64,000 nt of DNA from Candidatus Iainarchaeum sp. (GTDB taxonomy: Archaea > Iainarchaeota > Iainarchaeia > Iainarchaeales > UBA10191): the NCBI GenBank assembly GCA_030649735.1, contig JAUSFL010000035.1:1-64000 (forward strand), given 5' to 3'. Positions within the stretch are counted from its first letter, which is position 1. Every line of letters starts with the position of its first letter. The position numbers and the translations under genes were made by a program. This document shows positions 1 through 64,000 of the stretch, piece by piece. Below the pieces are notes generated by a model. That model ran no database searches and was not told the origin of the DNA. It worked only from the letters and a program-made list of their open reading frames with translations.

Positions 1-2
1 AT

Positions 3-437
3 GAAGAATCATATTTCAAAATCTCAAAAATCGAGGTTGTTTTAGAGCCTTACCCTAAAGGCACAGTTCCTGAAGCCCCGTTGTATGTGGACATGGGCGG
101 CGTGAAAAAAGTTTCACAGCTTGAGGCATTGATTGCAAAGAAGATTAATGGCGAGGAAAATTATGGCGGCGTAATTGCCTACAATGACATTGATGCACTT
201 TGGGGCGAGCCGGACTGGAAAATCTCTAGCGCAAATTACATTGTAGTCTATGACTTGCCTGAAGGCCAAGTTTGGCTTGACTTCAGCAAAGATAGCAGCG
301 GGCCTTCAACCTTAAGCCATGCATTGGTTTTCAAGAAAGGCCAGTCCGCAAAATTCTTGTTTGATTACTTTTTCAAGACTGCCGCAAAGTTTAACGAAAA
401 CGCATATTCAGAGCATGGCTTTAGCGTGTTTGACTAA
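3..437 (+). CDS. Hypothetical protein, 5'-truncated by window edge
   Basis: The frame of ORF 81..437 stays open back to position 3 (EESYFKISKIEVV...). No recognisable motif. Confidence 0.6.
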   Translation, partial: EESYFKISKIEVVLEPYPKGTVPEAPLYVDMGGVKKVSQLEALIAKKINGEENYGGVIAYNDIDALWGEPDWKISSANYIVVYDLPEGQVWLDFSKDSSGPSTLSHALVFKKGQSAKFLFDYFFKTAAKFNENAYSEHGFSVFD

Positions 438-452
438 AAGCGGGCTTTGCAA

Positions 453-953
453 ATGAAAAACATGGGCGACTTTGACTATTTGCCTTACTGCATTCCCTGC
501 AAGGCCTGGTGCTGCCATTCTGAAAATCCTTTTGCCTCAAAAAGCGAGCTCAAAGGGCTTTCAATATCAAAAATAACCCATAAGAAAAACACTGACTGCG
601 TTTTTTTGAAGGACTCAAAGTGCAAAAAGCATGCCTTAAGGCCTTTTGAATGCAGGATTTTCCCGTTTGACGTCAAGGAAATTGATGGGGAATTGTGGTG
701 GGTTTTGTGGAAAAACTGCCCGGCGTCCTCAAAGCTTCCGGCAAAAGAATTCGTCAAGTTTTTTGAGAAAGAATACCCAAAAAAATGGGGTTTGAAATAT
801 GTAAAAGACTATGTAAATTACCACAAGAAGGCCGAGCCCGCAAAATATTCTGGATTAAAGTTCAAAAAACTGAAAAGGCTTGACTGGAATATTTTGAAAA
901 AAAAAGGAAAAGAAAATTGCGTGAGATTTTCGGTTTTGTTTCCGATACCATAA
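453..953 (+). CDS. YkgJ-family cysteine cluster (Fe-S/Zn) protein
   Basis: CxxCxxxCC ... CVFL..SKCxxHxxRPxECRxFP pattern. Confidence 0.8.
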   Translation: MKNMGDFDYLPYCIPCKAWCCHSENPFASKSELKGLSISKITHKKNTDCVFLKDSKCKKHALRPFECRIFPFDVKEIDGELWWVLWKNCPASSKLPAKEFVKFFEKEYPKKWGLKYVKDYVNYHKKAEPAKYSGLKFKKLKRLDWNILKKKGKENCVRFSVLFPIP

Positions 954-965
954 AGTATTTAAATA
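951..965 (+). promoter_or_regulatory. Archaeal BRE/TATA promoter
   Basis: TAAAGTATTTAAATA, identical to the 15-mer upstream of ftsZ (22542-22556). Confidence 0.6.
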
Positions 966-1065
966 TCTACAACTGTAATATTGTTGCCTTTTGTAAAGAA
1001 ACGATGGCTCCCAATGCAATCGTTTTTTTGTTAACCTTAGCGAAAGCTAACCGGGGTGTAGTTTA

Positions 1066-1746
1066 GTGTTTGGTTTTATTTTATCAGCCGTGGCTCAAAA
1101 AGAAGAGGAAAAGAACATGCTTGCCTTGCTTGAAAAAAGCAAGGATTTCAAGAGCCTTTCAAAATTTGAGAAAGTGCAGGCAATCAGCATTCAAATTGCT
1201 TCAGAAGTCGTAAAGCAAGGCGAAGGCTCTTTAATAGTCATTGGCAAAACCAAAAGCTATCATTCTATCTTTCCAAACTTTTTCAAAAAAGGCAAGACAA
1301 GCATTTTTGACGCGGGCATGGAAAAAGTGCTGATTAAGCTTGCCCAAGTGGATGGCGCAATAGTTCTGGACAATTCGGGCTTTATTCAGGCTTACGGCGC
1401 GCGCATTACGAAATCCTCGACTTTCAAGGGCGCTGGAACAAGGCATTCTGCAGCCAAGGGAATTTCGCAGGAAAAAGGCGTTATTGCAATTCTTTCTTCA
1501 GAAGAAGACAAAGTAGTGAGGATTTTCAAGGGCGGCACAGTAGTTGCTGAAATAAACCCTAACACTAAAGGCGTTGAAAGCAGTGTCTCAAAGCTTGTAA
1601 AATTCGTTAATTCGCCGGACGGCGCTGTTGCCGCAGGAGCCGCCATTGCAATTCCTTTCTTGAGCATTCCAGGAGTCATTGTTTTTGCAGGCTCTTATTA
1701 CGTTGCAAAAAACATACTGAAGCTCACCCAAAAAGGGCAAAAGTAA
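1066..1746 (+). CDS. dacZ: DisA_N/DAC-domain diadenylate cyclase with C-terminal hydrophobic segment
   Basis: VDGAIVL, GTRHSAA and SEED motifs of DAC domains; hydrophobic C-terminus; SD GGGGTG upstream. Confidence 0.8.
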   Translation: MFGFILSAVAQKEEEKNMLALLEKSKDFKSLSKFEKVQAISIQIASEVVKQGEGSLIVIGKTKSYHSIFPNFFKKGKTSIFDAGMEKVLIKLAQVDGAIVLDNSGFIQAYGARITKSSTFKGAGTRHSAAKGISQEKGVIAILSSEEDKVVRIFKGGTVVAEINPNTKGVESSVSKLVKFVNSPDGAVAAGAAIAIPFLSIPGVIVFAGSYYVAKNILKLTQKGQK

Positions 1747-1788
1747 AGCCCAGAAAGTTTTAATAATTCTGGATTCTTATTCTAGAAC

Positions 1789-2250
1789 ATGAGCATTTAC
1801 AATAAGGGCTTTGACTTTAATTTTAGCTTGGGCCGGGCAAAAACAATAATCATTGCCGGCCTGGTGGTATTGTTTGCTGTTTTTGCATTGTACACGTTGT
1901 ACAATTTGTTCACTCAAAGCCCTTTGGAAGTCAGGTTTGAGCAAAACCCTTGGAAGCAAGGCGAGCTGCAGTCAAACCTCTTGTTTGTCAAAGTCGCAAA
2001 CATTACTGGCAAGAATGTAAAGCTCGCTGTGCTTGAAGTCAGGCCGCGCGCTTTCAATTCAATCATAATTTTGCCTCACAACGCGAGAATTTCAGAGACT
2101 TTGGCGCCAAACGACAGCAGAATTTTGGCTTTTGACATTCGCAAGGCATTCCCGCAACAGGCCTTGCCTCCAGGAAAGTACACTATAGACCTCACTGTCT
2201 CTTTTGACGGGAAAGAGTATGTTTCAGAAACCGTGCTTGAAGTTGAGTAA
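1789..2250 (+). CDS. Membrane-anchored protein with Ig-like beta-sandwich domain
   Basis: N-terminal TM helix, beta-rich body with LAPND and PGKYTIDL patterns. Confidence 0.6.
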   Translation: MSIYNKGFDFNFSLGRAKTIIIAGLVVLFAVFALYTLYNLFTQSPLEVRFEQNPWKQGELQSNLLFVKVANITGKNVKLAVLEVRPRAFNSIIILPHNARISETLAPNDSRILAFDIRKAFPQQALPPGKYTIDLTVSFDGKEYVSETVLEVE

Positions 2251-2265
2251 GTTTCCAAAAATTCT

Positions 2266-3024
2266 TTAAAAAAGTATTCTGCCGGCTTTTTGCATGATTG
2301 GGCTGATTATTTCGTCGCCTTTCATTGTCCTGATGCGGACTTCTTCAATTCCTTGGATTTGCCTTGCAGTCTTCAAGAGCTTTTCATAGCTTGGTGAAGG
2401 GCAGCCTTCAACTTCTTTTCCCAGAGTTCCTTCGCTTCCAATGAATTGCTGCAGCACAAAGCGTTTTGCGCCTTTAAGCTGGCGTGAAAGCTCGAGCACG
2501 TCGCGGTGAGAGTGAAGAGCCGGAACAAAAGTCATCCTGAACTCGTAGTCATTGCAGTAGAATTTTGTGGCCTGAATGCTTCTCCACACTTCTTCAATGT
2601 TAACGCGCTTTCCAGTGATTTTAAAGTAGGAGTAATCGTTGATTTGGCTTTTCAAGTCTATTGAAACAAAGTCCACAAGGCCTTTTCCGAGGATTTCTTC
2701 AAGCAAGACGCTGTCAGAGCCGTTAGTGTCAAGCTTTACTTCAAAGCCTTCGGCTTTGAGCACTTGCAAGAATTCGACAAGCTTTTTTCCCTGCAGTAAT
2801 GGCTCTCCGCCAGAAATCACTACGGAATTCACTTCAGGAAAGCCGTTGAACAATTCCTGCAGTATTTTTTCTTGCGGGATTGTTTCCAAGTTTTCAGAAT
2901 CGGCAATTATTGAATGCGCGTAGCAGTACTTGCATTCGAAATTGCAGCCTGGAGCGTACACAACTGAACTTTTTCTTCCAGGCCATGCCGTAAGGCTTTG
3001 CGGAAAGAATGCCGCTATCTGCAT
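2266..3024 (-). CDS. nrdG: Anaerobic RNR activating radical SAM protein (second paralog)
   Basis: PGCNFECKYC, ISGGEPL, KLDTNGS, YEFRMT, LQQF; probable start MQIAAFF. Confidence 0.85.
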   Translation of the reverse strand: MQIAAFFPQSLTAWPGRKSSVVYAPGCNFECKYCYAHSIIADSENLETIPQEKILQELFNGFPEVNSVVISGGEPLLQGKKLVEFLQVLKAEGFEVKLDTNGSDSVLLEEILGKGLVDFVSIDLKSQINDYSYFKITGKRVNIEEVWRSIQATKFYCNDYEFRMTFVPALHSHRDVLELSRQLKGAKRFVLQQFIGSEGTLGKEVEGCPSPSYEKLLKTARQIQGIEEVRIRTMKGDEIISPIMQKAGRILF

Positions 3025-3101
3025 AGTAAAACCAACTCTCAAGCAATTAGAATGCAGGTTCTTTTTAAAAATCATTTCTTTGGGTGGTTTATTTTTAAAT
3101 G

Positions 3102-3803
3102 CTAGTCCAAATTCCTGAATTCGACTTTTTTGACTTTTTTTTCAAGGACTTTCTTGAATTTTTCAAAATCCGCCAGGGAAAATTTTCTCGCATTTCTCAA
3201 ACTGCTGTCAATTAAGGTGTCGACTGGAACAAACTGCTGCAAATAATAAATTTTTGCGCCTTCCAAAAGTTCTGCGATTTTTTCAAAGTCTTCTTCCTTG
3301 TGGAATTCAGGCAATAGCGTGGTGCGGAATTCATATTCAATTTTTGAGTTTTTCAAGAGCTCGATGCTTTTTCTGATTTTGTCCAGTGGCGCAAGAACTC
3401 CGCAAATCCTTTCATAATTTTCCAAAGGCCCCTTAATGTCCATTGCAACATAATCAACCAGTCTTTTTTCAATCAATTCCTCAAGCATTTCGGGGTTTGT
3501 TCCATTAGTGTCCAGTTTTACCAAATAACCTATGGCTTTCACTTTTTCCAAAAATTCGGGCAGGTCTTTCTGCAGTGTTGGCTCGCCGCCCGAGACAACA
3601 ACGCCTTCAAGCACTTTTTTCCTTAAAGCCAGAAAATCAAGGTATTCTTGCACTGGAACTTCGCCTAATTCTTCATCGTCATTCACAATGCCTGAATTAT
3701 AGCAGAACCCGCACTTGAAATTGCAGCCTGGAGTGAAGGCAGTGCTTGCAAGCCTGTCCGGAAAGTCAAGTAGTGTTGTTTTTTGAATGCCTTTGATTCG
3801 CAT
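3102..3803 (-). CDS. nrdG: Anaerobic ribonucleoside-triphosphate reductase activating protein
   Basis: TTLLDFP, GCNFKCGFCYN, SGGEPTLQ, KLDTNGT, AMDIK, YEFRTT. Confidence 0.93.
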   Translation of the reverse strand: MRIKGIQKTTLLDFPDRLASTAFTPGCNFKCGFCYNSGIVNDDEELGEVPVQEYLDFLALRKKVLEGVVVSGGEPTLQKDLPEFLEKVKAIGYLVKLDTNGTNPEMLEELIEKRLVDYVAMDIKGPLENYERICGVLAPLDKIRKSIELLKNSKIEYEFRTTLLPEFHKEEDFEKIAELLEGAKIYYLQQFVPVDTLIDSSLRNARKFSLADFEKFKKVLEKKVKKVEFRNLD

Positions 3804-3868
3804 AAAATACCATTAAAGAGAATATTGCTGAAACTTCTTTAAAGGGTTTGCAAGGCAACTGCCTTTTT

Positions 3869-4126
3869 CTAAAGCAGTCCTTTATGCCTGCATTCTTTTA
3901 TGAAGTCAAGCACTGCCGCATAATGCGTTTCTTCGTCATTTAGCTTGTATATTTTTTGAATTCTTCTTTTCCTAATTTCAAAAGACCGCAGCCAAATGGG
4001 ATTCTGCAATATTCTGCTTTGATAAAAGCCATCGCAAATTTGCCTGTTTTTTGCGGGATGGCCTGTCAAGCCAAGCGGGTGAGCCCTTAAAGCCTGCTTT
4101 TTTTGCGGTTTTCTGGCTTGCGGCAT
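3869..4126 (-). CDS. Small basic hypothetical protein
   Basis: ATG at 4126 (MPQARKPQKK...) fills the gap between neighbouring genes. Confidence 0.5.
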   Translation of the reverse strand: MPQARKPQKKQALRAHPLGLTGHPAKNRQICDGFYQSRILQNPIWLRSFEIRKRRIQKIYKLNDEETHYAAVLDFIKECRHKGLL

Positions 4127-4157
4127 AATTGTCAATAATTTGGCTTTAGAATGGCTT

Positions 4158-4841
4158 TTACTTGAATCTTCTGACAAACCTGTAAGGGCATTCGCAAGGC
4201 GCCTTGTGGCACACGTGGCAGTTGTTGAAGAAAAGCTTTGAAAGCTCTCCTGCAACGTCAACATTCAATGAATTGAAAACGCTCATTACTGTCGAGTAAT
4301 AGTCTGCTGCTTCCTTTACCGCGATTTCCAAATCGCAGTACCTTCTTTCTCCCCTGAAAGTCCAGACTGCTTCTGAAAGCTCTCCGAGCTCTTCAGCCAA
4401 ATGCAGGCCCGCGATTTCCAAAGTCCTTGCGCTTGCAGGATATATTTTGTTGAACATTTCCTGGAATTCGCGCATTGTTTTTGGTCTTTTGGATTCGTCA
4501 ATGATGACTTTCTTTCGCCCTTGCACTGCGTTTTTCTTGCACTCGCAAGGGGCTTTTCCGCAGTAAGAGCAAAGGTAAGGGAATCTTTGCCAGACTGCGT
4601 CTTCAACGTCAATGTGAAGCCTTGACATTGTGGAGCTGAACCAGCTTAATGAAATCAAGGCGTTTACTTTGGTTTTTTCCGCGTTTCCTTGGCGTATTCC
4701 TTTGATGCAGCGCATTGCGTGCCTTTGAATGTTGTTGAGCATTTCTGAAAGCTCGTAATCGCGGTCATTGGGCAGAAAATAGACTTCTTTCACGAATTCT
4801 TGAAAGTCATGAATGTTTCCGTTCTCTTGAAAACTTGCCAT
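4158..4841 (-). CDS. Tandem-domain MazG-like NTP pyrophosphatase with two CxxC-PCxC Zn-finger motifs (paralog B)
   Basis: HLAEELGELSEA...KEAADY MazG motif; CSYCGKAPCEC and CHVCHKAPCEC. Confidence 0.75.
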   Translation of the reverse strand: MASFQENGNIHDFQEFVKEVYFLPNDRDYELSEMLNNIQRHAMRCIKGIRQGNAEKTKVNALISLSWFSSTMSRLHIDVEDAVWQRFPYLCSYCGKAPCECKKNAVQGRKKVIIDESKRPKTMREFQEMFNKIYPASARTLEIAGLHLAEELGELSEAVWTFRGERRYCDLEIAVKEAADYYSTVMSVFNSLNVDVAGELSKLFFNNCHVCHKAPCECPYRFVRRFK

Positions 4842-4901
4842 TAAGACAGCCTCTTGCATTCTTTTTTTAAACGCTCTTAAAATCCCTGAGTTTCTCCAAT
4901 T

Positions 4902-5585
4902 TCATTTGAATCTTAAAACAAGCCTGTAATCGCATTCGCAAGGCGATTTATGGCATGCAAAACAGTTATTGTCGAAGTTTTTTGCCAATTCTTTAGCCAG
5001 GTCAGTATTTAATGAGTTGAATATTCCAAAGACTGTTGACAGGTAATCTGCGGTTTCTTTCATGATTGTTTCAAAATCGCTGTTGCGCCTTTCTCCCCTG
5101 AAAGCAAGGATTGCGTCAGAGAGCTCGCCAAATTCTTCAGCCAAGTGAATGCCTGCAATTTCAAGGCTTCTTGAAGCCGGGGGGTAAATTCTTTTGAACA
5201 TTTCCTGGAATTCATGCATTGTTTTAGGCCTTTTGCTTTCAATCACGTCAACTTTTCTCCTTCCGGGAATTGATTCTGCCTTGCAAGTGCATGAAATGTT
5301 TCCGCAGTAAGAGCACAAGTAAGGAAACCTTTGCCAAAGCGCGTCTTCAATGTCAATGTGAAGCCTTGTCGCCATTGAAGTGTACCAGCTTAAAGAGCGC
5401 AAAAAATTAAGCTTGGCTTTCTCAGGATTTCCCTGGCGTATTCCCTTAATCCCTAAAGTGACAAACCTGTGGACATTCGCGAGCATTTCAGCCAATTCAA
5501 ACCCGCGGTCGTTCGGGAGGTCGTAGACTTCGTTGATGAATTGCTGGAATTCTTTAATGCTTCCGTTTTCTGGAAAATTAGCCAT
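4902..5585 (-). CDS. Tandem-domain MazG-like NTP pyrophosphatase with two Zn-finger motifs (paralog A)
   Basis: HLAEEFGELSDA...KETADY; CSYCGNISCTC and CFACHKSPCEC; collinear with 4158..4841. Confidence 0.75.
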   Translation of the reverse strand: MANFPENGSIKEFQQFINEVYDLPNDRGFELAEMLANVHRFVTLGIKGIRQGNPEKAKLNFLRSLSWYTSMATRLHIDIEDALWQRFPYLCSYCGNISCTCKAESIPGRRKVDVIESKRPKTMHEFQEMFKRIYPPASRSLEIAGIHLAEEFGELSDAILAFRGERRNSDFETIMKETADYLSTVFGIFNSLNTDLAKELAKNFDNNCFACHKSPCECDYRLVLRFK

Positions 5586-5669
5586 TACAATTGCCTATTT
5601 AATTGTTTTTAAAAAGCCAAATATTAGTTTAAAAGGAATTTTTGGAAAGAAGAATGAAAGGCAGAATTT

Positions 5670-5816
5670 TCATTCTACCTTGTATGTTTTCCTGTCGCAG
5701 AATTCTTCTTTTTTTCCCGCATTCCAGTTCTGGATTGGCCTATAGTATCCGACAACTCGGGAATACACTTCTGTCTTTTCTCCGCATTCTATATTTCCTT
5801 CTTGTTCTTGTGTCAT
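5670..5816 (-). CDS. nrdD: Stand-alone glycyl-radical domain of class III RNR (48 aa; not in ORF track)
   Basis: Translated by hand: MTQEQEGNIECGEKTEVYSRVVGYYRPIQNWNAGKKEEFCDRKTYKVE*; SD GGAGGT 8 nt before the ATG. Confidence 0.92.
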   Translation of the reverse strand: MTQEQEGNIECGEKTEVYSRVVGYYRPIQNWNAGKKEEFCDRKTYKVE

Positions 5817-5817
5817 A

Positions 5818-7860
5818 TTATATTACCTCCAAGGCTCTCTCTTTAATCATATTGGTTTTGACGACTACAGGGCATGTTTCATGATTTCCCGCAACATAAC
5901 CGTGCGTTTTGCAAATGCTGAATGTAGGCGTTATTGTAAAGTACGGCAAGTGATAGTTTTCCGCAATTTTTCTGACGAGTTTTTTGCAGGCTGTCGGACT
6001 TGAAATTTTTTCCCCAATAAAGCCGTGCAGCACTGTTCCGCCAGTGTACTTGCATTGCAGTTCGTCCTGGTGGTCTAATGCTTCAAAAATGTCGTCAGTG
6101 TAATCAACAGGCAAGTGCGAGGAATTCGTGTAGTATGGCGCGTTTTTTCCGGCCTGCAAAATGCCTGAAAGGTTTTTTTGGTCATGCCTTGCAAACCTGT
6201 ATGACGTTCCTTCTCCAGGAGTTGCTTCCAAATTGTACATGTGGCCTGTTTCTGCCTGGAATTCCTGCAGTCTTTCGCGCATGAAGTCCAAAACCCTGAG
6301 TGCAAAGGCCTTTCCTTCAGGAGTCTGGATTCCGCTGTCAGGCCCTAAAAAATTCAGGCAAGCCTCATGCATTCCATTCAATCCAATTGTTGCAAAGTGA
6401 TTGTTCAAAGTACCCAAGTATCTTCGCGTGTAAGGCAATAATCCTTGGTCCATGTTTTTTTGAACTTCTTTCCTTTTGATTTCAAGGCTTTCTTTTGCCA
6501 GAATCATCAGCCTTTCAAGCCTTGCAAAGAATTCTTTCTCGCTTTTTCCCTTGCTCAAGAAAGCCAAGCGAGGCATGTTTATTGTAACGACTCCAACGCT
6601 TCCAGTTGACTCTCCGGCCCCAAACAATCCGCCAGTCTTGCTTTTGAGCTTTCTCAGTTCATTCAAGTCAAGCTGCAGCCTGCAGCACATTGAGCGCACG
6701 TCATGCGGTTTTAATGAACTGTTGATGAAGTTTTGAAAGTATGGAATTCCGTACTTTGCGGTCATTTCAAAAAGCAATTCCGCATTTTCTGAATCCCAAT
6801 TAAAGTCTTTGGTTAAGTTGTAGGTTGGGATTGGGAATGAAAAAGTCCTTCCGTCAGCGTCTCCCTTAATCATCATGTCCAGGAAAGCCCTATTTATCAA
6901 GTCCATTTCATCCTGGAAGTCGCTGTAAGTCTGGTCTTGCAATTTTCCTTTAATGATTACTGGCATGTCTTTCATGTCTTCTGGAACAGTCCAGTCCAAT
7001 GTAATGTTTGTGAAAGGCGGCTGATTGCCCCAGCGGGAAGTCTGGTTGACGCTGTAAACAAACTCTTGCAGGCCTTGCTTTACTTCCTCGTAAGACAATC
7101 CTTCCTTCCAAATGAACGGGGCAAGATAAGTGTCAAAGCTTGAGATTGCCTGCGCTCCAGCCCATTCATTCTGCAAAGTTCCAAAAAAATTCACTAGCTG
7201 TCCTACTACTGCATGCATGTGTCCTGCCGGGCCTGCAGCAATTCTTCCAGAAACTCCCCTGAATCCTTCAGTGAGCAATTGCCTGAAAGACCATCCTGCA
7301 CAATAGGCCGCGAAAACCCCGTGGCTTAAGTCATGAATGTGCAAGTCCGCGCTCCTGTGCGCGTCAGAAATTTCTTTTGGGTAAATGTTATTCAAAGTGT
7401 ATTCTGCGACAATGTTTCCTGAAATGTGCGCCTGCAGGCCGGTCATTGAGTAAGTTTCGTTCGCGTTTTCTTTCACGCGCCAGTCAGTTCCAATCAAGTA
7501 GCCGTCAATTATTCCCTCGGCTTTTCTCAAAAAGCTTTTCGTGTCCCTTAACTGCCTTCTTTGCTCCCTGTAAAGAATGAAAGTCTTTGCAGTGTCTGCG
7601 TATCCTTCCTTGATTAGGATTCTTTCAACAATGTCCTGGATTTCTTCAACAGTCGGGTTGGTGTTTCCAAATCTTTCCTTCAACTGCTGGACTATTTTGT
7701 CAGTCAATTCTTCAGCAATCCAACGGTCTTTTCCACCGACTGCCTGTGCTGCGGCAAAAATTGCATTGGTGACTTTTTCACGGTCAAACCTTGTTGTACG
7801 GCCGTCTCTTTTAATCACGCAGTCAAAATACTTTTTTGCCTCTTGCATCTCTCTCAACAC
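5818..7860 (-). CDS. nrdD: Class III anaerobic ribonucleoside-triphosphate reductase, catalytic subunit with ATP-cone, lacking the glycyl-radical domain
   Basis: VIKRDG ATP cone, HIHDL, YCAGWS, RSMCCRL, EATPGE, YTGGTV, CKTHGY...CP. Confidence 0.95.
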   Translation of the reverse strand: MLREMQEAKKYFDCVIKRDGRTTRFDREKVTNAIFAAAQAVGGKDRWIAEELTDKIVQQLKERFGNTNPTVEEIQDIVERILIKEGYADTAKTFILYREQRRQLRDTKSFLRKAEGIIDGYLIGTDWRVKENANETYSMTGLQAHISGNIVAEYTLNNIYPKEISDAHRSADLHIHDLSHGVFAAYCAGWSFRQLLTEGFRGVSGRIAAGPAGHMHAVVGQLVNFFGTLQNEWAGAQAISSFDTYLAPFIWKEGLSYEEVKQGLQEFVYSVNQTSRWGNQPPFTNITLDWTVPEDMKDMPVIIKGKLQDQTYSDFQDEMDLINRAFLDMMIKGDADGRTFSFPIPTYNLTKDFNWDSENAELLFEMTAKYGIPYFQNFINSSLKPHDVRSMCCRLQLDLNELRKLKSKTGGLFGAGESTGSVGVVTINMPRLAFLSKGKSEKEFFARLERLMILAKESLEIKRKEVQKNMDQGLLPYTRRYLGTLNNHFATIGLNGMHEACLNFLGPDSGIQTPEGKAFALRVLDFMRERLQEFQAETGHMYNLEATPGEGTSYRFARHDQKNLSGILQAGKNAPYYTNSSHLPVDYTDDIFEALDHQDELQCKYTGGTVLHGFIGEKISSPTACKKLVRKIAENYHLPYFTITPTFSICKTHGYVAGNHETCPVVVKTNMIKERALEVI

Positions 7861-8065
7861 CTTTTTTCAATGACTAAAACTCCCATTCAAAAAGAGAACA
7901 ATTTTTTTCTTTCGAAAATTGTAAAGTATTACTAAGCGAAACTTCTTTAAAAAACTTTCCAAAAAAAACAAAAACCGAAAAAATACCCCGCAAATCAGTT
8001 TGCAAACCAGAGTCTAATCTTCGTTTTGTTCACTTTCCAAATTTAAGTTGGTTTCGTCAAAAGCC

Positions 8066-8350
8066 TTAAAATTTTATTGAAAATTCTTCCATCTGGTTTT
8101 TCTTTGAAGAAAACTTTTTTTCAATCCTTTCCACTCTCGCAAACCCGGCATCCTGCTCTAAAATTTCCAGCAGTGAAAGCAATTCTTTCTTTTCTCCAAA
8201 AGCCTCTAATTCCACAGTCCCGTCCCCGCAATTCTTGACCCATCCGGCAAGTCCCAGTCTTCGTGCGTTTTGCCTTACAAACGCCCTGAATCCAACGCCT
8301 TGCACTCTTCCAAAAGCCTTTGCGAAAACGCAGTTTTCATTATTGCTCAA
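8066..8350 (-). CDS. acyP: Acylphosphatase
   Basis: GRVQGVGFR and GWVKN motifs. Confidence 0.93.
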   Translation of the reverse strand: MSNNENCVFAKAFGRVQGVGFRAFVRQNARRLGLAGWVKNCGDGTVELEAFGEKKELLSLLEILEQDAGFARVERIEKKFSSKKNQMEEFSIKF

Positions 8351-8796
8351 GCTTTCGCCTTCAATTCCTTCAATTTTTCCTCAAGCTCTTCAAGCGAGCT
8401 TACTATTTCAACGCAAGAGTTTGAAATCATCAGGTTCAATTGCTTTTTTTGGTCAAAAATCCTGCTGTCATTCAAAAACCCTATTATTGGAATTCCTTTA
8501 GAATACAAATAACCAATCTCAAAGGCAGTTCCTGAATCAACATCCAGCCCATCAAGCAATGCAACGCAAGCACTGCAGGAATCCATTGCCTTCAAGTCTT
8601 TTTCAAAAAAAGGCCTTGGGGGACAGTCTCTTTTGAAGACTCCGGCGTTCTTGTGCGGCAAATAAGCAATAAAGCCCCCTCCTTCTTCTTCTCCTCCTCT
8701 TCCGGCCTTTTCGCAAACAGCGCCGATTTCTTCAATGTGCTTTCTATGGTATTCAGTGAACAATGGCCCGGCTACATAAACGATTGGCTTTTCCAT
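8347..8796 (-). CDS. Nucleoside 2-deoxyribosyltransferase family protein
   Basis: VYVAGPLF, YLPH, D...DSGTAFEIG, LNLM motifs. Confidence 0.85.
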   Translation of the reverse strand: MEKPIVYVAGPLFTEYHRKHIEEIGAVCEKAGRGGEEEGGGFIAYLPHKNAGVFKRDCPPRPFFEKDLKAMDSCSACVALLDGLDVDSGTAFEIGYLYSKGIPIIGFLNDSRIFDQKKQLNLMISNSCVEIVSSLEELEEKLKELKAKA

Positions 8797-8851
8797 AACT
8801 TGTCTTGTACCTGTTTGTTTTTTTAATTCTTTCCAGCCTTCAATAATGCAC

Positions 8852-9439
8852 ATGCTTAAAGAGATCAGGATTCACGGCCGGGGAGGCCAAGGCGTTGTCA
8901 CAAGCAGCGAGCTTTTGGCAATTGCGGCCTTTAATGACGGAAAGCAATCCCAGGCTTTTCCTAATTTTGGGGTTGAAAGAAGCGGCGCGCCGATTTCAGC
9001 ATTCACCAGAATAAGCAATGAAAAAATTAATTTGCGCCAGCAAATTTACGAGCCTGATTATGTGATTGTTTTAGACTCAAGCCTGCTTTCAACTGTCGAA
9101 GTCACCAAAGGGCTGAAAAACAACGGCCTTTTGATAATAAATTCTGACAAAAAGCCAGAAGAGCTCGGCTTGAAAACAAATGCCAGAATGGTTTCTTTTG
9201 ATGTTTCAAAAAAAGCAATTGAAATTTTGGGAAAGCCATTGGTTAATGTTGCAGTGCTTGGGGCTTTTGCAGCGCTGACAAAAGAAATAACGCTTCCTTC
9301 ATTGCTTAATGCAATAGACCAAGAGTTTGAAAGCAAGAAAGAAATTGCTGAAAAGAACAAAAAGCTTGCGGAAATACTTTACAAAGAAAACATTGCGGTC
9401 GAGAAAGAAAAATCAAGGGCTGGCAAAAATGGCAAATGA
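8852..9439 (+). CDS. porC: Pyruvate/2-oxoacid:ferredoxin oxidoreductase gamma subunit
   Basis: EIRIHGRGGQGVVT, FGVERSGAP. Confidence 0.93.
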   Translation: MLKEIRIHGRGGQGVVTSSELLAIAAFNDGKQSQAFPNFGVERSGAPISAFTRISNEKINLRQQIYEPDYVIVLDSSLLSTVEVTKGLKNNGLLIINSDKKPEELGLKTNARMVSFDVSKKAIEILGKPLVNVAVLGAFAALTKEITLPSLLNAIDQEFESKKEIAEKNKKLAEILYKENIAVEKEKSRAGKNGK

Positions 9440-9707
9440 AAAAAAGAAACTGCCGGTCGGCGCTGTCATTTCAGCAGCTGGAAGCTCTGTTAAGAACAAG
9501 ACTGGCGGCTGGCGCTCTTTCAAGCCAGTGATTGACCAGAAAAAATGTAACAAGTGCAAGCTGTGCTGGATTTACTGCCCTGACAATGCAGTCAAGGTTT
9601 TGAAGGACGGAAGCGTGGAAATTGATTACAATTATTGCAAAGGCTGCAGCATTTGCGCCAACGAGTGCAAAGCCAAGGCCATTACAATGGAACTCGAGAA
9701 AAAGTAA
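9429..9707 (+). CDS. porD: Pyruvate:ferredoxin oxidoreductase delta subunit (2x4Fe-4S)
   Basis: KTGGWRSFKP, CNKCKLCWIYCP, YCKGCSICANEC. Confidence 0.93.
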   Translation: MANEKKKLPVGAVISAAGSSVKNKTGGWRSFKPVIDQKKCNKCKLCWIYCPDNAVKVLKDGSVEIDYNYCKGCSICANECKAKAITMELEKK

Positions 9708-9725
9708 AACGCGGGGTGGTTTTGA

Positions 9726-9956
9726 ATGGTTATTAAAAGCTCTCAGGAAGTCTTTAACGAAAACCTTGTGAAAGGCGAAGAACTGGCAAAAAAACAGGCT
9801 GAAAAGTCAAAAAAAATCAGGGAATTGCGCGAGCAATTAAACCTGGCAATAACTAAAGCAGGCTTTTCGCAGTCAGAGTCTGAAAAATCAAGGTATTCTT
9901 CCCAAGCGCAAGGCCTAAAGCGCCAGATTGACATGCTTCAAAGCATGAGCAAGTGA
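9726..9956 (+). CDS. Small coiled-coil hypothetical protein
   Basis: SD GGGGTGG upstream; operon-like spacing. Confidence 0.6.
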   Translation: MVIKSSQEVFNENLVKGEELAKKQAEKSKKIRELREQLNLAITKAGFSQSESEKSRYSSQAQGLKRQIDMLQSMSK

Positions 9957-10366
9957 TTCAAATGAAAAAAGAAACCATGATTCTTGCAATTTTGATTGGA
10001 AGCATGGTTGCATTAAGCGGATGCATTGAAGCGCTTTTTTCTTCAGGCATATATAATACTCCAGCGAACTGCACTCAATTTGGCGGCAGATTATTGCTTA
10101 AAGATTATTCTATGGCTCAAAATTCAATAAAATTGACAGTGCAGAATGGAAGCTCTGGAGAAATCAGTTCAATAAAAGCTAAGGCTTCAGGATTTGCCGC
10201 GAGAATAAATGGAGTTGAAGACTTGGATTCGCTGCCAAGGTCTGACAATGCTGAAATTGTTTTTTCGGGAAACACTGAAAAGGGAAAGTCTTACTCATTA
10301 ATTGTCAGCTACTCCAGCAATGGGATAAATCATGAAGAAACCACGACTTGCACTGTTGCAAAGTAA
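9953..10366 (+). CDS. Putative lipoprotein/secreted protein
   Basis: MKK-hydrophobic-LSGC lipobox-like N-terminus. Confidence 0.6.
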   Translation: MIQMKKETMILAILIGSMVALSGCIEALFSSGIYNTPANCTQFGGRLLLKDYSMAQNSIKLTVQNGSSGEISSIKAKASGFAARINGVEDLDSLPRSDNAEIVFSGNTEKGKSYSLIVSYSSNGINHEETTTCTVAK

Positions 10367-10375
10367 GGCTTGATT

Positions 10376-10681
10376 ATGGAATTCATTTACATAACCTGCA
10401 AAAATCCAAAAGAGGCAGAAAAAATAGCAACAGCCCTGCTTTCAAAAAAACTCATTGGCTGCGCAAACATCCTTCCGTCAGTTTCACTTTACCATTGGAA
10501 GAAAAAGCTCAAAAAGAGAAAAGAAAGCATTTTGATTTGCAAAACTTTTGGGGAAAAATTCTCTGAAATCGAGCGCGTTGTGAAAAAGCTTCACTCTTAC
10601 GAAATTCCATTGATTGCTTCACTCGATGTCGAAGATGTCAATCCAGAATTCAACAAATGGCTTGAGAAAGAAATCCGCTAA
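10376..10681 (+). CDS. cutA: Divalent-cation tolerance protein CutA
   Basis: YITC, GCANI, SLYHW, LHSYEIP. Confidence 0.92.
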   Translation: MEFIYITCKNPKEAEKIATALLSKKLIGCANILPSVSLYHWKKKLKKRKESILICKTFGEKFSEIERVVKKLHSYEIPLIASLDVEDVNPEFNKWLEKEIR

Positions 10682-11415
10682 TTTTCCTTCAATATTATTA
10701 TATTTCCCCTGCCTTTCTTGATTTTCTTCACTTTTCCCTCGCTTTCCAATTCTGCAATCACAAGGCTCAAGTAAGCCTCTCCAAAATGCACTTTCTCCAA
10801 AAGCTCTTTTTGAGTCGCCCTGTTTCCCCTCTCGCGCAATGCCTGCAAGACTTCTTCAGCATTCTTATCCAAGACTTTCGGCTTTGCCTTTGGCGCGCTT
10901 TCTCCAACAGTGCCTGAAACAGTTCCTGCCTTTTGGCCGCTGTTTTTCCAAAAGACCCAAATCATTACAATAATCAACAAAGCCAGTATTCCAGCAAGCA
11001 AAAACCATGAATTGTCCTTTTCGGCAGGCGGCAGTTCTGACTGGTTGACGTCAAAGTTTTCCAATTGATTTCCCAAAAGCTCTTGCTCCAAGTTTTCATC
11101 ATTGGCTGCCGGAAGCATTATCAAATCCAGCCGGTAATTTCCTTCCTTATTTATCCTGATTTTTTCTGAAGATTCCAGGACAAGCATTGAGTTCTCAAAA
11201 TACTTTGCCCTGATTTCAAAATCTCCAAAAGGAAGCTCAAAAGAGTAATTCGCGTCTTTTGAAACAATCTGCTGGCCCGGGGTTGAATTTACTGAAACAA
11301 TCGCGTCTTTTAACAGCTCAAAAGTTTCAGCATTGTAAATGCTTCCAGAAATTGTCGCGCTGCTCGCAAAGCCGGCCGCAAGCATTAAGGCAAAAAGCAA
11401 TAATTTCAGTTCCAT
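10678..11415 (-). CDS. Membrane-spanning regulator: extracellular beta domain, TM helix, C-terminal winged HTH
   Basis: Signal peptide, central TM, TQKEL...LSLVIAELESEGKVKKIKKGRGNII. Confidence 0.75.
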   Translation of the reverse strand: MELKLLLFALMLAAGFASSATISGSIYNAETFELLKDAIVSVNSTPGQQIVSKDANYSFELPFGDFEIRAKYFENSMLVLESSEKIRINKEGNYRLDLIMLPAANDENLEQELLGNQLENFDVNQSELPPAEKDNSWFLLAGILALLIIVMIWVFWKNSGQKAGTVSGTVGESAPKAKPKVLDKNAEEVLQALRERGNRATQKELLEKVHFGEAYLSLVIAELESEGKVKKIKKGRGNIIILKEN

Positions 11416-11611
11416 CAATTAAAACATTGCGGAAAAATGGTTTTAAAACTTTACTAAAGCTTTTCTTTCAAGGAAAGCTACTGGCTTTCCCCCCAATTCG
11501 CCAAAAACCCATTATTTGGGCTTGCTTTTTTTTAGTGAAGAATTGTTTTAAACAACCTGCAATGTTTCTTATTCAACGAACACGCGATTCTGAAAGGAGG
11601 ATTGGTTTCTT

Positions 11612-12523
11612 ATGAAAGCAAACAAAGCAATTATAGTGCTTGCAGCACTCTTGATTTTGCTTTCCTTTAGCGCTTTTGCAATTGCAGAGCCGCAAAAGGA
11701 AAACTTGAGGGAAAAAATCCAGCAAAAAATAGAGAATGCCAAGCAAAATTTTGAAAAGGCGCAAGAGCGCTTTGAAAAGCAAAAAGACAAGTTTGAGGAC
11801 GCCAAAACAAAATGGGTGTCTTTTAAGACTGACTGGCAGTCAGGAAAAAACAAGGACAAGAACAGGCTTTATAATGGCGCAAAAAACTACATTGTGAATG
11901 CCACTGAACGCATGGAAAATTATTTGGAAGTCACAAAAAGAAGGGCGCAAAACATTCAAGACCTGCCTGAAGCAGACTTGAATAGCATTGTGGCGCAAAT
12001 TGACGCTGAAGCCGCAAAATTGGCCTTGTTGAAATCAAAAGTCAATGACGCAAATTCTAATGAGGCAATCAAGGCATTGGTTCCTGAAGTGAATGCGGAG
12101 TGGGATTTAGTAAAGGCTTTTTCCAAGAAAATCACTGGATTGATTTTGTCGGCAAACACGCAAAAAGCAATTGACGCCGCAGAAAAAATCAGCCAAAAAG
12201 CGCAGGACAAAATCAATGAATTGGACGCAAACTCAACAGCAGACTTGAACGCCGCAAAAGCAAGGCTTGCACAATACCAAGCTGACATTAACCTTGCAAT
12301 CCAAAAAAAGCAGGCAGCTGTGGCAAAGTTTCTGCAAATAACAGACTCAAACAACGCGCAGCCGTTGTTCAAGGAAGGCCAAGACTTGCTAAAAGAAGCG
12401 CACAAGGAATTGAGGAATGCGGCGCAAGACTTGAAGGACATAATAAGGGACATTGTGAAGGCTAACAGGCCTGAAAGGCCAAAAGACAGCAATTCAGTCC
12501 GCGACCAGAACGAGCAGGATTAA
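11612..12523 (+). CDS. Secreted alpha-helical/coiled-coil protein
   Basis: Signal peptide ending AFA; K/E/A-rich heptads. Confidence 0.7.
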   Translation: MKANKAIIVLAALLILLSFSAFAIAEPQKENLREKIQQKIENAKQNFEKAQERFEKQKDKFEDAKTKWVSFKTDWQSGKNKDKNRLYNGAKNYIVNATERMENYLEVTKRRAQNIQDLPEADLNSIVAQIDAEAAKLALLKSKVNDANSNEAIKALVPEVNAEWDLVKAFSKKITGLILSANTQKAIDAAEKISQKAQDKINELDANSTADLNAAKARLAQYQADINLAIQKKQAAVAKFLQITDSNNAQPLFKEGQDLLKEAHKELRNAAQDLKDIIRDIVKANRPERPKDSNSVRDQNEQD

Positions 12524-12535
12524 GGAGTTGATTGA

Positions 12536-12886
12536 ATGAAAAAACCAATTCTCTTGATTTTTGGAATCCTGGCTTTTGCAGTATTGCTTTCAGGCTGTTC
12601 TCAAGACCAGCCAAAGCAGCAAAGCGGCTTGGAATCTGACAGCACTGCATTGGACAGCACTTTAAACAGCGCTGACCAGCAGCTTAATGATCCCGGCACT
12701 GACTTGACCGGCATTGTTCCAGTCGATTTGCCTGCTGATGCCGGCATTGCTTCAACCACTGCGCTTGAAGCAGATGCCGCTTCGCTTTCAGCAGACGCAT
12801 CAAGCCTTGACTCATTAAGCACAGAGCTTTCAGACTTTTTAACCCTTGATTCAGTCCAGGCAATTAATCCGGCAGATTTGCAATAA
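12536..12886 (+). CDS. Acidic low-complexity lipoprotein
   Basis: MKK...LLSGC lipobox; D/S/L/A-rich. Confidence 0.65.
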   Translation: MKKPILLIFGILAFAVLLSGCSQDQPKQQSGLESDSTALDSTLNSADQQLNDPGTDLTGIVPVDLPADAGIASTTALEADAASLSADASSLDSLSTELSDFLTLDSVQAINPADLQ

Positions 12887-12993
12887 TGCCAAAGTACGGC
12901 AATGCTTTGATATTCATCAAAAGGCAACTTTTGATGAAAAATCTGCTTTTTTTCCTTCTTTTTTAAAAACTCCAATTGCGTTAGAATAATCAT

Positions 12994-13785
12994 ATGTTCA
13001 AGGCATTGGAAAAGTATTCCGGAGTTTTCAAGATAGAATTAATTGACTTTTTCCAAAGCAAATGGGACGTGATTTTCGGCTTTCTTTTCCTTGGAATAGT
13101 GATTTTTGTATTCTACCAGCTTTGGGCATTGGGTTTTGCGCAAAAGGCAATTCCAGGATACTCGCTTGCAAAACTGGTTTTTTACGTTGCAATTGCAGAA
13201 AGCGTCACGATTTCAACAATCAGGATTTACAAAATCATTGATGACGACTTGAAAAAAGGCCTTTTGACAAATTACCTTTCAAAGCCGGTCAATTATGTCT
13301 TCTTTCAGTTCTCGCGCGCCTTGGGAAAAAGCGCAATCACTTTATTCATCAATCTTGCATTGACTCTTGCATTCTGTTTTTTGCTTTTCGGCTTTTTTCC
13401 ATTCTCTCTCTTGGAATTTGCGGCAGTTATTTTTGCGAGCATTTTTTGCCTTTGCCTTTTGGTTCTTGTCGGGGTTTTTTTCGGGCTTTTGGGATTTTAC
13501 ACTGAAGACAGCTCCGCATTCTATTTTGTTTACAGCAAGGCAATCTACATTTTCGGCGGCCTTGTTTTCCCATTAGACCTTTACCCGCAGTGGCTTAAGT
13601 CAATCTCGGACTTTTTGCCATTCAAGTGGGCTGTTTTTGCCGCTGGAAAGCTTGCAATTTCCTTTTCCACTGACTTTTTTATCGAGGTTTTGCTGATGCA
13701 ATTGTTCTGGATTGCAGTGTTTGCCGGGCTTTGCCTTTTTGTTTTTTCAAGGATTTCAAGGAAGGTTTTCATCAATGGCGGTTGA
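12994..13785 (+). CDS. ABC-2 family transporter permease (DUF990-type)
   Basis: Multiple TM helices, LSKPV, GGLVFPLDLYP, C-terminal NGG. Confidence 0.85.
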   Translation: MFKALEKYSGVFKIELIDFFQSKWDVIFGFLFLGIVIFVFYQLWALGFAQKAIPGYSLAKLVFYVAIAESVTISTIRIYKIIDDDLKKGLLTNYLSKPVNYVFFQFSRALGKSAITLFINLALTLAFCFLLFGFFPFSLLEFAAVIFASIFCLCLLVLVGVFFGLLGFYTEDSSAFYFVYSKAIYIFGGLVFPLDLYPQWLKSISDFLPFKWAVFAAGKLAISFSTDFFIEVLLMQLFWIAVFAGLCLFVFSRISRKVFINGG

Positions 13786-13797
13786 GGTTGGATTAAG

Positions 13798-14583
13798 ATG
13801 CTGAAAACTTTGGATTTTGTGCTTTGTGCCTGGAAGCTCCAGTTCAAGACTTTGTTTGAGTACAAGAAAAGCTTCGCAATTTCAGCAATCACAATGGTAG
13901 TGAATGACTTTTTCATGGTTTTCTTCTGGTATGTTTTCTTCAATGTAATGCCAAAGATTGCTGGCTGGGGCTTGAATGAAACAATCCTTTTGGTTGGGTT
14001 TACAGCAACTGCCTTTGGAGTTTATGCATTGCTTTTTGCGGGAGCGAGAAACTTCAACGAGTTTGTCGCAAACGGAGAACTGGATTTTTTCCTTTTGAAG
14101 CCAAAAAACATCCTGCTGCACGTCTGTGTCTCAAAAACAGACATTTCCGCCGCCGGAGAGTTTGTTTTTGGCTGGATTTGCCTTTTGATTTCCGGCTATT
14201 TCAGCCTTGGAAACTTCATTTTGTTCAATGCATTTGCTTTTTTGAGCGGAATAATTTTTGTCTTCACTTTCATCCTGATAAGCCTGCCCGCGTTCTTCAT
14301 TCCAAAAACTGACGTTTTATACCACAACTTGTGGAATTCCACAATTCATTTTGCGACATACCCGACAGACTTCTTTTCAGGCTTTGTAAAGTTCATTCTG
14401 GTCTTTATTATTCCGGCATTTTTCATTACCACTCTTCCAGTCCAGACACTGACTCATTTTTCCTGGATGAGCGTCTTAATTTTGTTTGCTTTCGCAATTG
14501 TTTTTGGATTTACAGTAAGCTTTTTGTTCAAGTTGTGCCTTAAAAGATACGAGTCCGGCAATTCAATTGCATTGAGAACTTGA
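13798..14583 (+). CDS. ABC-2 family transporter permease (DUF990-type)
   Basis: IAGW, NGELDFFLLKP, YP, RYESGN. Confidence 0.85.
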   Translation: MLKTLDFVLCAWKLQFKTLFEYKKSFAISAITMVVNDFFMVFFWYVFFNVMPKIAGWGLNETILLVGFTATAFGVYALLFAGARNFNEFVANGELDFFLLKPKNILLHVCVSKTDISAAGEFVFGWICLLISGYFSLGNFILFNAFAFLSGIIFVFTFILISLPAFFIPKTDVLYHNLWNSTIHFATYPTDFFSGFVKFILVFIIPAFFITTLPVQTLTHFSWMSVLILFAFAIVFGFTVSFLFKLCLKRYESGNSIALRT

Positions 14584-14592
14584 GGTGGGAGA

Positions 14593-14907
14593 ATGGGTTT
14601 TAAGAAAGCGCAAAAAGACGTTGAAGAATGGGTTTCGCAATACACTGAAGGCTATTGGCCGCCCTTGGCAATAATTTCAAGGCTTACTGAAGAGACAGGC
14701 GAGCTTGCTCGCGAAGTGAACCATCGCTTTGGTCCCAAAAAGAAAAAATCCACTGAAGAAAATGCCGAAGTCGCTGACGAAATCGCTGATGTGATTTTCA
14801 CCTTGTGCTGCCTTGCAAACTCTCAAGGAATTGACCTTGATGAGGCTTGGGAAAAAATGATGCAAAAATTAAGGACCCGCGACGACAAAAGGTTTGAAAA
14901 AAAGTGA
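14593..14907 (+). CDS. MazG-like nucleotide pyrophosphohydrolase (YpjD-like)
   Basis: RLTEETGELAREVNH...DEIADV...LANS. Confidence 0.9.
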   Translation: MGFKKAQKDVEEWVSQYTEGYWPPLAIISRLTEETGELAREVNHRFGPKKKKSTEENAEVADEIADVIFTLCCLANSQGIDLDEAWEKMMQKLRTRDDKRFEKK

Positions 14908-15897
14908 TTACTTTCTTTTGTAAATTTCTTCAATGATTTCCTCAACTGGCGGATCAGAGATTGTGATGTCTTCGATTCCCTCAAGCTTTGCGACTTCTTT
15001 CAAGAATTCCTTGATTGGCTTTTTCTTGCAGTCAACCTCTAGCTTGAATCCCAAGTCGTCCTTGGATTTTCTCAAGACCTTGCAGTTCTTGATTTTAAAA
15101 TCCTGCACTTTGTCCTCAAAAAGCACGCTCACGACTTTCTTGTTCAAGTAATTCCTTTTCAGCTCAGTGACTGAATTGTCATAAATTGTCTTTCCATGGT
15201 TGATTATCATTATTCTCTTGCAAAGGCTTTCAATGTCTGAAACATCATGCGATGTCAAAAAAATTGTTGTTCCTTCCTCTCGGTTCAATCTTTTGATTTC
15301 TTCGCGAAACTTGCGTTTGGCAATCAAGTCAAGGCCAATTGTCGGCTCGTCCAAGAACAATATTTCCGGATTGTGCAATAGCGATGCAATCAATTCGCAT
15401 TTCATTCTTTGCCCCAAGCTCAATTTTCTCACTGGCTGGTTGACGAATTCTTTCGCTTCCATTCTTTCAATCAATTCATCCCGACGCTTTTCAAATTGGG
15501 CTTTTGGGAGCTCGTAAATTTTTCCCATGAGCTCGAAAGAGTCCATTGCGGGCAAGTGCATCCATAACTGGCTTTTCTGTCCGAACACTGTCCCAATCTT
15601 GAAAGCGAGCTTTTGTCTTTGCTTCCACGGGTCAAAGCCAGCCACGCTTGCGCTTCCGCCGGATGGAGTTAAAATTCCAGTGAGCATTTTAATCGTTGTT
15701 GACTTTCCAGCGCCATTAGGCCCGATGAACGCGAGCATTTCCCCGCCTTCAACTTCAAAGCTTACTTTGTTGACTGCGTGAATTTTTTTCTTTTCAGAAC
15801 TCACAAGCGCTTTTAACGCGCCCGCAAGGCCCGGCTTTCTTTCACTAAACTCAAAGTCTTTGGAAAGTCCGCTGACTGTGATGATTGGCTCGCTCAT
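14908..15897 (-). CDS. ABC transporter ATP-binding protein
   Basis: GPNGAGKST, LSLGQ, LFLDEPTIGLD, TSH. Confidence 0.95.
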   Translation of the reverse strand: MSEPIITVSGLSKDFEFSERKPGLAGALKALVSSEKKKIHAVNKVSFEVEGGEMLAFIGPNGAGKSTTIKMLTGILTPSGGSASVAGFDPWKQRQKLAFKIGTVFGQKSQLWMHLPAMDSFELMGKIYELPKAQFEKRRDELIERMEAKEFVNQPVRKLSLGQRMKCELIASLLHNPEILFLDEPTIGLDLIAKRKFREEIKRLNREEGTTIFLTSHDVSDIESLCKRIMIINHGKTIYDNSVTELKRNYLNKKVVSVLFEDKVQDFKIKNCKVLRKSKDDLGFKLEVDCKKKPIKEFLKEVAKLEGIEDITISDPPVEEIIEEIYKRK

Positions 15898-15965
15898 GCT
15901 AGAATCACGCGCTGGCAGAATTTAAAATTGCTGTTTTAAAAGAACTGAAAAGCCCAAAACCTGAT

Positions 15966-16526
15966 TTAATTCTTGACTTCTTTGATTTTTTCAAAAAGCC
16001 TTTCGAATTTTATGTAGCCTGATTTTTTGTTGAAGTGGCCAGCGCCTTTAACTATGATAAATTCCGCGCCGAGCTTTTCAGCCAATTCCTTGCCTTTTGC
16101 CAGTGGGACAAAAGGGTCGTTGTCTGAATGGAACACTACAAATTTTCTGCAGTTCTCTCGGATTTTCTTCCAATCGAACTCCCGCTCTGCAAAGCTGGCA
16201 TTCAATTTATCCAATTCAGAGTCTCCCAATTTTCCAATAAATCCAGAAATCAGGAATGCTGCCTGGATTTGCTTCGGGCTTTGCTCTAAAAGAGAAAGTA
16301 TGAAAGCGCAGCCAATGCTGTGCCCGATGATTATTGAGTTTTCATTCAATTCTCTTTCAAAGTCTTCAAAGCGTTTCATCCAGTTTTCCAGGCTTTGGCC
16401 TTCAGGCGTTGGAAATTCAGGCACAAAAACCTTGTTGTGCTCTTTAGTCAGCTGTGCCTTAAGCCAGGGAAACCAGTTTTCTTGAGGGTTTCCGAAAGCC
16501 CCGTGAATTATGAAAAAATTAGTCAT
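15966..16526 (-). CDS. RBBP9/YdeN-family alpha/beta hydrolase
   Basis: IHG, NWFPWL, GHSIG, SDNDP, GAGHF. Confidence 0.9.
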   Translation of the reverse strand: MTNFFIIHGAFGNPQENWFPWLKAQLTKEHNKVFVPEFPTPEGQSLENWMKRFEDFERELNENSIIIGHSIGCAFILSLLEQSPKQIQAAFLISGFIGKLGDSELDKLNASFAEREFDWKKIRENCRKFVVFHSDNDPFVPLAKGKELAEKLGAEFIIVKGAGHFNKKSGYIKFERLFEKIKEVKN

Positions 16527-16539
16527 AAGCTAAATTAGG

Positions 16540-16863
16540 TTAGTAAAGTATCTTATCCACTTCTTTTTCGATTAAAGAATCAAGGATTGCCGTGGTTTCA
16601 AAATCAAGGCTGCTTTTCCTGCGCACGAATTCTTTTTCTTCCCCGCGCACTACTCCATCAATGTATCTTCCGATAGAATTCCAGGGAACTCCGGGAAAAC
16701 TCATTTTCTCGGCTTTTTTGCGCGAATTGAAAACCACTGTTGCCCTGCCTTGGCCTGAAAGGCTTTTCAATTGCTTTTCAAGCGGCATTTTGACTGTTTC
16801 CGCGGGCTTTTCCAAATCCTGCCTTGGAGCATCAGTCCTTTTCAAAAAATCAAGCATTCCCAT
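16540..16863 (-). CDS. Hypothetical protein
   Basis: ORF fills gap; TATA-like TTTAAA upstream. Confidence 0.55.
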   Translation of the reverse strand: MGMLDFLKRTDAPRQDLEKPAETVKMPLEKQLKSLSGQGRATVVFNSRKKAEKMSFPGVPWNSIGRYIDGVVRGEEKEFVRRKSSLDFETTAILDSLIEKEVDKILY

Positions 16864-16958
16864 TTCATTTCACACAGAGTATTATAGCAAAAACTAATAT
16901 TTAAACATTATTTGAGAGCTTTAAAAACTGTCTTTTCATTCTTCATCCATTAACCGCA

Positions 16959-18011
16959 TTAATTCCCAAGTGCTTGCGAAATCCTGTCGCGTATGCCCTG
17001 CAAATAATCATTATAGTTGACTTGCTTTACTGTCCTTGATTCTGCAAGCGGTTTTTCGCCCTTGCTGTTCGCTGCGTTAAGAATCATTTGCTCATAACCG
17101 GCAGGCTCAATAAAACACATTTCTGTTTGAGTACGAACGCGCAATATTGAGGCTTCCGCGGGAGAGTAATCATCATACTTGCCGAACTGGGAAGCAGGAT
17201 AGTATTTTCCGTCATTTAGGTTCGCCAAATAAGTTGTTTTCTTTGACTTCAATTCTTCAACGCTTTTGAAACCGTCCACAAATTGGTCATTGTATTCTAT
17301 GATGCTAATGCAATTTTCCCTTGACGTTCTAGTGCTTTCGCATTCTGAAACTCCAGAGCACACTGGCTTTTCTACTATTCCAGTTCCTGCAATTGCCTGT
17401 CCTTTGCTGCAAAGGCTGCAGTATGGCGGGTTTATTGCGCCGTTAGTGCAGGAATTGTCAGGGCTTGAAATGCAAGTGCCATAATATTCTCTTTTAACTT
17501 CAGTGTTGACGCTGTTGTAAGGGAATAACGCCCACCTTTCAAACTCCAGGCCTTCTTCATTCACTTCTGGGGCAGAACTTGAAGACGGGATTTTTGCCTT
17601 GCTTAAATAAGAATAAGTGAACCAAGTTCCTGAACTGCAGGAATCGCATTGCGGCGGGTTTGAAGCGCCATTAGCGCATGCTTTTGGAACGCATTGATTG
17701 CCTTTAAGTTCGTCAGTGCGCCAGCATTCATTGCACATTGGCGGATTGGCTGCCTTGTTGTCGCATATTTTGCAATCAACCATTACTTTTGTTCCAGCTC
17801 CAGTTCCTCCGCCAGTTCCGCTGCCAGAACCGCCACTACCTCCAGAGCCAGTATTGCCTCCGCTTCCTCCAGAGCCATTGCCCAAACCGCCGTTTCCTCC
17901 ACCGGCAATTGCGTTAAAGTCATTTCTGTCTGCTCCATTAATTGGGCCTTGAGAGCAGCCGGCAAGCATTATTGCGGCCAAAACAATCAGGATTATTATT
18001 GCCTTTTTCAT
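16959..18011 (-). CDS. Cys-rich surface lipoprotein with Gly/Ser linker and three CxNxAxNPPxCxxC repeats
   Basis: LAGC lipobox; GGSGG linker; repeats visible in translation. Confidence 0.75.
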   Translation of the reverse strand: MKKAIIILIVLAAIMLAGCSQGPINGADRNDFNAIAGGGNGGLGNGSGGSGGNTGSGGSGGSGSGTGGGTGAGTKVMVDCKICDNKAANPPMCNECWRTDELKGNQCVPKACANGASNPPQCDSCSSGTWFTYSYLSKAKIPSSSSAPEVNEEGLEFERWALFPYNSVNTEVKREYYGTCISSPDNSCTNGAINPPYCSLCSKGQAIAGTGIVEKPVCSGVSECESTRTSRENCISIIEYNDQFVDGFKSVEELKSKKTTYLANLNDGKYYPASQFGKYDDYSPAEASILRVRTQTEMCFIEPAGYEQMILNAANSKGEKPLAESRTVKQVNYNDYLQGIRDRISQALGN

Positions 18012-18127
18012 GATCTAAAGTTTTTAGCGCTCTTTTATTTAAAAGCCTTTCTTGGCTTGTTTTTAATCGGCCTTGTAACTTAGAGTTTTTTAAACAATGC
18101 TTGAGATTATTATTTGAAGGTTTTTTC

Positions 18128-19273
18128 TTGGGTGCGGTTTTTGAGACTTCAATGAGTGTTGCGCAAGCCGTAAAGCTCGCCAAAGTCAATGTCTTTCCAA
18201 TGTATCCAATCACTCCAGCCACGCACATTGCTGAAGAAATTTCCAAAATGGTTGCAAATGGGGAAATTAATACTGAAGTGATTACTGTGGAAAGCGAGCA
18301 TTCCGCGCTTTCAGCGGCAATGGGGTCTATTGCTTCAGGCGCCCGCACTTTTACGACAACCAGTTCTCAAGGCCTGGCTTTAATGTTTGAAATTTTGCCG
18401 ATAATTTCCGGCAATAGATTGCCAATGGTAATGGCGGTTGCAAACAGGGCTCTTTCGGCGCCAATCAATATTTGGAACGACCATTCTGACGCTGTTTCCT
18501 GCAGGGACCAAGGCTGGATTCAATTATGGGTTGAAAGCTCTCAAGAGGCATTGGACGCTACAATTCAGGCCTTTAAAATTTCTGAAGACCTTTCAGTGCA
18601 GTTGCCTGTAATGGTAAACCTTGACGGTTTTACACTATCGCATGTTTTTGAGCCGGTTGACGTGCCAGAGCAAAAGAAAGTTGATTCTTTCCTGCCGGAA
18701 TTTGCGCCAGTGAATATTTTAGACCCGAAAAACCCAAAAACTTTTGGCCCGATTGCTTTCCCGAACGTTTACATGGAATTCCGCAAGGATTTGGATGATG
18801 CAATGCTTGCTTCAGAGGCAGTTATTGAAAAAGCCAATAAGGATTTTGCAAAAATTTTCAATCGCTCTTACGGAGACGGCCTTTTAGACTTGTATAAAAT
18901 GGAAGACGCGGAGTTTGCAATCATTGGAATGGGCTCTCTTTGCGGCACAGCGCGTTCTGTAATTGACAAATTGCGCAAAGAAAAGAAAAAAGTTGGCTTG
19001 ATAAGGCTTCGCACTTTACGCCCTTTCCCTAAAGCCCGCTTGCTTAAGGCCTGCAAAAATTTGAAGGCATTGGCTGTTATTGACAGGCATGTTTCTTACG
19101 GTTTTGAAGGCCCATTGCTCACTGATGTTCGTTCTGCATTTTTTGAAGAAAAGAAACGGCCTTTCATTAATGGCTTTATTGCAGGGCTTGGCGGGAGAGA
19201 CATTACTGAACAGCATTTGCAAAAGGCATTAGAGCTTGCAATGCAGGAAAAGCAAGGCGAGTGGTTGTTTTGA
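18128..19273 (+). CDS. porA: Pyruvate:ferredoxin oxidoreductase alpha subunit
   Basis: YPITP, VESEHSA, TSSQGL, NRAL, GLGGRD; start uncertain. Confidence 0.93.
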   Translation: MGAVFETSMSVAQAVKLAKVNVFPMYPITPATHIAEEISKMVANGEINTEVITVESEHSALSAAMGSIASGARTFTTTSSQGLALMFEILPIISGNRLPMVMAVANRALSAPINIWNDHSDAVSCRDQGWIQLWVESSQEALDATIQAFKISEDLSVQLPVMVNLDGFTLSHVFEPVDVPEQKKVDSFLPEFAPVNILDPKNPKTFGPIAFPNVYMEFRKDLDDAMLASEAVIEKANKDFAKIFNRSYGDGLLDLYKMEDAEFAIIGMGSLCGTARSVIDKLRKEKKKVGLIRLRTLRPFPKARLLKACKNLKALAVIDRHVSYGFEGPLLTDVRSAFFEEKKRPFINGFIAGLGGRDITEQHLQKALELAMQEKQGEWLF

Positions 19274-20187
19274 CTATTAACGGATTGGAAGAGTTTGAAG
19301 GCTTTGCATCAGGCCATAATGCCTGTTCAGGCTGCCTTGAGGCTTTAGTGCTCAGGCACGTGATTAAGGCGAGTGGACCGAACACCATTGCTGTTTCAGC
19401 GACTGGCTGCATGGAAGTAATTAGCACTGGCTTTCCGCAAACTTCCTGGCAAATTCCATGGATTCACTCTGCCTTTGAGAACGCTTCTGCAGTTGCTTCA
19501 GGAATTGATGCCGCATTAAAGGCTTTGGGAAAGCGGGAAAACGTGAACATCATAGTTTTTGGCGGCGATGGAGCGACTTTTGACATTGGCTTTCAATCGC
19601 TTTCTGGCGCAATGGAGCGCGGCCACAAGTTCTTGTACATTGTTACAGACAATGAAGCCTACGCCAACACTGGGGTTCAAAGAAGCAGTGCGACTTTTCC
19701 ATTCGCCAACACTACAACAACTCCGGCCGGCAAGAAAAGCTCTGGAAAGCTCGAGCCAAAAAAGCCATTGGATTTAATTATGGCGGCTCACGGAATTCCT
19801 TACATTGCCACTGCAACTCCGGCAAATGCCTTGGACATTTCCCGCAAAGTGAAAAAGGCGCTTTCAATCAATGCGCCGACTTTACTTCACGTGCTTTCCC
19901 CATGCGTTAAAAGCTGGGGTTATGCAGGCCCTAATGGCGTTGACTTGGCAAGGCTTGCAATCCAAACCCGCGTGTTTCCTTTAATGGAAATTGAAAAAGG
20001 CGTTCTAACTTTCACGCAAAAAGTCGAAAAGCAAAACGCAAGGCCTGTTGAAGAATACTTGATGCCTCAAAATCGCTTCAAGCATTTGACTCCGGACTTG
20101 ACAAGAAAAATCCAAGAGTACGTGAACGCGCGCTACGAGTTCTTGGAAAGCATTGAAGGAAAGAAAGCGTTTGACGTGCTTTACTGA
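19261..20187 (+). CDS. porB: Pyruvate:ferredoxin oxidoreductase beta subunit
   Basis: GHNACSGC, TGC, GGDG...DNEAYANTG TPP motif. Confidence 0.93.
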   Translation: MVVLTINGLEEFEGFASGHNACSGCLEALVLRHVIKASGPNTIAVSATGCMEVISTGFPQTSWQIPWIHSAFENASAVASGIDAALKALGKRENVNIIVFGGDGATFDIGFQSLSGAMERGHKFLYIVTDNEAYANTGVQRSSATFPFANTTTTPAGKKSSGKLEPKKPLDLIMAAHGIPYIATATPANALDISRKVKKALSINAPTLLHVLSPCVKSWGYAGPNGVDLARLAIQTRVFPLMEIEKGVLTFTQKVEKQNARPVEEYLMPQNRFKHLTPDLTRKIQEYVNARYEFLESIEGKKAFDVLY

Positions 20188-20706
20188 TTAAGCATTTCTT
20201 AAAATCAGCACGCAATAAGTTTCGCTTTTGTCAGGAAAGCTTGTTCCGCCATCGCCGCATTGCATTTCGCCAGTGGCAATGCTTTGGTTCTGCAAGTCTG
20301 CTGCAAGTCTTTTTGCAGCATCGCAGATTATTCCAAGTCTTGCTCTTTGGGAATTGCCGGAATATCTTAAAATTACATTATTTTCCGTTTGGATGAATTG
20401 AAAAGTATTGTTTGCTGAAAAATCGCCTTTCCCAATGCAAAGCTGCGTGGGCGAAATGTTCTTTGACTGCTGTGCGATTGATTTCCCGTTTAGGGTTGGG
20501 TTCATTTTATTGAATGTTGTTAGCGGGCTTTCAAGGTATCTTGTGTTGTTTAATAAGCCATACTTAACACGGTCCGCCGCTACTTTGTCTACTGGAATGC
20601 CCCCCTCTCCAATTGGGCCAAATCCGGGAGATAAAACAAGAAATATTATTGCGGCCAGTAAGATTATTATTAAAATTGCGATTCCAATCTTTTGAATTCT
20701 ATTCAT
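20188..20706 (-). CDS. Membrane-anchored hypothetical protein
   Basis: N-terminal TM helix, extracellular Cys residues. Confidence 0.6.
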   Translation of the reverse strand: MNRIQKIGIAILIIILLAAIIFLVLSPGFGPIGEGGIPVDKVAADRVKYGLLNNTRYLESPLTTFNKMNPTLNGKSIAQQSKNISPTQLCIGKGDFSANNTFQFIQTENNVILRYSGNSQRARLGIICDAAKRLAADLQNQSIATGEMQCGDGGTSFPDKSETYCVLILRNA

Positions 20707-20731
20707 GATTTAGAACAAGTGTTTTGTGTAT

Positions 20732-22276
20732 TTATTCTTTTGGCTTTTCCTTGCGCTTTCTTTTGACTATCTTGTCTGCTGTCTGGACAACGCCTTCGAT
20801 TGCGTGCTCTACTCTGTTATCTATTTCGTGCATTTCGTCCTTGATTATTTTCGGAAGTTTTGCAATGTTGTGGGCTGTTTTTTCAGTGCGCGTGGCGAGC
20901 GTTGTGATTAATTCGACTGTAAATCCCTTGAATGGGTTTCCGACTATGGCGTTGTAGAACATTTGCCTGTCCTTGATTTCTTCAACCAGCCTTACTTCCT
21001 TGATCCTGTTTTGGAAAACATACCACACGCCAATTCTTGCAAAAAAGCAAATCAGGAATATTGCCAAAAGATTTATCTTGAATATTAAAAAGTCATTCGG
21101 GATTATTGTCGCGAGAATTCCTCCAATCATTGCCCCGATGAAAACTCCGGTTCCGTTGAAAATGTTGTAGTATGCCGCGCAGCGCGTTCTTTTTTCAGGG
21201 GTTGTGGTGTCGAAGATGAAGTTTCCAGCCGCGAGGTTGAATCCAGCCCAGAAAAAGCCGGAAATGAAGAATTCGCAAAGGAAAATCAGCACCGGGTCCT
21301 TGAACAAGAACCAGTATAATGGAATTAATGAAACCATTAGTCCGCAAACCCGCAGGATTTTTTGGTTTCCAAAGCGGTCTGCTATTGGCCCCCAATATTG
21401 CATCATGAAAAGCGTTGAAATCATTGGCGCTATTGCGATTAGGGTAAAAGTCAAATAGTCAAAATGCAAGTATCTTAATTGGTAGACTGCAAAGAATGGC
21501 GCCGCAATGTTGACTGCCAATGAAAGGCAGCTTACGTAAAGCACGAAGTTTCCAAAATTATTGCTGCGCATTTTGCTGATGAATTGCGGAAATGTGAATT
21601 GGGCGGCCCTATTTGGGATGAACTGCGGGTCGTGCATTTTCATCAGGAAGTGGCGTGAAATCATTCTTGCAAGAAAGCTTATGAAAAACAATGCGGCAAA
21701 GCCGTACAGTATTTTGCTTTGCGGGAAAATGTTCAGGTAAAATCCCGCAAAAAGAGTTATTAGAAGAGTTATTGTTCCTGCTGCCGCGTTTCGCATTCCA
21801 AAATAAGTTCCCCGGTTTTCAATGGGCACTAAATCCCCCATCAGGCTTTGCCAAATTGGGCCGACAATTGCGCCGAAAACCGTGAACATTGTGTAAAATA
21901 TTATCACAAACCATACAATCCAGGAAGAATTCAATCCAGTGAAAATGAAAGGCGCGAGCAGTATTGGAATCCAGGTTATTGCCTGCAGGAACACGAAAAT
22001 TCCAATGAGTTTTTTCCTGTCTTTCACGATTTCCAAAAGCTCTGAAGAAAGCAGTTGAATCCATGCTGAAAGCAATTGCGGTATTGAAACAAGCATTGAG
22101 ATTTGAAAATTAGTGGCTTTTAATGCGACAGCAAAGGCGTTCATGAAGTTGATTCCAGCGCCTTGCATTACATTGAATGCCATTGCGTCCTTGACTGAAG
22201 CGTCAAGGCTTTTTTTGACTTTTTCCCCTTTTTCTTTTTGAATTCCAGCTATCTTTTGCTTTTCTAAAGAATCCAT
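20732..22276 (-). CDS. MFS transporter
   Basis: About 12 TM helices; DLVP..RG.YFG, WG.IADRFG motifs. Confidence 0.88.
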   Translation of the reverse strand: MDSLEKQKIAGIQKEKGEKVKKSLDASVKDAMAFNVMQGAGINFMNAFAVALKATNFQISMLVSIPQLLSAWIQLLSSELLEIVKDRKKLIGIFVFLQAITWIPILLAPFIFTGLNSSWIVWFVIIFYTMFTVFGAIVGPIWQSLMGDLVPIENRGTYFGMRNAAAGTITLLITLFAGFYLNIFPQSKILYGFAALFFISFLARMISRHFLMKMHDPQFIPNRAAQFTFPQFISKMRSNNFGNFVLYVSCLSLAVNIAAPFFAVYQLRYLHFDYLTFTLIAIAPMISTLFMMQYWGPIADRFGNQKILRVCGLMVSLIPLYWFLFKDPVLIFLCEFFISGFFWAGFNLAAGNFIFDTTTPEKRTRCAAYYNIFNGTGVFIGAMIGGILATIIPNDFLIFKINLLAIFLICFFARIGVWYVFQNRIKEVRLVEEIKDRQMFYNAIVGNPFKGFTVELITTLATRTEKTAHNIAKLPKIIKDEMHEIDNRVEHAIEGVVQTADKIVKRKRKEKPKE

Positions 22277-22402
22277 TTTCCAAACCCTTTGTTTTAAAGA
22301 TTGAAGGCTGGAAGGTTTTTAACAAATTGCATTATAATTAATTAGCAATTGTTTTCTTGGATTTCTTTAGAGAAAAAGAGAAACAGAATAGAAAATAGCC
22401 CA

Positions 22403-22475
22403 ACTACATAATAGAAAGATAATACATAATTACTTAGAAAAGCTACATAATACACAGGATTAAGCTACATAATAG
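22403..22475 (+). repeat. Four direct repeats of TACATAAT upstream of ftsZ
   Basis: Cores at 22405, 22423, 22444, 22466. Confidence 0.75.
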
Positions 22476-22541
22476 TATATTTTTCAAACTATTTGACTAC
22501 TATTTTATTCATTGTCTTAACTGTTTTCGTTAATCGTAGAG

Positions 22542-22556
22542 TAAAGTATTTAAATA
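22542..22556 (+). promoter_or_regulatory. BRE/TATA promoter of ftsZ
   Basis: TAAAGTATTTAAATA; SD GGGGTGA before the ATG. Confidence 0.65.
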
Positions 22557-22611
22557 GAAAAAGCAGAAGTCTATAAATTTCATTTTTATACTACATTGGG
22601 GTGATTTTTGA

Positions 22612-23703
22612 ATGAAATCTATTTTAGAAAGCGCAGTCACTAAAGGTGGTTCAAAAGCACGCGAAGACGATTCCAGAATTGAAGAGTTTGGAGCTCCAAA
22701 AATTATGGTTATCGGATGCGGTGGTGCAGGATGCAACACAGTTAACAGACTCGCAAACATGGGAATAAGCGGCGCTCAATTGATCGGAATTAACACAGAC
22801 AAGCAGCACTTGGCCTTGATTAACGATGAAATCACAAAGATTTTAATCGGAAAATCAGTTACAAGAGGACTCGGAGCTGGAGGATATCCAGAAATCGGAG
22901 CCAAAGCAGCAGAAGTTTCAAAGCAAGCTTTGGAAGAAGCATTAAGCGGCGTTGACATGCTCTTTATTAGCGCTGGAATGGGTGGAGGAACTGGAACAGG
23001 ATCTGCGCCAGTCGTTGCAGGAATTGCAAAAGAACAAGGGGCAATTGTTATCGGAATAGTCACATACCCTTTTGCTCTGGAAAAAGCAAGATTGATTAAA
23101 GCAGAAGAAGGACTAGACAAGCTTTTGGGATGCACTGACACTGTAATTGTCATTGACAACAACAGATTGGTCGAATTAGTGCCAAACTTGCCAATTTCTG
23201 ACGCATTCAAAGTTGCAGACGAAGTAATCGCAAGAACTGTCAGAGGAATTACTGAAACCATTACCCAGCCTTCATTAATCAACTTGGATTTTGCAGATGT
23301 CAGAAGCATCATGGGAAACCAAGGATTAAGCATGATTGCTGTTGGAGAATCAAAATCAGTAAACAAAGTCGAAGAAGTTGTCGAAGACACCTTGAAGAAC
23401 GCATTGTTGGACGTTGACATTGCAGGAGCTTCAGGAGCATTAATCCACATTACTGGCGGTCCAGAATTGACTTTGGGAGAAGCAAACGCTGTCGGCGAAA
23501 TGCTTACAGAAAACATCGACCCTAAAGCAACAGTCATTTGGGGAGCCAGAGTAGACCCGACTTTCGAAAACAAGATTGAAGTAATCGCAATCTTCACTGG
23601 AGTCCACAGCCCGTTCATCAAGAGCGGTTCAGCAAGGCAGCCACAGCAAAAGTACGGCTATACGAGCAGAGACAAAGACTTCGGAATAGACTACATCAAG
23701 TAA
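22612..23703 (+). CDS. ftsZ: Cell division protein FtsZ
   Basis: GCGGAGCN, GLGAGG, GMGGGTGTG, INLDFADV. Confidence 0.98.
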   Translation: MKSILESAVTKGGSKAREDDSRIEEFGAPKIMVIGCGGAGCNTVNRLANMGISGAQLIGINTDKQHLALINDEITKILIGKSVTRGLGAGGYPEIGAKAAEVSKQALEEALSGVDMLFISAGMGGGTGTGSAPVVAGIAKEQGAIVIGIVTYPFALEKARLIKAEEGLDKLLGCTDTVIVIDNNRLVELVPNLPISDAFKVADEVIARTVRGITETITQPSLINLDFADVRSIMGNQGLSMIAVGESKSVNKVEEVVEDTLKNALLDVDIAGASGALIHITGGPELTLGEANAVGEMLTENIDPKATVIWGARVDPTFENKIEVIAIFTGVHSPFIKSGSARQPQQKYGYTSRDKDFGIDYIK

Positions 23704-23717
23704 TTAAGTAAAATTTC

Positions 23718-23764
23718 AAAAGGGAAAGGGAATGATTTCCCTTCCTTTTTCTCTTTCTTTTTCT
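23718..23764 (+). terminator. Hairpin plus pyrimidine tract after ftsZ
   Basis: AAAAGGGAAAGGGAA...TTCCCTTCCTTTT followed by a T-rich run. Confidence 0.65.
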
Positions 23765-23827
23765 AATCATTTTTAAATTTAGGAAAGATTAAATACTGCT
23801 TCGGCTTTCTTTCTAACTGAAACAACC

Positions 23828-24781
23828 ATGCCGCAAAAGCCAATTAGAATAAGATACTCTGAAGACTTGACCCGCAAGCGAAAGCTTGCAGTTGCAAAAA
23901 AGGTTGGAAATGCATTTGCCGTGGTTGGAGACCCTAAATTTGGATTCAGCCCTAATGAGAAGCAGCAAATCAATGAGCGGCTTGGAAGATTTCAAAGAAT
24001 AAGCCTTGATAGGATGAACAAAAGGCAATTAAGCGATCATTTACGGCGTTTTGTCCAAAACCAGTCAAGGTTAACAAGCACTGCAATTCCGGAACGCGGA
24101 CTGGCCAAATTAAGCAGGCATACTATCGCAGTTGATAAGACATTGAACTTGAGAACTCTCGAAAATTTGGCAGAAAACATACTGAAAGAATCTAATTTTG
24201 GTTCTGAAATGCACAATTTTGGCGGCATTGACCCTTACGCCAAGCTTTCTGCATTGATTTGCTCAGCCGATGTAATGTACGGCCAGAAAGCCGGAGACAG
24301 AATTTTGGAAAGAATGATTTCTTCAAAAAAATTTTCCGAATTTGGCGACCTTCACTCTTATTTAGAGGCAACAACCAATGCTTTCAGGGGAAGATTGAAT
24401 GAAGGAAAAATTAAGGAATTGCTTAACAAGAGAGATGGGGGACCGCTTGAGGAAAATACCAAGGCAATTGCAATCAATGCCGCAATAATTGGGGGCTTTG
24501 ATGTTCACAAATTGTATTCTGGCAGAATACAGCCTTACCAGGAATTCTTGAACAGCATAATGCAGGGCAGGATTAGAGAAGCCTCAAAAAACCCGATTTT
24601 GGAAGCCAATAGCCCGGAAGCCCACGCCAGTTCTGTATTATTGAAGCAATCAATTCTGATGGAAGAACAGCTAAAAGGAATGGGCCTTGAAGGAGTTTCA
24701 ATGATGCAGCGTTCTATTAGGGGCCTGATGGTAATGTCTATTTTGGAAGGCGGCAGCGAAAGCAAGCGCAAAATAATTTGA
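23828..24781 (+). CDS. Hypothetical protein with basic N-terminus
   Basis: 317-aa ORF, no motif recognised. Confidence 0.65.
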   Translation: MPQKPIRIRYSEDLTRKRKLAVAKKVGNAFAVVGDPKFGFSPNEKQQINERLGRFQRISLDRMNKRQLSDHLRRFVQNQSRLTSTAIPERGLAKLSRHTIAVDKTLNLRTLENLAENILKESNFGSEMHNFGGIDPYAKLSALICSADVMYGQKAGDRILERMISSKKFSEFGDLHSYLEATTNAFRGRLNEGKIKELLNKRDGGPLEENTKAIAINAAIIGGFDVHKLYSGRIQPYQEFLNSIMQGRIREASKNPILEANSPEAHASSVLLKQSILMEEQLKGMGLEGVSMMQRSIRGLMVMSILEGGSESKRKII

Positions 24782-24847
24782 ATATTCTATTTCTCGCAAA
24801 CCAATTTCTTCATCACTTTAATATACCTTTTACTGCTTCAATAATTC

Positions 24848-25429
24848 ATGTTCGGCCTTGAATTGACAATTCCACTCCTTGGATTGATTGTTTTCTTAGT
24901 GAATGTAATTCCTGCATTCATGCCCCCAACCTGGATTGTGCTTGCTTATTTTTACATCACTAAAGGCGGTGATCCGTTAATGCTTGCCGTTTTTGGCGCT
25001 TTGTTCTCCACATTAGGGCGTTTGGTGCTTGCAAAATGGTCTGGGCCATTAGTTTCAAGGCTTTTGACAAAGCCGATGAAAAAGAACGCGGAGTTCGCGC
25101 ATGAAAAGTTTTCAAAGAATCCTTTCGCGAGCTTTTTTTTCACTTTCCTTTATGCCTTGAGCCCTTTCCCAAGCAATGCAATTTTCATGATTGCGGGAAC
25201 AGCAAAAATCCGCCTTGTTCCAATAGTTTTCGGATTTTTCATTGGCAGAATAATCTCTTATTTTGCGCTATTGCACCTTTCATTGTTTGCTGTCGGCTTT
25301 GTAAATTCCGGCCTTTCTTTTGAGGATCCCTTGGTTTGGGCAATTGACATTCTTGGAATTATCCTTACAATCGCGTTTTTCATGATTGACTGGACAAAGT
25401 TTCTGGGGAAAGAGGACAGCAAGAAATGA
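24848..25429 (+). CDS. VTT/DedA-like membrane protein
   Basis: PAFMPPTW, SPFPSN, GR motifs; multiple TM helices. Confidence 0.7.
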   Translation: MFGLELTIPLLGLIVFLVNVIPAFMPPTWIVLAYFYITKGGDPLMLAVFGALFSTLGRLVLAKWSGPLVSRLLTKPMKKNAEFAHEKFSKNPFASFFFTFLYALSPFPSNAIFMIAGTAKIRLVPIVFGFFIGRIISYFALLHLSLFAVGFVNSGLSFEDPLVWAIDILGIILTIAFFMIDWTKFLGKEDSKK

Positions 25430-25465
25430 AAAGCAATATTAATCCTAAATTGCATTAATTCTTTG

Positions 25466-26176
25466 ATGAGCAATTTTGGAAAGCCAGTAATCATAATTCC
25501 CGCATTTGACGAGGCAGAATTCATTGGCAGGACTTTAGGCTTGGTTCATGGTTCTGGCGTTGACGCCAATGTTTTGGTAGTTGATGACGGCTCCAAAGAC
25601 AAAACTGCAGAAATTGCGGCAGCCAAGGGCGTTAAAGTTTTGAGAATTCCTGAAAACTTCGGAAAGGCTTTCGCTTTTATTTCTGGCGTGAAAAAGGCAG
25701 TTCAGTCAAGGCCGATTGCAATAGTCTCGCTTGACGCAGACATGCTTAAGGCCACTGCGGCAGGCCTTAATGAATTAATCCAGCACGCGTCCAATGCAAC
25801 TTTGAAGAAAACCAGCGCAATGTTTGTGACTAGCGTGCGTGAAGGAGGCCCTGACGGCTATTGCTTTAGCCAGTCTTCTGGAATGCGAAGCTTTTCCCTG
25901 CCAGCGGTTGAAAAGCTTTCAAAATTAAGAATTGGCAGGTTTAAGACAAAATATGTTGGTTATGGCCTGGAAAAATTCTTGAACTTCTATTTTGGCAATG
26001 AATCCAAAGAGCTTTTCCTGTCTCGCGAGTTTCACGCGGCTGGCGCGCACAGAAAAGGCGCTTTAAGGCAGGATGTCGAAAGAGGCAATACTTCAAGGAG
26101 AATTGAAAAGCTTTCAGCGTTTCTGAACTTGCGAGAGCGAAAGAAAATCATCCGCAGGCAAAACTTTCCAAAATAG
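25466..26176 (+). CDS. Glycosyltransferase family 2
   Basis: IIPAFDE, VVDDGSKD, GK, LDAD. Confidence 0.82.
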   Translation: MSNFGKPVIIIPAFDEAEFIGRTLGLVHGSGVDANVLVVDDGSKDKTAEIAAAKGVKVLRIPENFGKAFAFISGVKKAVQSRPIAIVSLDADMLKATAAGLNELIQHASNATLKKTSAMFVTSVREGGPDGYCFSQSSGMRSFSLPAVEKLSKLRIGRFKTKYVGYGLEKFLNFYFGNESKELFLSREFHAAGAHRKGALRQDVERGNTSRRIEKLSAFLNLRERKKIIRRQNFPK

Positions 26177-26193
26177 CTGCCGGGTGTTTTGTA

Positions 26194-27174
26194 ATGAAAA
26201 CCAAAATTCTGAAGCCTTCAGCAAAAAGCATTTCTCAAGCCGCAAAAATCCTTTGCGCTGGGGGATTGGTTGCTTTTCCTACTGAAACAGTTTATGGCCT
26301 TGGCGCCAATGCCTTGAATGCAAAAGCAGTCAGCAAAATTTTCAAGGCAAAAGGCCGCCCTTCAGACAACCCGCTAATAGTCCATGTTTCTTCAATCGAG
26401 CAAGTGCCTTCGTTAGTCAAGAAAATTCCAAACAACGCGAAAGTTTTAATGAACAAGTTTTGGCCGGGGCCTTTGACTTTAGTGCTTTCAAAGTCTCCCG
26501 AAATTCCAAAAATAGTTACTGCTGGCCTTGACAGCGTTGCAATTCGAATGCCAGCCCATAAAGTGGCTCTTGAATTAATTCGCGCGGTTGGATTTCCATT
26601 GGCTGCGCCAAGCGCCAATCTTTCCACCACTCCGTCGCCAACAAATGCCTTGCATGTTTTTGAAGACTTGCACGATAGAATTTCATTAATCCTTGATGGT
26701 GGTAGCGTTAGAATTGGCGTTGAATCAACTGTTTTAGACCTTACTGGAAGAACTCCGACAATTTTAAGGCCTGGAGCAGTTACTTTAGAGCAATTGCGCA
26801 AAGTTTTAGGAAAAGTCAAAGTTCACAAGGCGGTTCACGGCGTGAAAAGCAAAGTCGCAAAAGTAAAATCTCCAGGCTTGAAGCACAAGCACTATTCTCC
26901 AAAAGCAAAAGTCTTGCTTTTCACTGGCGCGCGCGCAAAAGCCTTGGCAAAAATACGTAAGGAAAAATCAGCTTTGGAAAAGCAAGGCTTTAAGGCTGGA
27001 ATTATTTCAATTTCAAGCCCAAAGGCTTTGGCAAAGAGCGTTTTCAAAAAATTCCGCGAGTTTGATACTCAAGGCGTCCACTTCATTCTTGTTGCCGGGG
27101 TTGAAGAAAAAGGAATTGGCTTTGCTGTAATGAATAGGCTGAAAAGGGCTGCATCTAAAGAAATCAAGGCTTAA
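26194..27174 (+). CDS. sua5: L-threonylcarbamoyladenylate synthase
   Basis: AFPTETVYGLGA, KGRPSDNPLIVH, PSAN, SPG..HYSP. Confidence 0.96.
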   Translation: MKTKILKPSAKSISQAAKILCAGGLVAFPTETVYGLGANALNAKAVSKIFKAKGRPSDNPLIVHVSSIEQVPSLVKKIPNNAKVLMNKFWPGPLTLVLSKSPEIPKIVTAGLDSVAIRMPAHKVALELIRAVGFPLAAPSANLSTTPSPTNALHVFEDLHDRISLILDGGSVRIGVESTVLDLTGRTPTILRPGAVTLEQLRKVLGKVKVHKAVHGVKSKVAKVKSPGLKHKHYSPKAKVLLFTGARAKALAKIRKEKSALEKQGFKAGIISISSPKALAKSVFKKFREFDTQGVHFILVAGVEEKGIGFAVMNRLKRAASKEIKA

Positions 27175-27175
27175 T

Positions 27176-27583
27176 TTAATGGAATCTTTTGTCTTTAATT
27201 GCTTTGGCATTGATTAGTTTTTGCAATAATATTTCCACTGACTGGTCAATGACTGCCTTTTGGTTCACGTCAGTGAATTGCTCGAATTCTTCGTCTGAAG
27301 ACTCGCCAAGCTCAGCGTACAATTGGCTTAATGATTTCTTGTACTTTTTCGTGAAATCCTTCAGTTCTTTGAATTCCGGGACTTTTTTAATGTAAGTAAG
27401 CAGGTATTGCGTGATTTCTTCCTTGTCTCCAGGGTCTATTTTGCCGTCTGCAAGGCTTTTGAGCATTTTGTCCCATTCTTGAGGGTTTGACTGCAGTTCT
27501 GAAATTTTCATCCACAAATTGAATGAAATCCTTGCCTGCTCTTTCACTATTTTCCTGAAGGCTTCAAATTCCATGCTATCCAA
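27176..27583 (-). CDS. Hypothetical protein
   Basis: Helical acidic ORF, tight spacing with neighbours. Confidence 0.6.
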   Translation of the reverse strand: MDSMEFEAFRKIVKEQARISFNLWMKISELQSNPQEWDKMLKSLADGKIDPGDKEEITQYLLTYIKKVPEFKELKDFTKKYKKSLSQLYAELGESSDEEFEQFTDVNQKAVIDQSVEILLQKLINAKAIKDKRFH

Positions 27584-27603
27584 AGAATTAGAATTTACTG
27601 GTA

Positions 27604-28695
27604 TTAATACTTTTTCTTTCTGGCTGCGGCATATTTTCTTTCAAGGATTTCCAGCACGTTTTGCCTGAATTTTTGCAAGTCTTGCGCGCGGATTTTCCCG
27701 CCAGCTGCAGGAGCATGGCCCCCGGCTGTTCCGCCATTCAAGTTTTTCACTGCTTCTTCCAAAAGGTCATTGACTGCGACTTTCCTGTCCTGCCTTCTTG
27801 AAGAAAAGCTTATTCCATTGTCTGCGTTTTGAGCAATTATCAAAGTCGTGTTTTTTGCCTTGTCCGAAATCCGGTTTATCAAGGCAGAGGCTGAAGTGTG
27901 GTTTTCTTCCGAAAAGTAAAAGCAGTACTCTAGCCCTGGAAAGCATTCGGCGTTTTTCCAGAACGCCTTTTCGCCCTTGTCCAGTATTTTCTCATACTTT
28001 TTGTTGTACTTAAAAAACGCGTTCAAGGCTGTTTTTGGCTCTGTTGAAAGCAGGTTGTTGAAGCAGTCAGGAATTCTTGGAAAATCCAGTATTCTAACAG
28101 CAGTCAGTGTCTCGTTCAATTGCTCAAGTTTTGCCTTTGAAGGATTATGATTCAAGTGCGCTTCCAGAAAGTCAGGCCAATCTTTCTCTGCCTTGTCTCC
28201 AAACAAGCCCACGATTGCAATCCATTCGCTTCCTTTCAAACTCGCATGCCTTGAAAACAAGTCAAAGCACAATTTTGCAGAACAGTAAGAGCTTGATTCT
28301 TTTTTTGAAAAAAACTGCGGCTTTACCAAAACACTGCCTTTTGGAAGCTTTCCGTAAACCTTGTGGTGGTCAATGTTCAGTATTTTCGCGAATTTTGCAA
28401 TCTTTTTCGCAAAAAGCAGGCGGCTTTCCTGGTCTAAAGAAATGTCAGTGCAAATGAACTTGTTGATTTTCTTTTTCTTTAATTCTTTTACTGTCTCTTC
28501 GCTTATTGGAGCGCTTCTTTTCGGGGCAAAAAGCACTAGTTCGGGAAATTTTCCAGTAATTTGGTACAATGCCTTGAAGACAAGCACGCCGGCAGTAATT
28601 CCGTCAGTGTCATTGTCTGTCAAAATTCCCACGCGGTCTTTTGATGAAAGGCTTTTTACGTAATTGTCGAATTCTTGAAGAATTTTTGCGGGCAT
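27604..28695 (-). CDS. DHH/DHHA1 phosphoesterase (RecJ-like)
   Basis: DTDG, TD, IDHH, GGH..AAG. Confidence 0.88.
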   Translation of the reverse strand: MPAKILQEFDNYVKSLSSKDRVGILTDNDTDGITAGVLVFKALYQITGKFPELVLFAPKRSAPISEETVKELKKKKINKFICTDISLDQESRLLFAKKIAKFAKILNIDHHKVYGKLPKGSVLVKPQFFSKKESSSYCSAKLCFDLFSRHASLKGSEWIAIVGLFGDKAEKDWPDFLEAHLNHNPSKAKLEQLNETLTAVRILDFPRIPDCFNNLLSTEPKTALNAFFKYNKKYEKILDKGEKAFWKNAECFPGLEYCFYFSEENHTSASALINRISDKAKNTTLIIAQNADNGISFSSRRQDRKVAVNDLLEEAVKNLNGGTAGGHAPAAGGKIRAQDLQKFRQNVLEILERKYAAARKKKY

Positions 28696-28759
28696 TGCTT
28701 GTTTGAAAGACCAAAAAGATTAAAATAACAAAACACTTAATCTTAGAAGGTGTTTTGGA

Positions 28760-29719
28760 ATGAAGTTGAAGGAAATCCATGAATTCTTTGTCAGTGAAGG
28801 AAAAAAGGCAGACCCGCGCGGCCTTGAAGCCATTGAAAAGCTTTTGAAAAAGCGCGCTGACGCTTTCAAGGAATTAAAGGAAGACGAGAAGGAAGAATTT
28901 GACAAAGAAGCATTGTGGAATCCTTACGCCGACTGCCGCATTTACCACGGGGCTGGAACTGAAGAAATCTCTTCAATAATGGTCGGCATTGACATGGAAG
29001 GCCAGGAACTCTTGCTTGCAAACGAGCTCAAAAAAAACGGCAAAAAAATAGACCTTGTCTTGGCGCATCATCCTGAAGGAAAAGCCCTTGCAGGATTGTA
29101 TGCAGTAATGGACTTGCAGGAAGACATTTTGCACAATTATGGAGTTCCAATAAACGTTGCCGAAGGCCTAATGGGTGAAAGAATCCGTGAAGTGGAAAGA
29201 GGCCTTTCGCCAATAAACCACAATCGTTCTGTGGATTTTGCGCGCTTGCTTAACATTCCATTCATGAACACTCACACGACTGCCGACAATCATGTTCAAA
29301 AATTCCTTTTGGAACTGGTTGAGGAAAAAAAGCCGGAAACCTTGCGCGACTTGCTGAAGCTTTTGAAAACGCTTCCAGAATACAAGAGCGCGATAAAAAT
29401 TGACGCCGGCCCAAAGATTTTTGCTGGCACTCCTGACAACCGCTGCGGAAAAATAGTCGTTGACATGACTGGCGGAACAGAAGGCCATGAAAAAAACTAT
29501 GAGGCCTTGGGAAAAGCCGGCGTTGGCACAATTCTTGCAATGCATGTCGGAAAGGAAATGCGCAAAAGCGCCGAGGAAAACAAGGTAAACCTTGTTGTTG
29601 CAGGCCACATTGCCTCTGACAATTTGGGAGTGAACTTGCTTTTGGACAAGCTTGAAAAAAAGCAAAAGCTAGATGTCACTGAATGCTCCGGATTTTTGAG
29701 AGTGAAAAGGAACAAATGA
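28760..29719 (+). CDS. NIF3-like metal-binding protein
   Basis: NPYAD, GID, AHHPEG, HTTADN, MH, GHIASD. Confidence 0.85.
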   Translation: MKLKEIHEFFVSEGKKADPRGLEAIEKLLKKRADAFKELKEDEKEEFDKEALWNPYADCRIYHGAGTEEISSIMVGIDMEGQELLLANELKKNGKKIDLVLAHHPEGKALAGLYAVMDLQEDILHNYGVPINVAEGLMGERIREVERGLSPINHNRSVDFARLLNIPFMNTHTTADNHVQKFLLELVEEKKPETLRDLLKLLKTLPEYKSAIKIDAGPKIFAGTPDNRCGKIVVDMTGGTEGHEKNYEALGKAGVGTILAMHVGKEMRKSAEENKVNLVVAGHIASDNLGVNLLLDKLEKKQKLDVTECSGFLRVKRNK

Positions 29720-30792
29720 CTTCTTTAGAGTTTAAAGCGCGCATTGACAGTTTTTTCAAGGAATCCAAGGCCGACAGCCTATTGCTTAGGAGCTTTCCCC
29801 GCTTTAGCGACCCAAACTTTCAATATTTTGCGGGAATGCAAAAAAGCGATTGCTTCTTTTGCGCTAAGAAAGGCAAAAAGCCTGTTTTGCTTGCAAACAA
29901 TCTGGAGTTTGGAAACATTTCCCAGCTTGCCGAATTTGACGTGCGTTCTTTCAATTCAGAAAAAGAATTGGTTGCACAGCTCAAGAAAAGCCTTGGAAAG
30001 AAAATTGCGCTGAATTTTGCGAATTATCCAGTAAAAAACTACCAAAGCCTGCAAAAAATCCTTAAGGGAAGAAAGTTTTCTGACGCTTTCGAAAGCCTTG
30101 CAAGAATCCGCTCTAAAAAATCTTCGCTTGAACTTTCAAAAATAAGGGAAGCATGCAAGGTTTCTGAAATGGCCGCTGATTATTTGGAAAACTTTTTCAG
30201 GCAAGGCATGACTGAATTGGAAGTTTCTGAAAAGCTCAAGGAATTCTTTAAAAGAATGAGCTGCCAAAGCGCTTTTGAGCCAATTGTAGCATTTGGGGAA
30301 AACTCGCGCGTTCCGCACCACGAGTGCTCGCGCAAGAGAATTGAAGGAAACAGTTTTTTGCTTTTGGATTTTGGGGCAAAATTTGAAGGTTATTGCTCTG
30401 ACATTTCAAGGACTTTTTTTGTAGGCAAGCCATCGCTTGACCAGCGCGACAAATACTACAGTGTTTTTGAAGCCAAAAAAATTGCTGAAAAGCACTTGAT
30501 TGTCGGAGAAAGCGCCGCAAAAATTGCAGTCGAAGTCGACGGTTTTTTGAAAAAGCGCTTGGGGCAGGAATTGCCGCACGCTTTAGGCCATGGAATTGGG
30601 CTTGAAGAGCATGATTCTCCTTCAGGATTCTCAAAATTCGCGAAATGGAAGATTGAGGAAGGCCAATGCTTGGCAATCGAGCCTGCGTTTTACGGCAAAG
30701 AATTCGGAATCCGCATAGAAGACAATTGCTACATTGGAGCGCAAGGCGCAAAAATGCTTACCGCAGCCCCAAAAGAGCTTTTAATTCTTTGA
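29716..30792 (+). CDS. pepP: Xaa-Pro aminopeptidase (M24)
   Basis: PHH, DFGA, YCSDISRT, HALGHGIG..HD, IEP, RIED. Confidence 0.92.
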   Translation: MTSLEFKARIDSFFKESKADSLLLRSFPRFSDPNFQYFAGMQKSDCFFCAKKGKKPVLLANNLEFGNISQLAEFDVRSFNSEKELVAQLKKSLGKKIALNFANYPVKNYQSLQKILKGRKFSDAFESLARIRSKKSSLELSKIREACKVSEMAADYLENFFRQGMTELEVSEKLKEFFKRMSCQSAFEPIVAFGENSRVPHHECSRKRIEGNSFLLLDFGAKFEGYCSDISRTFFVGKPSLDQRDKYYSVFEAKKIAEKHLIVGESAAKIAVEVDGFLKKRLGQELPHALGHGIGLEEHDSPSGFSKFAKWKIEEGQCLAIEPAFYGKEFGIRIEDNCYIGAQGAKMLTAAPKELLIL

Positions 30793-31032
30793 AGATTTCT
30801 TCTTTTCAGCCAGGCTCCAGACCAGGTAAACAATTATTGCGCCAGCAAGCCCCGCAGCCAATGGCACTGGGTCAGCCATGTGTGCATAGAATACTGGGTA
30901 ATATCCGCAAATGGAGTCAGTGTTTGGACTACAATTTAGTTTGGTGATAACTCTTGATGAAAGAAAAGTGTCTACTATAAAGAAAGCAATTACTGAAAAC
31001 AGCACTTTTAACTTTGAAGGTTTGAAATTCAC
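30781..31032 (-). CDS. Small membrane protein
   Basis: Two TM segments with a Cys pair in the loop. Confidence 0.55.
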   Translation of the reverse strand: MNFKPSKLKVLFSVIAFFIVDTFLSSRVITKLNCSPNTDSICGYYPVFYAHMADPVPLAAGLAGAIIVYLVWSLAEKKKSSKN

Positions 31033-31073
31033 AAAATAATCAAGAGTTTTTCATTAATAAAGATTTGCATCTG

Positions 31074-31898
31074 CTAAATGCTGGCCAGTTGCTGCCTTAC
31101 TTTCTCCTCGTCTTCAGGATTCGTGATTCCAAACCATTGGTCTTCAGTGTTCAAAAGCTTTAATTCCAATTCTCCATTCTTGATTAAGTTTCCCAATTCC
31201 ACTGGCAAAAGGCATTCAATCTTCCTGTCTCCGGCATTCTTTTGCCTGAATCCCAAAAGCCGTTTTTCCAAAAGCCCTAAAGTTTGCGGAGTCAAGCCAA
31301 ACAAGTTCATGCTGCAAGGCGAATTCCCGTTCAAGCTTAGTTGATGAATGTTTTCTTTTCCAACCCCAATCATTTCTTGGATTTCAGTGATTTCGCTATT
31401 CTTTCCAAGCTTGAAAATTCCCCTATTGGCTAGGCCGGTTTCAGGCAGCACTTTTCCCAACTTGTAGCCTATTGCAATTCCTTCATTTGCCTTCAAATCC
31501 TGCAATGCCTTTGCTACTGTTTTGAAAGCATTTTTGCCGTAAATGTCGTCTCCATTGCAGACCGCAAAATTCTCCTTCACAATTTCTTTAACGCTAACTA
31601 ATGCATCAACAGTTCCCCAAGGCTTGTCTCTTTCTTCAGGATCAAAGCTTTGCAATGCATATTCTATTGGAATTCCCTTGAAAGAATTTCCGAACTTTTT
31701 CTTGAATGGCTGTTCTGTCATTCTTCCAACAATGAAAACAATTTTTCCAAAGCCGGCCTTTAACGCCTGATTTATTGAAAACTCAATTAGAGTTTCCCCT
31801 TCAGGGCCCACGCGCGCGAATTGCTTGATTTTTCCGCCAAAACGGCTTGACAAGCCGGCAACCATGAAAACTACCGCGATTTCTTTCTTTTTTTGCAT
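31074..31898 (-). CDS. Sugar-phosphate nucleotidyltransferase family protein
   Basis: AGLSSRFGG.IKQ, KPWGT, NGDDIYG, WFGIT. Confidence 0.87.
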   Translation of the reverse strand: MQKKKEIAVVFMVAGLSSRFGGKIKQFARVGPEGETLIEFSINQALKAGFGKIVFIVGRMTEQPFKKKFGNSFKGIPIEYALQSFDPEERDKPWGTVDALVSVKEIVKENFAVCNGDDIYGKNAFKTVAKALQDLKANEGIAIGYKLGKVLPETGLANRGIFKLGKNSEITEIQEMIGVGKENIHQLSLNGNSPCSMNLFGLTPQTLGLLEKRLLGFRQKNAGDRKIECLLPVELGNLIKNGELELKLLNTEDQWFGITNPEDEEKVRQQLASI

Positions 31899-32019
31899 CC
31901 TATATCCAATTTAGCGAGTTTTAAAAAGCGCTTTTTGATTCAAAATTGAGAATTTGAAAAGAATCCAGCGGAATAATGCCCTGGTTTGTGTTTTAATTCA
32001 TTCTTTCAATAAAGCAATA

Positions 32020-33948
32020 ATGACCGTGGATTATTCTGGCTTTTTTCCTTATTCTGAATTCAAGCCTTACCAGCGCGAAGTCTTGGACTTTACTGGTCAC
32101 GTGGTTTCAAACAGCCAGATTGGATTGATTGAAGCTTACTGCGGCTTTGGAAAGACAATTTCAACTTTTGCGCCAGCGCTCGCGCTTGGAAAAAAGATTT
32201 TGCTTTTGACTCCGACTTATTCTGCAAGGAATGCGGCAGTTGCTGAAGTATTGCGCATGAACAAGGTTAATGGAAAAGAATTGGTTGTTGCAGACTTGCG
32301 GGGCAAGGCAGTCATGTGCGCGCGCTTTCAAAAAGACTCTTTCTCCCACGAGGCCTGCGAACGTTCAAAAAACGACCAGACCTGCTCTTACTTCAGGAAA
32401 ACTTTCTCAAAGCCTAAAGAGCTTTCAAAAAACGCGTTTTCCTTCAATCAAGAGCTTGTTGAAAGAATGCTTTCAAAGCCAGAGATTTTCTTTAATGGAA
32501 AATCAACTGATTCAGAGCCCTTGCTTTTTGAAAAAGTGCAAAAAGTCGCCGGCAAGAGAATGCTTTGCTCTTACGAGTTGGTGAAAAACCTTGTGAGCGA
32601 GGCAGACGTTGTGATTTTGGATTATTTTTGGGTTTTTACGGGAATTTTTTCGATACTGGCAAAACTAATCGGAACTGAAGACTTTGTGCTTTTGATTGAT
32701 GAGGCAGATTTGCTGGTTGACAGGATTTACAACAACTATCACACGCAGTTAAGCCTTCAGGCATTGAAAATCCTTCACTCGCAGGCAAAGCACGGCTTGA
32801 AAGCCGGAATTCTGATGGAAACCGACATTTTGTTTTTGGAAGAATTCATTCGCTATTCAGAACAGTACATTACAAACTCGCGAAGCGAGCTAGAGCTTTC
32901 ACCCAATGAAATAATCTCTTTTTTTGAAACGCGCTTTAAGGAAACCGCAAAAAGGCAGGGCTTGAAGGGAGAAATTTCCCTCGCGCAAATTACTAAAAAC
33001 CTTGAAACAATAATTGAATCATTGAAGGGATTGGCAGAGTCTGAAAAAGCCACTGCCCGGCCTGATTTGTTCCTAAAACAGCTTGAAGCAATAAAGGATT
33101 CTGGCGAGTTTTTGGCTTTCATTCCTTCAGCAAAAGACAAGATTGTGATAAAGCCTTTTGAAATCAACGCAATCACTTTAACGAATGGAAAAACATTGAA
33201 GGACACTTTGCTTGAATTCCAAAGCGTTATCTTGTTTTCTGCAACAATTGGCGATCCAGACCTTTTCCTTAAAGAATTCGGCCTGAAAAGAACTGAAGTG
33301 AATATCTTACGCATTAAGGAAATGCCGCACAAAAAACTCTTGTTTGTAGTAGACACTGAATTGAACACTTTGTACACTTCACGCGAGCAAAGCTTTCCAG
33401 CATACTTGGAAAAAATCAGGATGCTGATGAAAATTGACAATTCATTGCTTGTCAGCTTTTGCAACCAAACAGAGCTTGAAAAAGCCCTTGCTGAAATTCC
33501 AGAACTGCAGGACGCCTCAAAACTTTCAGTCCTCGATCCTGAAAAATCCTATGCATTGAACATTCGCACAAGAAGCGCCCGTTCCACAAACAAAGCCCGC
33601 CATTTGAGGAATTGCCTGATTGTTGGGCTTCCGCTTCCAGACTATTCTGACTTTTACCTCCAAAAGCGCAAGGATTACCTTGAAAAAAAGTACAGTAAAC
33701 TCGAGGCTGGAAAAATAATCAATGGAAAAGCAGTTGACAATGCAGTGCAATTCATTGGAAGAATCACAAGGGACTTGAAAAGCCCGCGGGCGATAATCCT
33801 TGCAGACTCGCGCTATTACTCAGACTATTTCCTAAAGCATTATTACTTTCAGTCCTTGCCTGCGTACTTTAAGCCTTTCCTGCGAATTGCAGCATACAAT
33901 TCAGACTTGAAGCAAATGCTTGAAGAATTCTGGGAAAAGCCTGCTTGA
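32020..33948 (+). CDS. XPD/Rad3/DinG-family Fe-S helicase (divergent)
   Basis: Q motif, CGFGKT, four Cys, IDEAD, FSAT, QFIGRITR. Confidence 0.82.
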   Translation: MTVDYSGFFPYSEFKPYQREVLDFTGHVVSNSQIGLIEAYCGFGKTISTFAPALALGKKILLLTPTYSARNAAVAEVLRMNKVNGKELVVADLRGKAVMCARFQKDSFSHEACERSKNDQTCSYFRKTFSKPKELSKNAFSFNQELVERMLSKPEIFFNGKSTDSEPLLFEKVQKVAGKRMLCSYELVKNLVSEADVVILDYFWVFTGIFSILAKLIGTEDFVLLIDEADLLVDRIYNNYHTQLSLQALKILHSQAKHGLKAGILMETDILFLEEFIRYSEQYITNSRSELELSPNEIISFFETRFKETAKRQGLKGEISLAQITKNLETIIESLKGLAESEKATARPDLFLKQLEAIKDSGEFLAFIPSAKDKIVIKPFEINAITLTNGKTLKDTLLEFQSVILFSATIGDPDLFLKEFGLKRTEVNILRIKEMPHKKLLFVVDTELNTLYTSREQSFPAYLEKIRMLMKIDNSLLVSFCNQTELEKALAEIPELQDASKLSVLDPEKSYALNIRTRSARSTNKARHLRNCLIVGLPLPDYSDFYLQKRKDYLEKKYSKLEAGKIINGKAVDNAVQFIGRITRDLKSPRAIILADSRYYSDYFLKHYYFQSLPAYFKPFLRIAAYNSDLKQMLEEFWEKPA

Positions 33949-33989
33949 AGGATTTTTATACTGTTTTTTTCCCAAACTCTAGGTTGGGT

Positions 33990-34730
33990 ATGGACTTAAC
34001 TATTGCAAAGCAGGTTTTGGACAATGCTTTCAGGCAAAAGCAATTGTGCATGGTTATTGGAAACTGCAAGGCAGAATACTGGGGTAGAGCGGCTTCAAAG
34101 CTTTCTGAAGGCGACAGGATGCTTTTGATTAAAGGAGACGGTTCTTTTGCAATTCACCAGAACAAGCTCTTGCGGCCAGTGAATTATATGATGAGCGCTT
34201 CAATGAAGACTTCGCAAGAAAATGGCCAGCTTGTTGTGCTTGCTGAAAAGCTTAAGCCGAAAGAAAGCCTGAAGGTTTTTTTCAGCAGCATTGACTTTTG
34301 CCAGTGCTTTGAAATGCACGACATTCACGACGTGCGATTGTTTGGAAGCGAAAAGCAATTGCAAGAGCTTTTGGGAGATGACCTTTCATTCATTGAGCCC
34401 GGCCTTACGCCACTCAAAAGAGAAGCGCATTTTGAGCAGGGCTTTGCAGACATTATTGCAGAAGACAGCAAAGGCAGGATTTGCCTGATTGAAGTGAAAC
34501 GCCGCAAGGCATCGCTTGATGCTGTCTCACAATTGCACCGTTACCAGCAAAAAATGAAAAATTTGAAGAACAAGGAAGTGCGTGCCTTGTTGCTTGCGCC
34601 TGAAATTACTGAGAACGCAAAGCTTTTGGCGGACAATTATGGGATTGAATTCTTCAAACTGGATTTTGAAATCTCCAATCCTTCCGCAAAAATAAAAGGC
34701 ATTGAAAAAAAGCAAACAACGCTTGTTTGA
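33990..34730 (+). CDS. nucS: Endonuclease NucS/EndoMS
   Basis: YWGRA, IKGDGS..IH, PVNY, SE..LQ, ADI..IEVKR, QL.RY. Confidence 0.93.
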   Translation: MDLTIAKQVLDNAFRQKQLCMVIGNCKAEYWGRAASKLSEGDRMLLIKGDGSFAIHQNKLLRPVNYMMSASMKTSQENGQLVVLAEKLKPKESLKVFFSSIDFCQCFEMHDIHDVRLFGSEKQLQELLGDDLSFIEPGLTPLKREAHFEQGFADIIAEDSKGRICLIEVKRRKASLDAVSQLHRYQQKMKNLKNKEVRALLLAPEITENAKLLADNYGIEFFKLDFEISNPSAKIKGIEKKQTTLV

Positions 34731-34737
34731 GTCAGAA

Positions 34738-35115
34738 TCAGCTTGCTGTCAATTGCCTTACTTTTTTCAGAATTTCTTTTGCAGTGAATGGCTTTGCAAT
34801 GTAATGGCCGTCCAGTTCCTTGCAGTATGCCTTGTCTTTTTCCTTGCAATGACTTTCCTTGTTTGTGAAAAGCACTGCCTTTATTTTCTCGAGCTTTGGG
34901 TCCTTGTGCATTTCGTAAAGAGTTCTCCAGCCAGACATTACTGGCATTGCGGCATCCAGAATAATCAGTTTCGGCTTCAATCCGTCATGCAATTTTTGCA
35001 GGCATTCAAGCCCATTGCTTGCTTCAACAACTTTAAAATCTCCTTTTTCCAAGGCTGCCTTCACTGCCTGCTTTACTTTGGAATCGTCGTCAACAATCAG
35101 GATTGTCTTTTTCAT
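34738..35115 (-). CDS. Stand-alone response regulator receiver (CheY-like)
   Basis: ILIVDDD, ILDAAMP, T, KPF. Confidence 0.88.
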   Translation of the reverse strand: MKKTILIVDDDSKVKQAVKAALEKGDFKVVEASNGLECLQKLHDGLKPKLIILDAAMPVMSGWRTLYEMHKDPKLEKIKAVLFTNKESHCKEKDKAYCKELDGHYIAKPFTAKEILKKVRQLTAS

Positions 35116-35214
35116 AAAACTCTAAAGAATTAGAATTTTTAAAGTTTAAAAAGTTGCTGGTTTATTCGCCAGCAAATATTTCAAAAAATGTTCTTTTTTG
35201 AAAATCTTCAAATT

Positions 35215-36498
35215 TTAATTCGAAAACTTTTCCAAAAGCTTTTTTCCAGCGTAAACCGCTTTCTTGCCAAGTTCTTCCTCAATGCGCAAGAGCTGGTTGT
35301 ATTTTGAGGTTCTTTCAGAACGGCAAGGAGCCCCGCTTTTTAACTGCCCGCTGCTTGTTCCAACCGCAAAGTCTGCAATGAAAGCGTCTTCAGAGTCTCC
35401 AGACCTATGGCTCACTATCGCGTTGAATCCTGCTTCTTGCGTTATTTTGATTGCTTTTAAAGTCTCGCTCACTGTTCCAATCTGGTTTAATTTTATGAGC
35501 GTTGCATTGCATGCTGAAAGCTTTATTGCCCTTAAAATTCTTTCAGGGCTTGTCACAAGCAAGTCGTCGCCGATTATTTGCGTTGTTTTTCCCTTGCCTT
35601 TGGTCAAGGCGCAAAACCCTTGCCAGTCGTCTTCAGCCAAGCCGTCTTCAACGCTGATTAGCTTAAAGCGGTCTATAAAGTCTTCAATAACTTCGACAAA
35701 TTGGATGTTTGAGTATTCTTTTCCTTCAAAAGAGTATTTTTCGTTCTTGAAAAAGCTTGAAGCCGCGCAGTCCAGCGCAAGCCGTACTTGTTTTTCATAG
35801 CCTGTTTCCTTCAACGCAAGCTGAATGAGCTTTAAAGCATCTTCAGTACGGGAAATGTTTGGCGTAAAGCCGCCTTCATCACCGACATTGATTGCTGTTT
35901 TGCCGAATTTGTCCTTTATGATTTGCTTTAATGTCTGGTAGACTTCAACATTCATTTGCAATGCTTCAGTAAAGCTTGCAGCTCCGACTGGAGCAATCAT
36001 GAATTCTTGGACTGCCAATCCATTGCCTGCGTGCTGTCCGCCATTGATTACATTCATTAAAGGGACCGGCAAAAGCAATTCCTTGTTTTCTGAAAGCTTT
36101 CCCACATACTCGAATGCCGGAAGCCCTGCATTCAATGCCGCTGCCTTGCAGGCCGCAATGCTCACGGATAATATTGCGTTTGCTCCCAAGCGCGACTTGT
36201 TGGTTGTGTTGTCAAGTTCAATCATTATTTTGTCAATCAATTCCTGCTTTGAGCAGTCCTGGCCTTTAAGCTTTGGCGCAATTATTTCATTAACGTTATT
36301 CACTGCGTCCTTGACGCCTTTTCCCAAGAATGCCTTTCCGCCATCCCGCAATTCCATTGCCTCATGGACTCCAGTTGAAGCGCCTGAAGGCACTATTGCA
36401 ATTCCAGTTCCGGCCTGTGTTTCAACTTCGGCTTCAACTGTCGGGTTGCCTCTAGAGTCTAAAACCATTCTAGCCTTAACATTCAATATTTTTGCCAT
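35215..36498 (-). CDS. eno: Enolase
   Basis: DSRGNPTVE, PSGASTG, GDEGG, SHRSG, RSER..KYNQL. Confidence 0.98.
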   Translation of the reverse strand: MAKILNVKARMVLDSRGNPTVEAEVETQAGTGIAIVPSGASTGVHEAMELRDGGKAFLGKGVKDAVNNVNEIIAPKLKGQDCSKQELIDKIMIELDNTTNKSRLGANAILSVSIAACKAAALNAGLPAFEYVGKLSENKELLLPVPLMNVINGGQHAGNGLAVQEFMIAPVGAASFTEALQMNVEVYQTLKQIIKDKFGKTAINVGDEGGFTPNISRTEDALKLIQLALKETGYEKQVRLALDCAASSFFKNEKYSFEGKEYSNIQFVEVIEDFIDRFKLISVEDGLAEDDWQGFCALTKGKGKTTQIIGDDLLVTSPERILRAIKLSACNATLIKLNQIGTVSETLKAIKITQEAGFNAIVSHRSGDSEDAFIADFAVGTSSGQLKSGAPCRSERTSKYNQLLRIEEELGKKAVYAGKKLLEKFSN

Positions 36499-36564
36499 TT
36501 TTCACCACTTTTAGTGTAATTATAGAGAAACCAACACTCATTTAAACTTAAACTTTTCAAGCCC

Positions 36565-37266
36565 TTAAGAGCCCGCAATCCTGCTTAAAGCCCCCAGTTT
36601 AGTGCCTTCAAACAGTTTTTCCTTCATTTTGCTGAAAACAAACTTTTCAAGCAAGGCATAATCCTGCTTTGGAAACTCGCCTTTAATGAGCTTTTCAATG
36701 TCTCCCCAAGTCCGGTCAATGTAAGTCAAATTCTTGATTTCTTCATCCTTGCACTCTCCAAGGCATGAATGAGAACTCCTTATTAACGCAAAGTCTATTT
36801 TTGAAAACCTGAAAGTGTAATAGCCTTCAGTCCACAAGTCATGGCCTACAAAAACCATTTCTTCAGGCGTGTAGCCAAATTTTTCTTGAATTGCTTGAAT
36901 TGTCACTTGCTTGAAGTATTCGTCCTTGAATTCCTTGTTTTCAGTTATTTTTTGCTCATACAATTTCCTGTCAATTTCTTCCCTTCCGGCCAGGTATTCC
37001 CTGTTCACGAAAGAAATCCTGTCTTCTGGAAAAAACTCCCGCAATTTGTATTGTTCAATTCTTTTCAATGCCTCGTCTGCTGAATATCCAGTGGCTGCAA
37101 AAAACCTGAAGCGCGGGAATATTTCCTCGACTTTCTTCAAATTTTTCAGAATTCCCGAAACATTCTTCATTTTCACGTCCTTGTCAATGTTTCCCGGGAT
37201 CAGCACGTCTTCAAACCCAAAAATAAGGCATTTTTTTGCCAAATCAGAATCTTTCTTAATTTTCAT
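36565..37266 (-). CDS. HAD-like fold hypothetical protein (degenerate motif I)
   Basis: LIFGFEDVL, ATG, PEEMVFVGHD. Confidence 0.55.
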   Translation of the reverse strand: MKIKKDSDLAKKCLIFGFEDVLIPGNIDKDVKMKNVSGILKNLKKVEEIFPRFRFFAATGYSADEALKRIEQYKLREFFPEDRISFVNREYLAGREEIDRKLYEQKITENKEFKDEYFKQVTIQAIQEKFGYTPEEMVFVGHDLWTEGYYTFRFSKIDFALIRSSHSCLGECKDEEIKNLTYIDRTWGDIEKLIKGEFPKQDYALLEKFVFSKMKEKLFEGTKLGALSRIAGS

Positions 37267-37342
37267 AATTAACAGTTAAAAATTGTCGTTAAATCAATAA
37301 AAACCTTTGTTCGCCAACTGTCCAGCCAGTTGGCATCTGGGA

Positions 37343-37376
37343 ATGTGCGCTATCTTGCGATAGCGCGGTAATGCTT
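37343..37376. repeat. Palindromic repeat copy 1
   Basis: ATGTGCGCTATC-ttgc-GATAGCGCGGTAATGCTT. Confidence 0.8.
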
Positions 37377-37435
37377 AATTCAATAAAAACCTTTCCGCAC
37401 TCTACTTGTAAATAAGTTCTAGAATGAGATCTTTT

Positions 37436-37509
37436 GGGGCTGTAGTCTAGCTTGGTTAGGACCTATGCTTTGGGAGCATAAAACCACGGTTCAAATCCGT
37501 GCAGCCCCA
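37436..37509 (+). tRNA. tRNA-Pro(TGG)
   Basis: GGGGCTG/CAGCCCC acceptor stem, TATGC-TTTGGGA-GCATA anticodon arm, GGTTCAAATCC T-arm; CCA not encoded. Confidence 0.95.
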
Positions 37510-37536
37510 AACCGCCCAGCCGGTTTATGTCTGGGC

Positions 37537-37570
37537 ATGTGCGCTATCTAAAGACAGCGCGGTAATGCTT
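37537..37570. repeat. Palindromic repeat copy 2
   Basis: ATGTGCGCTATC-taaa-GACAGCGCGGTAATGCTT. Confidence 0.8.
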
Positions 37571-37590
37571 TCGATCGCGCGTGCCAAAGT

Positions 37591-37622
37591 ATGTGCGCTA
37601 TTTTTGATAGTGCGGTAATACT
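37591..37622. repeat. Palindromic repeat copy 3
   Basis: ATGTGCGCTATT-ttt-GATAGTGCGGTAATACT. Confidence 0.75.
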
Positions 37623-37640
37623 ATTCTAATTTTTTGACTG

Positions 37641-39209
37641 TTAGTTTTCGGCAAGCTTGCCGAATTTCCAAAAGTCAAATTCTGAAGGAAAGCAGGAATT
37701 TTTTCCGGAAAATCCTTCACTGCGCTGTTTTTTCTCCAAAACAAGGCTTTTCATGATTTCCTCTTTTTCACTGGCGCTTTTTCCATTAAGGTCTTTTCCA
37801 AATTCCTTGAAAATAATGCAATTGCTTGCCTGGCCTGTGGGATTGACCCTGATTTTCCTGCATTTTTTCGGGTCGCATTCAAAGTCTATCGAGTATTGCG
37901 GCAAAATTCCAAAAACCACTTTGTTTTCCATTATTTCAAAATACTCGCTTTTTGGGTTGTCGCCCTTGAAAAAAACAGGCCTGATTTGCCCGAATTCTTT
38001 CCTGACTGCCTCGACTGCCTTTCTGACTGGCACGTATTCTTTCTTGACGAATTGCGCGTCTTTTTCAAAACCGCCTGGAATTAGCTCCAAAAACCGTACG
38101 GCAATCTTGCAGTTTCTATTGCGTTCAGACAATTCCTTTATGAAATTAATTATTTTTGGAATTTCCTGCAAGTTTTGCTTTGAGAGCACAAAATGAATTT
38201 TGACTGTCTCAAAGAATTCTGCGGCCTTTTCTATTGACTGCAAAACTTGCGGCAGGAAATCAAAGCCGGTGATTTGCGCAAATTTTTCCCTGTCTAAAGT
38301 GTCCAGGCTTATGTTGGCGCGGCTGATTCCGCAGTTTTGCAATGCTTCAGCATTTCTAAAAAGCGTTGTCCCGTTTGTTGAAATGCACTGTTCTGAAAAC
38401 CCGAGCTCTTTTGCTTTTTTTGTGAGCTGTAAAAAACCTTGATTTATTGTGGGCTCGCCGCCAGTCCATCTGACTCGCTTGATTCCGGAATTTTTTGCAG
38501 CCTGCAGTATTTCAATGATTTCTTCATTGCTTATTTTTGGCATTCTTTCCTGGTTGTTTTCCCTCTTGCAGTAGTTGCAGTTCAAATTGCATTCCCTTAA
38601 GGAAATTTCAAGCATGAAATCATTGATTTTTCCGATTTCTTCAACGACTTTCTTGAATTCTTCATTCTTTGTCCCATCAAGCTCAAAGCCCGCTTTTTGC
38701 TTTAATGGCTCAATGTGCAAGTCGTGCATTGGACGCACGTGCTCTTCAAGCCGTTTGCGCACTTTCTCTTGCGAAATATTCCTTTCAATGCAGTCTCTTT
38801 TAATGCGCCTTGCAAATCTTTCAGCCTCGGGCGCGTTGACAAAAAACTTCAAGTCCATTTCCTTGTTCAATTCATTGTCGTGCAGTGCGAGAATTCCCTC
38901 AAAAATTATTATCTCGGCGGAATGGATCTTTTCAAAGCCAGTCCTTCCGTTCTCGTACTCGTAAATTGGGGCCCTAAAATCCCTGCTGTTTTTCAGGCTG
39001 GCAATGCAGTTTTTGATTAATTCCCAGTCAAAGGATTCCGGGCAGTCAAAATTCTTTTCGCCATTGAATTCTGGAATTTCAGAATGGCTTTTGTAAAACC
39101 TGTCCTGGCTTAAAATCAGCGCGTTCTTTCCAAGATTCTCGGCGGCCTTTCTCGCAATTGTTGTTTTTCCAGAAGCAGAACCCCCGGCAATCCCAACAAC
39201 CAGCACCAT
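37641..39209 (-). CDS. Fusion of uridine kinase (N-terminal) and MoaA-like radical SAM/twitch domain (C-terminal)
   Basis: GIAGGSASGKT, QDRFY, NFDCP, EGIL, RRIKRD, VRPMH; then CNLNCNYC, RWTGGEP, TNG, NISLDTL, C..C...R......C. Confidence 0.88.
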   Translation of the reverse strand: MVLVVGIAGGSASGKTTIARKAAENLGKNALILSQDRFYKSHSEIPEFNGEKNFDCPESFDWELIKNCIASLKNSRDFRAPIYEYENGRTGFEKIHSAEIIIFEGILALHDNELNKEMDLKFFVNAPEAERFARRIKRDCIERNISQEKVRKRLEEHVRPMHDLHIEPLKQKAGFELDGTKNEEFKKVVEEIGKINDFMLEISLRECNLNCNYCKRENNQERMPKISNEEIIEILQAAKNSGIKRVRWTGGEPTINQGFLQLTKKAKELGFSEQCISTNGTTLFRNAEALQNCGISRANISLDTLDREKFAQITGFDFLPQVLQSIEKAAEFFETVKIHFVLSKQNLQEIPKIINFIKELSERNRNCKIAVRFLELIPGGFEKDAQFVKKEYVPVRKAVEAVRKEFGQIRPVFFKGDNPKSEYFEIMENKVVFGILPQYSIDFECDPKKCRKIRVNPTGQASNCIIFKEFGKDLNGKSASEKEEIMKSLVLEKKQRSEGFSGKNSCFPSEFDFWKFGKLAEN

Positions 39210-39230
39210 CAAACCACCTTGGCAGTTTTC

Positions 39231-39311
39231 CTATTTTTTCCAGTTTTTCAGCAGAAAATCCCAAATTTTGTCGTCTGCCGCGTGAACCAAATTATTGAGC
39301 AGTTTTTTCAA
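39231..39311 (-). CDS. Putative 26-aa peptide (MKKLLNNLVHAADDKIWDFLLKNWKK)
   Basis: TTG start preceded by SD AGGTGA; stop about 20 nt before the fusion gene. Confidence 0.45.
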   Translation of the reverse strand: MKKLLNNLVHAADDKIWDFLLKNWKK

Positions 39312-39331
39312 GCCGCTCACCTTTGGAATTG

Positions 39332-39386
39332 ATAGTGTTTTATTTTTGTTAAGCAATCCTGCAAAAAAACACCCTATAGTGTTTTA
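39332..39386. promoter_or_regulatory. Candidate operator in divergent promoter
   Basis: ATAGTGTTTTA twice (39332, 39376); AAAACAC-N6-GTGTTTT inverted repeat at 39366-39385. Confidence 0.5.
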
Positions 39387-39410
39387 ATTTCTTGCGTTCA
39401 CATTGGGATT

Positions 39411-40253
39411 GTGCTTTCAAAGGAATTGCAGGAAAAGATACTCAAGCTTGTGAAAAAAGAGCCTTGCCTGGTGCAGGACATTTCTCGGCACATTGGAAAA
39501 AGCTGGGTTGCGACTGAAGGCTATGTTGAAAGAATCTCGAAAGACACTGGCTTGATTAGGACAAAGGCATTCCGCAAGGGAACCAAAGGCGCTGTCAAGG
39601 TTGTTTACTGGAATTATTCTGAAAGCGTCCAGGATGACGAGGTCAAGGAAAGGCTTTTTCAGAGAATAAAGCTGTTTTCAAGCAAGAAAGAATTTGATCC
39701 CTTGGAAATCTTCCAGTTTGCCAAGGACAAACGCTCTAATGCGACTGTGGAGTTCAAGAGCAAAAGGCTTTCAAGCAAGCACCATAAAAACTTCCTTTCA
39801 TTCCTGAAAAAGGCGGATTCTGAATTATTGTGCTTTTCAGGAAACATTTCCTGGATTAGCATCAAGGAAGGAAACGAAAGCGCCTTAAGAATAATTGAGG
39901 AATTCCTGAAAAAGCGCGGAGTCTTGAAAATACTCTGCAGGATTGACATTGCCTCAATGAAAAACATCCGCTTGCTCGAGCCCTTGATGAAAAAATTTCC
40001 AGGCCAGGTTGAAGTAAGGCATTCAAGCCAGCCAGTGCGCGGCTTCATAATGGATTCCAAAATTGCGCGCTTCAAGGACGAGAAAAAAATTTCAGACTTC
40101 AAGGAAGGCGAATTGTCAGAAGACCTGTACTTGTTTTATGAATTGTTTGACATTGACTGGGTCGAGTGGTGCAAGAATGTTTTCTGGTACTTGTTCCGGA
40201 ATTCAATAGGGCTTCAGGAACGGGTCAAAGTGCTTGACAGGCTGGTTTTCTAG
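39411..40253 (+). CDS. Putative transcriptional regulator, N-terminal winged HTH plus TrmB/PLD-like sensor domain
   Basis: ILKLV...VQDISRHIGKSW HTH; LKILCR...VEVRH...RGFIMD pattern. Confidence 0.65.
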   Translation: MLSKELQEKILKLVKKEPCLVQDISRHIGKSWVATEGYVERISKDTGLIRTKAFRKGTKGAVKVVYWNYSESVQDDEVKERLFQRIKLFSSKKEFDPLEIFQFAKDKRSNATVEFKSKRLSSKHHKNFLSFLKKADSELLCFSGNISWISIKEGNESALRIIEEFLKKRGVLKILCRIDIASMKNIRLLEPLMKKFPGQVEVRHSSQPVRGFIMDSKIARFKDEKKISDFKEGELSEDLYLFYELFDIDWVEWCKNVFWYLFRNSIGLQERVKVLDRLVF

Positions 40254-40339
40254 AATTCTCTGCAATTGTCAAACTTGTACTAATTATTCCCCGCCAGTGA
40301 ATACTAAAGCTTTTATATGCGCAATCCTAAAATATATTC

Positions 40340-40487
40340 GAGAGGTGGTTGGACAATAGTGGATGCTAAAAAGGGGCAGTAGAGCAGGCTCACTCTGCTT
40401 AGAGAAAAAACTTTCGGACGCCGAGAATTTGGCTGTTCACTTGAAAGGTTTTATAATGGCTCTCGCCCCTTTTCCACTATATCTCTG
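40340..40487 (+). ncRNA. Candidate structured non-coding RNA
   Basis: TATA at 40311; 5' and 3' ends pair extensively; T-rich tract follows. Confidence 0.45.
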
Positions 40488-40730
40488 ACTTTCTTCAATT
40501 TCTCTTTCTTTTTTCACGATTTTTTGCGGTTTTTTGCAAGAACTTTTTAAAAACTTCTGCAGCACAAGTCTTTCAAGGGCTTGCGGAAGCAAATTTAAAT
40601 ATTAGTTTGCAATTAGGTTTATTAGAAAAGTTTTTTGAAGGCTTCAGGCAAAAATTGGAAAATTGCGCGTTAAAATCTAGTTCTTTAATTTTTCATGAAA
40701 AAATCACTGAAAACAAGGGGTAATTGAAAA

Positions 40731-41336
40731 ATGGTTCCGGCAAAGATTTTTTTTGTAAAAGGCGTGGGAGTCCACAAGGAAAGGCTTGCTTCTTTCGAGG
40801 CAGCCTTAAGGGATGCCGGAATTGAAAAATGCAATTTGGTTTATGTTTCAAGCATTTTTCCGCCAAACTGCAAAGTAGTCTCTAAAGAGCAGGGCTTGGC
40901 TGAATTAAGGCCTGGGCAAATCACTTTTTGCGTAATGGCGCGCAATGAAGCCAATGAGCCAAACAGGCTGATGGCTGCCGCAATCGGCCTTGCATTGCCT
41001 ACAGACAACAACCATTACGGCTACTTGTCAGAGCATCATTCTTTTGGGGAAAAAGCAGTGATTGCGGGCGAGTATGCTGAAGACTTGGCAGCCTCAATGC
41101 TTGCAACCACTTTAGGAGTGCCTTTTGACACTAACGAAGCATGGAGCGAGAGGGAAAAGACCTACAAGTCAAGCGGCCACATTTTCAAGACTTGCAACAC
41201 CTGCCAGTCTGCAGAAGGCAACAAGGACGGCTTGTGGACTACAGTCATTGCCGCCGCAGTGTTTATTATTGATGCTGAAAGCATCAAAAAGTACGAGCCT
41301 TCACAGCAGAGCCAAGGCCCTGTTTGCCCGCTGTAA
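40731..41336 (+). CDS. pdaD: Pyruvoyl-dependent arginine decarboxylase
   Basis: [40 protein letters not shown]. Confidence 0.93.
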
Positions 41337-41412
41337 ATAGCTGGCTTTTTTAATTTTTTTCTACAGAAAGCTTTTTTAACCTCAAATCCTTAATTTTTCA
41401 AGTGGTTTTTTT

Positions 41413-41562
41413 ATGGCAGAGAGTAATGGATCTATTGGGTTCTTCCTGATTGGAATGGCTTTAGGGCTTTACTTGCCCAGCTTTCAAGCGCCAGTCGAAT
41501 TCCTGAACGTTTACTTGGGATTATTGCTCATAGTGATTGCGGTAATAATTTTCGTGAAATAA
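41413..41562 (+). CDS. Small two-TM membrane protein (49 aa; not in ORF track)
   Basis: MAESNGSIGFFLIGMALGLYLPSFQAPVEFLNVYLGLLLIVIAVIIFVK. Confidence 0.6.
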   Translation: MAESNGSIGFFLIGMALGLYLPSFQAPVEFLNVYLGLLLIVIAVIIFVK

Positions 41563-41587
41563 TGTTGCTTTTTAGCAATACATTCAT

Positions 41588-42862
41588 TTAGTTTTTATTA
41601 TTTGTAGCCGCAAGGATTTCTCTGGAAATTATCTCATCCTCGTGGCTTCGAGTTTTTTTTGCGACAAAAATACTGATTGAGCTCAAAATTATCGAGAAAG
41701 TGATCACTGCGTAAGTGATGCTGGCGATTTGATCTGAGTGAGGAACGCCCTCAATTACAAGGATTTGCGCAATTGCAGCGGCAGCCAAACCGCGTGCAAA
41801 TACTGAGCCAACAATTTTCTGCTCAAAGGAAGTGAAGTCTTTTGCAAAAATCATGGACAAACGCCTTGCAAACATCAGAATAATTGCAATAATGAGGCCT
41901 AATGCCAAAATGAAATAGTCTGAAAGATTAATCAAGATTCCAATGTAAACAAAAAAGAAAGTCTTCAGGAAGAATGAAATCTGCGCGTAAAAGAACTCTT
42001 CATTTTGCGAGACTGCAGCAACTCCGTAATCTCCATTCACTGCCTTTTGCCTGTCTATTTTCGGGTTTACAATCTCTGAAAATAAGGAAGTCAGCTGTTT
42101 TGAATTGCGCAAAACCAGCCCCAAGCACAAGCCAGCAATGACGCCATTGCCGTTCAATGATTCAGCAATCACAAAGACTAAAATAAGGTATGCAATTGTA
42201 ATGAGGTAATGCTTTGATTCCTTGAAAACCTTTTGAACCAAGAAAATCCAGAAAATTCCTGCAACAATTCCAATTGCTGCAGCGACTGAAAATAAAATCA
42301 AAAGATTGCTTGCCAAGACCTGAAAGTTGAAAGCGTTGATTTTGACTGCTTCAACAACAGCCAATGCCATAACTATGCACAATACATCAGTGAAAGCAGA
42401 TTCTAAAGCCAAAACAGAGTATGCTTTTCCTTGAATGTTCAACTGCTTGAGCAATGGAATCACAAACGCAGAGGAAATTTCGCCCAAAATCACTCCAGCA
42501 AGCAATGCGGTGAAAAAATCAAAGCCCGCGAGGACCAAAACTATTGTGATTAAAGCCATGGAAAGTAAAAAATTGAACAAGGTGATTTGCAGGCTTTTCA
42601 AGACGCCTTTTGCGAGTGAAGATAGGTCAATGCTGAATGCGCCGTCAAAAAGCAGGAAGAGCAATGCAAATGTCGTGAACAATGGCGCAATTCCTGCAAA
42701 AGAGGCAGGATTTGCGTAACCCAATACAAAAGGTCCTAGAATAAATCCCAAAATTATCAGGAACAAAATGTCTGGAATTCCGGTTTTTTTGAAAAGGAAT
42801 TCTGAAAAAGCCCCAAAGAATAAAATTAGGCTTATTCCAAACAATATCATTAGAACTTCCAT
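41588..42862 (-). CDS. Cation:proton antiporter (CPA1, NhaP-like)
   Basis: IPDIL, LLFDG, LESAFTD, FFVYIG, RGLAAA. Confidence 0.9.
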   Translation of the reverse strand: MEVLMILFGISLILFFGAFSEFLFKKTGIPDILFLIILGFILGPFVLGYANPASFAGIAPLFTTFALLFLLFDGAFSIDLSSLAKGVLKSLQITLFNFLLSMALITIVLVLAGFDFFTALLAGVILGEISSAFVIPLLKQLNIQGKAYSVLALESAFTDVLCIVMALAVVEAVKINAFNFQVLASNLLILFSVAAAIGIVAGIFWIFLVQKVFKESKHYLITIAYLILVFVIAESLNGNGVIAGLCLGLVLRNSKQLTSLFSEIVNPKIDRQKAVNGDYGVAAVSQNEEFFYAQISFFLKTFFFVYIGILINLSDYFILALGLIIAIILMFARRLSMIFAKDFTSFEQKIVGSVFARGLAAAAIAQILVIEGVPHSDQIASITYAVITFSIILSSISIFVAKKTRSHEDEIISREILAATNNKN

Positions 42863-42958
42863 GAAAACCCGTTTTATTGACGGATTTAAAGTTTTTAAGG
42901 CTAACATTGCCTTGAAACCAAATAGAGTTTTATAAAAGTAAAGCTTTTCTTTAGTACA

Positions 42959-45598
42959 ATGATTGAAAGCAGGTTTTTTTCCCAAGGCTTGAGCCATTCG
43001 GAGGCAAAAAAGCGTCTTGGAACTTTTGGGCTTAACGAAGTGCAAGAGGTTTCCCAAGTAAGCCCCCTGCGGATTCTTGCAAGGCAAATAAAAGGAAACT
43101 TTCTCATTTACTTGCTTTTTGCCGCAATGATTGTCTCAGCATTAATTGGGGAAGTAATAACATCAATAGTGATTTTGGCAGTCATTTTTGCTTCTTCAAT
43201 AATTGGCTTTGTGCAGGAATTCAAGGCAGAAACCGCAATCAAGGCCTTAAAGAAAATGCTAGTCCCAATCTCACTGGTTGTCAGGGACGGAAAGATTTGT
43301 GAAGTTGAAACAAAGGAAATTGTTCCCGGAGACATTATTGTATTGAGAACTGGGGAAAAAATCCCCGCAGATTGTGAAATACTTGAAGAAAAAGACCTTT
43401 TAATAAATGAATCAATATTGACTGGCGAGTCAAAAGAAATCAAGAAAACACCTGTTTTGGAAGGCATTAAATCCAGCGAGCAAAATAAGCTTTTTGCAGG
43501 AAGCCTGATTACCAGCGGAAAGTGCATTGCAAGGGCACTGCATACTGGAATGAACACTGAATTTGGAAAAATCGCAAGAATGATTTCAACCGCAGAAAAA
43601 GCGCATCCTTTGCAGGAAAAATTGAACCTGATTTCGAAACAGGCTTCAATAATCGCGCTGGTGATGGCTGCGTTGACTTTTGCATTGCTTTTGGCGCAAA
43701 ACTCGGGCGAAACTGACAAGCAATTCTTGATTCACGCAATGATTGTTGCAATAGCAATCGCTGTTTCAGCATTTCCTGAAGGCCTGCCGATTGTTTTGAT
43801 TACTACCTTGGCTTTAGGCGCTTTCAAGATGGCAAAAAAGAACGCGATAGTGAACAGGATTTCAATCATTGAAACATTGGGGGAAACTACTGTCATTTGC
43901 AGCGATAAGACTGGGACAATAACCAAGGGAGAAATGACAGTCAGAGAAGTTTTTTCAGACAATGAACTAATTAAGGTAAGCGGAATTGGCTTCGAGGCTG
44001 AAGGAAAATTCACAATAAATGGAAAGAATGCGGATTTGGAGGGAATTGTTTTTGAGCAATTCTTCAAAACTGCTTTGTTCTGCAATGACGCAAGAATTGA
44101 AAGAAAAGGGACAGACAATGAGTATAAAATAATTGGGAGCGCTACTGAAGGCGCACTGCTCATAATGGCTGCAAAGGCGCAAAAGTTTATTGAAGACTTG
44201 AAGGCTAAGCGAATTGAGGAATTGCCTTTTAATTCTGAAAGGAAAATAATGAGCGTCTTATGTGCTGAAGGCAATGAAAGTTTTGTTTACGCCAAAGGCG
44301 CTCCAGAAATCATTTTAGGAAATTGCGGGTTTTACTCTTCAAAAGACGGTATTTTAAAGTTTGGTGAAGAAGAAAGAGAAAAAGTCCTTGCTGCAATGCA
44401 TGAATTTTCTGCAAAAAAGTATCGCGTTTTGGCATTGGCTTTCAAAGAACAAAAAAGAGGCGTGCTGGAAATTTCCGAAAAAAACATGGTTTTTGCTGGC
44501 TTAGTTGCAATGGAAGACCCGCCAAGGGAAGAGGTAAAAGCTGCTTTGGAAACCTGCAAAATTGCAGGCATTAATGTAAAAATGATCACTGGAGACAATA
44601 AAGAAACTGCCTTGGAGATTGGAAAAGAAATAGGCCTTTTTGGAGATGTATTATCTGGAGAAGAAATGGACAATCTAACTGATGAAGAACTCTCAAAAAT
44701 TGTCGGCGGGGTTTCATTTTTTGTGAGAGTGAGGCCAGAACATAAGCTCAAAATCATCAAGGCATTGAAAACTAATGGGGAAGTTGTTGCAATGACTGGT
44801 GACGGAGTAAATGATGCTCCGGCCTTGAAAGAAGCGCATATAGGAATTGCAATGGGAAAGAATGGGACTGATGTTTCAAGGGAGGCCGCGGACATTGTTT
44901 TAAAGGACGACAATTTTGCAACAATTGTAAAGGCAATTTCTGAAGGTCGGACAATCTTTCTCAACATTAGAAAGTTTGTTTCATACCAGCTTTCATGCAA
45001 TTTTGCAGAATTATTGATAATATTTTTGGGAATTCTTTTAGGTCTGCCTCTGCCCTTGCTTGCTTTACAGATTTTATTCATGAATTTAGTTACTGATGAC
45101 CTGCCTGCTCTGACATTGGGGTTTAATCCTGCTTCAAGGGACACAATGCGCTCAAAGCCAAGGAAGAACTCATCAATTTTAACTCCCCAATTAATTGCAT
45201 TTTTCCTGATTACTGGCGTAATAATGGTCATTGGCTCATTAGGTGTCTTTTATTATGCATTGAATGTATTAAAACTTGATTTAACAACAGCAAGGACAAT
45301 GACCTTGGCAACATTGATTCTTTTGGAAATAGCAAATGCATTCAACTTCAGGTCTTTCAGAAGGTTGTTTTCCAAAACAAATATTCTTTCAAACAAGTCA
45401 TTGGTTTACGCGTCAATAATCTCGATTATCGCTACACTCTTAGTTTTTTACACGCCATTAAATCAGGTTTTTGGGACAATTGGCCTAAGCATTGGGCAGT
45501 GGATTTTGCCAATATTTGTTTCGGTTGGCATTGTTTTGATTGTTGACTTAATAAAGGCATTGAACAGGAAGAAAAAGTTCTTCCCAGAATTGCTTTAG
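42959..45598 (+). CDS. P-type cation-transporting ATPase (Ca2+-type, P2A)
   Basis: LTGES, PEGL, DKTGT, KGAPE, DPPR, TGD, GDGVND. Confidence 0.96.
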   Translation: MIESRFFSQGLSHSEAKKRLGTFGLNEVQEVSQVSPLRILARQIKGNFLIYLLFAAMIVSALIGEVITSIVILAVIFASSIIGFVQEFKAETAIKALKKMLVPISLVVRDGKICEVETKEIVPGDIIVLRTGEKIPADCEILEEKDLLINESILTGESKEIKKTPVLEGIKSSEQNKLFAGSLITSGKCIARALHTGMNTEFGKIARMISTAEKAHPLQEKLNLISKQASIIALVMAALTFALLLAQNSGETDKQFLIHAMIVAIAIAVSAFPEGLPIVLITTLALGAFKMAKKNAIVNRISIIETLGETTVICSDKTGTITKGEMTVREVFSDNELIKVSGIGFEAEGKFTINGKNADLEGIVFEQFFKTALFCNDARIERKGTDNEYKIIGSATEGALLIMAAKAQKFIEDLKAKRIEELPFNSERKIMSVLCAEGNESFVYAKGAPEIILGNCGFYSSKDGILKFGEEEREKVLAAMHEFSAKKYRVLALAFKEQKRGVLEISEKNMVFAGLVAMEDPPREEVKAALETCKIAGINVKMITGDNKETALEIGKEIGLFGDVLSGEEMDNLTDEELSKIVGGVSFFVRVRPEHKLKIIKALKTNGEVVAMTGDGVNDAPALKEAHIGIAMGKNGTDVSREAADIVLKDDNFATIVKAISEGRTIFLNIRKFVSYQLSCNFAELLIIFLGILLGLPLPLLALQILFMNLVTDDLPALTLGFNPASRDTMRSKPRKNSSILTPQLIAFFLITGVIMVIGSLGVFYYALNVLKLDLTTARTMTLATLILLEIANAFNFRSFRRLFSKTNILSNKSLVYASIISIIATLLVFYTPLNQVFGTIGLSIGQWILPIFVSVGIVLIVDLIKALNRKKKFFPELL

Positions 45599-45652
45599 TC
45601 ATTCATATAACTAGTGGGTTTCTTTTTTATAAATTTCTCACATTATTGAAGT

Positions 45653-46204
45653 ATGGTCAAGACAATCTTGAAAAAAACCTTGAAAAAATCAAAGGCTTCC
45701 AGTTTTTTGCCAAAGTTTGCTAACGCTGATAAGGCAATTGAGGAAATTAGCGAGCATTTTGGGACTGTCAAGTGGAGTCTGAAGAGAATTATTCTGCCAT
45801 TGGCTGTTTTTTATATCCTTGTTGGGGTCTTTTTCCAAGAGCACATTTTAGGGGCATTATTCGCTGCACTAATGGTCTTTCTTTACACTAATTTTCTTCC
45901 AGACCTTGACGCTTTTTTTCAGCACGGGAAAGGCGGAAAGAAAGCAAATTGGTTTGAGAAAAGGATTGCCTTGTTTTTCACTCCACTAATGATTTATTAC
46001 ATTCTTTCAGAAAAGGCAAGGCCTTTGGATTTGGGGGAAAACAAGCCGTTTCATAATCGCAGGGCGTTGGTAGAGTTCACGATTTTCTTGTTTGCTTTTG
46101 GCTTGATAATTTATTTTTCTCCAATCAAGGCGGCCTTTCTTGCATTGTTTGGGTTTCTGGGATTTTTTACGCACTTGGTTGTAGACAAGCAAATGGCGCT
46201 TTAA
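45653..46204 (+). CDS. Membrane metal-dependent hydrolase-like protein (YdjM-like)
   Basis: LPDLD, FHNR, THL..D. Confidence 0.6.
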   Translation: MVKTILKKTLKKSKASSFLPKFANADKAIEEISEHFGTVKWSLKRIILPLAVFYILVGVFFQEHILGALFAALMVFLYTNFLPDLDAFFQHGKGGKKANWFEKRIALFFTPLMIYYILSEKARPLDLGENKPFHNRRALVEFTIFLFAFGLIIYFSPIKAAFLALFGFLGFFTHLVVDKQMAL

Positions 46205-46206
46205 AT

Positions 46207-46881
46207 TTATTTTTCTTTTCCACCAATCCTTGCCTTTGCTGAAATTATTGCCTGATTAAATGCGCTTGTTGTTTCACTGCCGAAAACCTTGCATTTTCTT
46301 TTTAGGATTGCCTTGCGAAGTTCTTCCTTGTTTTTTGCATTGCATTCAACTCCAGCAAGCCCAATTTCTCCCAAAGAATGCGCATCGCTTCCTGCAGTGA
46401 AAGGAAACTTGTGCTTTTCAATAAAACTTGCGGCTTTTTCATTTACTTCCTTATCGCATGCCCGGCCATTGAAGACTTCAATTGCGTCAACTTTCCTGAA
46501 TTCTTTCCCCAAGTCTTTTGCAAATCCCGCCCTTCGAATGTCGAAAGGATGTGCAATGCTGGTTAAAGCATCTTGTTCTTTTGCAGAATCAAGAATTTCT
46601 CCAAAGCTTGCCGGCTTTATTTCTTCCTGCAGGAAATAGCACAGTAATTCTCCGGCGCATTTCTCATTTTCAATGATTTTTACTTCTTCCCCGAGCACAA
46701 TCAGCAATTTTCTGTTTTGCTTTTGCAGTTTTTTGAATTCTGCAAAAGCTGCTGTGGAATTGTGGTCTGTTATTGCAAAGCCGGCAAGCCCTTGCTTTAA
46801 AGCCTGCTTTGCAATGCTTTCTGGCTTTGGAAGCGCGTCTGCAGAATGCAATGAATGCAAATGAAGGTCAAATTTTCCCAT
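46207..46881 (-). CDS. PHP-domain phosphoesterase
   Basis: DLHLHS, AITDHN, GEE, AHPF, EVFN, GSDAH. Confidence 0.92.
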   Translation of the reverse strand: MGKFDLHLHSLHSADALPKPESIAKQALKQGLAGFAITDHNSTAAFAEFKKLQKQNRKLLIVLGEEVKIIENEKCAGELLCYFLQEEIKPASFGEILDSAKEQDALTSIAHPFDIRRAGFAKDLGKEFRKVDAIEVFNGRACDKEVNEKAASFIEKHKFPFTAGSDAHSLGEIGLAGVECNAKNKEELRKAILKRKCKVFGSETTSAFNQAIISAKARIGGKEK

Positions 46882-46919
46882 ACTAAAGAATTAAAAACTT
46901 GGATTTTATAAATTATCCC

Positions 46920-47576
46920 ATGCTTGGCGGAAAATTCAGGAATTCCTTGAAAAAATTATTCCTTGCAGTGACAAGGCCATTGGCTGCATTGCCAATCACT
47001 CCAAACCAGTTCACTGCATTGTCAATTCCAATCGCTGCAATTGCCGCGTACTTTTTGTATTTGCAAAATCTTCCGCTTGCATTATTGTTCATTATTTTGG
47101 CAATTTTGGTTGATGTCTTGGATGGAAGCTTTGCAGCCAACAAGAAAATGAAGTCTAATTTCGGGAATTATTTTGACGCGATAGTTGACAAGGTTGTAGA
47201 ATGCATTTTTTACATCGGCTTTGCTTTCATTTCGCCAATTTTTGCAATCCTCGCGCTTGCAGGCACAATGCTCGAAAGCTATGCAAAGCCGCGCGTAGGG
47301 CTTGTGATAATCACTGACAATCACGACTGGCCCGCAATTGGAGAAAGGTCTGACAGGCTTTTGGTTTTAGTGATTGGAATTCTGGCGGCAATAATTGTCT
47401 CAAAGCTTTTGCTTTTCAAGTACGCTGTTTCAATAATTGACGCCACTTTACTCTTGATTTTCCTCCTGACTGTCTGGGGATTTGCGCAAAGAGTCTCTTA
47501 CGCAAAAAGCTTGATTCAAAAGGCCGAGAAGAAAAAACTGCTTTTGCCTTACTTGAAAGCCAAAGGAAAACATTAG
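46920..47576 (+). CDS. CDP-alcohol phosphatidyltransferase
   Basis: TPN..T, DVLDG..A...S.FG.YFD...D. Confidence 0.92.
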   Translation: MLGGKFRNSLKKLFLAVTRPLAALPITPNQFTALSIPIAAIAAYFLYLQNLPLALLFIILAILVDVLDGSFAANKKMKSNFGNYFDAIVDKVVECIFYIGFAFISPIFAILALAGTMLESYAKPRVGLVIITDNHDWPAIGERSDRLLVLVIGILAAIIVSKLLLFKYAVSIIDATLLLIFLLTVWGFAQRVSYAKSLIQKAEKKKLLLPYLKAKGKH

Positions 47577-48103
47577 CCAAACCCAAAGAGCCTTGCAATA
47601 AGCCCGATTCCCCAAACCACGAGCGCCATCACCAAGTAATATCTCGCGATCTTTGCAATCAGTGCCGTGAGAAAAAACTTCAAGGGATTCATTTTCATGA
47701 TTCCACACATTATTCCCACAAAGTCTATTGGCAATGGAATTACAAAGAGAATAAATTCTGCAATTGGGCCTTTGGCGTTAATCTCTCTCCTGACTTTTTG
47801 CAAAAGCTTGCTCTTGCTTTTTTCAACTTTTCCAGAAAGCCACTTGCTTTTCCACCCAGCGTAAAAAATAATCATTTCCCCAATTGCCGCCCCGCTTCCA
47901 GCGGCAAGGGCAATTATCAAAGGGTCTATTCTTGTCGAATAATAGAATGCAATCAGCAGGATTTCCATTGGAATTCCAAAAAACACTGTCGCGTTCAGCG
48001 CTATTGCCGTGGCGAAAATTCCCAAAAGCCCGAATTGCGCGATTGTTGAAGCGCCTGTTGTTGAAAACCAGCTCAAAAAACCGCTTAGAATGTCTGATGC
48101 CAT
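47573..48103 (-). CDS. VTT/DedA (SNARE-associated) membrane protein
   Basis: GAAIGE...Y.G, PLP.D..G..CG, K..R. Confidence 0.8.
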   Translation of the reverse strand: MASDILSGFLSWFSTTGASTIAQFGLLGIFATAIALNATVFFGIPMEILLIAFYYSTRIDPLIIALAAGSGAAIGEMIIFYAGWKSKWLSGKVEKSKSKLLQKVRREINAKGPIAEFILFVIPLPIDFVGIMCGIMKMNPLKFFLTALIAKIARYYLVMALVVWGIGLIARLFGFG

Positions 48104-48160
48104 GCTTATATTGAAAAAGGCTTGAATTGTTTTTAAACTAATCCTTCATTCTAATAATTT

Positions 48161-48433
48161 ATGGCATGCAATTATGCATTCTTGAACAAGGCCTATTTTA
48201 CCTTGCTGTTGGCCGGCATTCTGGTTTTTGCTGTCTCTGCAGCGGCTTTTTTTGCAATGCAAAATCTTTTTTTCCCATTTCTTGCGTTGGCGTTTGTTTT
48301 GGTTCTTGCAGGCATAATTTGCAAAATCCTTGTGTGGTATAATGTTTACTCTGAAGTCGTGACAAAGGAAGAGTTCAAGAGAGTCACTGCGTCAGGTAAT
48401 ATTTTCAGGAAGCATTCCAAAAGGGGGCAGTAG
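48161..48433 (+). CDS. Small membrane protein
   Basis: Two TM helices. Confidence 0.55.
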   Translation: MACNYAFLNKAYFTLLLAGILVFAVSAAAFFAMQNLFFPFLALAFVLVLAGIICKILVWYNVYSEVVTKEEFKRVTASGNIFRKHSKRGQ

Positions 48434-48434
48434 C

Positions 48435-49001
48435 ATGGCTTTTGAAGCGAAGAATTTTGAAAATCTTTTAGGACTGAAAGGATTCAGCGATACTTTGTTG
48501 AAAAACCATTTTACCCTATACCAAGGCTATGTGGCGAATGTAAACAAGTTGTTGGATTTATTGGATACTAAAGAACCTGGAACTTTGGAATATTCTGAAT
48601 TGCAGAGGCGTTTTGCTTGGGAATGGAATGGAATGAGGCTGCACGAGTTATATTTTGAGAATTTGACAAAAAAGCAGAATCAACTTAATGACGGCAAGTT
48701 AATGAAAGAGATTGAGCGAATTTACGGCAGTTTTGAAGCTTGGGAGAAAAACTTTGCGGCTGTGGGATCCATGCGCGGAATTGGATGGGTTGTTTTGTAT
48801 TATGATGAGGAATCTAAAGAATTATTCAACATTTGGGTCAATGAGCACGACACAGGGCATTTGGCTGGCTGCAATCCATTGCTTGTAATGGATGTTTTCG
48901 AGCACGCTTTCATGATTGATTACGGATTGAAGCGCGCTGATTACATTGCGGCTTTCTTTAATGCCATTGATTGGCTTGCTGTCGAAAAAAGAATGGTTTA
49001 A
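48435..49001 (+). CDS. sod: Fe/Mn superoxide dismutase (ChrC-like)
   Basis: H..LY.GY, NG..LHELYF, DVFEHA metal ligands. Confidence 0.92.
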   Translation: MAFEAKNFENLLGLKGFSDTLLKNHFTLYQGYVANVNKLLDLLDTKEPGTLEYSELQRRFAWEWNGMRLHELYFENLTKKQNQLNDGKLMKEIERIYGSFEAWEKNFAAVGSMRGIGWVVLYYDEESKELFNIWVNEHDTGHLAGCNPLLVMDVFEHAFMIDYGLKRADYIAAFFNAIDWLAVEKRMV

Positions 49002-49025
49002 AAACAGGGAATTCTTTCTTTAACC

Positions 49026-49904
49026 ATGCCAAAGCATTCAAGCCAGGAATTCAAGGGAATGGTTTTGGATTTCCAAAAGCACGAGCTTACTGCGCATTTT
49101 GTTTATGCGAATTTGGCAAGGCGCGCTGCTGGAAAAAACCGGTCGGTTTTGAAAAGAATTTCAAAGACAGAATTGGAGCACCATAATTTTTGGAAGTCTC
49201 TTTCAAAAGCCAGTGTTCGGCCTGACTCTTTCGCGATTTTCAGGCATAATTTGCTTTCAAGAATTTTTGGATTGACTTTTGCGTTAAAGCTTCTGGAAAA
49301 AATGGAGCTTGCAGGAGAGCGAAAATATTCCAAGCTGATTAATTCTCTCCCGAAGCTAAAGAAAGGCCTTGAACTTGAAGAGGCTGAAGAATTGAAGCTT
49401 TTGCGCACTCTTTCTGAAGAGCGCTTGGAGTACGTTGGATCCATAATGCTTGGAATTGGCGATGCTGTTGTAGAATTCACTGGGACTCTCTCTGGACTGG
49501 CGTTTGCATTGAACAACACGAAATTGATTGGCCTTGCTGGAATGATTGGCGGAATTGCCGCTTCACTGTCAATGGCTTCTTCAGAATACTTGTCAAAAAA
49601 GTCTGAAGGCTCTTTGAAAAAAAACCCTTTAAAAGCGGGAATTTACACTGGCGTTGCATACTTTGTGGTTGTTTCACTGCTGGTTTTGCCTAACTTTCTT
49701 TTTGAAAACGCAGTGATTGCGCTTGCAGGCACGATAATAAACGCGATTTTGGTGATTGTGGTTTTCACTTACTTTGTTTCAGTGACTCGGGAAGATTCTT
49801 TCAAAAAACGCCTGGCTGAAACCTTGCTTGTGAGCTTTGGGATTGCAGTCATTTCTTTCCTGATTGGAATTGCGCTAAAGGCTTTCTTGAATGTCAGAGT
49901 CTGA
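49026..49904 (+). CDS. VIT1/CCC1 transporter with N-terminal ferritin-like domain
   Basis: E..H N-terminal domain; LG..DA.VE, ASLSMASSEYLS. Confidence 0.87.
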   Translation: MPKHSSQEFKGMVLDFQKHELTAHFVYANLARRAAGKNRSVLKRISKTELEHHNFWKSLSKASVRPDSFAIFRHNLLSRIFGLTFALKLLEKMELAGERKYSKLINSLPKLKKGLELEEAEELKLLRTLSEERLEYVGSIMLGIGDAVVEFTGTLSGLAFALNNTKLIGLAGMIGGIAASLSMASSEYLSKKSEGSLKKNPLKAGIYTGVAYFVVVSLLVLPNFLFENAVIALAGTIINAILVIVVFTYFVSVTREDSFKKRLAETLLVSFGIAVISFLIGIALKAFLNVRV

Positions 49905-49960
49905 AATCAAGGCTTCAAAAACCCAAGAAAGTATAAATAGTACTTGCGCTCATAATTTAG

Positions 49961-51378
<1,418 letters not shown>

Positions 51379-51440
51379 CCCGCAAATTTAAATATCGGCT
51401 TTGCGTTATTAGTTTACAAAATTAAGGGTGATTTTTGAAA

Positions 51441-51881
51441 ATGCCTGGTTTAAGACAAAGAAGCATGTTGCAGCGCGGATCTCACAAGAATTTAGCGCCT
51501 CAAAGAAAGCGCATTATAATGCAAAATTTGGGTTTGACTCCAAGCCAGTACAGAAAGCAAAGTTTGGCCCACAAGCTGTCTGTTTTGGGAAAAGTAAACG
51601 GCGGTACTGGGATGGGAGTCAGGGCAAGGGCTTTACTTAATGCCGGAAAATCAGCAAGCAATGCTGGCGCTTTCAAGTGGAAGGCAAACTTAAGCATGGA
51701 TAGCTCTACTTTTCAGTTTAAACGGCCTGGGCATTCAAGTCATGGAAAAATAGCGCATCACGGCGAAGGCCCTGTAAGGTATGGGACTGCAAAGGCAGTG
51801 AAGGGCAAGTCAAGGGCTGCAAAGGCCGGAACTCAAGGCGCGTTTCCTGGAAGAGAAGCCAGAAAACAAAAAAAGAAATGA
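51441..51881 (+). CDS. Very basic hypothetical protein
   Basis: TATA (TTTAAATA) and SD GGGTGA upstream; K/R/G/A-rich. Confidence 0.6.
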   Translation: MPGLRQRSMLQRGSHKNLAPQRKRIIMQNLGLTPSQYRKQSLAHKLSVLGKVNGGTGMGVRARALLNAGKSASNAGAFKWKANLSMDSSTFQFKRPGHSSHGKIAHHGEGPVRYGTAKAVKGKSRAAKAGTQGAFPGREARKQKKK

Positions 51882-51890
51882 TTAATGCCA

Positions 51891-52181
51891 TCAAATGGGT
51901 TTCCAGAATTTCAGTTTTTCCGCTTTTTTAAAAAGCAATAGCAGCAAGTCCTTGTCGTAATCATCGGCAATGTGCCGCAAATATTCAGCGACTCCGTCTT
52001 TTCCAAACTTTTTTTCAATGACTGGCAAAAATTTTTGAATATTGGTTATTTTGTGCCTTTCAATTCTTTCGGCAATGCTTAATTGCCTGCCGTCAAGCCA
52101 TTCGTGGACTTTTTGGAATTCTTTTCCTGTTCTTCTCTTGCTTAGCTCAATGTGCTTTTCAAGGCTTGGCATTTTATTCAA
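51891..52181 (-). CDS. Small hypothetical protein with H/D motif (HEWLD...RH...HI..D)
   Basis: Putative metal-binding residues; co-oriented with ferredoxin. Confidence 0.55.
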   Translation of the reverse strand: MNKMPSLEKHIELSKRRTGKEFQKVHEWLDGRQLSIAERIERHKITNIQKFLPVIEKKFGKDGVAEYLRHIADDYDKDLLLLLFKKAEKLKFWKPI

Positions 52182-52365
52182 CTTTTATTGCGTTCACTGG
52201 GCAGGAGTTTTCGGCAGCCTTGTTTTTTGCAAGCTCTTTTTCTGAAATTATCATTTTTTTTGCTTTTGCCTTGTCTCCGTCCATTATGAAATTGTCGCAT
52301 AGTGCAGTGCATGCCGCGCAGCCAATGCATGCTTCCTTGTCAATGGTTACCTTGTATTTTCTCAT
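52174..52365 (-). CDS. fdx: Monocluster ferredoxin
   Basis: CIGCAAC...CPVNAI. Confidence 0.88.
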   Translation of the reverse strand: MRKYKVTIDKEACIGCAACTALCDNFIMDGDKAKAKKMIISEKELAKNKAAENSCPVNAIKVE

Positions 52366-52376
52366 TAAATCTCGCC

Positions 52377-53351
52377 TCAAAATGAAGGAGTGAAGCAGCA
52401 ATAGCCGATTTTATCGCAGGCGTTTTTCATCCTTGCCCAGTTCTTTGCCTGAATTGCCTGCATTGCCATTGGGTAAAGAATATTGTCTTCCTTGTAAATG
52501 TGGTCTGGCAGCTCTTTTGCAATGTAGTCCGCGTTTTTTTTCACTTTTTTGACGAATTCCTTAAACTTGATTTTTTTGCCGTTAATTGCAAGATTGAAAA
52601 GCGCTTTTTTCCGTGCCTTTAATTCCTCGTGCTCTTCGCGCATTATTTCCGGCGGTTCGTTGATTCCTGCTTTTTCCATTTCCGGGAACAGGACTTCTTC
52701 TTCCCTTTGGTGGTGCTTGTCTGCTTCAACCAAGTGCTCTGAAACGTGCTTTAAGATCTCGATTTCTTTTCCGGCTTGCTCAAAGCCTTTTGCTTTTTCC
52801 AATTTTTTAACTGCCTTTTTCATTTTTTCAACAAAGTCCAGGATCATTTTGTGCTCTTCCATTAAAGTGTGCAGCAAGTGCCCTGGCTTTAGATTTAGCG
52901 CCTTGCCTTCAAGGCTTTCTTTCATTATTTCCAAATGCACGTCGCAAAGCTTTCTCATGTCTTTTCTTGAGACTCCTTCCTGGATTATTTCTTGTTCTAT
53001 TAGCCCAAGCTCTGCTGGCGAAAGGCCTTTTAGGAGCTTTTTTCCCTTTTCTTTTATTTTTTTGGCGTTCTTTCCGGAATGCAGTTCTTTAAGCAGTTCT
53101 TTCACCTGCTGTCTTTTGCTGTCTTGTGTTTTTTTTATTTTCACAATCCAGTCTTTAGGGCCTTGCTTTTCATAATTCCATTCAAAGCTTCCTTTCATTT
53201 CAGCGTCAAACTGGTAATACAGCGGTTTTGGGTCGTGGTCGTTGATTATGCGCAGGATCTGCCCGCTCTTGAGGCTGTTCCAGTCCTCAAATATTTTTGA
53301 ATGCCTTTCAAAATGGGGCATTTTCCTCAAGTCCAATTTAATTCCATTCAT
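52377..53351 (-). CDS. DUF2249 + DUF438 + hemerythrin-domain protein
   Basis: LDLR...NDHDPKPL; LCDVH; EH, HHQREEEVLFP, HIYKEDNILYP. Confidence 0.82.
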   Translation of the reverse strand: MNGIKLDLRKMPHFERHSKIFEDWNSLKSGQILRIINDHDPKPLYYQFDAEMKGSFEWNYEKQGPKDWIVKIKKTQDSKRQQVKELLKELHSGKNAKKIKEKGKKLLKGLSPAELGLIEQEIIQEGVSRKDMRKLCDVHLEIMKESLEGKALNLKPGHLLHTLMEEHKMILDFVEKMKKAVKKLEKAKGFEQAGKEIEILKHVSEHLVEADKHHQREEEVLFPEMEKAGINEPPEIMREEHEELKARKKALFNLAINGKKIKFKEFVKKVKKNADYIAKELPDHIYKEDNILYPMAMQAIQAKNWARMKNACDKIGYCCFTPSF

Positions 53352-53359
53352 GAGTTCAC

Positions 53360-53659
53360 CTATCCTGAGTGTTTTTTGCATATTCTGCAATTTTTTTGAG
53401 TGTGTTTTTCTATCAAGCGCAGCAAAGGCCGCATTGTTTGCTTGTTGAGGAAGTATATCCTGCTTTTGCCTTTTTTTTCCGCCTTTACAAACCCGCATTC
53501 TTCAAGCGATAGAAGCGCGTGCGAAACCTTGCTTCTCTCCTGCCTTAGCTTTCCCGCAAGCTCGCTGACGCTTAATGGGCTTTCATCAAGAGTTTCAATA
53601 ATGTCGCTTTTCAGCCGCGTGGCGAGGGTTTCGAAAAACAGGTAACAGCCGGAGTTCAC
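53360..53659 (-). CDS. ArsR-family HTH transcriptional regulator
   Basis: FETLA..., SVSELA, SKVSHAL..L...GFV; Cys residues at both termini. Confidence 0.85.
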   Translation of the reverse strand: MNSGCYLFFETLATRLKSDIIETLDESPLSVSELAGKLRQERSKVSHALLSLEECGFVKAEKKGKSRIYFLNKQTMRPLLRLIEKHTQKNCRICKKHSG

Positions 53660-53676
53660 GTGAATTATAATTCACG
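53659..53676. promoter_or_regulatory. Perfect 18-bp palindromic operator
   Basis: CGTGAATTATAATTCACG between the divergent ArsR and hemerythrin/FTR1 genes. Confidence 0.75.
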
Positions 53677-53705
53677 CATAAGAATTTAAACCTTGCGCTG
53701 GTTAA

Positions 53706-54269
53706 GTGTTTGCAAGAGGCGGTTTATTGGAAAAACCAACGGCAATTCTTTCAAACGAGCATAAAAACATCATGAAAGTGATTCAGGCCTTAAATAACGA
53801 GTGCGAAAGCATTGAAGGCGGCGGCAAAATAGACCGGGCTTTTTTTGAAAAGGCGATTGATTTCATAAGAAACTATGCCGACAGGTTCCATCACGCCAAA
53901 GAAGAGGACATTCTATTCAAAGAAGTTTGCAAGGACAGCGTTGAAATGCACTGCAATCCAACAGAGCAAATGCTTTTCGAGCATGATGCCGGAAGGAATT
54001 TCGTCAAAGGAATGGAAGAAGGCCTGCAAAAAAACGATAAAGGAAAAGTTCTGGAGAATGCTCGCGGTTATGCGCAGCTTTTGCAGGAGCACATTTACAA
54101 AGAGGACAACATATTCTATCCAATGGCTGACCAGGCATTAAGCGGCAAAGTGCAAAAAGCAATGATTGAAAGATTCAAGCTGGCGGAAAAGAAAAGATTC
54201 GCCAAAGGCGTTAAAGAAAAGTATTTGGGCATTGCCAAAGAGTTTGAAAAGCGTTCCGGGGGAAGCTAA
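53706..54269 (+). CDS. Hemerythrin-domain protein
   Basis: EH, YAD.FHH.KEE..LF, EH, EHIYKEDNIFYP. Confidence 0.88.
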   Translation: MFARGGLLEKPTAILSNEHKNIMKVIQALNNECESIEGGGKIDRAFFEKAIDFIRNYADRFHHAKEEDILFKEVCKDSVEMHCNPTEQMLFEHDAGRNFVKGMEEGLQKNDKGKVLENARGYAQLLQEHIYKEDNIFYPMADQALSGKVQKAMIERFKLAEKKRFAKGVKEKYLGIAKEFEKRSGGS

Positions 54270-55106
54270 TTGATTCCAGAATTCATAATTGGGTTCAGGG
54301 AGTCTCTGGAAGCCGCATTGATTGCTGGAATAATACTCAGTTATCTTGCGAAAACAGGCCAGGAAAAATACAACCGCATCATTTATTTAGGAATTATCGC
54401 TGGAGTAGTTGCCAGCCTTGCCGGCGCTTTTTTGTTTGCGGCTTTGGCCGGCGGCTTTCAAGGAACAGCAGAGCAGCTTTTTGAAGGCATAACAATGCTG
54501 ATTGGGGCCGCGCTTCTGACAACAATGATTTTGTGGATGATGAAGCAAAAGCATGTTGCTTTGGAATTGCAGCACAAGGTTTCTGAAAGAATATCGCAAG
54601 CGCAAAAGTTCGGGCTATTTTTCCTGGCTTTCATTGCAATATTGCGCGAAGGCATTGAAACCGTGATTTTTTTGGGGGCGGCTGGCTTTGTATCCCAAGA
54701 CAATGGCTTTATTGGGGCGCTTGCCGGAATTGCCCTTGCAGTAGTTTTAGGATACTTGCTGTTTGTTAACTCTAAAAAAATTAACATTAAAAAATTCTTT
54801 AAAATTACAAGCATTTTGCTGGTTCTCTTTGCCGCTGGCCTGGTAGCGCACGCAATTCATGAATTTGAAGAAGCCGGAGTCTTAAATCCAATCATTGAGC
54901 ATGTTTGGGACATTAATCCCGCGCAAAATTCAGATGGGAGCTATCCTTTGCTGCATGAGAACGGCGCTGTCGGAAGCATTTTCAAAGGATTATTAGGTTA
55001 TAATGGAAATCCATCCTTACTGGAAGTCTTGAGCTATTTTGCATACTTGATTCTTGTTTTTGCGCTTTGGAAAAACATTGAGCGCATTCACAAGAAAGTA
55101 ATATAA
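54270..55106 (+). CDS. FTR1-family iron permease
   Basis: RESLE and REGIE motifs, multiple TM helices. Confidence 0.92.
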   Translation: MIPEFIIGFRESLEAALIAGIILSYLAKTGQEKYNRIIYLGIIAGVVASLAGAFLFAALAGGFQGTAEQLFEGITMLIGAALLTTMILWMMKQKHVALELQHKVSERISQAQKFGLFFLAFIAILREGIETVIFLGAAGFVSQDNGFIGALAGIALAVVLGYLLFVNSKKINIKKFFKITSILLVLFAAGLVAHAIHEFEEAGVLNPIIEHVWDINPAQNSDGSYPLLHENGAVGSIFKGLLGYNGNPSLLEVLSYFAYLILVFALWKNIERIHKKVI

Positions 55107-55134
55107 TAAATTAATTCTCTTTCATAAAGCCATT

Positions 55135-57738
55135 ATGCCTATTTCTTTCCAGACTGAAAAATACTCTGACGGCGAGATTTACAAAACCTTGAATCCTTTA
55201 TTGGGCGCTTGGTTCAAGCACTGCTTTGGCTCTTTCACAGAGCCCCAGCGTTATGCAATGCTTAACGTGCACAATAAAATCAATACTTTAATTTCAGCAC
55301 CGACCGGGACTGGAAAGACGCTTTCGGCATTCGGCGCTGTTTTAGGGGAATTAATGAATCTTTCAGAAGCCGGAAGATTGGAAGACCGGGTCTATTGCGT
55401 TTACATTTCCCCATTGCGCGCCCTCTCGAATGACATTCAAAGAAACTTGCTTGATCCTTTGGGGCAAATTCAAAAGGCCGGCGCAAAAATCAACAAAAAT
55501 ATTGACATTCGCGTTGGACTTCGGACTGGAGACACCACAACTTCAGAACGCGCGAAAATGCTCAGGAAAGCCCCGCACATTCTAATTACAACCCCGGAAT
55601 CTCTTGCAATACTCATTAACTCGCCGAAATTCAAAGAGCTTTTGAAAGAAGTGCAATGGTGCATTGTTGATGAAGTGCACGCGCTGGCGGAAAACAAGCG
55701 CGGAGTTCACCTTTCGCTCACGCTGGAGCGCTTGCAGGAAATTTCTCCACAAATGTGCCGCATTGGGCTTTCTGCAACAATCGCCCCTTTGGAAAAAATC
55801 GCGAACTTTCTTGTCGGAATGGAAAAACCCAACAAGCCGAGGGATTGCCTGATTGTTGACGTGCAGTTTTTGAAAAAGCTGGATTTGAAAGTTTTAAGCC
55901 CACTACCAGACTTCATCAACATAACTTCTAAGGAAATTCAGGAAAAACTCTACGAGCAATTGCACTCCTTGATCCAAGAGCACAAGACCACTTTGGTTTT
56001 CACTAACACTCGCTCTGCAACAGAACGAGTAGTGCATAATCTCAAAGAAAAGTTTCCTTCAAAATACTCAAAGGCAAACTTGGAAGCCCATCATAGTTCG
56101 CTTTCCAAAGAGCATCGTTTGAATGTAGAGCAGCGCTTGAAGGAAGGAAAACTAAAATGCGTTGTCTGCTCCACAAGCCTTGAACTGGGAATTGACATTG
56201 GATTCATTGACCTTGTAATCGCGCTTGGAAGCCCAAAGTCAGTGGCAAGGGCTTTGCAGAGAGTAGGCCGCTCTGGCCACAAACTGCATGACAAAGTAAA
56301 AGGCAGGATTGTTGTTCTAGACCGCGATGACCTAGTGGAATGCAGTGTTCTTTTGAAGAATGCGCTAGAGCACAAGATAGACTGCATTGAAGTGCCTGAA
56401 AACTGCCTTGATGTAATGGCACAGCACATTTTTGGCATTGCAATTGACAGAAAACGCGACATTGATGAAGTGTTTGATTTAATACGCAAAAGCTATTGCT
56501 ACCGCGCTTTGCAAAGGACAGACTTTGATGAAATCATTTCTTATCTTTCCGGAGAGTTCGCAAGCTTGGAAAGCAGGCACGTGTACGCGAAAATTTGGTT
56601 TGATCCAAAAACCCGCGAAATTGGAAAGCGGGGAAAACTCGCACGCGTCTTATACCTGACTAATATTGGGACAATTCCTGACGAGGCAAGGGTTTCAGTG
56701 AAAATTCAAGGATTCACTGTTGGAACAATTGATGAAGGATTTCTGGAACGCTTGAAAAAAGGCGACGTGTTCGTTTTAGGCGGGCAAAGCTATGTTTTCA
56801 CTCACTCTTTGGGAATGACTGCTTTTGTGCGCTCTGCAGAACGCAGGCCTCCAACTGTTCCAAGCTGGTTTTCTGAAATGCTGCCTTTAAGCTTTGACTT
56901 GGCTTTGGAAATCCAAAGATTCAGGAGATTGATGGAAGACCAGTTCAGGATGAAAAAAAGCAAGGCAGAAATTGTGGAATTCATCAACAAGTACGTTTAC
57001 GTTGACAAGAATGCCGCGAACGCAATTTTCCAGTACTTTCAAGAGCAATTCCTTTACTTGCAGATTCCGCACGACAAGAGATTAATTGTTGAAAACTTCC
57101 GCGAAGGCGACTTGAGGCATTCAATATTTCACGCGTGCTTTGGCCGCCGCGTCAATGATGCTTTAAGCCGCGCAATTGCTTATGCGTTAGGAAAGCTAAT
57201 CCACAAGGACATTGAAATAATAATCAACGATAATGGATTCATTCTTTCAGCGAATGAAAAGCTTCCAGTGCAGCAGGCAATTTCTCTATTGAAAAGCCAC
57301 GAGATGCGCAAGGTTTTGGAATTGGCAGTTGATGATTCTGAAGTCTTGCGCAGGCGCTTCAGGCATTGCGCCTGCCGTTCTTTGATGATTTTGCGCAATT
57401 ACAAGGGAAGGGAAAAAAGCGCCGGAAGGCAGCAAATGAGCTCTAGGCTCTTGCTTTCTGCAGTGCTTAAGATTTCCCGCAATTTTCCAATCCTAAAGGA
57501 AGCGCGCAGGGAAGTCTTGGAAGACATGATGGACATTAAAAGCGCCTTGAAGGTTTTGGAAATGCTTGAAAAGAAAAGCATTGAATTGAAAATCCTGGAT
57601 TCCGAAAGCCCAAGCCCTTTCGCGCTAGGCCTTTACAGTGAAGGCTATTCTGACATTTTGAAAATGGAAGGAAGATTGGAGTTTGTGAAAAGAATGCATG
57701 AGAAAATAATGGAAAAAATAAAATCCAAAGCCAATTAA
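55135..57738 (+). CDS. lhr: Lhr-family ATP-dependent helicase
   Basis: PTGTGKT, SPLRAL, TTPESL, DEVH, SAT, SLELGID, QRVGRSGH. Confidence 0.94.
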   Translation: MPISFQTEKYSDGEIYKTLNPLLGAWFKHCFGSFTEPQRYAMLNVHNKINTLISAPTGTGKTLSAFGAVLGELMNLSEAGRLEDRVYCVYISPLRALSNDIQRNLLDPLGQIQKAGAKINKNIDIRVGLRTGDTTTSERAKMLRKAPHILITTPESLAILINSPKFKELLKEVQWCIVDEVHALAENKRGVHLSLTLERLQEISPQMCRIGLSATIAPLEKIANFLVGMEKPNKPRDCLIVDVQFLKKLDLKVLSPLPDFINITSKEIQEKLYEQLHSLIQEHKTTLVFTNTRSATERVVHNLKEKFPSKYSKANLEAHHSSLSKEHRLNVEQRLKEGKLKCVVCSTSLELGIDIGFIDLVIALGSPKSVARALQRVGRSGHKLHDKVKGRIVVLDRDDLVECSVLLKNALEHKIDCIEVPENCLDVMAQHIFGIAIDRKRDIDEVFDLIRKSYCYRALQRTDFDEIISYLSGEFASLESRHVYAKIWFDPKTREIGKRGKLARVLYLTNIGTIPDEARVSVKIQGFTVGTIDEGFLERLKKGDVFVLGGQSYVFTHSLGMTAFVRSAERRPPTVPSWFSEMLPLSFDLALEIQRFRRLMEDQFRMKKSKAEIVEFINKYVYVDKNAANAIFQYFQEQFLYLQIPHDKRLIVENFREGDLRHSIFHACFGRRVNDALSRAIAYALGKLIHKDIEIIINDNGFILSANEKLPVQQAISLLKSHEMRKVLELAVDDSEVLRRRFRHCACRSLMILRNYKGREKSAGRQQMSSRLLLSAVLKISRNFPILKEARREVLEDMMDIKSALKVLEMLEKKSIELKILDSESPSPFALGLYSEGYSDILKMEGRLEFVKRMHEKIMEKIKSKAN

Positions 57739-58400
57739 TGCCCGGCCTTTCTTGCAAGCTCTTCCCTTATCCTGTCCTGCTCTCCTGCTTTCTGCTTTTC
57801 CAAACCCATATACTCGCGCAGCCTTGCATCGGCATTATGCTGGTCTATCGTGAATACAATGTCTCTTCTCAAAAGTTCTTTGATTGAGACCAAAACCAGG
57901 TCAATTCCTTTTTCTTTTTGCGCCAGAATAAAGTTTCCGTTGACTTTCGGGCGCGGAAGTGCCGCATGGTTCATTTTCACAAAAGCTCGCAAGTCGCTTG
58001 CCTTTCCCATGAAAAGCCCGCCTTTAGTCACAAAAATCACGTAATGCGTTTTGTTGTTTACCCATTCTCTGCCGCGGGTTTTCAGCAAAATGTGGTTCCT
58101 TAAAGCCCCGCCCTTGCTTTTCCACTCGCCAAAGCTTGTTTTAACTTCAAAAAACAAGACTTTCCCATCAGGCCTTTTGAATGCAAAGTCTGCGCCTGGC
58201 TCTCCAATATGCTTTAAGCTTTTGAAAACTTCCGCAACTTTTTTTTCCCCGACATACCCTGTATGGTTTGCAACGCCTAGCGCGCCATTGCGTTTCTTGA
58301 ATTTTTGAAGCATTTCCGGCCTTTCAGGCCTTGCTGGCTTTGAAAACTTAATGTTCAATTTTGCTCTTCTGCCCATTAAAACCGCTTTTTTTGTTTTCAT
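57735..58400 (-). CDS. Putative PD-(D/E)xK nuclease-fold protein with basic N-terminus
   Basis: G..GE...ADF....FFEVKT. Confidence 0.55.
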   Translation of the reverse strand: MKTKKAVLMGRRAKLNIKFSKPARPERPEMLQKFKKRNGALGVANHTGYVGEKKVAEVFKSLKHIGEPGADFAFKRPDGKVLFFEVKTSFGEWKSKGGALRNHILLKTRGREWVNNKTHYVIFVTKGGLFMGKASDLRAFVKMNHAALPRPKVNGNFILAQKEKGIDLVLVSIKELLRRDIVFTIDQHNADARLREYMGLEKQKAGEQDRIREELARKAGH

Positions 58401-58406
58401 AATTGA

Positions 58407-59372
58407 ATGCTTTGGCGTTTATTATTCCTTTCGCCAGATTTTCAAGCCAGAATTCCGGAAAAGTTAATAAACCAGTTTAAACTTTCAGGTTTGCAGAGAG
58501 TTGCATTAGTGCCGGAAAAAAGCCTTTTGTCAGACAATAATGGGAATTTATTCGCCGAATATTTTGATGAGTCTTCACCCTGCAGGATTTTGGAAGACAA
58601 GTCCGGAATGAATTTCAAGATTTCATTCAACAAGCGCAGGGTTTCAAGGCCTGTTTTTTCAGGCAATAATTCCGCTTGCCCTTTTGACAATCGCGAAAGC
58701 AGGGCGCATCTTGACCTTGAAAGGCATTATCTAACGCCAAACTGGTATCCTTTCTCAAAAAACCATTCAATGCTCATTCCATTCAGGCATTACTCTCTCC
58801 CAACCCTTGAAGACTTGAGGCTTGCGTTAAGCCTTTCAGCAAAACTTAATCAGACAGTCACTTTAAACATTGCCGGCTCTGGCGCAAGCGTAAAGCAGCA
58901 TTTGCACTTCCATTGCTTTGATGAACGACTGCCAATTGTTTCCTGCCTTGGAAAAGAAGTGCTTTCAAATTATCCTAAAAGCCTAAAGATTGAAAGCCTT
59001 TATTACCCGGCATATTGCCTGAAAATTTCAGGCAGTCAAACCGCGGAATTTGTTCACGGGCTTTTGGAAAAATTCAGCCAGCCGTACAACCTGGTTTTCT
59101 TCAACGGATTTGCAATCTTCATTCCAAGAAAAATTGAAGCCCCCCTTGAGGGAGTTGCATGGAATTTTGGCGCTGCTGAAATTGGCGGGTTTTTGGTTGC
59201 TGGAAGCAAGGAATTCTTTGATTCTGCAGATAATAAGCTAGTCTGCGGATTGATTGCCAAAGCAGGCTTTTCTGAAAAGAAAGAAATCGAAATTTTGGAG
59301 AGCGGGTTATTGAAAGCATTGAACTGTGAGGAATTGGTTTTAAGCAAAAAGCCAAAGAATTTAAACCAGTAA
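58407..59372 (+). CDS. HIT/GalT-superfamily nucleotidyltransferase/phosphorylase-like protein
   Basis: CPF, PN.YP...H, GAS..HLHFH, PR, G..E.GG. Confidence 0.7.
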   Translation: MLWRLLFLSPDFQARIPEKLINQFKLSGLQRVALVPEKSLLSDNNGNLFAEYFDESSPCRILEDKSGMNFKISFNKRRVSRPVFSGNNSACPFDNRESRAHLDLERHYLTPNWYPFSKNHSMLIPFRHYSLPTLEDLRLALSLSAKLNQTVTLNIAGSGASVKQHLHFHCFDERLPIVSCLGKEVLSNYPKSLKIESLYYPAYCLKISGSQTAEFVHGLLEKFSQPYNLVFFNGFAIFIPRKIEAPLEGVAWNFGAAEIGGFLVAGSKEFFDSADNKLVCGLIAKAGFSEKKEIEILESGLLKALNCEELVLSKKPKNLNQ

Positions 59373-59402
59373 AACTCTTGTAATATCAAAAGTTGTTGAA
59401 AC

Positions 59403-60377
59403 ATGCCTGCTAGAATGCCATTCTTTAAAAAAAAGCCAAAAACTCCGGCTGCCTTGAGAAATCAAGAAATCAAGGCATTAAAAGGAAAGCTCGCGTCCGA
59501 AAGCTCCAGGCTGGCGAAAGAAACCGCTGGAAAAAAAAATGGATTGGCCCAAAGGCTTGCTGAACTCGAAGCCAAAAAAGCAAGCGCGAAATCCAAAATG
59601 TCACAAGTAAGAATGAACAAGTCTGGCTATAAGATTGGGCGTTATTTTCAATTCTTAAAGATGAAATCATTAAGGAATTCTTTCCGTTTTGCAAGAAGAC
59701 AGCAGGCAATTTCAGGGCTTGCCGGAAAAAACATTGAAAGCGAACGCAATGCGCGCGAAGCATTGCTGAAAGCAAAGTACGGCAAAAGGCTTGCAGGGCT
59801 TGAAGCGCAAAAAAAGCCGAGAACTGCAATGCCTTCATTTTTTGGAACTCCTTGGGGAAAAGCAGTGAATGGAAAAAAGCCTTCAAGGAAAGCGCCAAGC
59901 GCGGGAATTACTGGAAGAAGCAATCAAAGAAATAATGGAAGATTGCCCTCGGTTTTGAATTCAGCGCGCGCAGGAATTGACGGAAATGGGCGAGTTTCAG
60001 TGAAAAAAGCCGCTGCAAAAGCCGGCAAGAATGTCAGAAGAATTTTCAATGCAGACCTTCTAGGGCCTTTGAAACGGCGTGAAGATTTCATTATTGCAAA
60101 GGATGTTCTTTTGGACAGGATTGCCAACATGAAAAAGCAATATGCAGGATATGCTTTCAGGAATAATGGCGCTTCAATGGAAATCAGCGAGGAAAACTTC
60201 AATATTTTAAGAGAGCATTTGCAGGGGATAAAAGACCCGGTTGAATTGGCGGAATTTAATTCCGCAATGCAGGAAATTTACATCGACTTGTCAAGAATTG
60301 GCGTTGAAGAAGCAAGAGGCAAGCAAGTTTACCCATTGCTTTTGACTTTTGTCGAGCAATTAAGGCAAATGAAATAA
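59403..60377 (+). CDS. Hypothetical protein, very basic N-terminal two-thirds
   Basis: 324-aa ORF, K/R-rich then acidic helical C-terminus. Confidence 0.6.
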   Translation: MPARMPFFKKKPKTPAALRNQEIKALKGKLASESSRLAKETAGKKNGLAQRLAELEAKKASAKSKMSQVRMNKSGYKIGRYFQFLKMKSLRNSFRFARRQQAISGLAGKNIESERNAREALLKAKYGKRLAGLEAQKKPRTAMPSFFGTPWGKAVNGKKPSRKAPSAGITGRSNQRNNGRLPSVLNSARAGIDGNGRVSVKKAAAKAGKNVRRIFNADLLGPLKRREDFIIAKDVLLDRIANMKKQYAGYAFRNNGASMEISEENFNILREHLQGIKDPVELAEFNSAMQEIYIDLSRIGVEEARGKQVYPLLLTFVEQLRQMK

Positions 60378-60381
60378 TCAT

Positions 60382-62655
60382 TCATTGATTTTCTTTCTCT
60401 GTCCACTTTTTTTCCAAGACTTTGCGAATTTCAGCGGCTTTTTTTTCTCCAACGCCTTCAGCGGCTTGCAAGTCTTTCTCTGAAGCTGAAAAAAGCTTTT
60501 CAGGGCTTCCGAAATGCTCCAAAAGCGTTTTTGCAAGCGTTGGCCCGATATTTGGCAGGCCTTCAATCAAGAACTGCTGCTGTTCATGAAATTCCAATCC
60601 TTTAGACGCGCCAGGCCTTAGCCTGATGTCTTTTTCCTTTCCCAACTGCTCGCGCTTTGCAATAACATGCAAAAACTCCGCGGTTTCCTGAAAATTCCTT
60701 GAAAACAATACTGGAATTTTATAATCCAACGCAATTTTTGTCAAGGCCCCAATGATTGCGTTCTTGTGAATGTTCCGCAAAGAGTACAATTCTTCCAAGT
60801 TTCCTTCAACCAAAAGCAATGGCTTTTCGTAATTCACGCTCAGCCTGCTTAATTGCTCGAAAAGCCTTCCGTCAGTCATGCTTTGCAAAAAATCTTCAAC
60901 GCTTTTCCTTTCAACCGCAATTTCATCAGTCAAAATGAAATCCCCGACTTCCAATTGCTTTAATTTCACAAGCGCCTGCATTTCAGAAAGCTTTTCCGGA
61001 ATTCCAGAGTTTTGCTCGCGAAAGTCAGCGTAAATCAAAACCTTGTCTTTAACGTCTTCCATGTACTTTACAAGCGTGCTTTGCTTTGGAAGAACCGGGC
61101 TTTCATTTCCTGCATCGCGCATTTTCTTTAATGTGGAGTGCATTTTCTTTTCCTTGGAGTTCGCCGCCCAATAGAATGCCTCATCACGCGTTCCGCGCGC
61201 CATTAAAATAATGCATTTTCCCTCAGTCAATCTTCCGGTCCTGCCGCGCCTTTGAATCAGGCGGATTTCTGAAGGCACTGGCTCGTAAAAAATCACGAGG
61301 TCAACTTGCGGAATGTCAATCCCTTCCTCAGCCACTGAAGTGCAAACCAAGACATTATGCTCTCCTGCCTTGAATTCCTTGATTAATTGGGCCTGCTCTT
61401 TTTGAGTCAATCCCTTGTCTTTTCCTTTGGTTGCCTGGCCAATGAATTTTTTTGCCCTAATTTCCGGGAATTTTTCAAACTCTTGCAAAAGGCTTTTCAC
61501 TGAATCGCGGTAGTGGTTGAAGACCAAAACCTTGCTTTCTGGAACTGTTGAAAACTGGTTCTGCAAAATTTCAATAAGTTTTGTGATTTTTGGGTGATTG
61601 ATTCCTTTCTCCTTCAACTCGCCGGTTAAAGCAATTGCCTTTTGAATGCCTGGAGTCTTCATAATCATTGCAAGGCTTTTTGCAGCGTCTGCCTTGGAGT
61701 TTTTTTCCCTCATTTTTTCAAAATAATCGCTTAATGCTGTAATTCCTTGGGTTTCCAAAAGAGTTATTGCGTGAACGACTTTCAAAAGCGCAGCGGCCTT
61801 GATTGCCGCCTGGTAAATCAAAGGGTTTTTGCGCGCTGAACTCATGTCCCGCCTTATTCTGTACTGCAATTCAATGAGGTCTTTTTGCCTTTGGAAGTGA
61901 GGCAGAATTCCCTGCCCATAGCCAGTCCTTTTCAAGGCAAGCACTTGGTCGCGGTTGAATTCAAAAAGCAGTTTTTTTATTTCCAAAAACTCTGCTGGAA
62001 GCTCAACGCTTTCCCACTCAACATTGATCAAGTTCACGAAAGACTTTACATCATCATCCTGCAAGGTCTTGATTTCAATGTTTTTAATGAACAGGTTCTT
62101 GCAAACATCTTGGATGCGCTCTTCTTCCCCGCCAGGCGAAGCGGTCAATCCCAAAATCAATGGTTTGGGATTTTGCTTGATGTACTGCTGCGCAATGAAC
62201 ACGTAACTGTAGTCTTTCACTGCCTTGTGGGCTTCGTCAAAGACCAAAAGATCCACTTCGCCCAAGTAAATGTTTCCATTCATTAAATCATTTTCAATTG
62301 TCTGCGGAGTTGCAGTAATTATTGTCGCTTCCTCGAATTCTTTTTTTCTCTCTTCGGGTTTTATTGTTCCAGTCAGGCACTTTATTTTCTCTTCCGCAAT
62401 TTTCAATACTTTCTTGAAAGAATTCGCGTGCTGTTCTGCAAGCGGCTTTGTAGGCGCCAAAAGCAGGATTTTTCCTTCAGGGTTTTTCCGCAGTATTTCA
62501 GCGGCAACTCTTGCCGCAATTATTGTCTTTCCTAACGCTGTCGGGGCCACAATCAATGAATTTCCCTTGTCCAAAACCCTTGCGGTCAAAAATTCCTGGT
62601 ACTCGCGGTTTTCAACCAAGTCTTTCTTGATTAACGGATGCTCTACAAAACTCAT
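60382..62655 (-). CDS. hef: Hef (FANCM-like helicase-ERCC4 nuclease)
   Basis: PTALGKT, DEAH, TASPG, QRRGRTGR, ERKS..D ERCC4 motif, HhH. Confidence 0.95.
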   Translation of the reverse strand: MSFVEHPLIKKDLVENREYQEFLTARVLDKGNSLIVAPTALGKTIIAARVAAEILRKNPEGKILLLAPTKPLAEQHANSFKKVLKIAEEKIKCLTGTIKPEERKKEFEEATIITATPQTIENDLMNGNIYLGEVDLLVFDEAHKAVKDYSYVFIAQQYIKQNPKPLILGLTASPGGEEERIQDVCKNLFIKNIEIKTLQDDDVKSFVNLINVEWESVELPAEFLEIKKLLFEFNRDQVLALKRTGYGQGILPHFQRQKDLIELQYRIRRDMSSARKNPLIYQAAIKAAALLKVVHAITLLETQGITALSDYFEKMREKNSKADAAKSLAMIMKTPGIQKAIALTGELKEKGINHPKITKLIEILQNQFSTVPESKVLVFNHYRDSVKSLLQEFEKFPEIRAKKFIGQATKGKDKGLTQKEQAQLIKEFKAGEHNVLVCTSVAEEGIDIPQVDLVIFYEPVPSEIRLIQRRGRTGRLTEGKCIILMARGTRDEAFYWAANSKEKKMHSTLKKMRDAGNESPVLPKQSTLVKYMEDVKDKVLIYADFREQNSGIPEKLSEMQALVKLKQLEVGDFILTDEIAVERKSVEDFLQSMTDGRLFEQLSRLSVNYEKPLLLVEGNLEELYSLRNIHKNAIIGALTKIALDYKIPVLFSRNFQETAEFLHVIAKREQLGKEKDIRLRPGASKGLEFHEQQQFLIEGLPNIGPTLAKTLLEHFGSPEKLFSASEKDLQAAEGVGEKKAAEIRKVLEKKWTEKENQ

Positions 62656-62860
62656 TTCAAATTCCTTCAGTTTCTTTCAGAAGTAATCAGCGCAAGTGCT
62701 TTTTAAACGCTTTTTAGGCCAGTATTCCGCTCGAAAAAAACTGCAGAATCAGCAGAAAACAGCTTTTTTCCCAATGTTAATCGCTTTCAAACCAGTAATT
62801 GCGGTAAAAAGCACGTTTTTTATTCTTTTGCTTCAAAAAAGTCTTTAGGAGCGTTTTTTT

Positions 62861-63070
62861 ATGAGTGAATTGCCAATTGCGGCTGTTGACCGCTTAATCA
62901 GGAAGGCTGACTCTTCAATGCGAGTGAGCGATGACGCAAGCATTGCATTGATTGAAATCTTGGAAGAGCACGGCTTGAAAATCGCAAAGCAGGCTTCAGA
63001 ATTCGCCAAGCACGCCAACAGGAAAACAATAACAGACTCAGACATCAAGCTTGCTGCAAAGAACGTTTAA
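62861..63070 (+). CDS. Archaeal histone (HMf-like)
   Basis: [13 protein letters not shown]...RVS.DA...[15 protein letters not shown]. Confidence 0.95.
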
Positions 63071-63096
63071 GTCTAAACTTGTCATAGAGTGGAATC

Positions 63097-63678
63097 ATGG
63101 CCGTAAGAAAAACAAATAAGTCCAGAGTTAATTATTATTCTCGCAGCAATGCTTTTTTCATTTATTTGTTTATTGTGTTTGCGGTTGCAATTTTAGCCCT
63201 GATTCTGAAATCCGCATTAGATGGAAAATATTCTTATGTTATTTCTTTTGCATTTTTATTTGGTTTTTTGATGGTGATTTTTGCAATTGTGATTCTGCTA
63301 AATAGATACTCGGCAGCAGTATCTATTGACAATGGCGTAATTAATATTCCGGCAACCACCAATTATAGAGATGAAATACCGCCAGGATACTGGTCTTTGC
63401 TTGGCAATTCAGATGGCAGTACAATGGTTTATAGTTTTAGGAAAGAACAAATTAGAAAAGCAGAGATTTCATTTAGCAAATTTTTAAGAATAAAGATGGT
63501 CAAAATTGAGTTCAAGAAACCTTTGGAATATTGGGTTGGTCAAACAGATCTTCTTAGGCCATCAATTTTTAAGCCATTCAAACCAGCGTCTGAGAAGAAT
63601 CCTTTTGAAGTGGCAATTGCCCTTAAAGAACCGGATAAATTCATCAATGATTTAGGGCTTTCGGCAAAGAATGTTTAA
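63097..63678 (+). CDS. Membrane hypothetical protein (2 TM helices plus soluble domain)
   Basis: AT-rich ORF with two N-terminal TM helices. Confidence 0.6.
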   Translation: MAVRKTNKSRVNYYSRSNAFFIYLFIVFAVAILALILKSALDGKYSYVISFAFLFGFLMVIFAIVILLNRYSAAVSIDNGVINIPATTNYRDEIPPGYWSLLGNSDGSTMVYSFRKEQIRKAEISFSKFLRIKMVKIEFKKPLEYWVGQTDLLRPSIFKPFKPASEKNPFEVAIALKEPDKFINDLGLSAKNV

Positions 63679-63703
63679 ATTTGTGTTTGCATAAATTGCT
63701 TTT

Positions 63704-64000
63704 ATGCCTAAAACTTTGAGAGAGTACCAGGATTTCTGCAAGCTGACCGCCAAAAAGTTTGATGACCGCCAGACTGAAATTTTGACTTGGGGCCTCGGAA
63801 TCACTGGAGAGGCCGGTGATGTCGCTTCCTGCATCAAGAAAACCTTCATTCACGAGAATGACCAGACTCAAGGAATCAAGGAAAACTTGGGCGACACTTT
63901 ATGGTATGCCGCAATGATTTGCAATTATTTTGGCTGGAGCCTGCAAGAAATTTTGGAAAGCAATGCCAAAAAGCTTGAAGACCGCTATCCTTCAGGATTT
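63704..64000 (+). CDS. MazG-like NTP pyrophosphohydrolase, 3'-truncated (not in ORF track)
   Basis: MPKTLREYQ...LGITGEAGDV...KENLGDTLWY...N.KKL..RYP.GF. Confidence 0.85.
   Translation, partial: MPKTLREYQDFCKLTAKKFDDRQTEILTWGLGITGEAGDVASCIKKTFIHENDQTQGIKENLGDTLWYAAMICNYFGWSLQEILESNAKKLEDRYPSGF

Follow-up and report, generated by a model that had tools for sequence, protein, structure and literature searches.

Can an nrdD gene that ends before its glycyl radical loop still give rise to a working class III ribonucleotide reductase (RNR)? This question is raised by a locus in the window, by which we mean the whole 64,000-nt stretch of Candidatus Iainarchaeum DNA analysed here. O2 kills glycyl-radical enzymes by cleavage of the backbone at the radical glycine, and to our knowledge the only repair of an O2-cut glycyl-radical enzyme is provided by GrcA/YfiD, for pyruvate formate-lyase (PFL). 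We find it very probable that two translationally coupled genes of the window specify a working class III (glycyl-radical) RNR, and we consider, with less confidence, that the smaller of the two products might be exchangeable.

The radical loop lies on a separate gene

The large chain of NrdD is encoded by a minus-strand ORF (7860..5818) of 680 aa when counted from its GTG; the ATG at 7848 is the likelier start, giving 676 aa, and this is also the form in the gene caller's record of the chain (P0103). The C-terminus reads ...SICKTHGYVAGNHETCP followed by VVVKTNMIKERALEVI and then by a TAA stop (5820-5818), so that nrdD ends 16 residues past the third zinc ligand. The RVxGY radical loop is absent from this polypeptide and is present instead on the 48-aa product of an ORF that runs from the ATG at 5816 to 5670 on the same strand (MTQEQEGNIECGEKTEVYSRVVGYYRPIQNWNAGKKEEFCDRKTYKVE). 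The spacing between the two genes is 1 nt with a frame offset of +1, and the small frame is closed by a TAA (5825-5823) two codons ahead of its own ATG. A sequence-only reading of this DNA had described an NrdD that stops after CKTH...CP and a 16-aa tail without RVxGY, followed by a small ORF with its own GGAGGT Shine-Dalgarno sequence and an RVVGY loop. Both parts of that description can be read directly in the sequence, and the split at nrdD is confirmed. The features of the two genes are the following.

5818..7860, minus strand: nrdD large chain, with ATP-cone, barrel and the first three zinc ligands (PF03477, PF13597, NF006126)
7555..7818, minus strand: ATP-cone domain, residues 15-102 of the 680-aa ORF (PF03477, E 2e-24)
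6679..6690, minus strand: finger-loop motif MCCR, residues 391-394, of the double-cysteine type with methionine (class as in section 2.5 of PMC9669993)
5902..5913, minus strand: first zinc knuckle C650-K-T-H653 (C-x-x-H), with Cys and His invariant in 62 homologues
5869..5874, minus strand: third zinc ligand, C663-P664; the chain break lies inside this second knuckle
5821..5868, minus strand: 16-residue tail VVVKTNMIKERALEVI, the final codons of which overlap the ribosome-binding site of the small gene
5825..5830, minus strand: Shine-Dalgarno sequence GGAGGT, 8 nt ahead of the ATG of the small gene, with a likewise placed element in 12 of 12 split loci
5670..5816, minus strand: small chain, 48 aa, with the strand TEVY, RVVGY and WNAGK..EF..R
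5784-5786, minus strand: C11 of the small chain, the putative fourth zinc ligand
5748-5750, minus strand: Gly23 of the small chain, in the radical loop RVVGY

Both chains belong to the NrdD family

The profile matches of both chains to NrdD are far beyond chance. In Pfam NRDD (PF13597), the large chain covers positions 1-526 of 562 (E 5e-173, 577 bits, cut-off 26) and the small chain positions 525-562 (E 1.3e-11, 44 bits, cut-off 26); the large chain also scored 1036 bits with NF006126 (cut-off 548) and 487 bits with TIGR02487 (cut-off 326). Searches of the small protein against Pfam and NCBIfam matched only NrdD families and detected no homology to the C-terminal domain of PFL, and PHROGs has no family that covers the small protein, an unlinked paralogue or a MazG-like protein encoded nearby. 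Among 29 stand-alone small proteins, 13 residues are invariant, including EVYSR, GY, WN and GK.

The large chain contains MCCR (391-394) and YCAGW, which provide the finger-loop cysteine(s) and the conserved strand-A cysteine, and both cysteine positions are invariant across 62 homologues. It also carries TPGE, whose glutamate is a candidate for the diagnostic active-site residue, and the sequence motifs had been taken to suggest the redoxin-dependent type. In that form the assignment is not supported: the thioredoxin subtype (NrdD2-like) is defined by a methionine-free double-Cys loop together with the active-site glutamate, and the loop here is SMCCR; according to section 2.5 of PMC9669993, MCCR enzymes with methionine appear equipped for formate or thioredoxin alike.

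Distribution of the two-gene layout

A profile of the small protein was searched against 196 genomes of the same order, 107 of which were matched. The 117 matches comprised 14 in frames of at least 592 aa, 102 in frames of 37-102 aa and one in a 202-aa frame that was split on inspection. Only the short form was found in 93 of the 107 matching genomes; for most of the 102 matches a short frame was taken as split, and two of them touch contig ends. Direct inspection showed a truncated large gene and, adjacent to it, a small gene at 12 loci and at 5 more. The radical motif is absent from the end of 81 of the 120 closest large-chain homologues, a count in which 8 of the 120 rows were scored by eye. 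Judged by these frames, the two-gene layout is the rule across the whole order. The genes of the window are archaeal and their nearest named homologues are from 'Candidatus Diapherotrites archaeon', which fits the earlier guess of a DPANN archaeon.

Assembly error and recoding as explanations of the break

The genome is metagenome-assembled in 51 contigs, and one base inserted within the ATA codon preceding the stop would join both frames, as expected if the break were a sequencing or assembly frameshift or if the gene were a decaying pseudogene. However, the same junction occurs in a contig from a different study. This contig of 2041 nt covers 5300-6324 and differs there by 31 substitutions and a single indel, which is located behind 5643 in intergenic DNA; its sole change near the junction is synonymous (ATA>ATC at 5821), as is its sole change within the small gene (TTC>TTT at 5700), and the stop and the frame offset are kept. 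A Logan contig from the run that is probably the source matches the window exactly over 5300-6500 and is not independent. The comparison was made on assembled contigs rather than raw reads, and two further runs were left out, which had poor junction coverage or gave short pieces of low identity. In addition, the small frame has its own Shine-Dalgarno sequence and ATG and is closed two codons upstream, the layout recurs in 93 of 107 genomes of the order, both parts are strongly conserved, and the locus is the sole RNR detected in the genome. The frameshift or pseudogene reading is therefore close to refuted and, in our judgement, barely tenable, in line with the earlier argument against a simple frameshift error, to which the varying offsets in relatives can be added.

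Programmed +1 frameshifting or stop read-through would produce one fused chain from the two frames, with the GGAGGT before ATA-TAA-T as stimulator. An SD-like element is indeed situated 1 nt ahead of the last sense codon and stop, the second frame is the +1 frame, and a GGAGGT-stimulated +1 shift resembles that of bacterial prfB. In the relatives, however, no single rule fits: over 12 split loci, the distance from stop to start varies between -17 and +58 nt and the frame offsets 0, 1 and 2 are all seen, and the small gene has its own ATG with a Shine-Dalgarno sequence (GGAGG/GAGGTG) at start-codon distance in all 12. The varying offsets and the start signals present at every inspected small gene argue against recoding. 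Moreover, the stop two codons before the small ATG would leave only two or three nt for a shift, and we regard recoding as very improbable. An intein, trans-splicing and an intron were also rejected, as the tails of 16-45 residues lack intein motifs and the small genes have their own start signals.

The genome encodes a single large and a single small gene

The genome contains one nrdD large gene and one small gene, and neither a second small gene nor a full-length NrdD is present in its contigs. No class I or class II RNR domains were detected in this 92.7%-complete genome, although another RNR could be unassembled at this completeness. Because a single large gene and a single small gene occur together with no full-length enzyme, the peptide is an obligate subunit here. 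The gene string continues on the same strand downstream of nrdD, where two NrdG2-type genes also lie.

4902..5585, minus strand: 227-aa Cys-rich protein of MazG-like type, encoded in this gene string (PF03819, E 0.0048, below cut-off)
4158..4859, minus strand: paralogue of the MazG-like gene, 233 aa, with no Pfam match and the likeness judged by eye
3102..3803, minus strand: NrdG-type radical-SAM activase, 233 aa (TIGR02495, 220 bits, cut-off 131)
2266..3075, minus strand: second NrdG-type activase, 269 aa (TIGR02495, 147 bits)

A putative zinc site shared between the chains

By sequence, three zinc ligands are located on the large chain (C650, H653 and C663) and one on the small chain (C11); the zinc site of Thermotoga maritima NrdD is described as Cys/His/Cys/Cys in PMC4493059. 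We co-folded the large and small chains with zinc and obtained a score of 0.78 (runs 0.77, 0.81 and 0.78), compared with 0.01 for the best of the controls (n=3). In the calibration, 116 of 157 solved complexes and 2 of 215 mismatched pairs attained this mark; its inputs differed from ours, which were custom alignments and a riding ligand. The runs had at least 92% of contacts in common with a partner pLDDT of at least 75. The tightest predicted contacts connect residues 642-646 of the large chain with 15-18 of the small chain, and C659 (P0103 numbering) with 11-15. In the model, the Cys and His of the first knuckle touch the small chain, and the three large-chain ligands and the small-chain ligand are brought together; the finger-loop cysteines are not among the confident contacts. 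The docking score may reflect memory of solved one-chain NrdD structures (8P23, 4COI/4U3E and 1H78).

Homology and the co-fold both favour the earlier proposal of a Zn site divided between two chains (C-x-x-H...C / C), and the peptide is docked in the complex predicted with Zn. In some relatives (L008, L010 and L017), all four zinc ligands are on the large chain (CPKC, CPIC and CPVC), so the design can do without a zinc site that both chains share.

A proposed two-chain mechanism and the possible exchangeability of the small chain

The large chain (676/680 residues) comprises the ATP-cone and the ten-stranded barrel, together with the MCCR finger loop and the putative ligands C650/H653/C663; the small chain adds the putative ligand C11, a beta-strand predicted to pair with the last strand of the large chain, and the RVVGY loop. 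In the mechanism that we propose, this loop would dock into the barrel, with zinc clamping the chains to each other. Either of the NrdG-type activases whose two genes lie downstream would abstract a hydrogen from Gly23 to form the radical, which would move to the finger-loop cysteine, and NTPs would be reduced as in one-chain NrdD. A cut by O2 at Gly23 would hit the 5-kDa peptide and spare the catalytic body, and with the damage confined to the peptide, a fresh one could restore the body to use. The 48-residue protein may accordingly be viewed, tentatively and at a little under even chances, as a consumable, exchangeable radical cofactor: the O2-cut peptide would leave, and a fresh, NrdG-activated peptide would re-arm the body.

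Exchangeability, proposed earlier by analogy with GrcA, is plausible, and it draws indirect support from relatives with stress-operon paralogues and multi-copy arrays and from lone copies in phages. In family f27, an unlinked extra small gene directly follows a rubrerythrin gene with a Fur-family regulator in 5 of 5 cases, and a peroxiredoxin, MsrB or CDGSH protein adjoins the unlinked genes; copies in such Fur-rubrerythrin operons were found in 5 genomes from two genera. Among these 5, G079 has a fused 723-aa NrdD together with an unlinked 49-aa small gene. A Lentisphaeria chromosome has 7 copies of the small gene for its one large gene, and a 206-nt tandem array accounts for three of the copies. 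The motif was also found at 78 viral loci, in short frames at 57 of these. No NrdD body was detected by tblastn within the ~3 kb fetched on each side of the 57 short frames, a test that recovers 16 of 21 long-frame (likely fused) viral loci and that divergent bodies could escape.

The split could also be a neutral gene fission without benefit, the chains reassembling into an ordinary NrdD and the peptide never being exchanged. Fused relatives (for example P0108, P0107, P0176 and P0207) have inserts of 7 to ~35 residues at exactly the loop between the third and fourth ligands, and because this loop tolerates long inserts, a stop and restart there would be harmless. Split genes are a known trait of DPANN archaea. 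In a tree of 100 catalytic cores (FastTree only; 20 of 120 sequences with <600 or >800 aa dropped), the split/fused state changes 13 times, well-supported branches require at least 10 of these changes, and the state is not the same within close pairs of sisters; such repeated changes would fit a nearly neutral toggle as well as selection. Neutral fission does not, however, account for the unlinked copies that two genera keep in Fur-rubrerythrin operons (5 genomes, including one with a fused NrdD), for the 7 copies in one Lentisphaeria genome, for the 57 lone copies on viral contigs or for the dominance of the split form (93 of 107 genomes), and we consider it possible but rather doubtful.

Comparison with known systems

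Solved chains matched by sequence were those of T. maritima (4COI/4U3E), P. copri (8P23) and phage T4 (1H78), and the radical domain is on one chain in all 5 solved NrdD sequences matched. The enzyme of the window shares with one-chain NrdD the profile family, ATP-cone, barrel, finger-loop cysteines, RVxGY and a neighbouring NrdG, and, by sequence, a putative Cys/His/Cys/Cys zinc ribbon like that of the T. maritima enzyme (PMC4493059). It differs in that its catalytic polypeptide breaks off within the second zinc knuckle, and a separate 48-residue gene product provides the complete radical loop along with the putative fourth ligand. NrdD chemistry would thus be retained in a layout other than the usual single chain.

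Like GrcA/YfiD of E. coli and Y06I of phage T4, the small protein is a stand-alone copy of a glycyl-radical C-terminal domain; relatives have unlinked copies beside oxidative-stress genes, and as in T4 with Y06I (reference list of PMC13450708), phages bear lone small copies. Of such autonomous glycyl-radical cofactors, which serve PFL, PMC8683613 names YfiD and Y06I as the only validated ones. In contrast to GrcA/YfiD (YfiD, 14 kDa), the small protein has 48 aa, is homologous to NrdD rather than PFL and is the sole radical domain in this genome, and so is an obligate subunit rather than a spare; a GrcA-like coexistence with a full-length enzyme is seen in G079 and not here. A further parallel is the class II NrdJa/NrdJb of Pseudomonas aeruginosa, an RNR catalytic subunit split near the C-terminus whose small piece, NrdJb, has a zinc-finger module (section 2.4 of PMC9669993). 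That system belongs to another RNR class with another cofactor, and NrdJb bears a reducing cysteine pair, not a radical. Our literature search, mostly of papers outside subscription journals and of main texts without supplements, found no published split NrdD.

Whether further glycyl-radical enzymes have spare parts has been asked in print (PMC8683613), and a 2026 review lists none for other glycyl-radical enzymes (PMC13450708). If the exchangeable-cofactor reading is true, class III RNR would be the second enzyme with a spare-part system, after pyruvate formate-lyase, and the system would be built into the normal architecture of the enzyme. Relatives would add oxidant-regulated paralogues in Fur-rubrerythrin operons, and phage copies would keep host dNTP synthesis running. 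With the radical on a peptide short enough to be synthesised, NrdG activation, inter-chain radical transfer and subunit exchange would become directly testable. Where nrdD has been called 'truncated', as in many uncultured archaea, bacteria and phages, the enzyme is probably complete, and annotation pipelines should pair such genes with the small gene.

A two-gene class III ribonucleotide reductase

The locus is a genuine, conserved two-gene class III RNR, and its surroundings are as follows.

Features of the nrdD region
8066-8853, minus strand: nucleoside 2-deoxyribosyltransferase and acylphosphatase genes, directly upstream of nrdD
7860..5818, minus strand: nrdD large chain, an ORF of 680 aa from GTG
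5830-5825, minus strand: GGAGGT before the ATG of the small gene
ATG 5816, minus strand: small gene of 48 codons, starting one base beyond the large-gene stop
4158-5585, minus strand: two tandem paralogous proteins of ~230 aa, separating the small nrdD gene from the nrdG genes
2266-3803, minus strand: tandem NrdG2-type activases (220 and 147 bits)

The more likely start of the large chain is ATG 7848, which is preceded by AAGGTG and gives 676 aa, as in the gene caller's record (P0103). This chain contains a PF03477 ATP-cone, matches positions 1-526 of the 562 in the Pfam NRDD profile and scores 1036 bits against NCBIfam NF006126 (cut-off 548). Its C-terminus reads ...SICKTHGYVAGNHETCP-VVVKTNMIKERALEVI-TAA, and RVxGY is absent from the whole 680-aa ORF read through to the TAA. 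The small-gene product corresponds to profile positions 525-562 (E 1.3e-11) and carries C11 (the cysteine that the large chain lacks), a TEVY strand, the RVVGY radical loop with Gly23, and a WNAGK..EF..R terminus; a stop codon closes its frame two codons 5′ of the ATG. Every sequence element listed in the earlier sequence-only reading of this DNA was recovered.

That reading had also argued against a simple frameshift error. We checked the junction in assembled contigs of public runs, not in raw reads. A 14.4-kb contig from the probable source run is identical over 5300-6500 but not independent, and a 2041-nt contig from a run of a different study covers 5300-6324 with 31 substitutions and one indel, the latter behind 5643 in intergenic DNA. 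Just one substitution falls close to the junction (ATA>ATC at 5821) and just one in the small gene (TTC>TTT at 5700); both are synonymous. The stop and the frame offset are kept, which bears out the argument, and the comparative evidence is stronger still.

The break divides the predicted zinc site

Zinc in T. maritima NrdD is bound via CxxxHx6CxxC, in a ribbon that follows the last barrel strand and precedes the radical loop (PMC4493059). The motif of this clade is C-x-x-H...C-P-x-C. Its first three ligands (C, H, C) do not vary across 62 homologues. In fused relatives, with body and radical motif on one chain, the loop from the third to the fourth ligand contains inserts of 7 to about 35 residues. 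Because most breaks fall in this loop, the predicted zinc site is divided 3+1, as at the window locus; at three loci (L008, L010, L017) the break follows CPxC, and all four ligands lie on the large chain.

A co-fold of both chains with zinc, proposed in the sequence-only reading, scored 0.78 (runs 0.77, 0.81 and 0.78) compared with 0.01 for the best of three controls. Of 157 solved complexes used for calibration, 116 attained this mark, as did 2 of 215 mismatched pairs; our run departs from that calibration in its alignments and in the riding zinc. The runs had at least 92% of contacts in common, with a partner pLDDT of at least 75. The tightest predicted contacts join large-chain residues 642-646 to small-chain residues 15-18, and the model sets the third zinc ligand beside C11. 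Because one-chain NrdD structures exist, this pass may mirror likeness to them and is not independent evidence.

The split is conserved within the order

A profile of 29 stand-alone small proteins was searched over 196 genomes of the same order and gave 117 matches in 107 genomes. By open frame, 14 matches were fused (at least 592 aa), 102 measured 37-102 aa (two of the short frames touch contig ends) and one measured 202 aa, which proved split when inspected. The survey of split nrdD that the first reading had suggested thus shows nothing but the short form in 93 of the 107 matching genomes. Among 19 further genomes of the phylum, five matched: three in frames of 802, 702 and 426 aa, and two in short frames (86 and 63 aa). 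Each junction inspected, at 12 split loci and 5 more, consists of a truncated body followed by the small gene.

At these 12 loci, the small gene starts from 17 nt before to 58 nt after the end of the large-gene stop, frame offsets 0, 1 and 2 all occur, and every start has an ATG with a GGAGG/GAGGTG element at start-codon distance. Programmed frameshifting or read-through is therefore very unlikely, as no single rule suits such varied offsets and gaps. The recurring 'EV' near the large-chain ends is the ribosome-binding site read as codons. An intein at the break was likewise rejected, the tails of the large chains being too short. True inteins interrupt nrdD at other places in several relatives: nrdD is about 1000-1100 aa long in genomes G016, G028, G040 and G177 and in proteins P0106, P0117, P0145, P0205 and P0217, most of which contain PF14528/PF14890 intein/homing-endonuclease domains, at two different places in the body.

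Distribution beyond the order

The radical motif is missing from the end of 81 of the 120 best large-chain homologues and present in 39 (8 rows set by eye); split homologues include sequences source-named Candidatus Diapherotrites, Nanoarchaeia and Saganbacteria. A FastTree was built from 100 catalytic cores truncated ahead of the zinc motif, with 20 rows left out for length; on it the split/fused state changes 13 times, and well-supported branches force at least 10 of these changes. Shuffled states averaged 26.1 changes, and 0 of 500 shuffles went down to 13. Such a count implies many events of fission, re-fusion or transfer.

A database search returned 102 small homologues (41-79 aa), several on contigs >100 kb. 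In species-representative genomes, 5 of the 80 loci scanned had short-frame copies; they belong to Lentisphaeria (two loci), Margulisiibacteriota, a Bilamarchaeaceae archaeon and a Spirochaetales genome. In a Spirochaetales MAG (L101), a 193-aa frame has the radical peptide as its N-terminal part, and its C-terminal part, which ends in CPNCP, may be a redoxin-like domain fused to the peptide. The fused homologue P0119 (752 aa) has two consecutive radical modules, ...TEIFSRVVGYYRPVQNWNEGK... then ...SEVFSRVVGYYRPVQNWNKGK..., an arrangement suggestive of fusion with a downstream small gene.

Is the radical peptide exchangeable?

The sequence-only reading proposed a replaceable radical carrier, analogous to GrcA. 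The peptide of this genome is an obligate subunit, for which there is no sign of replacement; relatives, in contrast, offer three observations beyond neutral fission. First, unlinked copies occur: G084, G085 and G086 each have one large gene, an adjoining small gene and an unlinked one, G079 combines a fused NrdD of 723 aa with an unlinked gene of 49 aa, and G081 shows an unlinked gene only. In all five genomes the end of a rubrerythrin gene (PF02915) and the unlinked small gene overlap; a Fur-family regulator (PF01475) lies upstream in G081, G085 and G086, and neighbours include peroxiredoxin (G079), MsrB (G085) and a CDGSH iron-sulfur protein (G079, G084). G108 has two more unlinked copies, by an ArsR-type regulator and an FTR1 permease, one with an internal stop.

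Second, copies multiply. A Lentisphaeria chromosome (L039, G215) carries a single large nrdD, broken into three frame pieces (probably by long-read indel errors), and seven small copies. Three form a tandem array between nrdD and nrdG (L039 2984-3540, period 206 nt, 98% alike), and the other four are dispersed; one small copy lies beside phage-like genes. Third, among the best 80 viral-contig loci (L136-L215), 78 have the motif, 57 of these in short frames; tblastn matched an NrdD body within the locus for none of the 57 short frames versus 16 of the 21 long ones. Stand-alone peptides of the NrdD radical type are common on viral contigs.

Purely neutral fission, which leaves the unlinked, multiple and viral copies unexplained, is a rather doubtful account of the split. 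E. coli GrcA and phage T4 Y06I offer a parallel to these copies, though they serve a different enzyme. An exchangeable radical peptide is a well-motivated and testable, if tentative, hypothesis, not a finding.

According to a 2026 review (PMC13450708, section 5.3), formate lyases are the sole glycyl-radical class with identified spare-part proteins; Andorfer et al. 2021 (PMC8683613) give YfiD and Y06I alone as validated and spare parts for other enzymes as possible. The nearest published split RNR is class II NrdJa/NrdJb (PMC9669993). The literature searched, which lacked most subscription journals, yielded no description of split NrdD; as far as we found, the two-gene layout is a new, unpublished architectural variant of a known enzyme.

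Role in the cell

Because the finger loop of the large chain is SMCCR, and double-cysteine loops with methionine appear equipped for formate or thioredoxin (PMC9669993, section 2.5), the earlier 'redoxin-dependent' assignment is unproven.

The genome measures 1.28 Mb (92.7% complete), a small size that fits a DPANN archaeon, and the genes of the window are archaeal, with products such as a Hef-like helicase-nuclease, NucS, pyruvoyl arginine decarboxylase and XPD. A 523-aa protein (37644-39212, minus strand) combines fused uridine-kinase/PRK and radical-SAM domains with a MoaA-like C-terminal domain. Genes for an Fe/Mn superoxide dismutase and for two proteins with hemerythrin domains (48435-48998, plus strand, and 52380-54266) hint that the organism meets oxygen.

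Near nrdD, the ~230-aa paralogues contain repeated Cys motifs, YLCSYCG...C.C and C..CHK.PCEC. A weak MazG match, below the cut-off (E 0.0048), was obtained for one of them and none for the other. A role in nucleotide house-cleaning, linked to the RNR operon, is possible for both. The gene pair directly upstream of nrdD may be a link to deoxynucleoside salvage.

Two NrdG2-type activase genes lie downstream of the nrdD pair on the same strand. Because the genome has a single nrdD, these two activase genes and no detected class I/II RNR domain (at 92.7% completeness), the two-gene enzyme must work, and it is probably the cell's sole route to dNTPs.

Follow-up and report, generated by a model that had tools for sequence, protein, structure and literature searches.

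A predicted uridine kinase-type domain fused to a member of a distinct MoaA-like radical SAM family in an Iainarchaeum genome

MoaA (MOCS1A), the GTP 3',8-cyclase, is usually treated as a protein of single function, and automatic annotation often gives the name MoaA to related proteins of tiny genomes. Residue Arg17 of MoaA stabilises the 3',8-cyclisation. Two reports describe lysine as the sole replacement tolerated at this position (PMC9026282; 10.1101/2020.01.16.909697), and in the first of these the C-terminal GG motif is described as not conserved in archaeal MoaA (PMC9026282). In viperin (RSAD2) and the prokaryotic viperins a radical SAM enzyme that acts on the ribose of nucleotides is coupled to a kinase of the nucleotide pathway, as with the CMPK2-type kinases, and frequent linkage or fusion of viperins with nucleotide kinases and with a triphosphatase/cyclase domain has been described (10.1101/2023.09.13.557418). 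We describe here a gene in which a kinase domain resembling the uridine kinases (Udk) is fused to a radical SAM domain resembling MoaA.

The DNA analysed, hereafter the window, comprises 64,000 nucleotides (positions 1 to 64,000 of contig JAUSFL010000035.1, assembly GCA_030649735.1) from Candidatus Iainarchaeum sp., a small groundwater archaeon. The fusion gene is one uninterrupted ORF on the minus strand, 39209-37641, encoding 522 amino acids from an ATG at 39209 with an AGGTGG-like motif directly upstream; in the ORF list it appears as 37641..39212, with 523 amino acids when read from a TTG. Translation from the ATG gave no internal stops, and the translation, domains and motifs agreed with a reading made from the sequence only, in which a single ORF joins a Udk-type kinase to a radical SAM domain with CX3CX2C and a Cys triad. 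The following features were assigned.

37641..39209, minus strand: coding sequence of the Udk-radical SAM fusion, stop codon 37643-37641 (ORF list, translation, domain matches, independent bridging contigs)
38640..39209, minus strand: predicted Udk-type nucleoside kinase domain, residues 1-190 (Pfam PRK, 3W8R match, invariant columns)
39162-39185, 39093-39110 and 38793-38810, minus strand: kinase motifs, respectively the P-loop, the QD motif and RRIKRD
38607..38609, minus strand: codon of Glu201, corresponding to MoaA Arg17 and to the Arg of the family's 'LRIS' (alignments)
38139..38597, minus strand: radical SAM core, residues 205-357; CX3CX2C lies at 38568-38591 (Pfam Radical_SAM)
37818..37877, minus strand: auxiliary-cluster (twitch) segment, C445-x4-C450-R-K-I-R-x9-C464 (alignments; Mob_synth_C 370-489)
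37659..37679, minus strand: family-specific C-terminal tail, F-D-F-W-K-F-G (alignments)
39411..40253, plus strand: ORF280, divergent neighbour, possible HTH regulator (53% identity to the homologue beside P0122)
37435..37510, plus strand: tRNA-Pro(UGG), running towards the 3' end of the fusion gene
37316..37622, plus strand: hairpin-bearing repeat, present around the tRNA in three local copies (37316-37376, 37510-37570, and 37591-37604 onward)

The fusion is not an assembly artefact, because contigs from two studies bridge the junction between the kinase and radical SAM domains near 38640. A 19,653-base contig of run X1 spanned 37482-39500 with 10 differences and no gaps, and a 2,530-base contig of run X2, from a different study, spanned 37567-38997 with 92 differences, again without gaps. 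The strain represented in X2 is about 6% diverged and keeps the frame without indels; among the 33 differences listed for X2 within the coding sequence, 25 fall at third codon positions.

The N-terminal half is an intact P-loop kinase of the Udk type. It matched the Pfam PRK/uridine kinase family at residues 4-174 (99.6 bits against a cut-off of 22, E 2.7e-28) and the uridine kinase of T. thermophilus (3W8R, E 6.6e-31), and in an alignment with 13 Udk homologues all 18 invariant columns were kept, including the P-loop and the Asp of the QD motif. As in T. thermophilus Udk (3W8R/3ASY) and human UCK2, the RRxKRD motif is retained as well, and the domain is full length up to the last helix. Unlike Udk, the fusion carries NFDCP where Udk has NFDHP, its kinase passes into the radical SAM strand without a linker, and the domain scored below both NCBIfam Udk equivalog cut-offs (161.7 and 147.7, where 180 and 220.3 are required). 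The His/Tyr by which studied Udk enzymes select the base has Gly/Asn as its counterpart in the domain. By family analogy, the kinase would phosphorylate a ribonucleoside, for example uridine or cytidine, to the 5'-monophosphate. The nearest stand-alone relative, P0126, shares 49% identity with it. Udk does not belong to the core gene set of the lineage, since PF00485 turned up in just 6 of 60 relatives and in none of the three of the same family.

The C-terminal half matched Pfam Radical_SAM at residues 205-357 (E 1.6e-26) and Mob_synth_C at residues 370-489, the latter with 31.6 bits and thus under its cut-off of 37.4. The CX3CX2C cluster consists of C207, C211 and C214, and an auxiliary triad of C445, C450 and C464 (Cx4Cx13C) aligned with the triad of MoaA (Cx2Cx13C). 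Structure prediction, a check that had been suggested for this protein, gave an AF2 model of the radical SAM domain with a pLDDT of 90.8 and a MoaA fold, the best PDB match being MoaA (2FB2/1TV7, TM 0.74-0.76 over 328-330 columns). Among the next-best matches were BlsE, AbmM and DesII (TM 0.53-0.55), enzymes that act on nucleoside- or nucleotide-linked sugars; TM values against viperins were only 0.49-0.58.

The sequence-only reading had listed three departures from MoaA, namely LEISL for LRISL, a Lys in place of the first Arg of CxRxR, and the absence of the C-terminal GG. All three are present, and the first alone is diagnostic. In the MAFFT alignment the 'LEIS' of the fusion places Glu201 in the column of MoaA Arg17, where relatives show 'LRIS'; a HMMER alignment to 1TV7 put Met there, and neither alignment had a basic residue in this column. 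Arg at position -7 from the first Cys was found in all 87 GG-tail and all 20 Thermococcales-type MoaA rows. Within C-R-K-I-R, Lys452 occupies the position of MoaA Arg266 and Arg454 that of Arg268, but Lys at the Arg266 position was also present in 50 of the 87 GG-tail MoaA-type rows. The protein ends in ...FWKFGKLAEN, and the missing GG is weak evidence against MoaA because archaeal MoaA does not conserve this motif; the Thermococcales-type MoaA rows (20/20) end in EPYW[KRV] rather than GG.

A tree of the domain with MoaA sequences, a comparison that had also been suggested, placed it outside MoaA in a clade of 49 rows (branch support 100/99; SH-aLRT 99 in a quick tree), which contained none of the 24 GG-tail or Thermococcales-type MoaA rows. 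With a family profile, 43 proteins scored at least 319 bits and MoaAs at most 253 bits, the fusion reaching 394 bits. The family traits WTGGEPT, the Cys triad, an Arg that is invariant at position 268 and the tail W-[RK]-F-G all occur in the fusion; of the 38 family rows, every one had [RK] in the tail, and F and G were each found in 35. Based on tree, profile and alignments, the radical SAM half is assigned to a distinct, uncharacterised MoaA-like family and not to MoaA. The earlier description of the domain as a repurposed MoaA therefore holds in so far as the protein is not MoaA; it is better described as a member of a distinct, older family in which the Arg at the Arg17 position is kept in 34 of 38 rows, being lost in the fusion and in three others. 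The Cys triad is lost in P0125 and P0130, which are among the lineages closest to the fusion.

Most members of the family come from DPANN archaea and Patescibacteria; others belong to Actinomycetes, and one (P0192) to a cultured Paenibacillus (Paenibacillus sp. 19GGS1-52). The family is rare (2/215 and 3/401 genomes). The search for the Udk fusion architecture, likewise suggested beforehand, showed it to be unique, with one case among the 43 family proteins of the profile search and no second Udk fusion in the top 150 matches from 1.84 billion representatives; among proteins of 649-2000 amino acids, P0127 was the one clear family member. In titles and abstracts we found nothing on the family, on MoaA in DPANN or Patescibacteria, or on uridine kinase-radical SAM fusions. 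One member bears the name 'GTP 3',8-cyclase MoaA [Nanoarchaeota archaeon]' and several that of 'cyclic pyranopterin phosphate synthase'; the family marks a systematic annotation error even if its product is not a nucleotide analogue.

Five other family members are themselves fused, to NDK and HD, NUDIX, DSPc (a DSP-type phosphatase), AdoMet synthetase and PLP decarboxylase domains, and in Actinomycetes the gene stands in an operon of the order NTP_transf_5 / radical SAM / DHQ-synthase-like / PPK2 / nitroreductase, preceded at L156 by an ABC transporter. A free nucleotide is the likely substrate for the family because of the NDK-HD, NUDIX, phosphatase and SAM synthetase fusions and the PPK2 neighbours. 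A link to nucleotides had been proposed from the fusion gene, and these partners, together with the nucleotidyltransferase of the operons, bear it out.

On balance we favour the explanation that the fusion gene, which is real, is under selection and encodes a bifunctional accessory enzyme, an account that as a whole we regard as moderately probable. The anatomy, the existence of the fusion, its place outside MoaA and the repeated fusions of the family with nucleotide enzymes are shown by the data, whereas the substrate class, the chemistry and the physiological role are inferred as follows. The radical SAM domain has two [4Fe-4S] sites; the CX3CX2C cluster would cleave SAM, and the resulting 5'-deoxyadenosyl radical would abstract a hydrogen from the ribose of a free nucleotide, which Lys452 and Arg454 would hold against the auxiliary cluster while the C-terminal tail closed the active site, as is thought for the tail of MoaA. 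The product would be another modified nucleotide and not the Moco precursor. Most simply, the fused kinase would feed or retain the nucleotide substrate, a logic that resembles viperin with CMPK2. A pyrimidine substrate, channelling and an antiviral role are conceivable by analogy.

Some observations run against this explanation. Udk yields monophosphates, whereas MoaA and viperin use triphosphates, so that 'feeding' would require further kinases. A tblastn search of the host genome (G000) with the NDK domain of P0147 found no NDK. The Gly/Asn at the base-selecting position of the kinase likewise speaks against it. The singleton fusion could be a neutral accident, the eroded MoaA features in the closest lineages could mean relaxed constraint and not new specificity, and the synthetase (4/9 loci) and SPASM (2/9 loci) neighbours of the family do not point to free nucleotides.

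The protein might instead be a true or near-true GTP 3',8-cyclase, producing cyclic dihydro-GTP either for Moco in a genome whose assembly is incomplete or as an end product. MoaA is its best family, PDB and fold match, and it has in common with MoaA/MOCS1A (S. aureus 1TV7, 1TV8, 2FB3) the fold, the SAM cluster, an auxiliary cluster of three Cys, a counterpart of Arg268, a basic residue at 266 and a functional C-terminal tail region, while the wider family mostly keeps the three basic MoaA positions (34, 31 and 38 of 38 rows). We nevertheless consider such an activity very improbable. Unlike MoaA, the fusion has Glu at the Arg17 position, where Lys alone is tolerated, Cx4C in place of Cx2C, a W-[RK]-F-G tail in place of GG and an N-terminal kinase; it falls in a separate clade and scored under all curated MoaA equivalog cut-offs (TIGR02666, 166.9 against 284.05; TIGR02668, 155.1 against 325.25; NF001199, 148.1 against 231). 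The host genome, 92.7% complete, yielded no PF01967 (MoaC), PF02391 (MoaE) or PF00994 (MoCF_biosynth; MogA/MoeA-type) and, as to client enzymes, no molybdopterin oxidoreductase (PF00384) or AOR (PF01314, AFOR_C), and MoaC was likewise missing from the five other family-bearing genomes, that is, from all six tested. The sequence-only reading, which had seen no other molybdopterin genes in the window and had argued against a Moco precursor, is thus supported by the scores under the cut-offs, the separate clade, Glu at the Arg17 position and the lack of both the Moco pathway and a client enzyme in the genome; the analysis sets apart a family that cannot serve Moco synthesis and whose hosts have no Moco pathway. 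A decaying or neutral fusion with no function of its own might be read from the singleton architecture, the loss of the family-conserved Arg, the auxiliary Cys lost in sister lineages and the absence of the gene from the closest genome. This is extremely improbable against 522 open codons, wholly intact kinase and cluster motifs and a strain about 6% diverged that has kept the frame with its listed differences mainly (25/33) at third positions.

Gene neighbourhoods bear on the remaining readings. At four of nine loci (L094, L095, L096 and L134) a class II aminoacyl-tRNA synthetase gene is found no more than two genes from the family member, a count that overstates independence as L094 and L096 are related, and in the window as well as at the orthologous locus L121 the 3' end adjoins a tRNA-Pro gene; the enzyme could thus modify RNA (tRNA), the kinase fusion being incidental. 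This is quite unlikely: the synthetases differ (Thr, Ser and others) and are common in small genomes, the NDK, NUDIX, HD and SAM synthetase fusions and the PPK2 operon point to free nucleotides, a housekeeping role would not be so rare, and a Pfam search of the fusion protein detected no RNA-binding domain. SPASM radical SAM genes stand beside the family member at two of the nine loci (two follow in L094, one adjoins in L096), and the DHQ-synthase-like sugar-phosphate cyclase and nitroreductase-family protein of the Actinomycetes, the L156 transporter and the PLP decarboxylase fusion would also suit a step in a small-molecule or cofactor/peptide pathway, such as one with a carbocyclic or aminocyclitol product or a maturation shared with SPASM enzymes, in which nucleotides are not the end products. 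We regard this as unlikely, as such partners are absent near the gene in the window and at L121, the SPASM genes of G000 are 23-28% identical to the L094/L096 partners and lie on other contigs, and the sole added part of the fusion protein is a nucleoside kinase. NikJ and PolH use a UMP derivative as substrate and function alongside a phosphatase; no enolpyruvyl transferase or other gene of pathways such as these lies near the fusion. A more specific form of the favoured explanation is that of a viperin-like defence enzyme on a MoaA scaffold, in which the kinase raises the pyrimidine nucleotide pool and the radical SAM domain makes an analogue that stops viral replication as a chain terminator or antimetabolite. 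Viperins are themselves often joined to nucleotide kinases, and the family shares their patchy, accessory distribution: like defence genes it is rare, and in the same genus the syntenic site lacks it; a second, independent fusion, of a MoaA-like radical SAM to an AdkA-like kinase, occurs in three genomes of the same order, all three lacking MoaC, and at the two related loci L094 and L096 type IIG restriction genes stand no more than four genes away. Unlike viperins, the fusion has a MoaA-type auxiliary cluster domain, its PADLOC similarity is confined to the radical SAM core (65.6 bits, residues 205-361), it scored 48.7 bits against a cut-off of 180 for NCBIfam NF038283, and its kinase is of the Udk/PRK type (nucleoside to NMP) and unlike the viperin-linked NMP kinases. 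The setting is one of housekeeping genes, with no PADLOC defence match among the immediate neighbours. No family member was found on viral contigs, where 19 weak radical SAM matches reached at best 28% identity over most of the query, or on phages and plasmids, which gave ordinary MoaA-type matches below 40% identity only. A defence role in this form is doubtful.

A wider proposal, which we put forward tentatively, is that the W-[RK]-F-G-tail proteins may be a new class of nucleotide-modifying radical SAM enzymes that make an undescribed antiviral or antimetabolite nucleotide, a counterpart of viperin on the MoaA scaffold, of which the Udk fusion, with Glu for the purine-contacting Arg17, would be a branch turned to a pyrimidine substrate that its own kinase provides. 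In this reading the enzymes would serve DPANN archaea, Patescibacteria and a number of Actinomycetes. Should the product prove to be a nucleotide analogue, the viperin principle would take in another scaffold and reach symbiotic archaea and bacteria, about whose defences and metabolite exchange little is known. The fusion, P0122, the NDK-HD, NUDIX and phosphatase fusions and the Paenibacillus member form a panel for new radical chemistry.

The setting of the gene bears on how the fusion arose. P0122 is an unfused orthologue at L121 with the same order of ORF280, radical SAM gene and tRNA-Pro, the tRNA there being tRNA-Pro(CGG), likewise convergent with the gene. Because of this shared setting, Udk was apparently added late, to a radical SAM gene already resident at the locus. 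In G001, the closest genome and of the same genus, the ORF280 homologue and tRNA-Pro lie about 470 bases apart with no radical SAM gene between them. This gap had suggested a gene island inserted at tRNA-Pro, an idea dropped when the same order was found at L121; gene loss in G001 with late addition of Udk is the simpler account. ORF280 had no Pfam, NCBIfam or PADLOC match, the 34-nt core of the flanking repeat had no copy elsewhere in the genome, and the housekeeping genes around the fusion include enolase, tRNA-Pro and arginine decarboxylase. A defence-island context was also considered, and PADLOC on 40 neighbouring proteins gave the type IIG restriction genes at L094/L096 and helicase-type matches, a weak case. 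A CTP synthase beside P0122 was downgraded as a pyrimidine link, as an opposite-strand tRNA gene stands between. In the radical SAM/AdkA-like fusions, a CYTH gene follows in two of the three genomes (G021 and G102); the quick tree joined the G021-type fusion to archaeal MoaA (92), whereas the careful tree set it beside the outgroup and carried a long-branch warning. A role of the radical SAM protein as substitute for ribonucleotide reductase was set aside: class I/II enzymes were not found, and the window holds a class III NrdD (577.5 bits).

The fusion gene was found to be a single minus-strand open reading frame without an internal stop (37641..39212 from a TTG; 522 codons from the ATG at 39209), with an AGGTGG-like motif directly 5' of its start. 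The frame, its Pfam domains and its motifs uphold the sequence-only reading of one ORF joining a Udk-type kinase to a radical-SAM domain:

37641..39209, minus strand, fusion gene
Residues 4-174, PRK/uridine-kinase domain (Pfam)
Residues 205-357, Radical_SAM core (Pfam)
Residues 370-489, Mob_synth_C domain (Pfam, sub-threshold)
C207/C211/C214, SAM-cluster cysteines of the radical-SAM half
C445/C450/C464, auxiliary cysteine triad of the radical-SAM half
FDFWKFG, C-terminal tail of the radical-SAM half

The closest solved structures by sequence were a uridine kinase from Thermus (E 6.6e-31) and the MoaA of S. aureus (E 8.7e-19), and the top NCBIfam families were MoaA (166.9 against a cut-off of 284.05) and uridine kinase (161.7 against 180), both below the curated cut-offs. 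The kinase half, described earlier as complete, indeed extends to its last helix and retains 18/18 invariant columns in an alignment with 13 homologues; this helix leads straight into strand 1 of the radical-SAM half, with no linker between them.

An assembly artefact was considered, and the fusion withstood this check: the domain junction (~38640) was bridged without gaps by contigs from two sequencing runs, X1 and X2. The independently assembled X1 contig (19,653 bases) spans 37482-39500 and the X2 contig (2,530 bases), from a different study, 37567-38997. Both align without gaps, X1 with 10 differences and X2 with 92. X1 is possibly the source sample; the independent support for the fusion is X2. 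The 33 listed X2 differences within the CDS fell on third (25), first (6) and second (2) codon positions, the pattern expected of a frame under purifying selection. The gene encodes two intact catalytic modules within one selected polypeptide. Nine of the X1 differences are packed into 37 bases (38403-38439), with almost none elsewhere, and alter three residues (protein P0002 compared with P0001), which suggests a strain patch or local recombination.

The radical-SAM half is not MoaA. In a 77-row tree, which did not include viperin or NikJ/PolH sequences, a branch (SH-aLRT 99; 100/99 in a careful search) set all 49 relatives with a W-[RK]-F-G tail apart from the 24 MoaA rows (GG-tail or Thermococcales-type), none of which fell on their side, placing the domain outside MoaA. 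A search with a family profile built from 38 members returned 43 proteins at 319 bits or above, then two fragments, then MoaAs at 253 bits or below. In MoaA, Arg17, Arg266 and Arg268 are essential, with Lys the sole replacement accepted at Arg17, according to the accessible parts of the sources (PMC9026282; 10.1101/2020.01.16.909697). The Arg17 position is occupied by Glu201 in the fusion protein (MAFFT; Met in the HMMER alignment to 1TV7), and by Arg in 87/87 GG-tail and 20/20 Thermococcales-type rows. Of the three departures from MoaA noted previously, LEISL, with Glu for Arg17, proved diagnostic, while Lys for the first Arg of CxRxR and the missing GG did not discriminate. Searches of the host genome, G000 (1.28 Mb, 92.7% complete), for MoaC, MoaE, the MogA/MoeA domain, molybdopterin oxidoreductases and AOR were all negative; MoaC was found in 0/5 other family-bearing genomes. 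The separate clade, the scores below cut-off, the non-basic residue at the Arg17 position and the lack of Moco genes in G000 bear out the earlier view that this is not a Moco precursor enzyme, and a role of the fusion protein in Moco synthesis is excluded. The radical-SAM half nonetheless has the MoaA fold: an AF2 model (pLDDT 90.8) gave TM scores of 0.74-0.76 to MoaA versus 0.49-0.58 to viperins, and the two cluster sites are both kept.

The W-[RK]-F-G relatives form a distinct, unnamed MoaA-fold twitch radical-SAM group, in which the window's kinase fusion stands alone; no description of such a family or fusion came up in the literature searched (supplements not covered). Named members come from Micrarchaeia, Patescibacteria, Roizmanbacteria, Nanoarchaeota (this one carrying the database name MoaA) and Paenibacillus sp. 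19GGS1-52, and genome loci from Micrarchaeota, Aenigmatarchaeota and Actinomycetes. The family is rare: there was no orthologue among 60 relatives of G000, and it occurred in 2/215 genomes of a sample of the phylum (G000 and G145, which has two copies in tandem) and in 3/401 genomes of a Micrarchaeota-centred sample, all three previously known. Among 38 family rows, the Arg268 position is Arg in all 38, the Arg266 position is Lys in 28 and Arg in 3, and the Arg17 position is Arg in 34; this first Arg is absent from the fusion protein, its sister P0122 (Val), P0125 and P0130, the last two also without most of the Cys triad. The tandem members in G145 (L134, G145:C30, 2298-4321) are of different subtypes, with tails ...ERWG... 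and ...FWRFG..., overlap stop to start and are transcribed divergently from the gene of a class II aminoacyl-tRNA synthetase.

P0122 is sister to the radical-SAM half (45% identical, support 99/90). On its metagenome contig it is flanked by a 294-aa gene on one side and an opposite-strand tRNA-Pro(CGG) on the other, and the 294-aa product is 53% identical to that of ORF280, the divergent neighbour of the fusion gene:

39411..40253, plus strand, ORF280

As the order in the window is ORF280, fusion gene, tRNA-Pro(UGG), P0122 is the unfused orthologue, and the comparison suggests that Udk was joined at the 5' end within the window's lineage. In G001, of the same genus, ~470 bases separate tRNA-Pro from the ORF280 homologue (73% identity over 85 residues at the contig end), ORF233 and enolase follow, and neither the radical-SAM gene nor Udk is present at this syntenic site. 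PF00485 was found in 6/60 relatives and 0/3 of the same family as G000, so Udk is not a core gene in the lineage. ORF280 had no family match; it resembles Nanobdellota hypothetical proteins, with hints of an HTH regulator (score 0.90). Around tRNA-Pro, which is a break point of many metagenome contigs, a repeat occurs in three local copies (37316-37622; hairpin GCGCTATC...GATAGCGC), copies 1 and 2 being 80% identical over 61 nt; its 34-nt core had only these copies in G000 in a search allowing up to 6 mismatches.

Six of the 49 family rows carry an extra domain:

Fusion protein of the window, Udk
P0127 (Patescibacteria), archaeal-type AdoMet synthetase
P0129, NUDIX
P0154, dual-specificity-phosphatase-like domain (29.1 bits, below the Pfam gathering cut-off of 33.5)
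P0147, NDK and HD
P0012, PLP decarboxylase

The proposed domain-architecture search showed the Udk-radical-SAM fusion to be alone among the best 150 of 1.84 billion representatives, and it was 1/43 of the family proteins at 319 bits or above. Nucleotide kinases and phosphohydrolases turn up repeatedly in unrelated family branches, the main reason for proposing a free-nucleotide substrate. Across the neighbourhoods of nine family loci, a class II aminoacyl-tRNA synthetase adjoins the family gene at four and SPASM radical-SAM genes at L094 and L096; these neighbours are the main argument against one simple story for the family. The two Actinomycetes loci, L156 (JAEWEI010000153.1, 2089-10586) and L157 (JAFAEH010000227.1), share the family radical-SAM, a DHQ-synthase-like cyclase and a nitroreductase-family protein in an operon with overlapping stops and starts; L156 adds an uncharacterised NTP_transf_5 nucleotidyltransferase upstream, PPK2 and, farther upstream, an ABC transporter. 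This operon looks like a biosynthetic gene cluster. At L002 (CAYMAH010000023.1, titled Micrarchaeota, 528-5794) the family gene runs on into dxr-ispG-ispD-NUDIX-ispF on the same strand. A run of MEP-pathway genes in an archaeal bin is unexpected if archaea use the mevalonate route; binning or gene transfer may lie behind it.

We consider it somewhat probable that the fusion protein is a nucleotide-modifying, non-Moco bifunctional enzyme. [quoted passage not shown] Arg17 of MoaA touches guanine N7 and the 3'-OH, as stated in the accessible part of PMC9026282, and its loss would imply a different base or a different radical fate.

Within this nucleotide-modifying reading, a viperin-like defence or antimetabolite role appears unlikely. 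It finds a precedent in viperin-kinase associations (accessible part of 10.1101/2023.09.13.557418), and would suit the rarity of the gene. It would also suit a second, independent fusion, in which a MoaA-like radical-SAM domain is joined to an AdkA-like kinase; three genomes from the order of G000 carry it (G021, G102 and G118; MoaC in 0/3), and in G021 and G102 a CYTH domain gene comes next. However, viperin models align to the radical-SAM core alone, the neighbours of the fusion gene are housekeeping genes without defence matches, and no family member was found in the viral contigs, phages and plasmids searched.

In this second fusion (498-537 aa) the radical-SAM domain precedes the AdkA-like/UPF0200 P-loop kinase, and its tree position was unstable (long branch). 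A divergent 416-421-aa protein with a C-terminal ArsR-type HTH is encoded at all three loci:

L137 (G021:C11), 2340-4374
L136 (G102:C20), 1647-3684
L135 (G118:C15), 7243-8856

Elsewhere in G000, at L120 (G000:C44:47000-63000; 5824-13660), a weak PRK-like kinase adjoins DUF362, divergent from a 447/450-aa radical-SAM/SPASM pair followed by genes for a class III aminotransferase, an inositol-monophosphatase-family protein, a CDP-alcohol phosphatidyltransferase and a PEMT-like protein; the set resembles a pathway to a lipid head group or an aminocyclitol. The same locus (1145-2230) encodes a TnpB/Cas12f-type protein (361 aa, Cas12f1-like TNB domain). In the window, a class III ribonucleotide reductase match (5682-7860, minus strand) is split between profile positions 1-526 (5866-7470) and 519-562 (a 50-aa frame, 5682-5810); a frameshift may have detached its glycyl-radical end, or this end may be separately encoded. 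In another genome of the order, L147 (G045:C21, 1177-3528) encodes a 783-aa protein with a long multi-pass membrane region and a C-terminal PRK/Udk-like kinase (112.6 bits).
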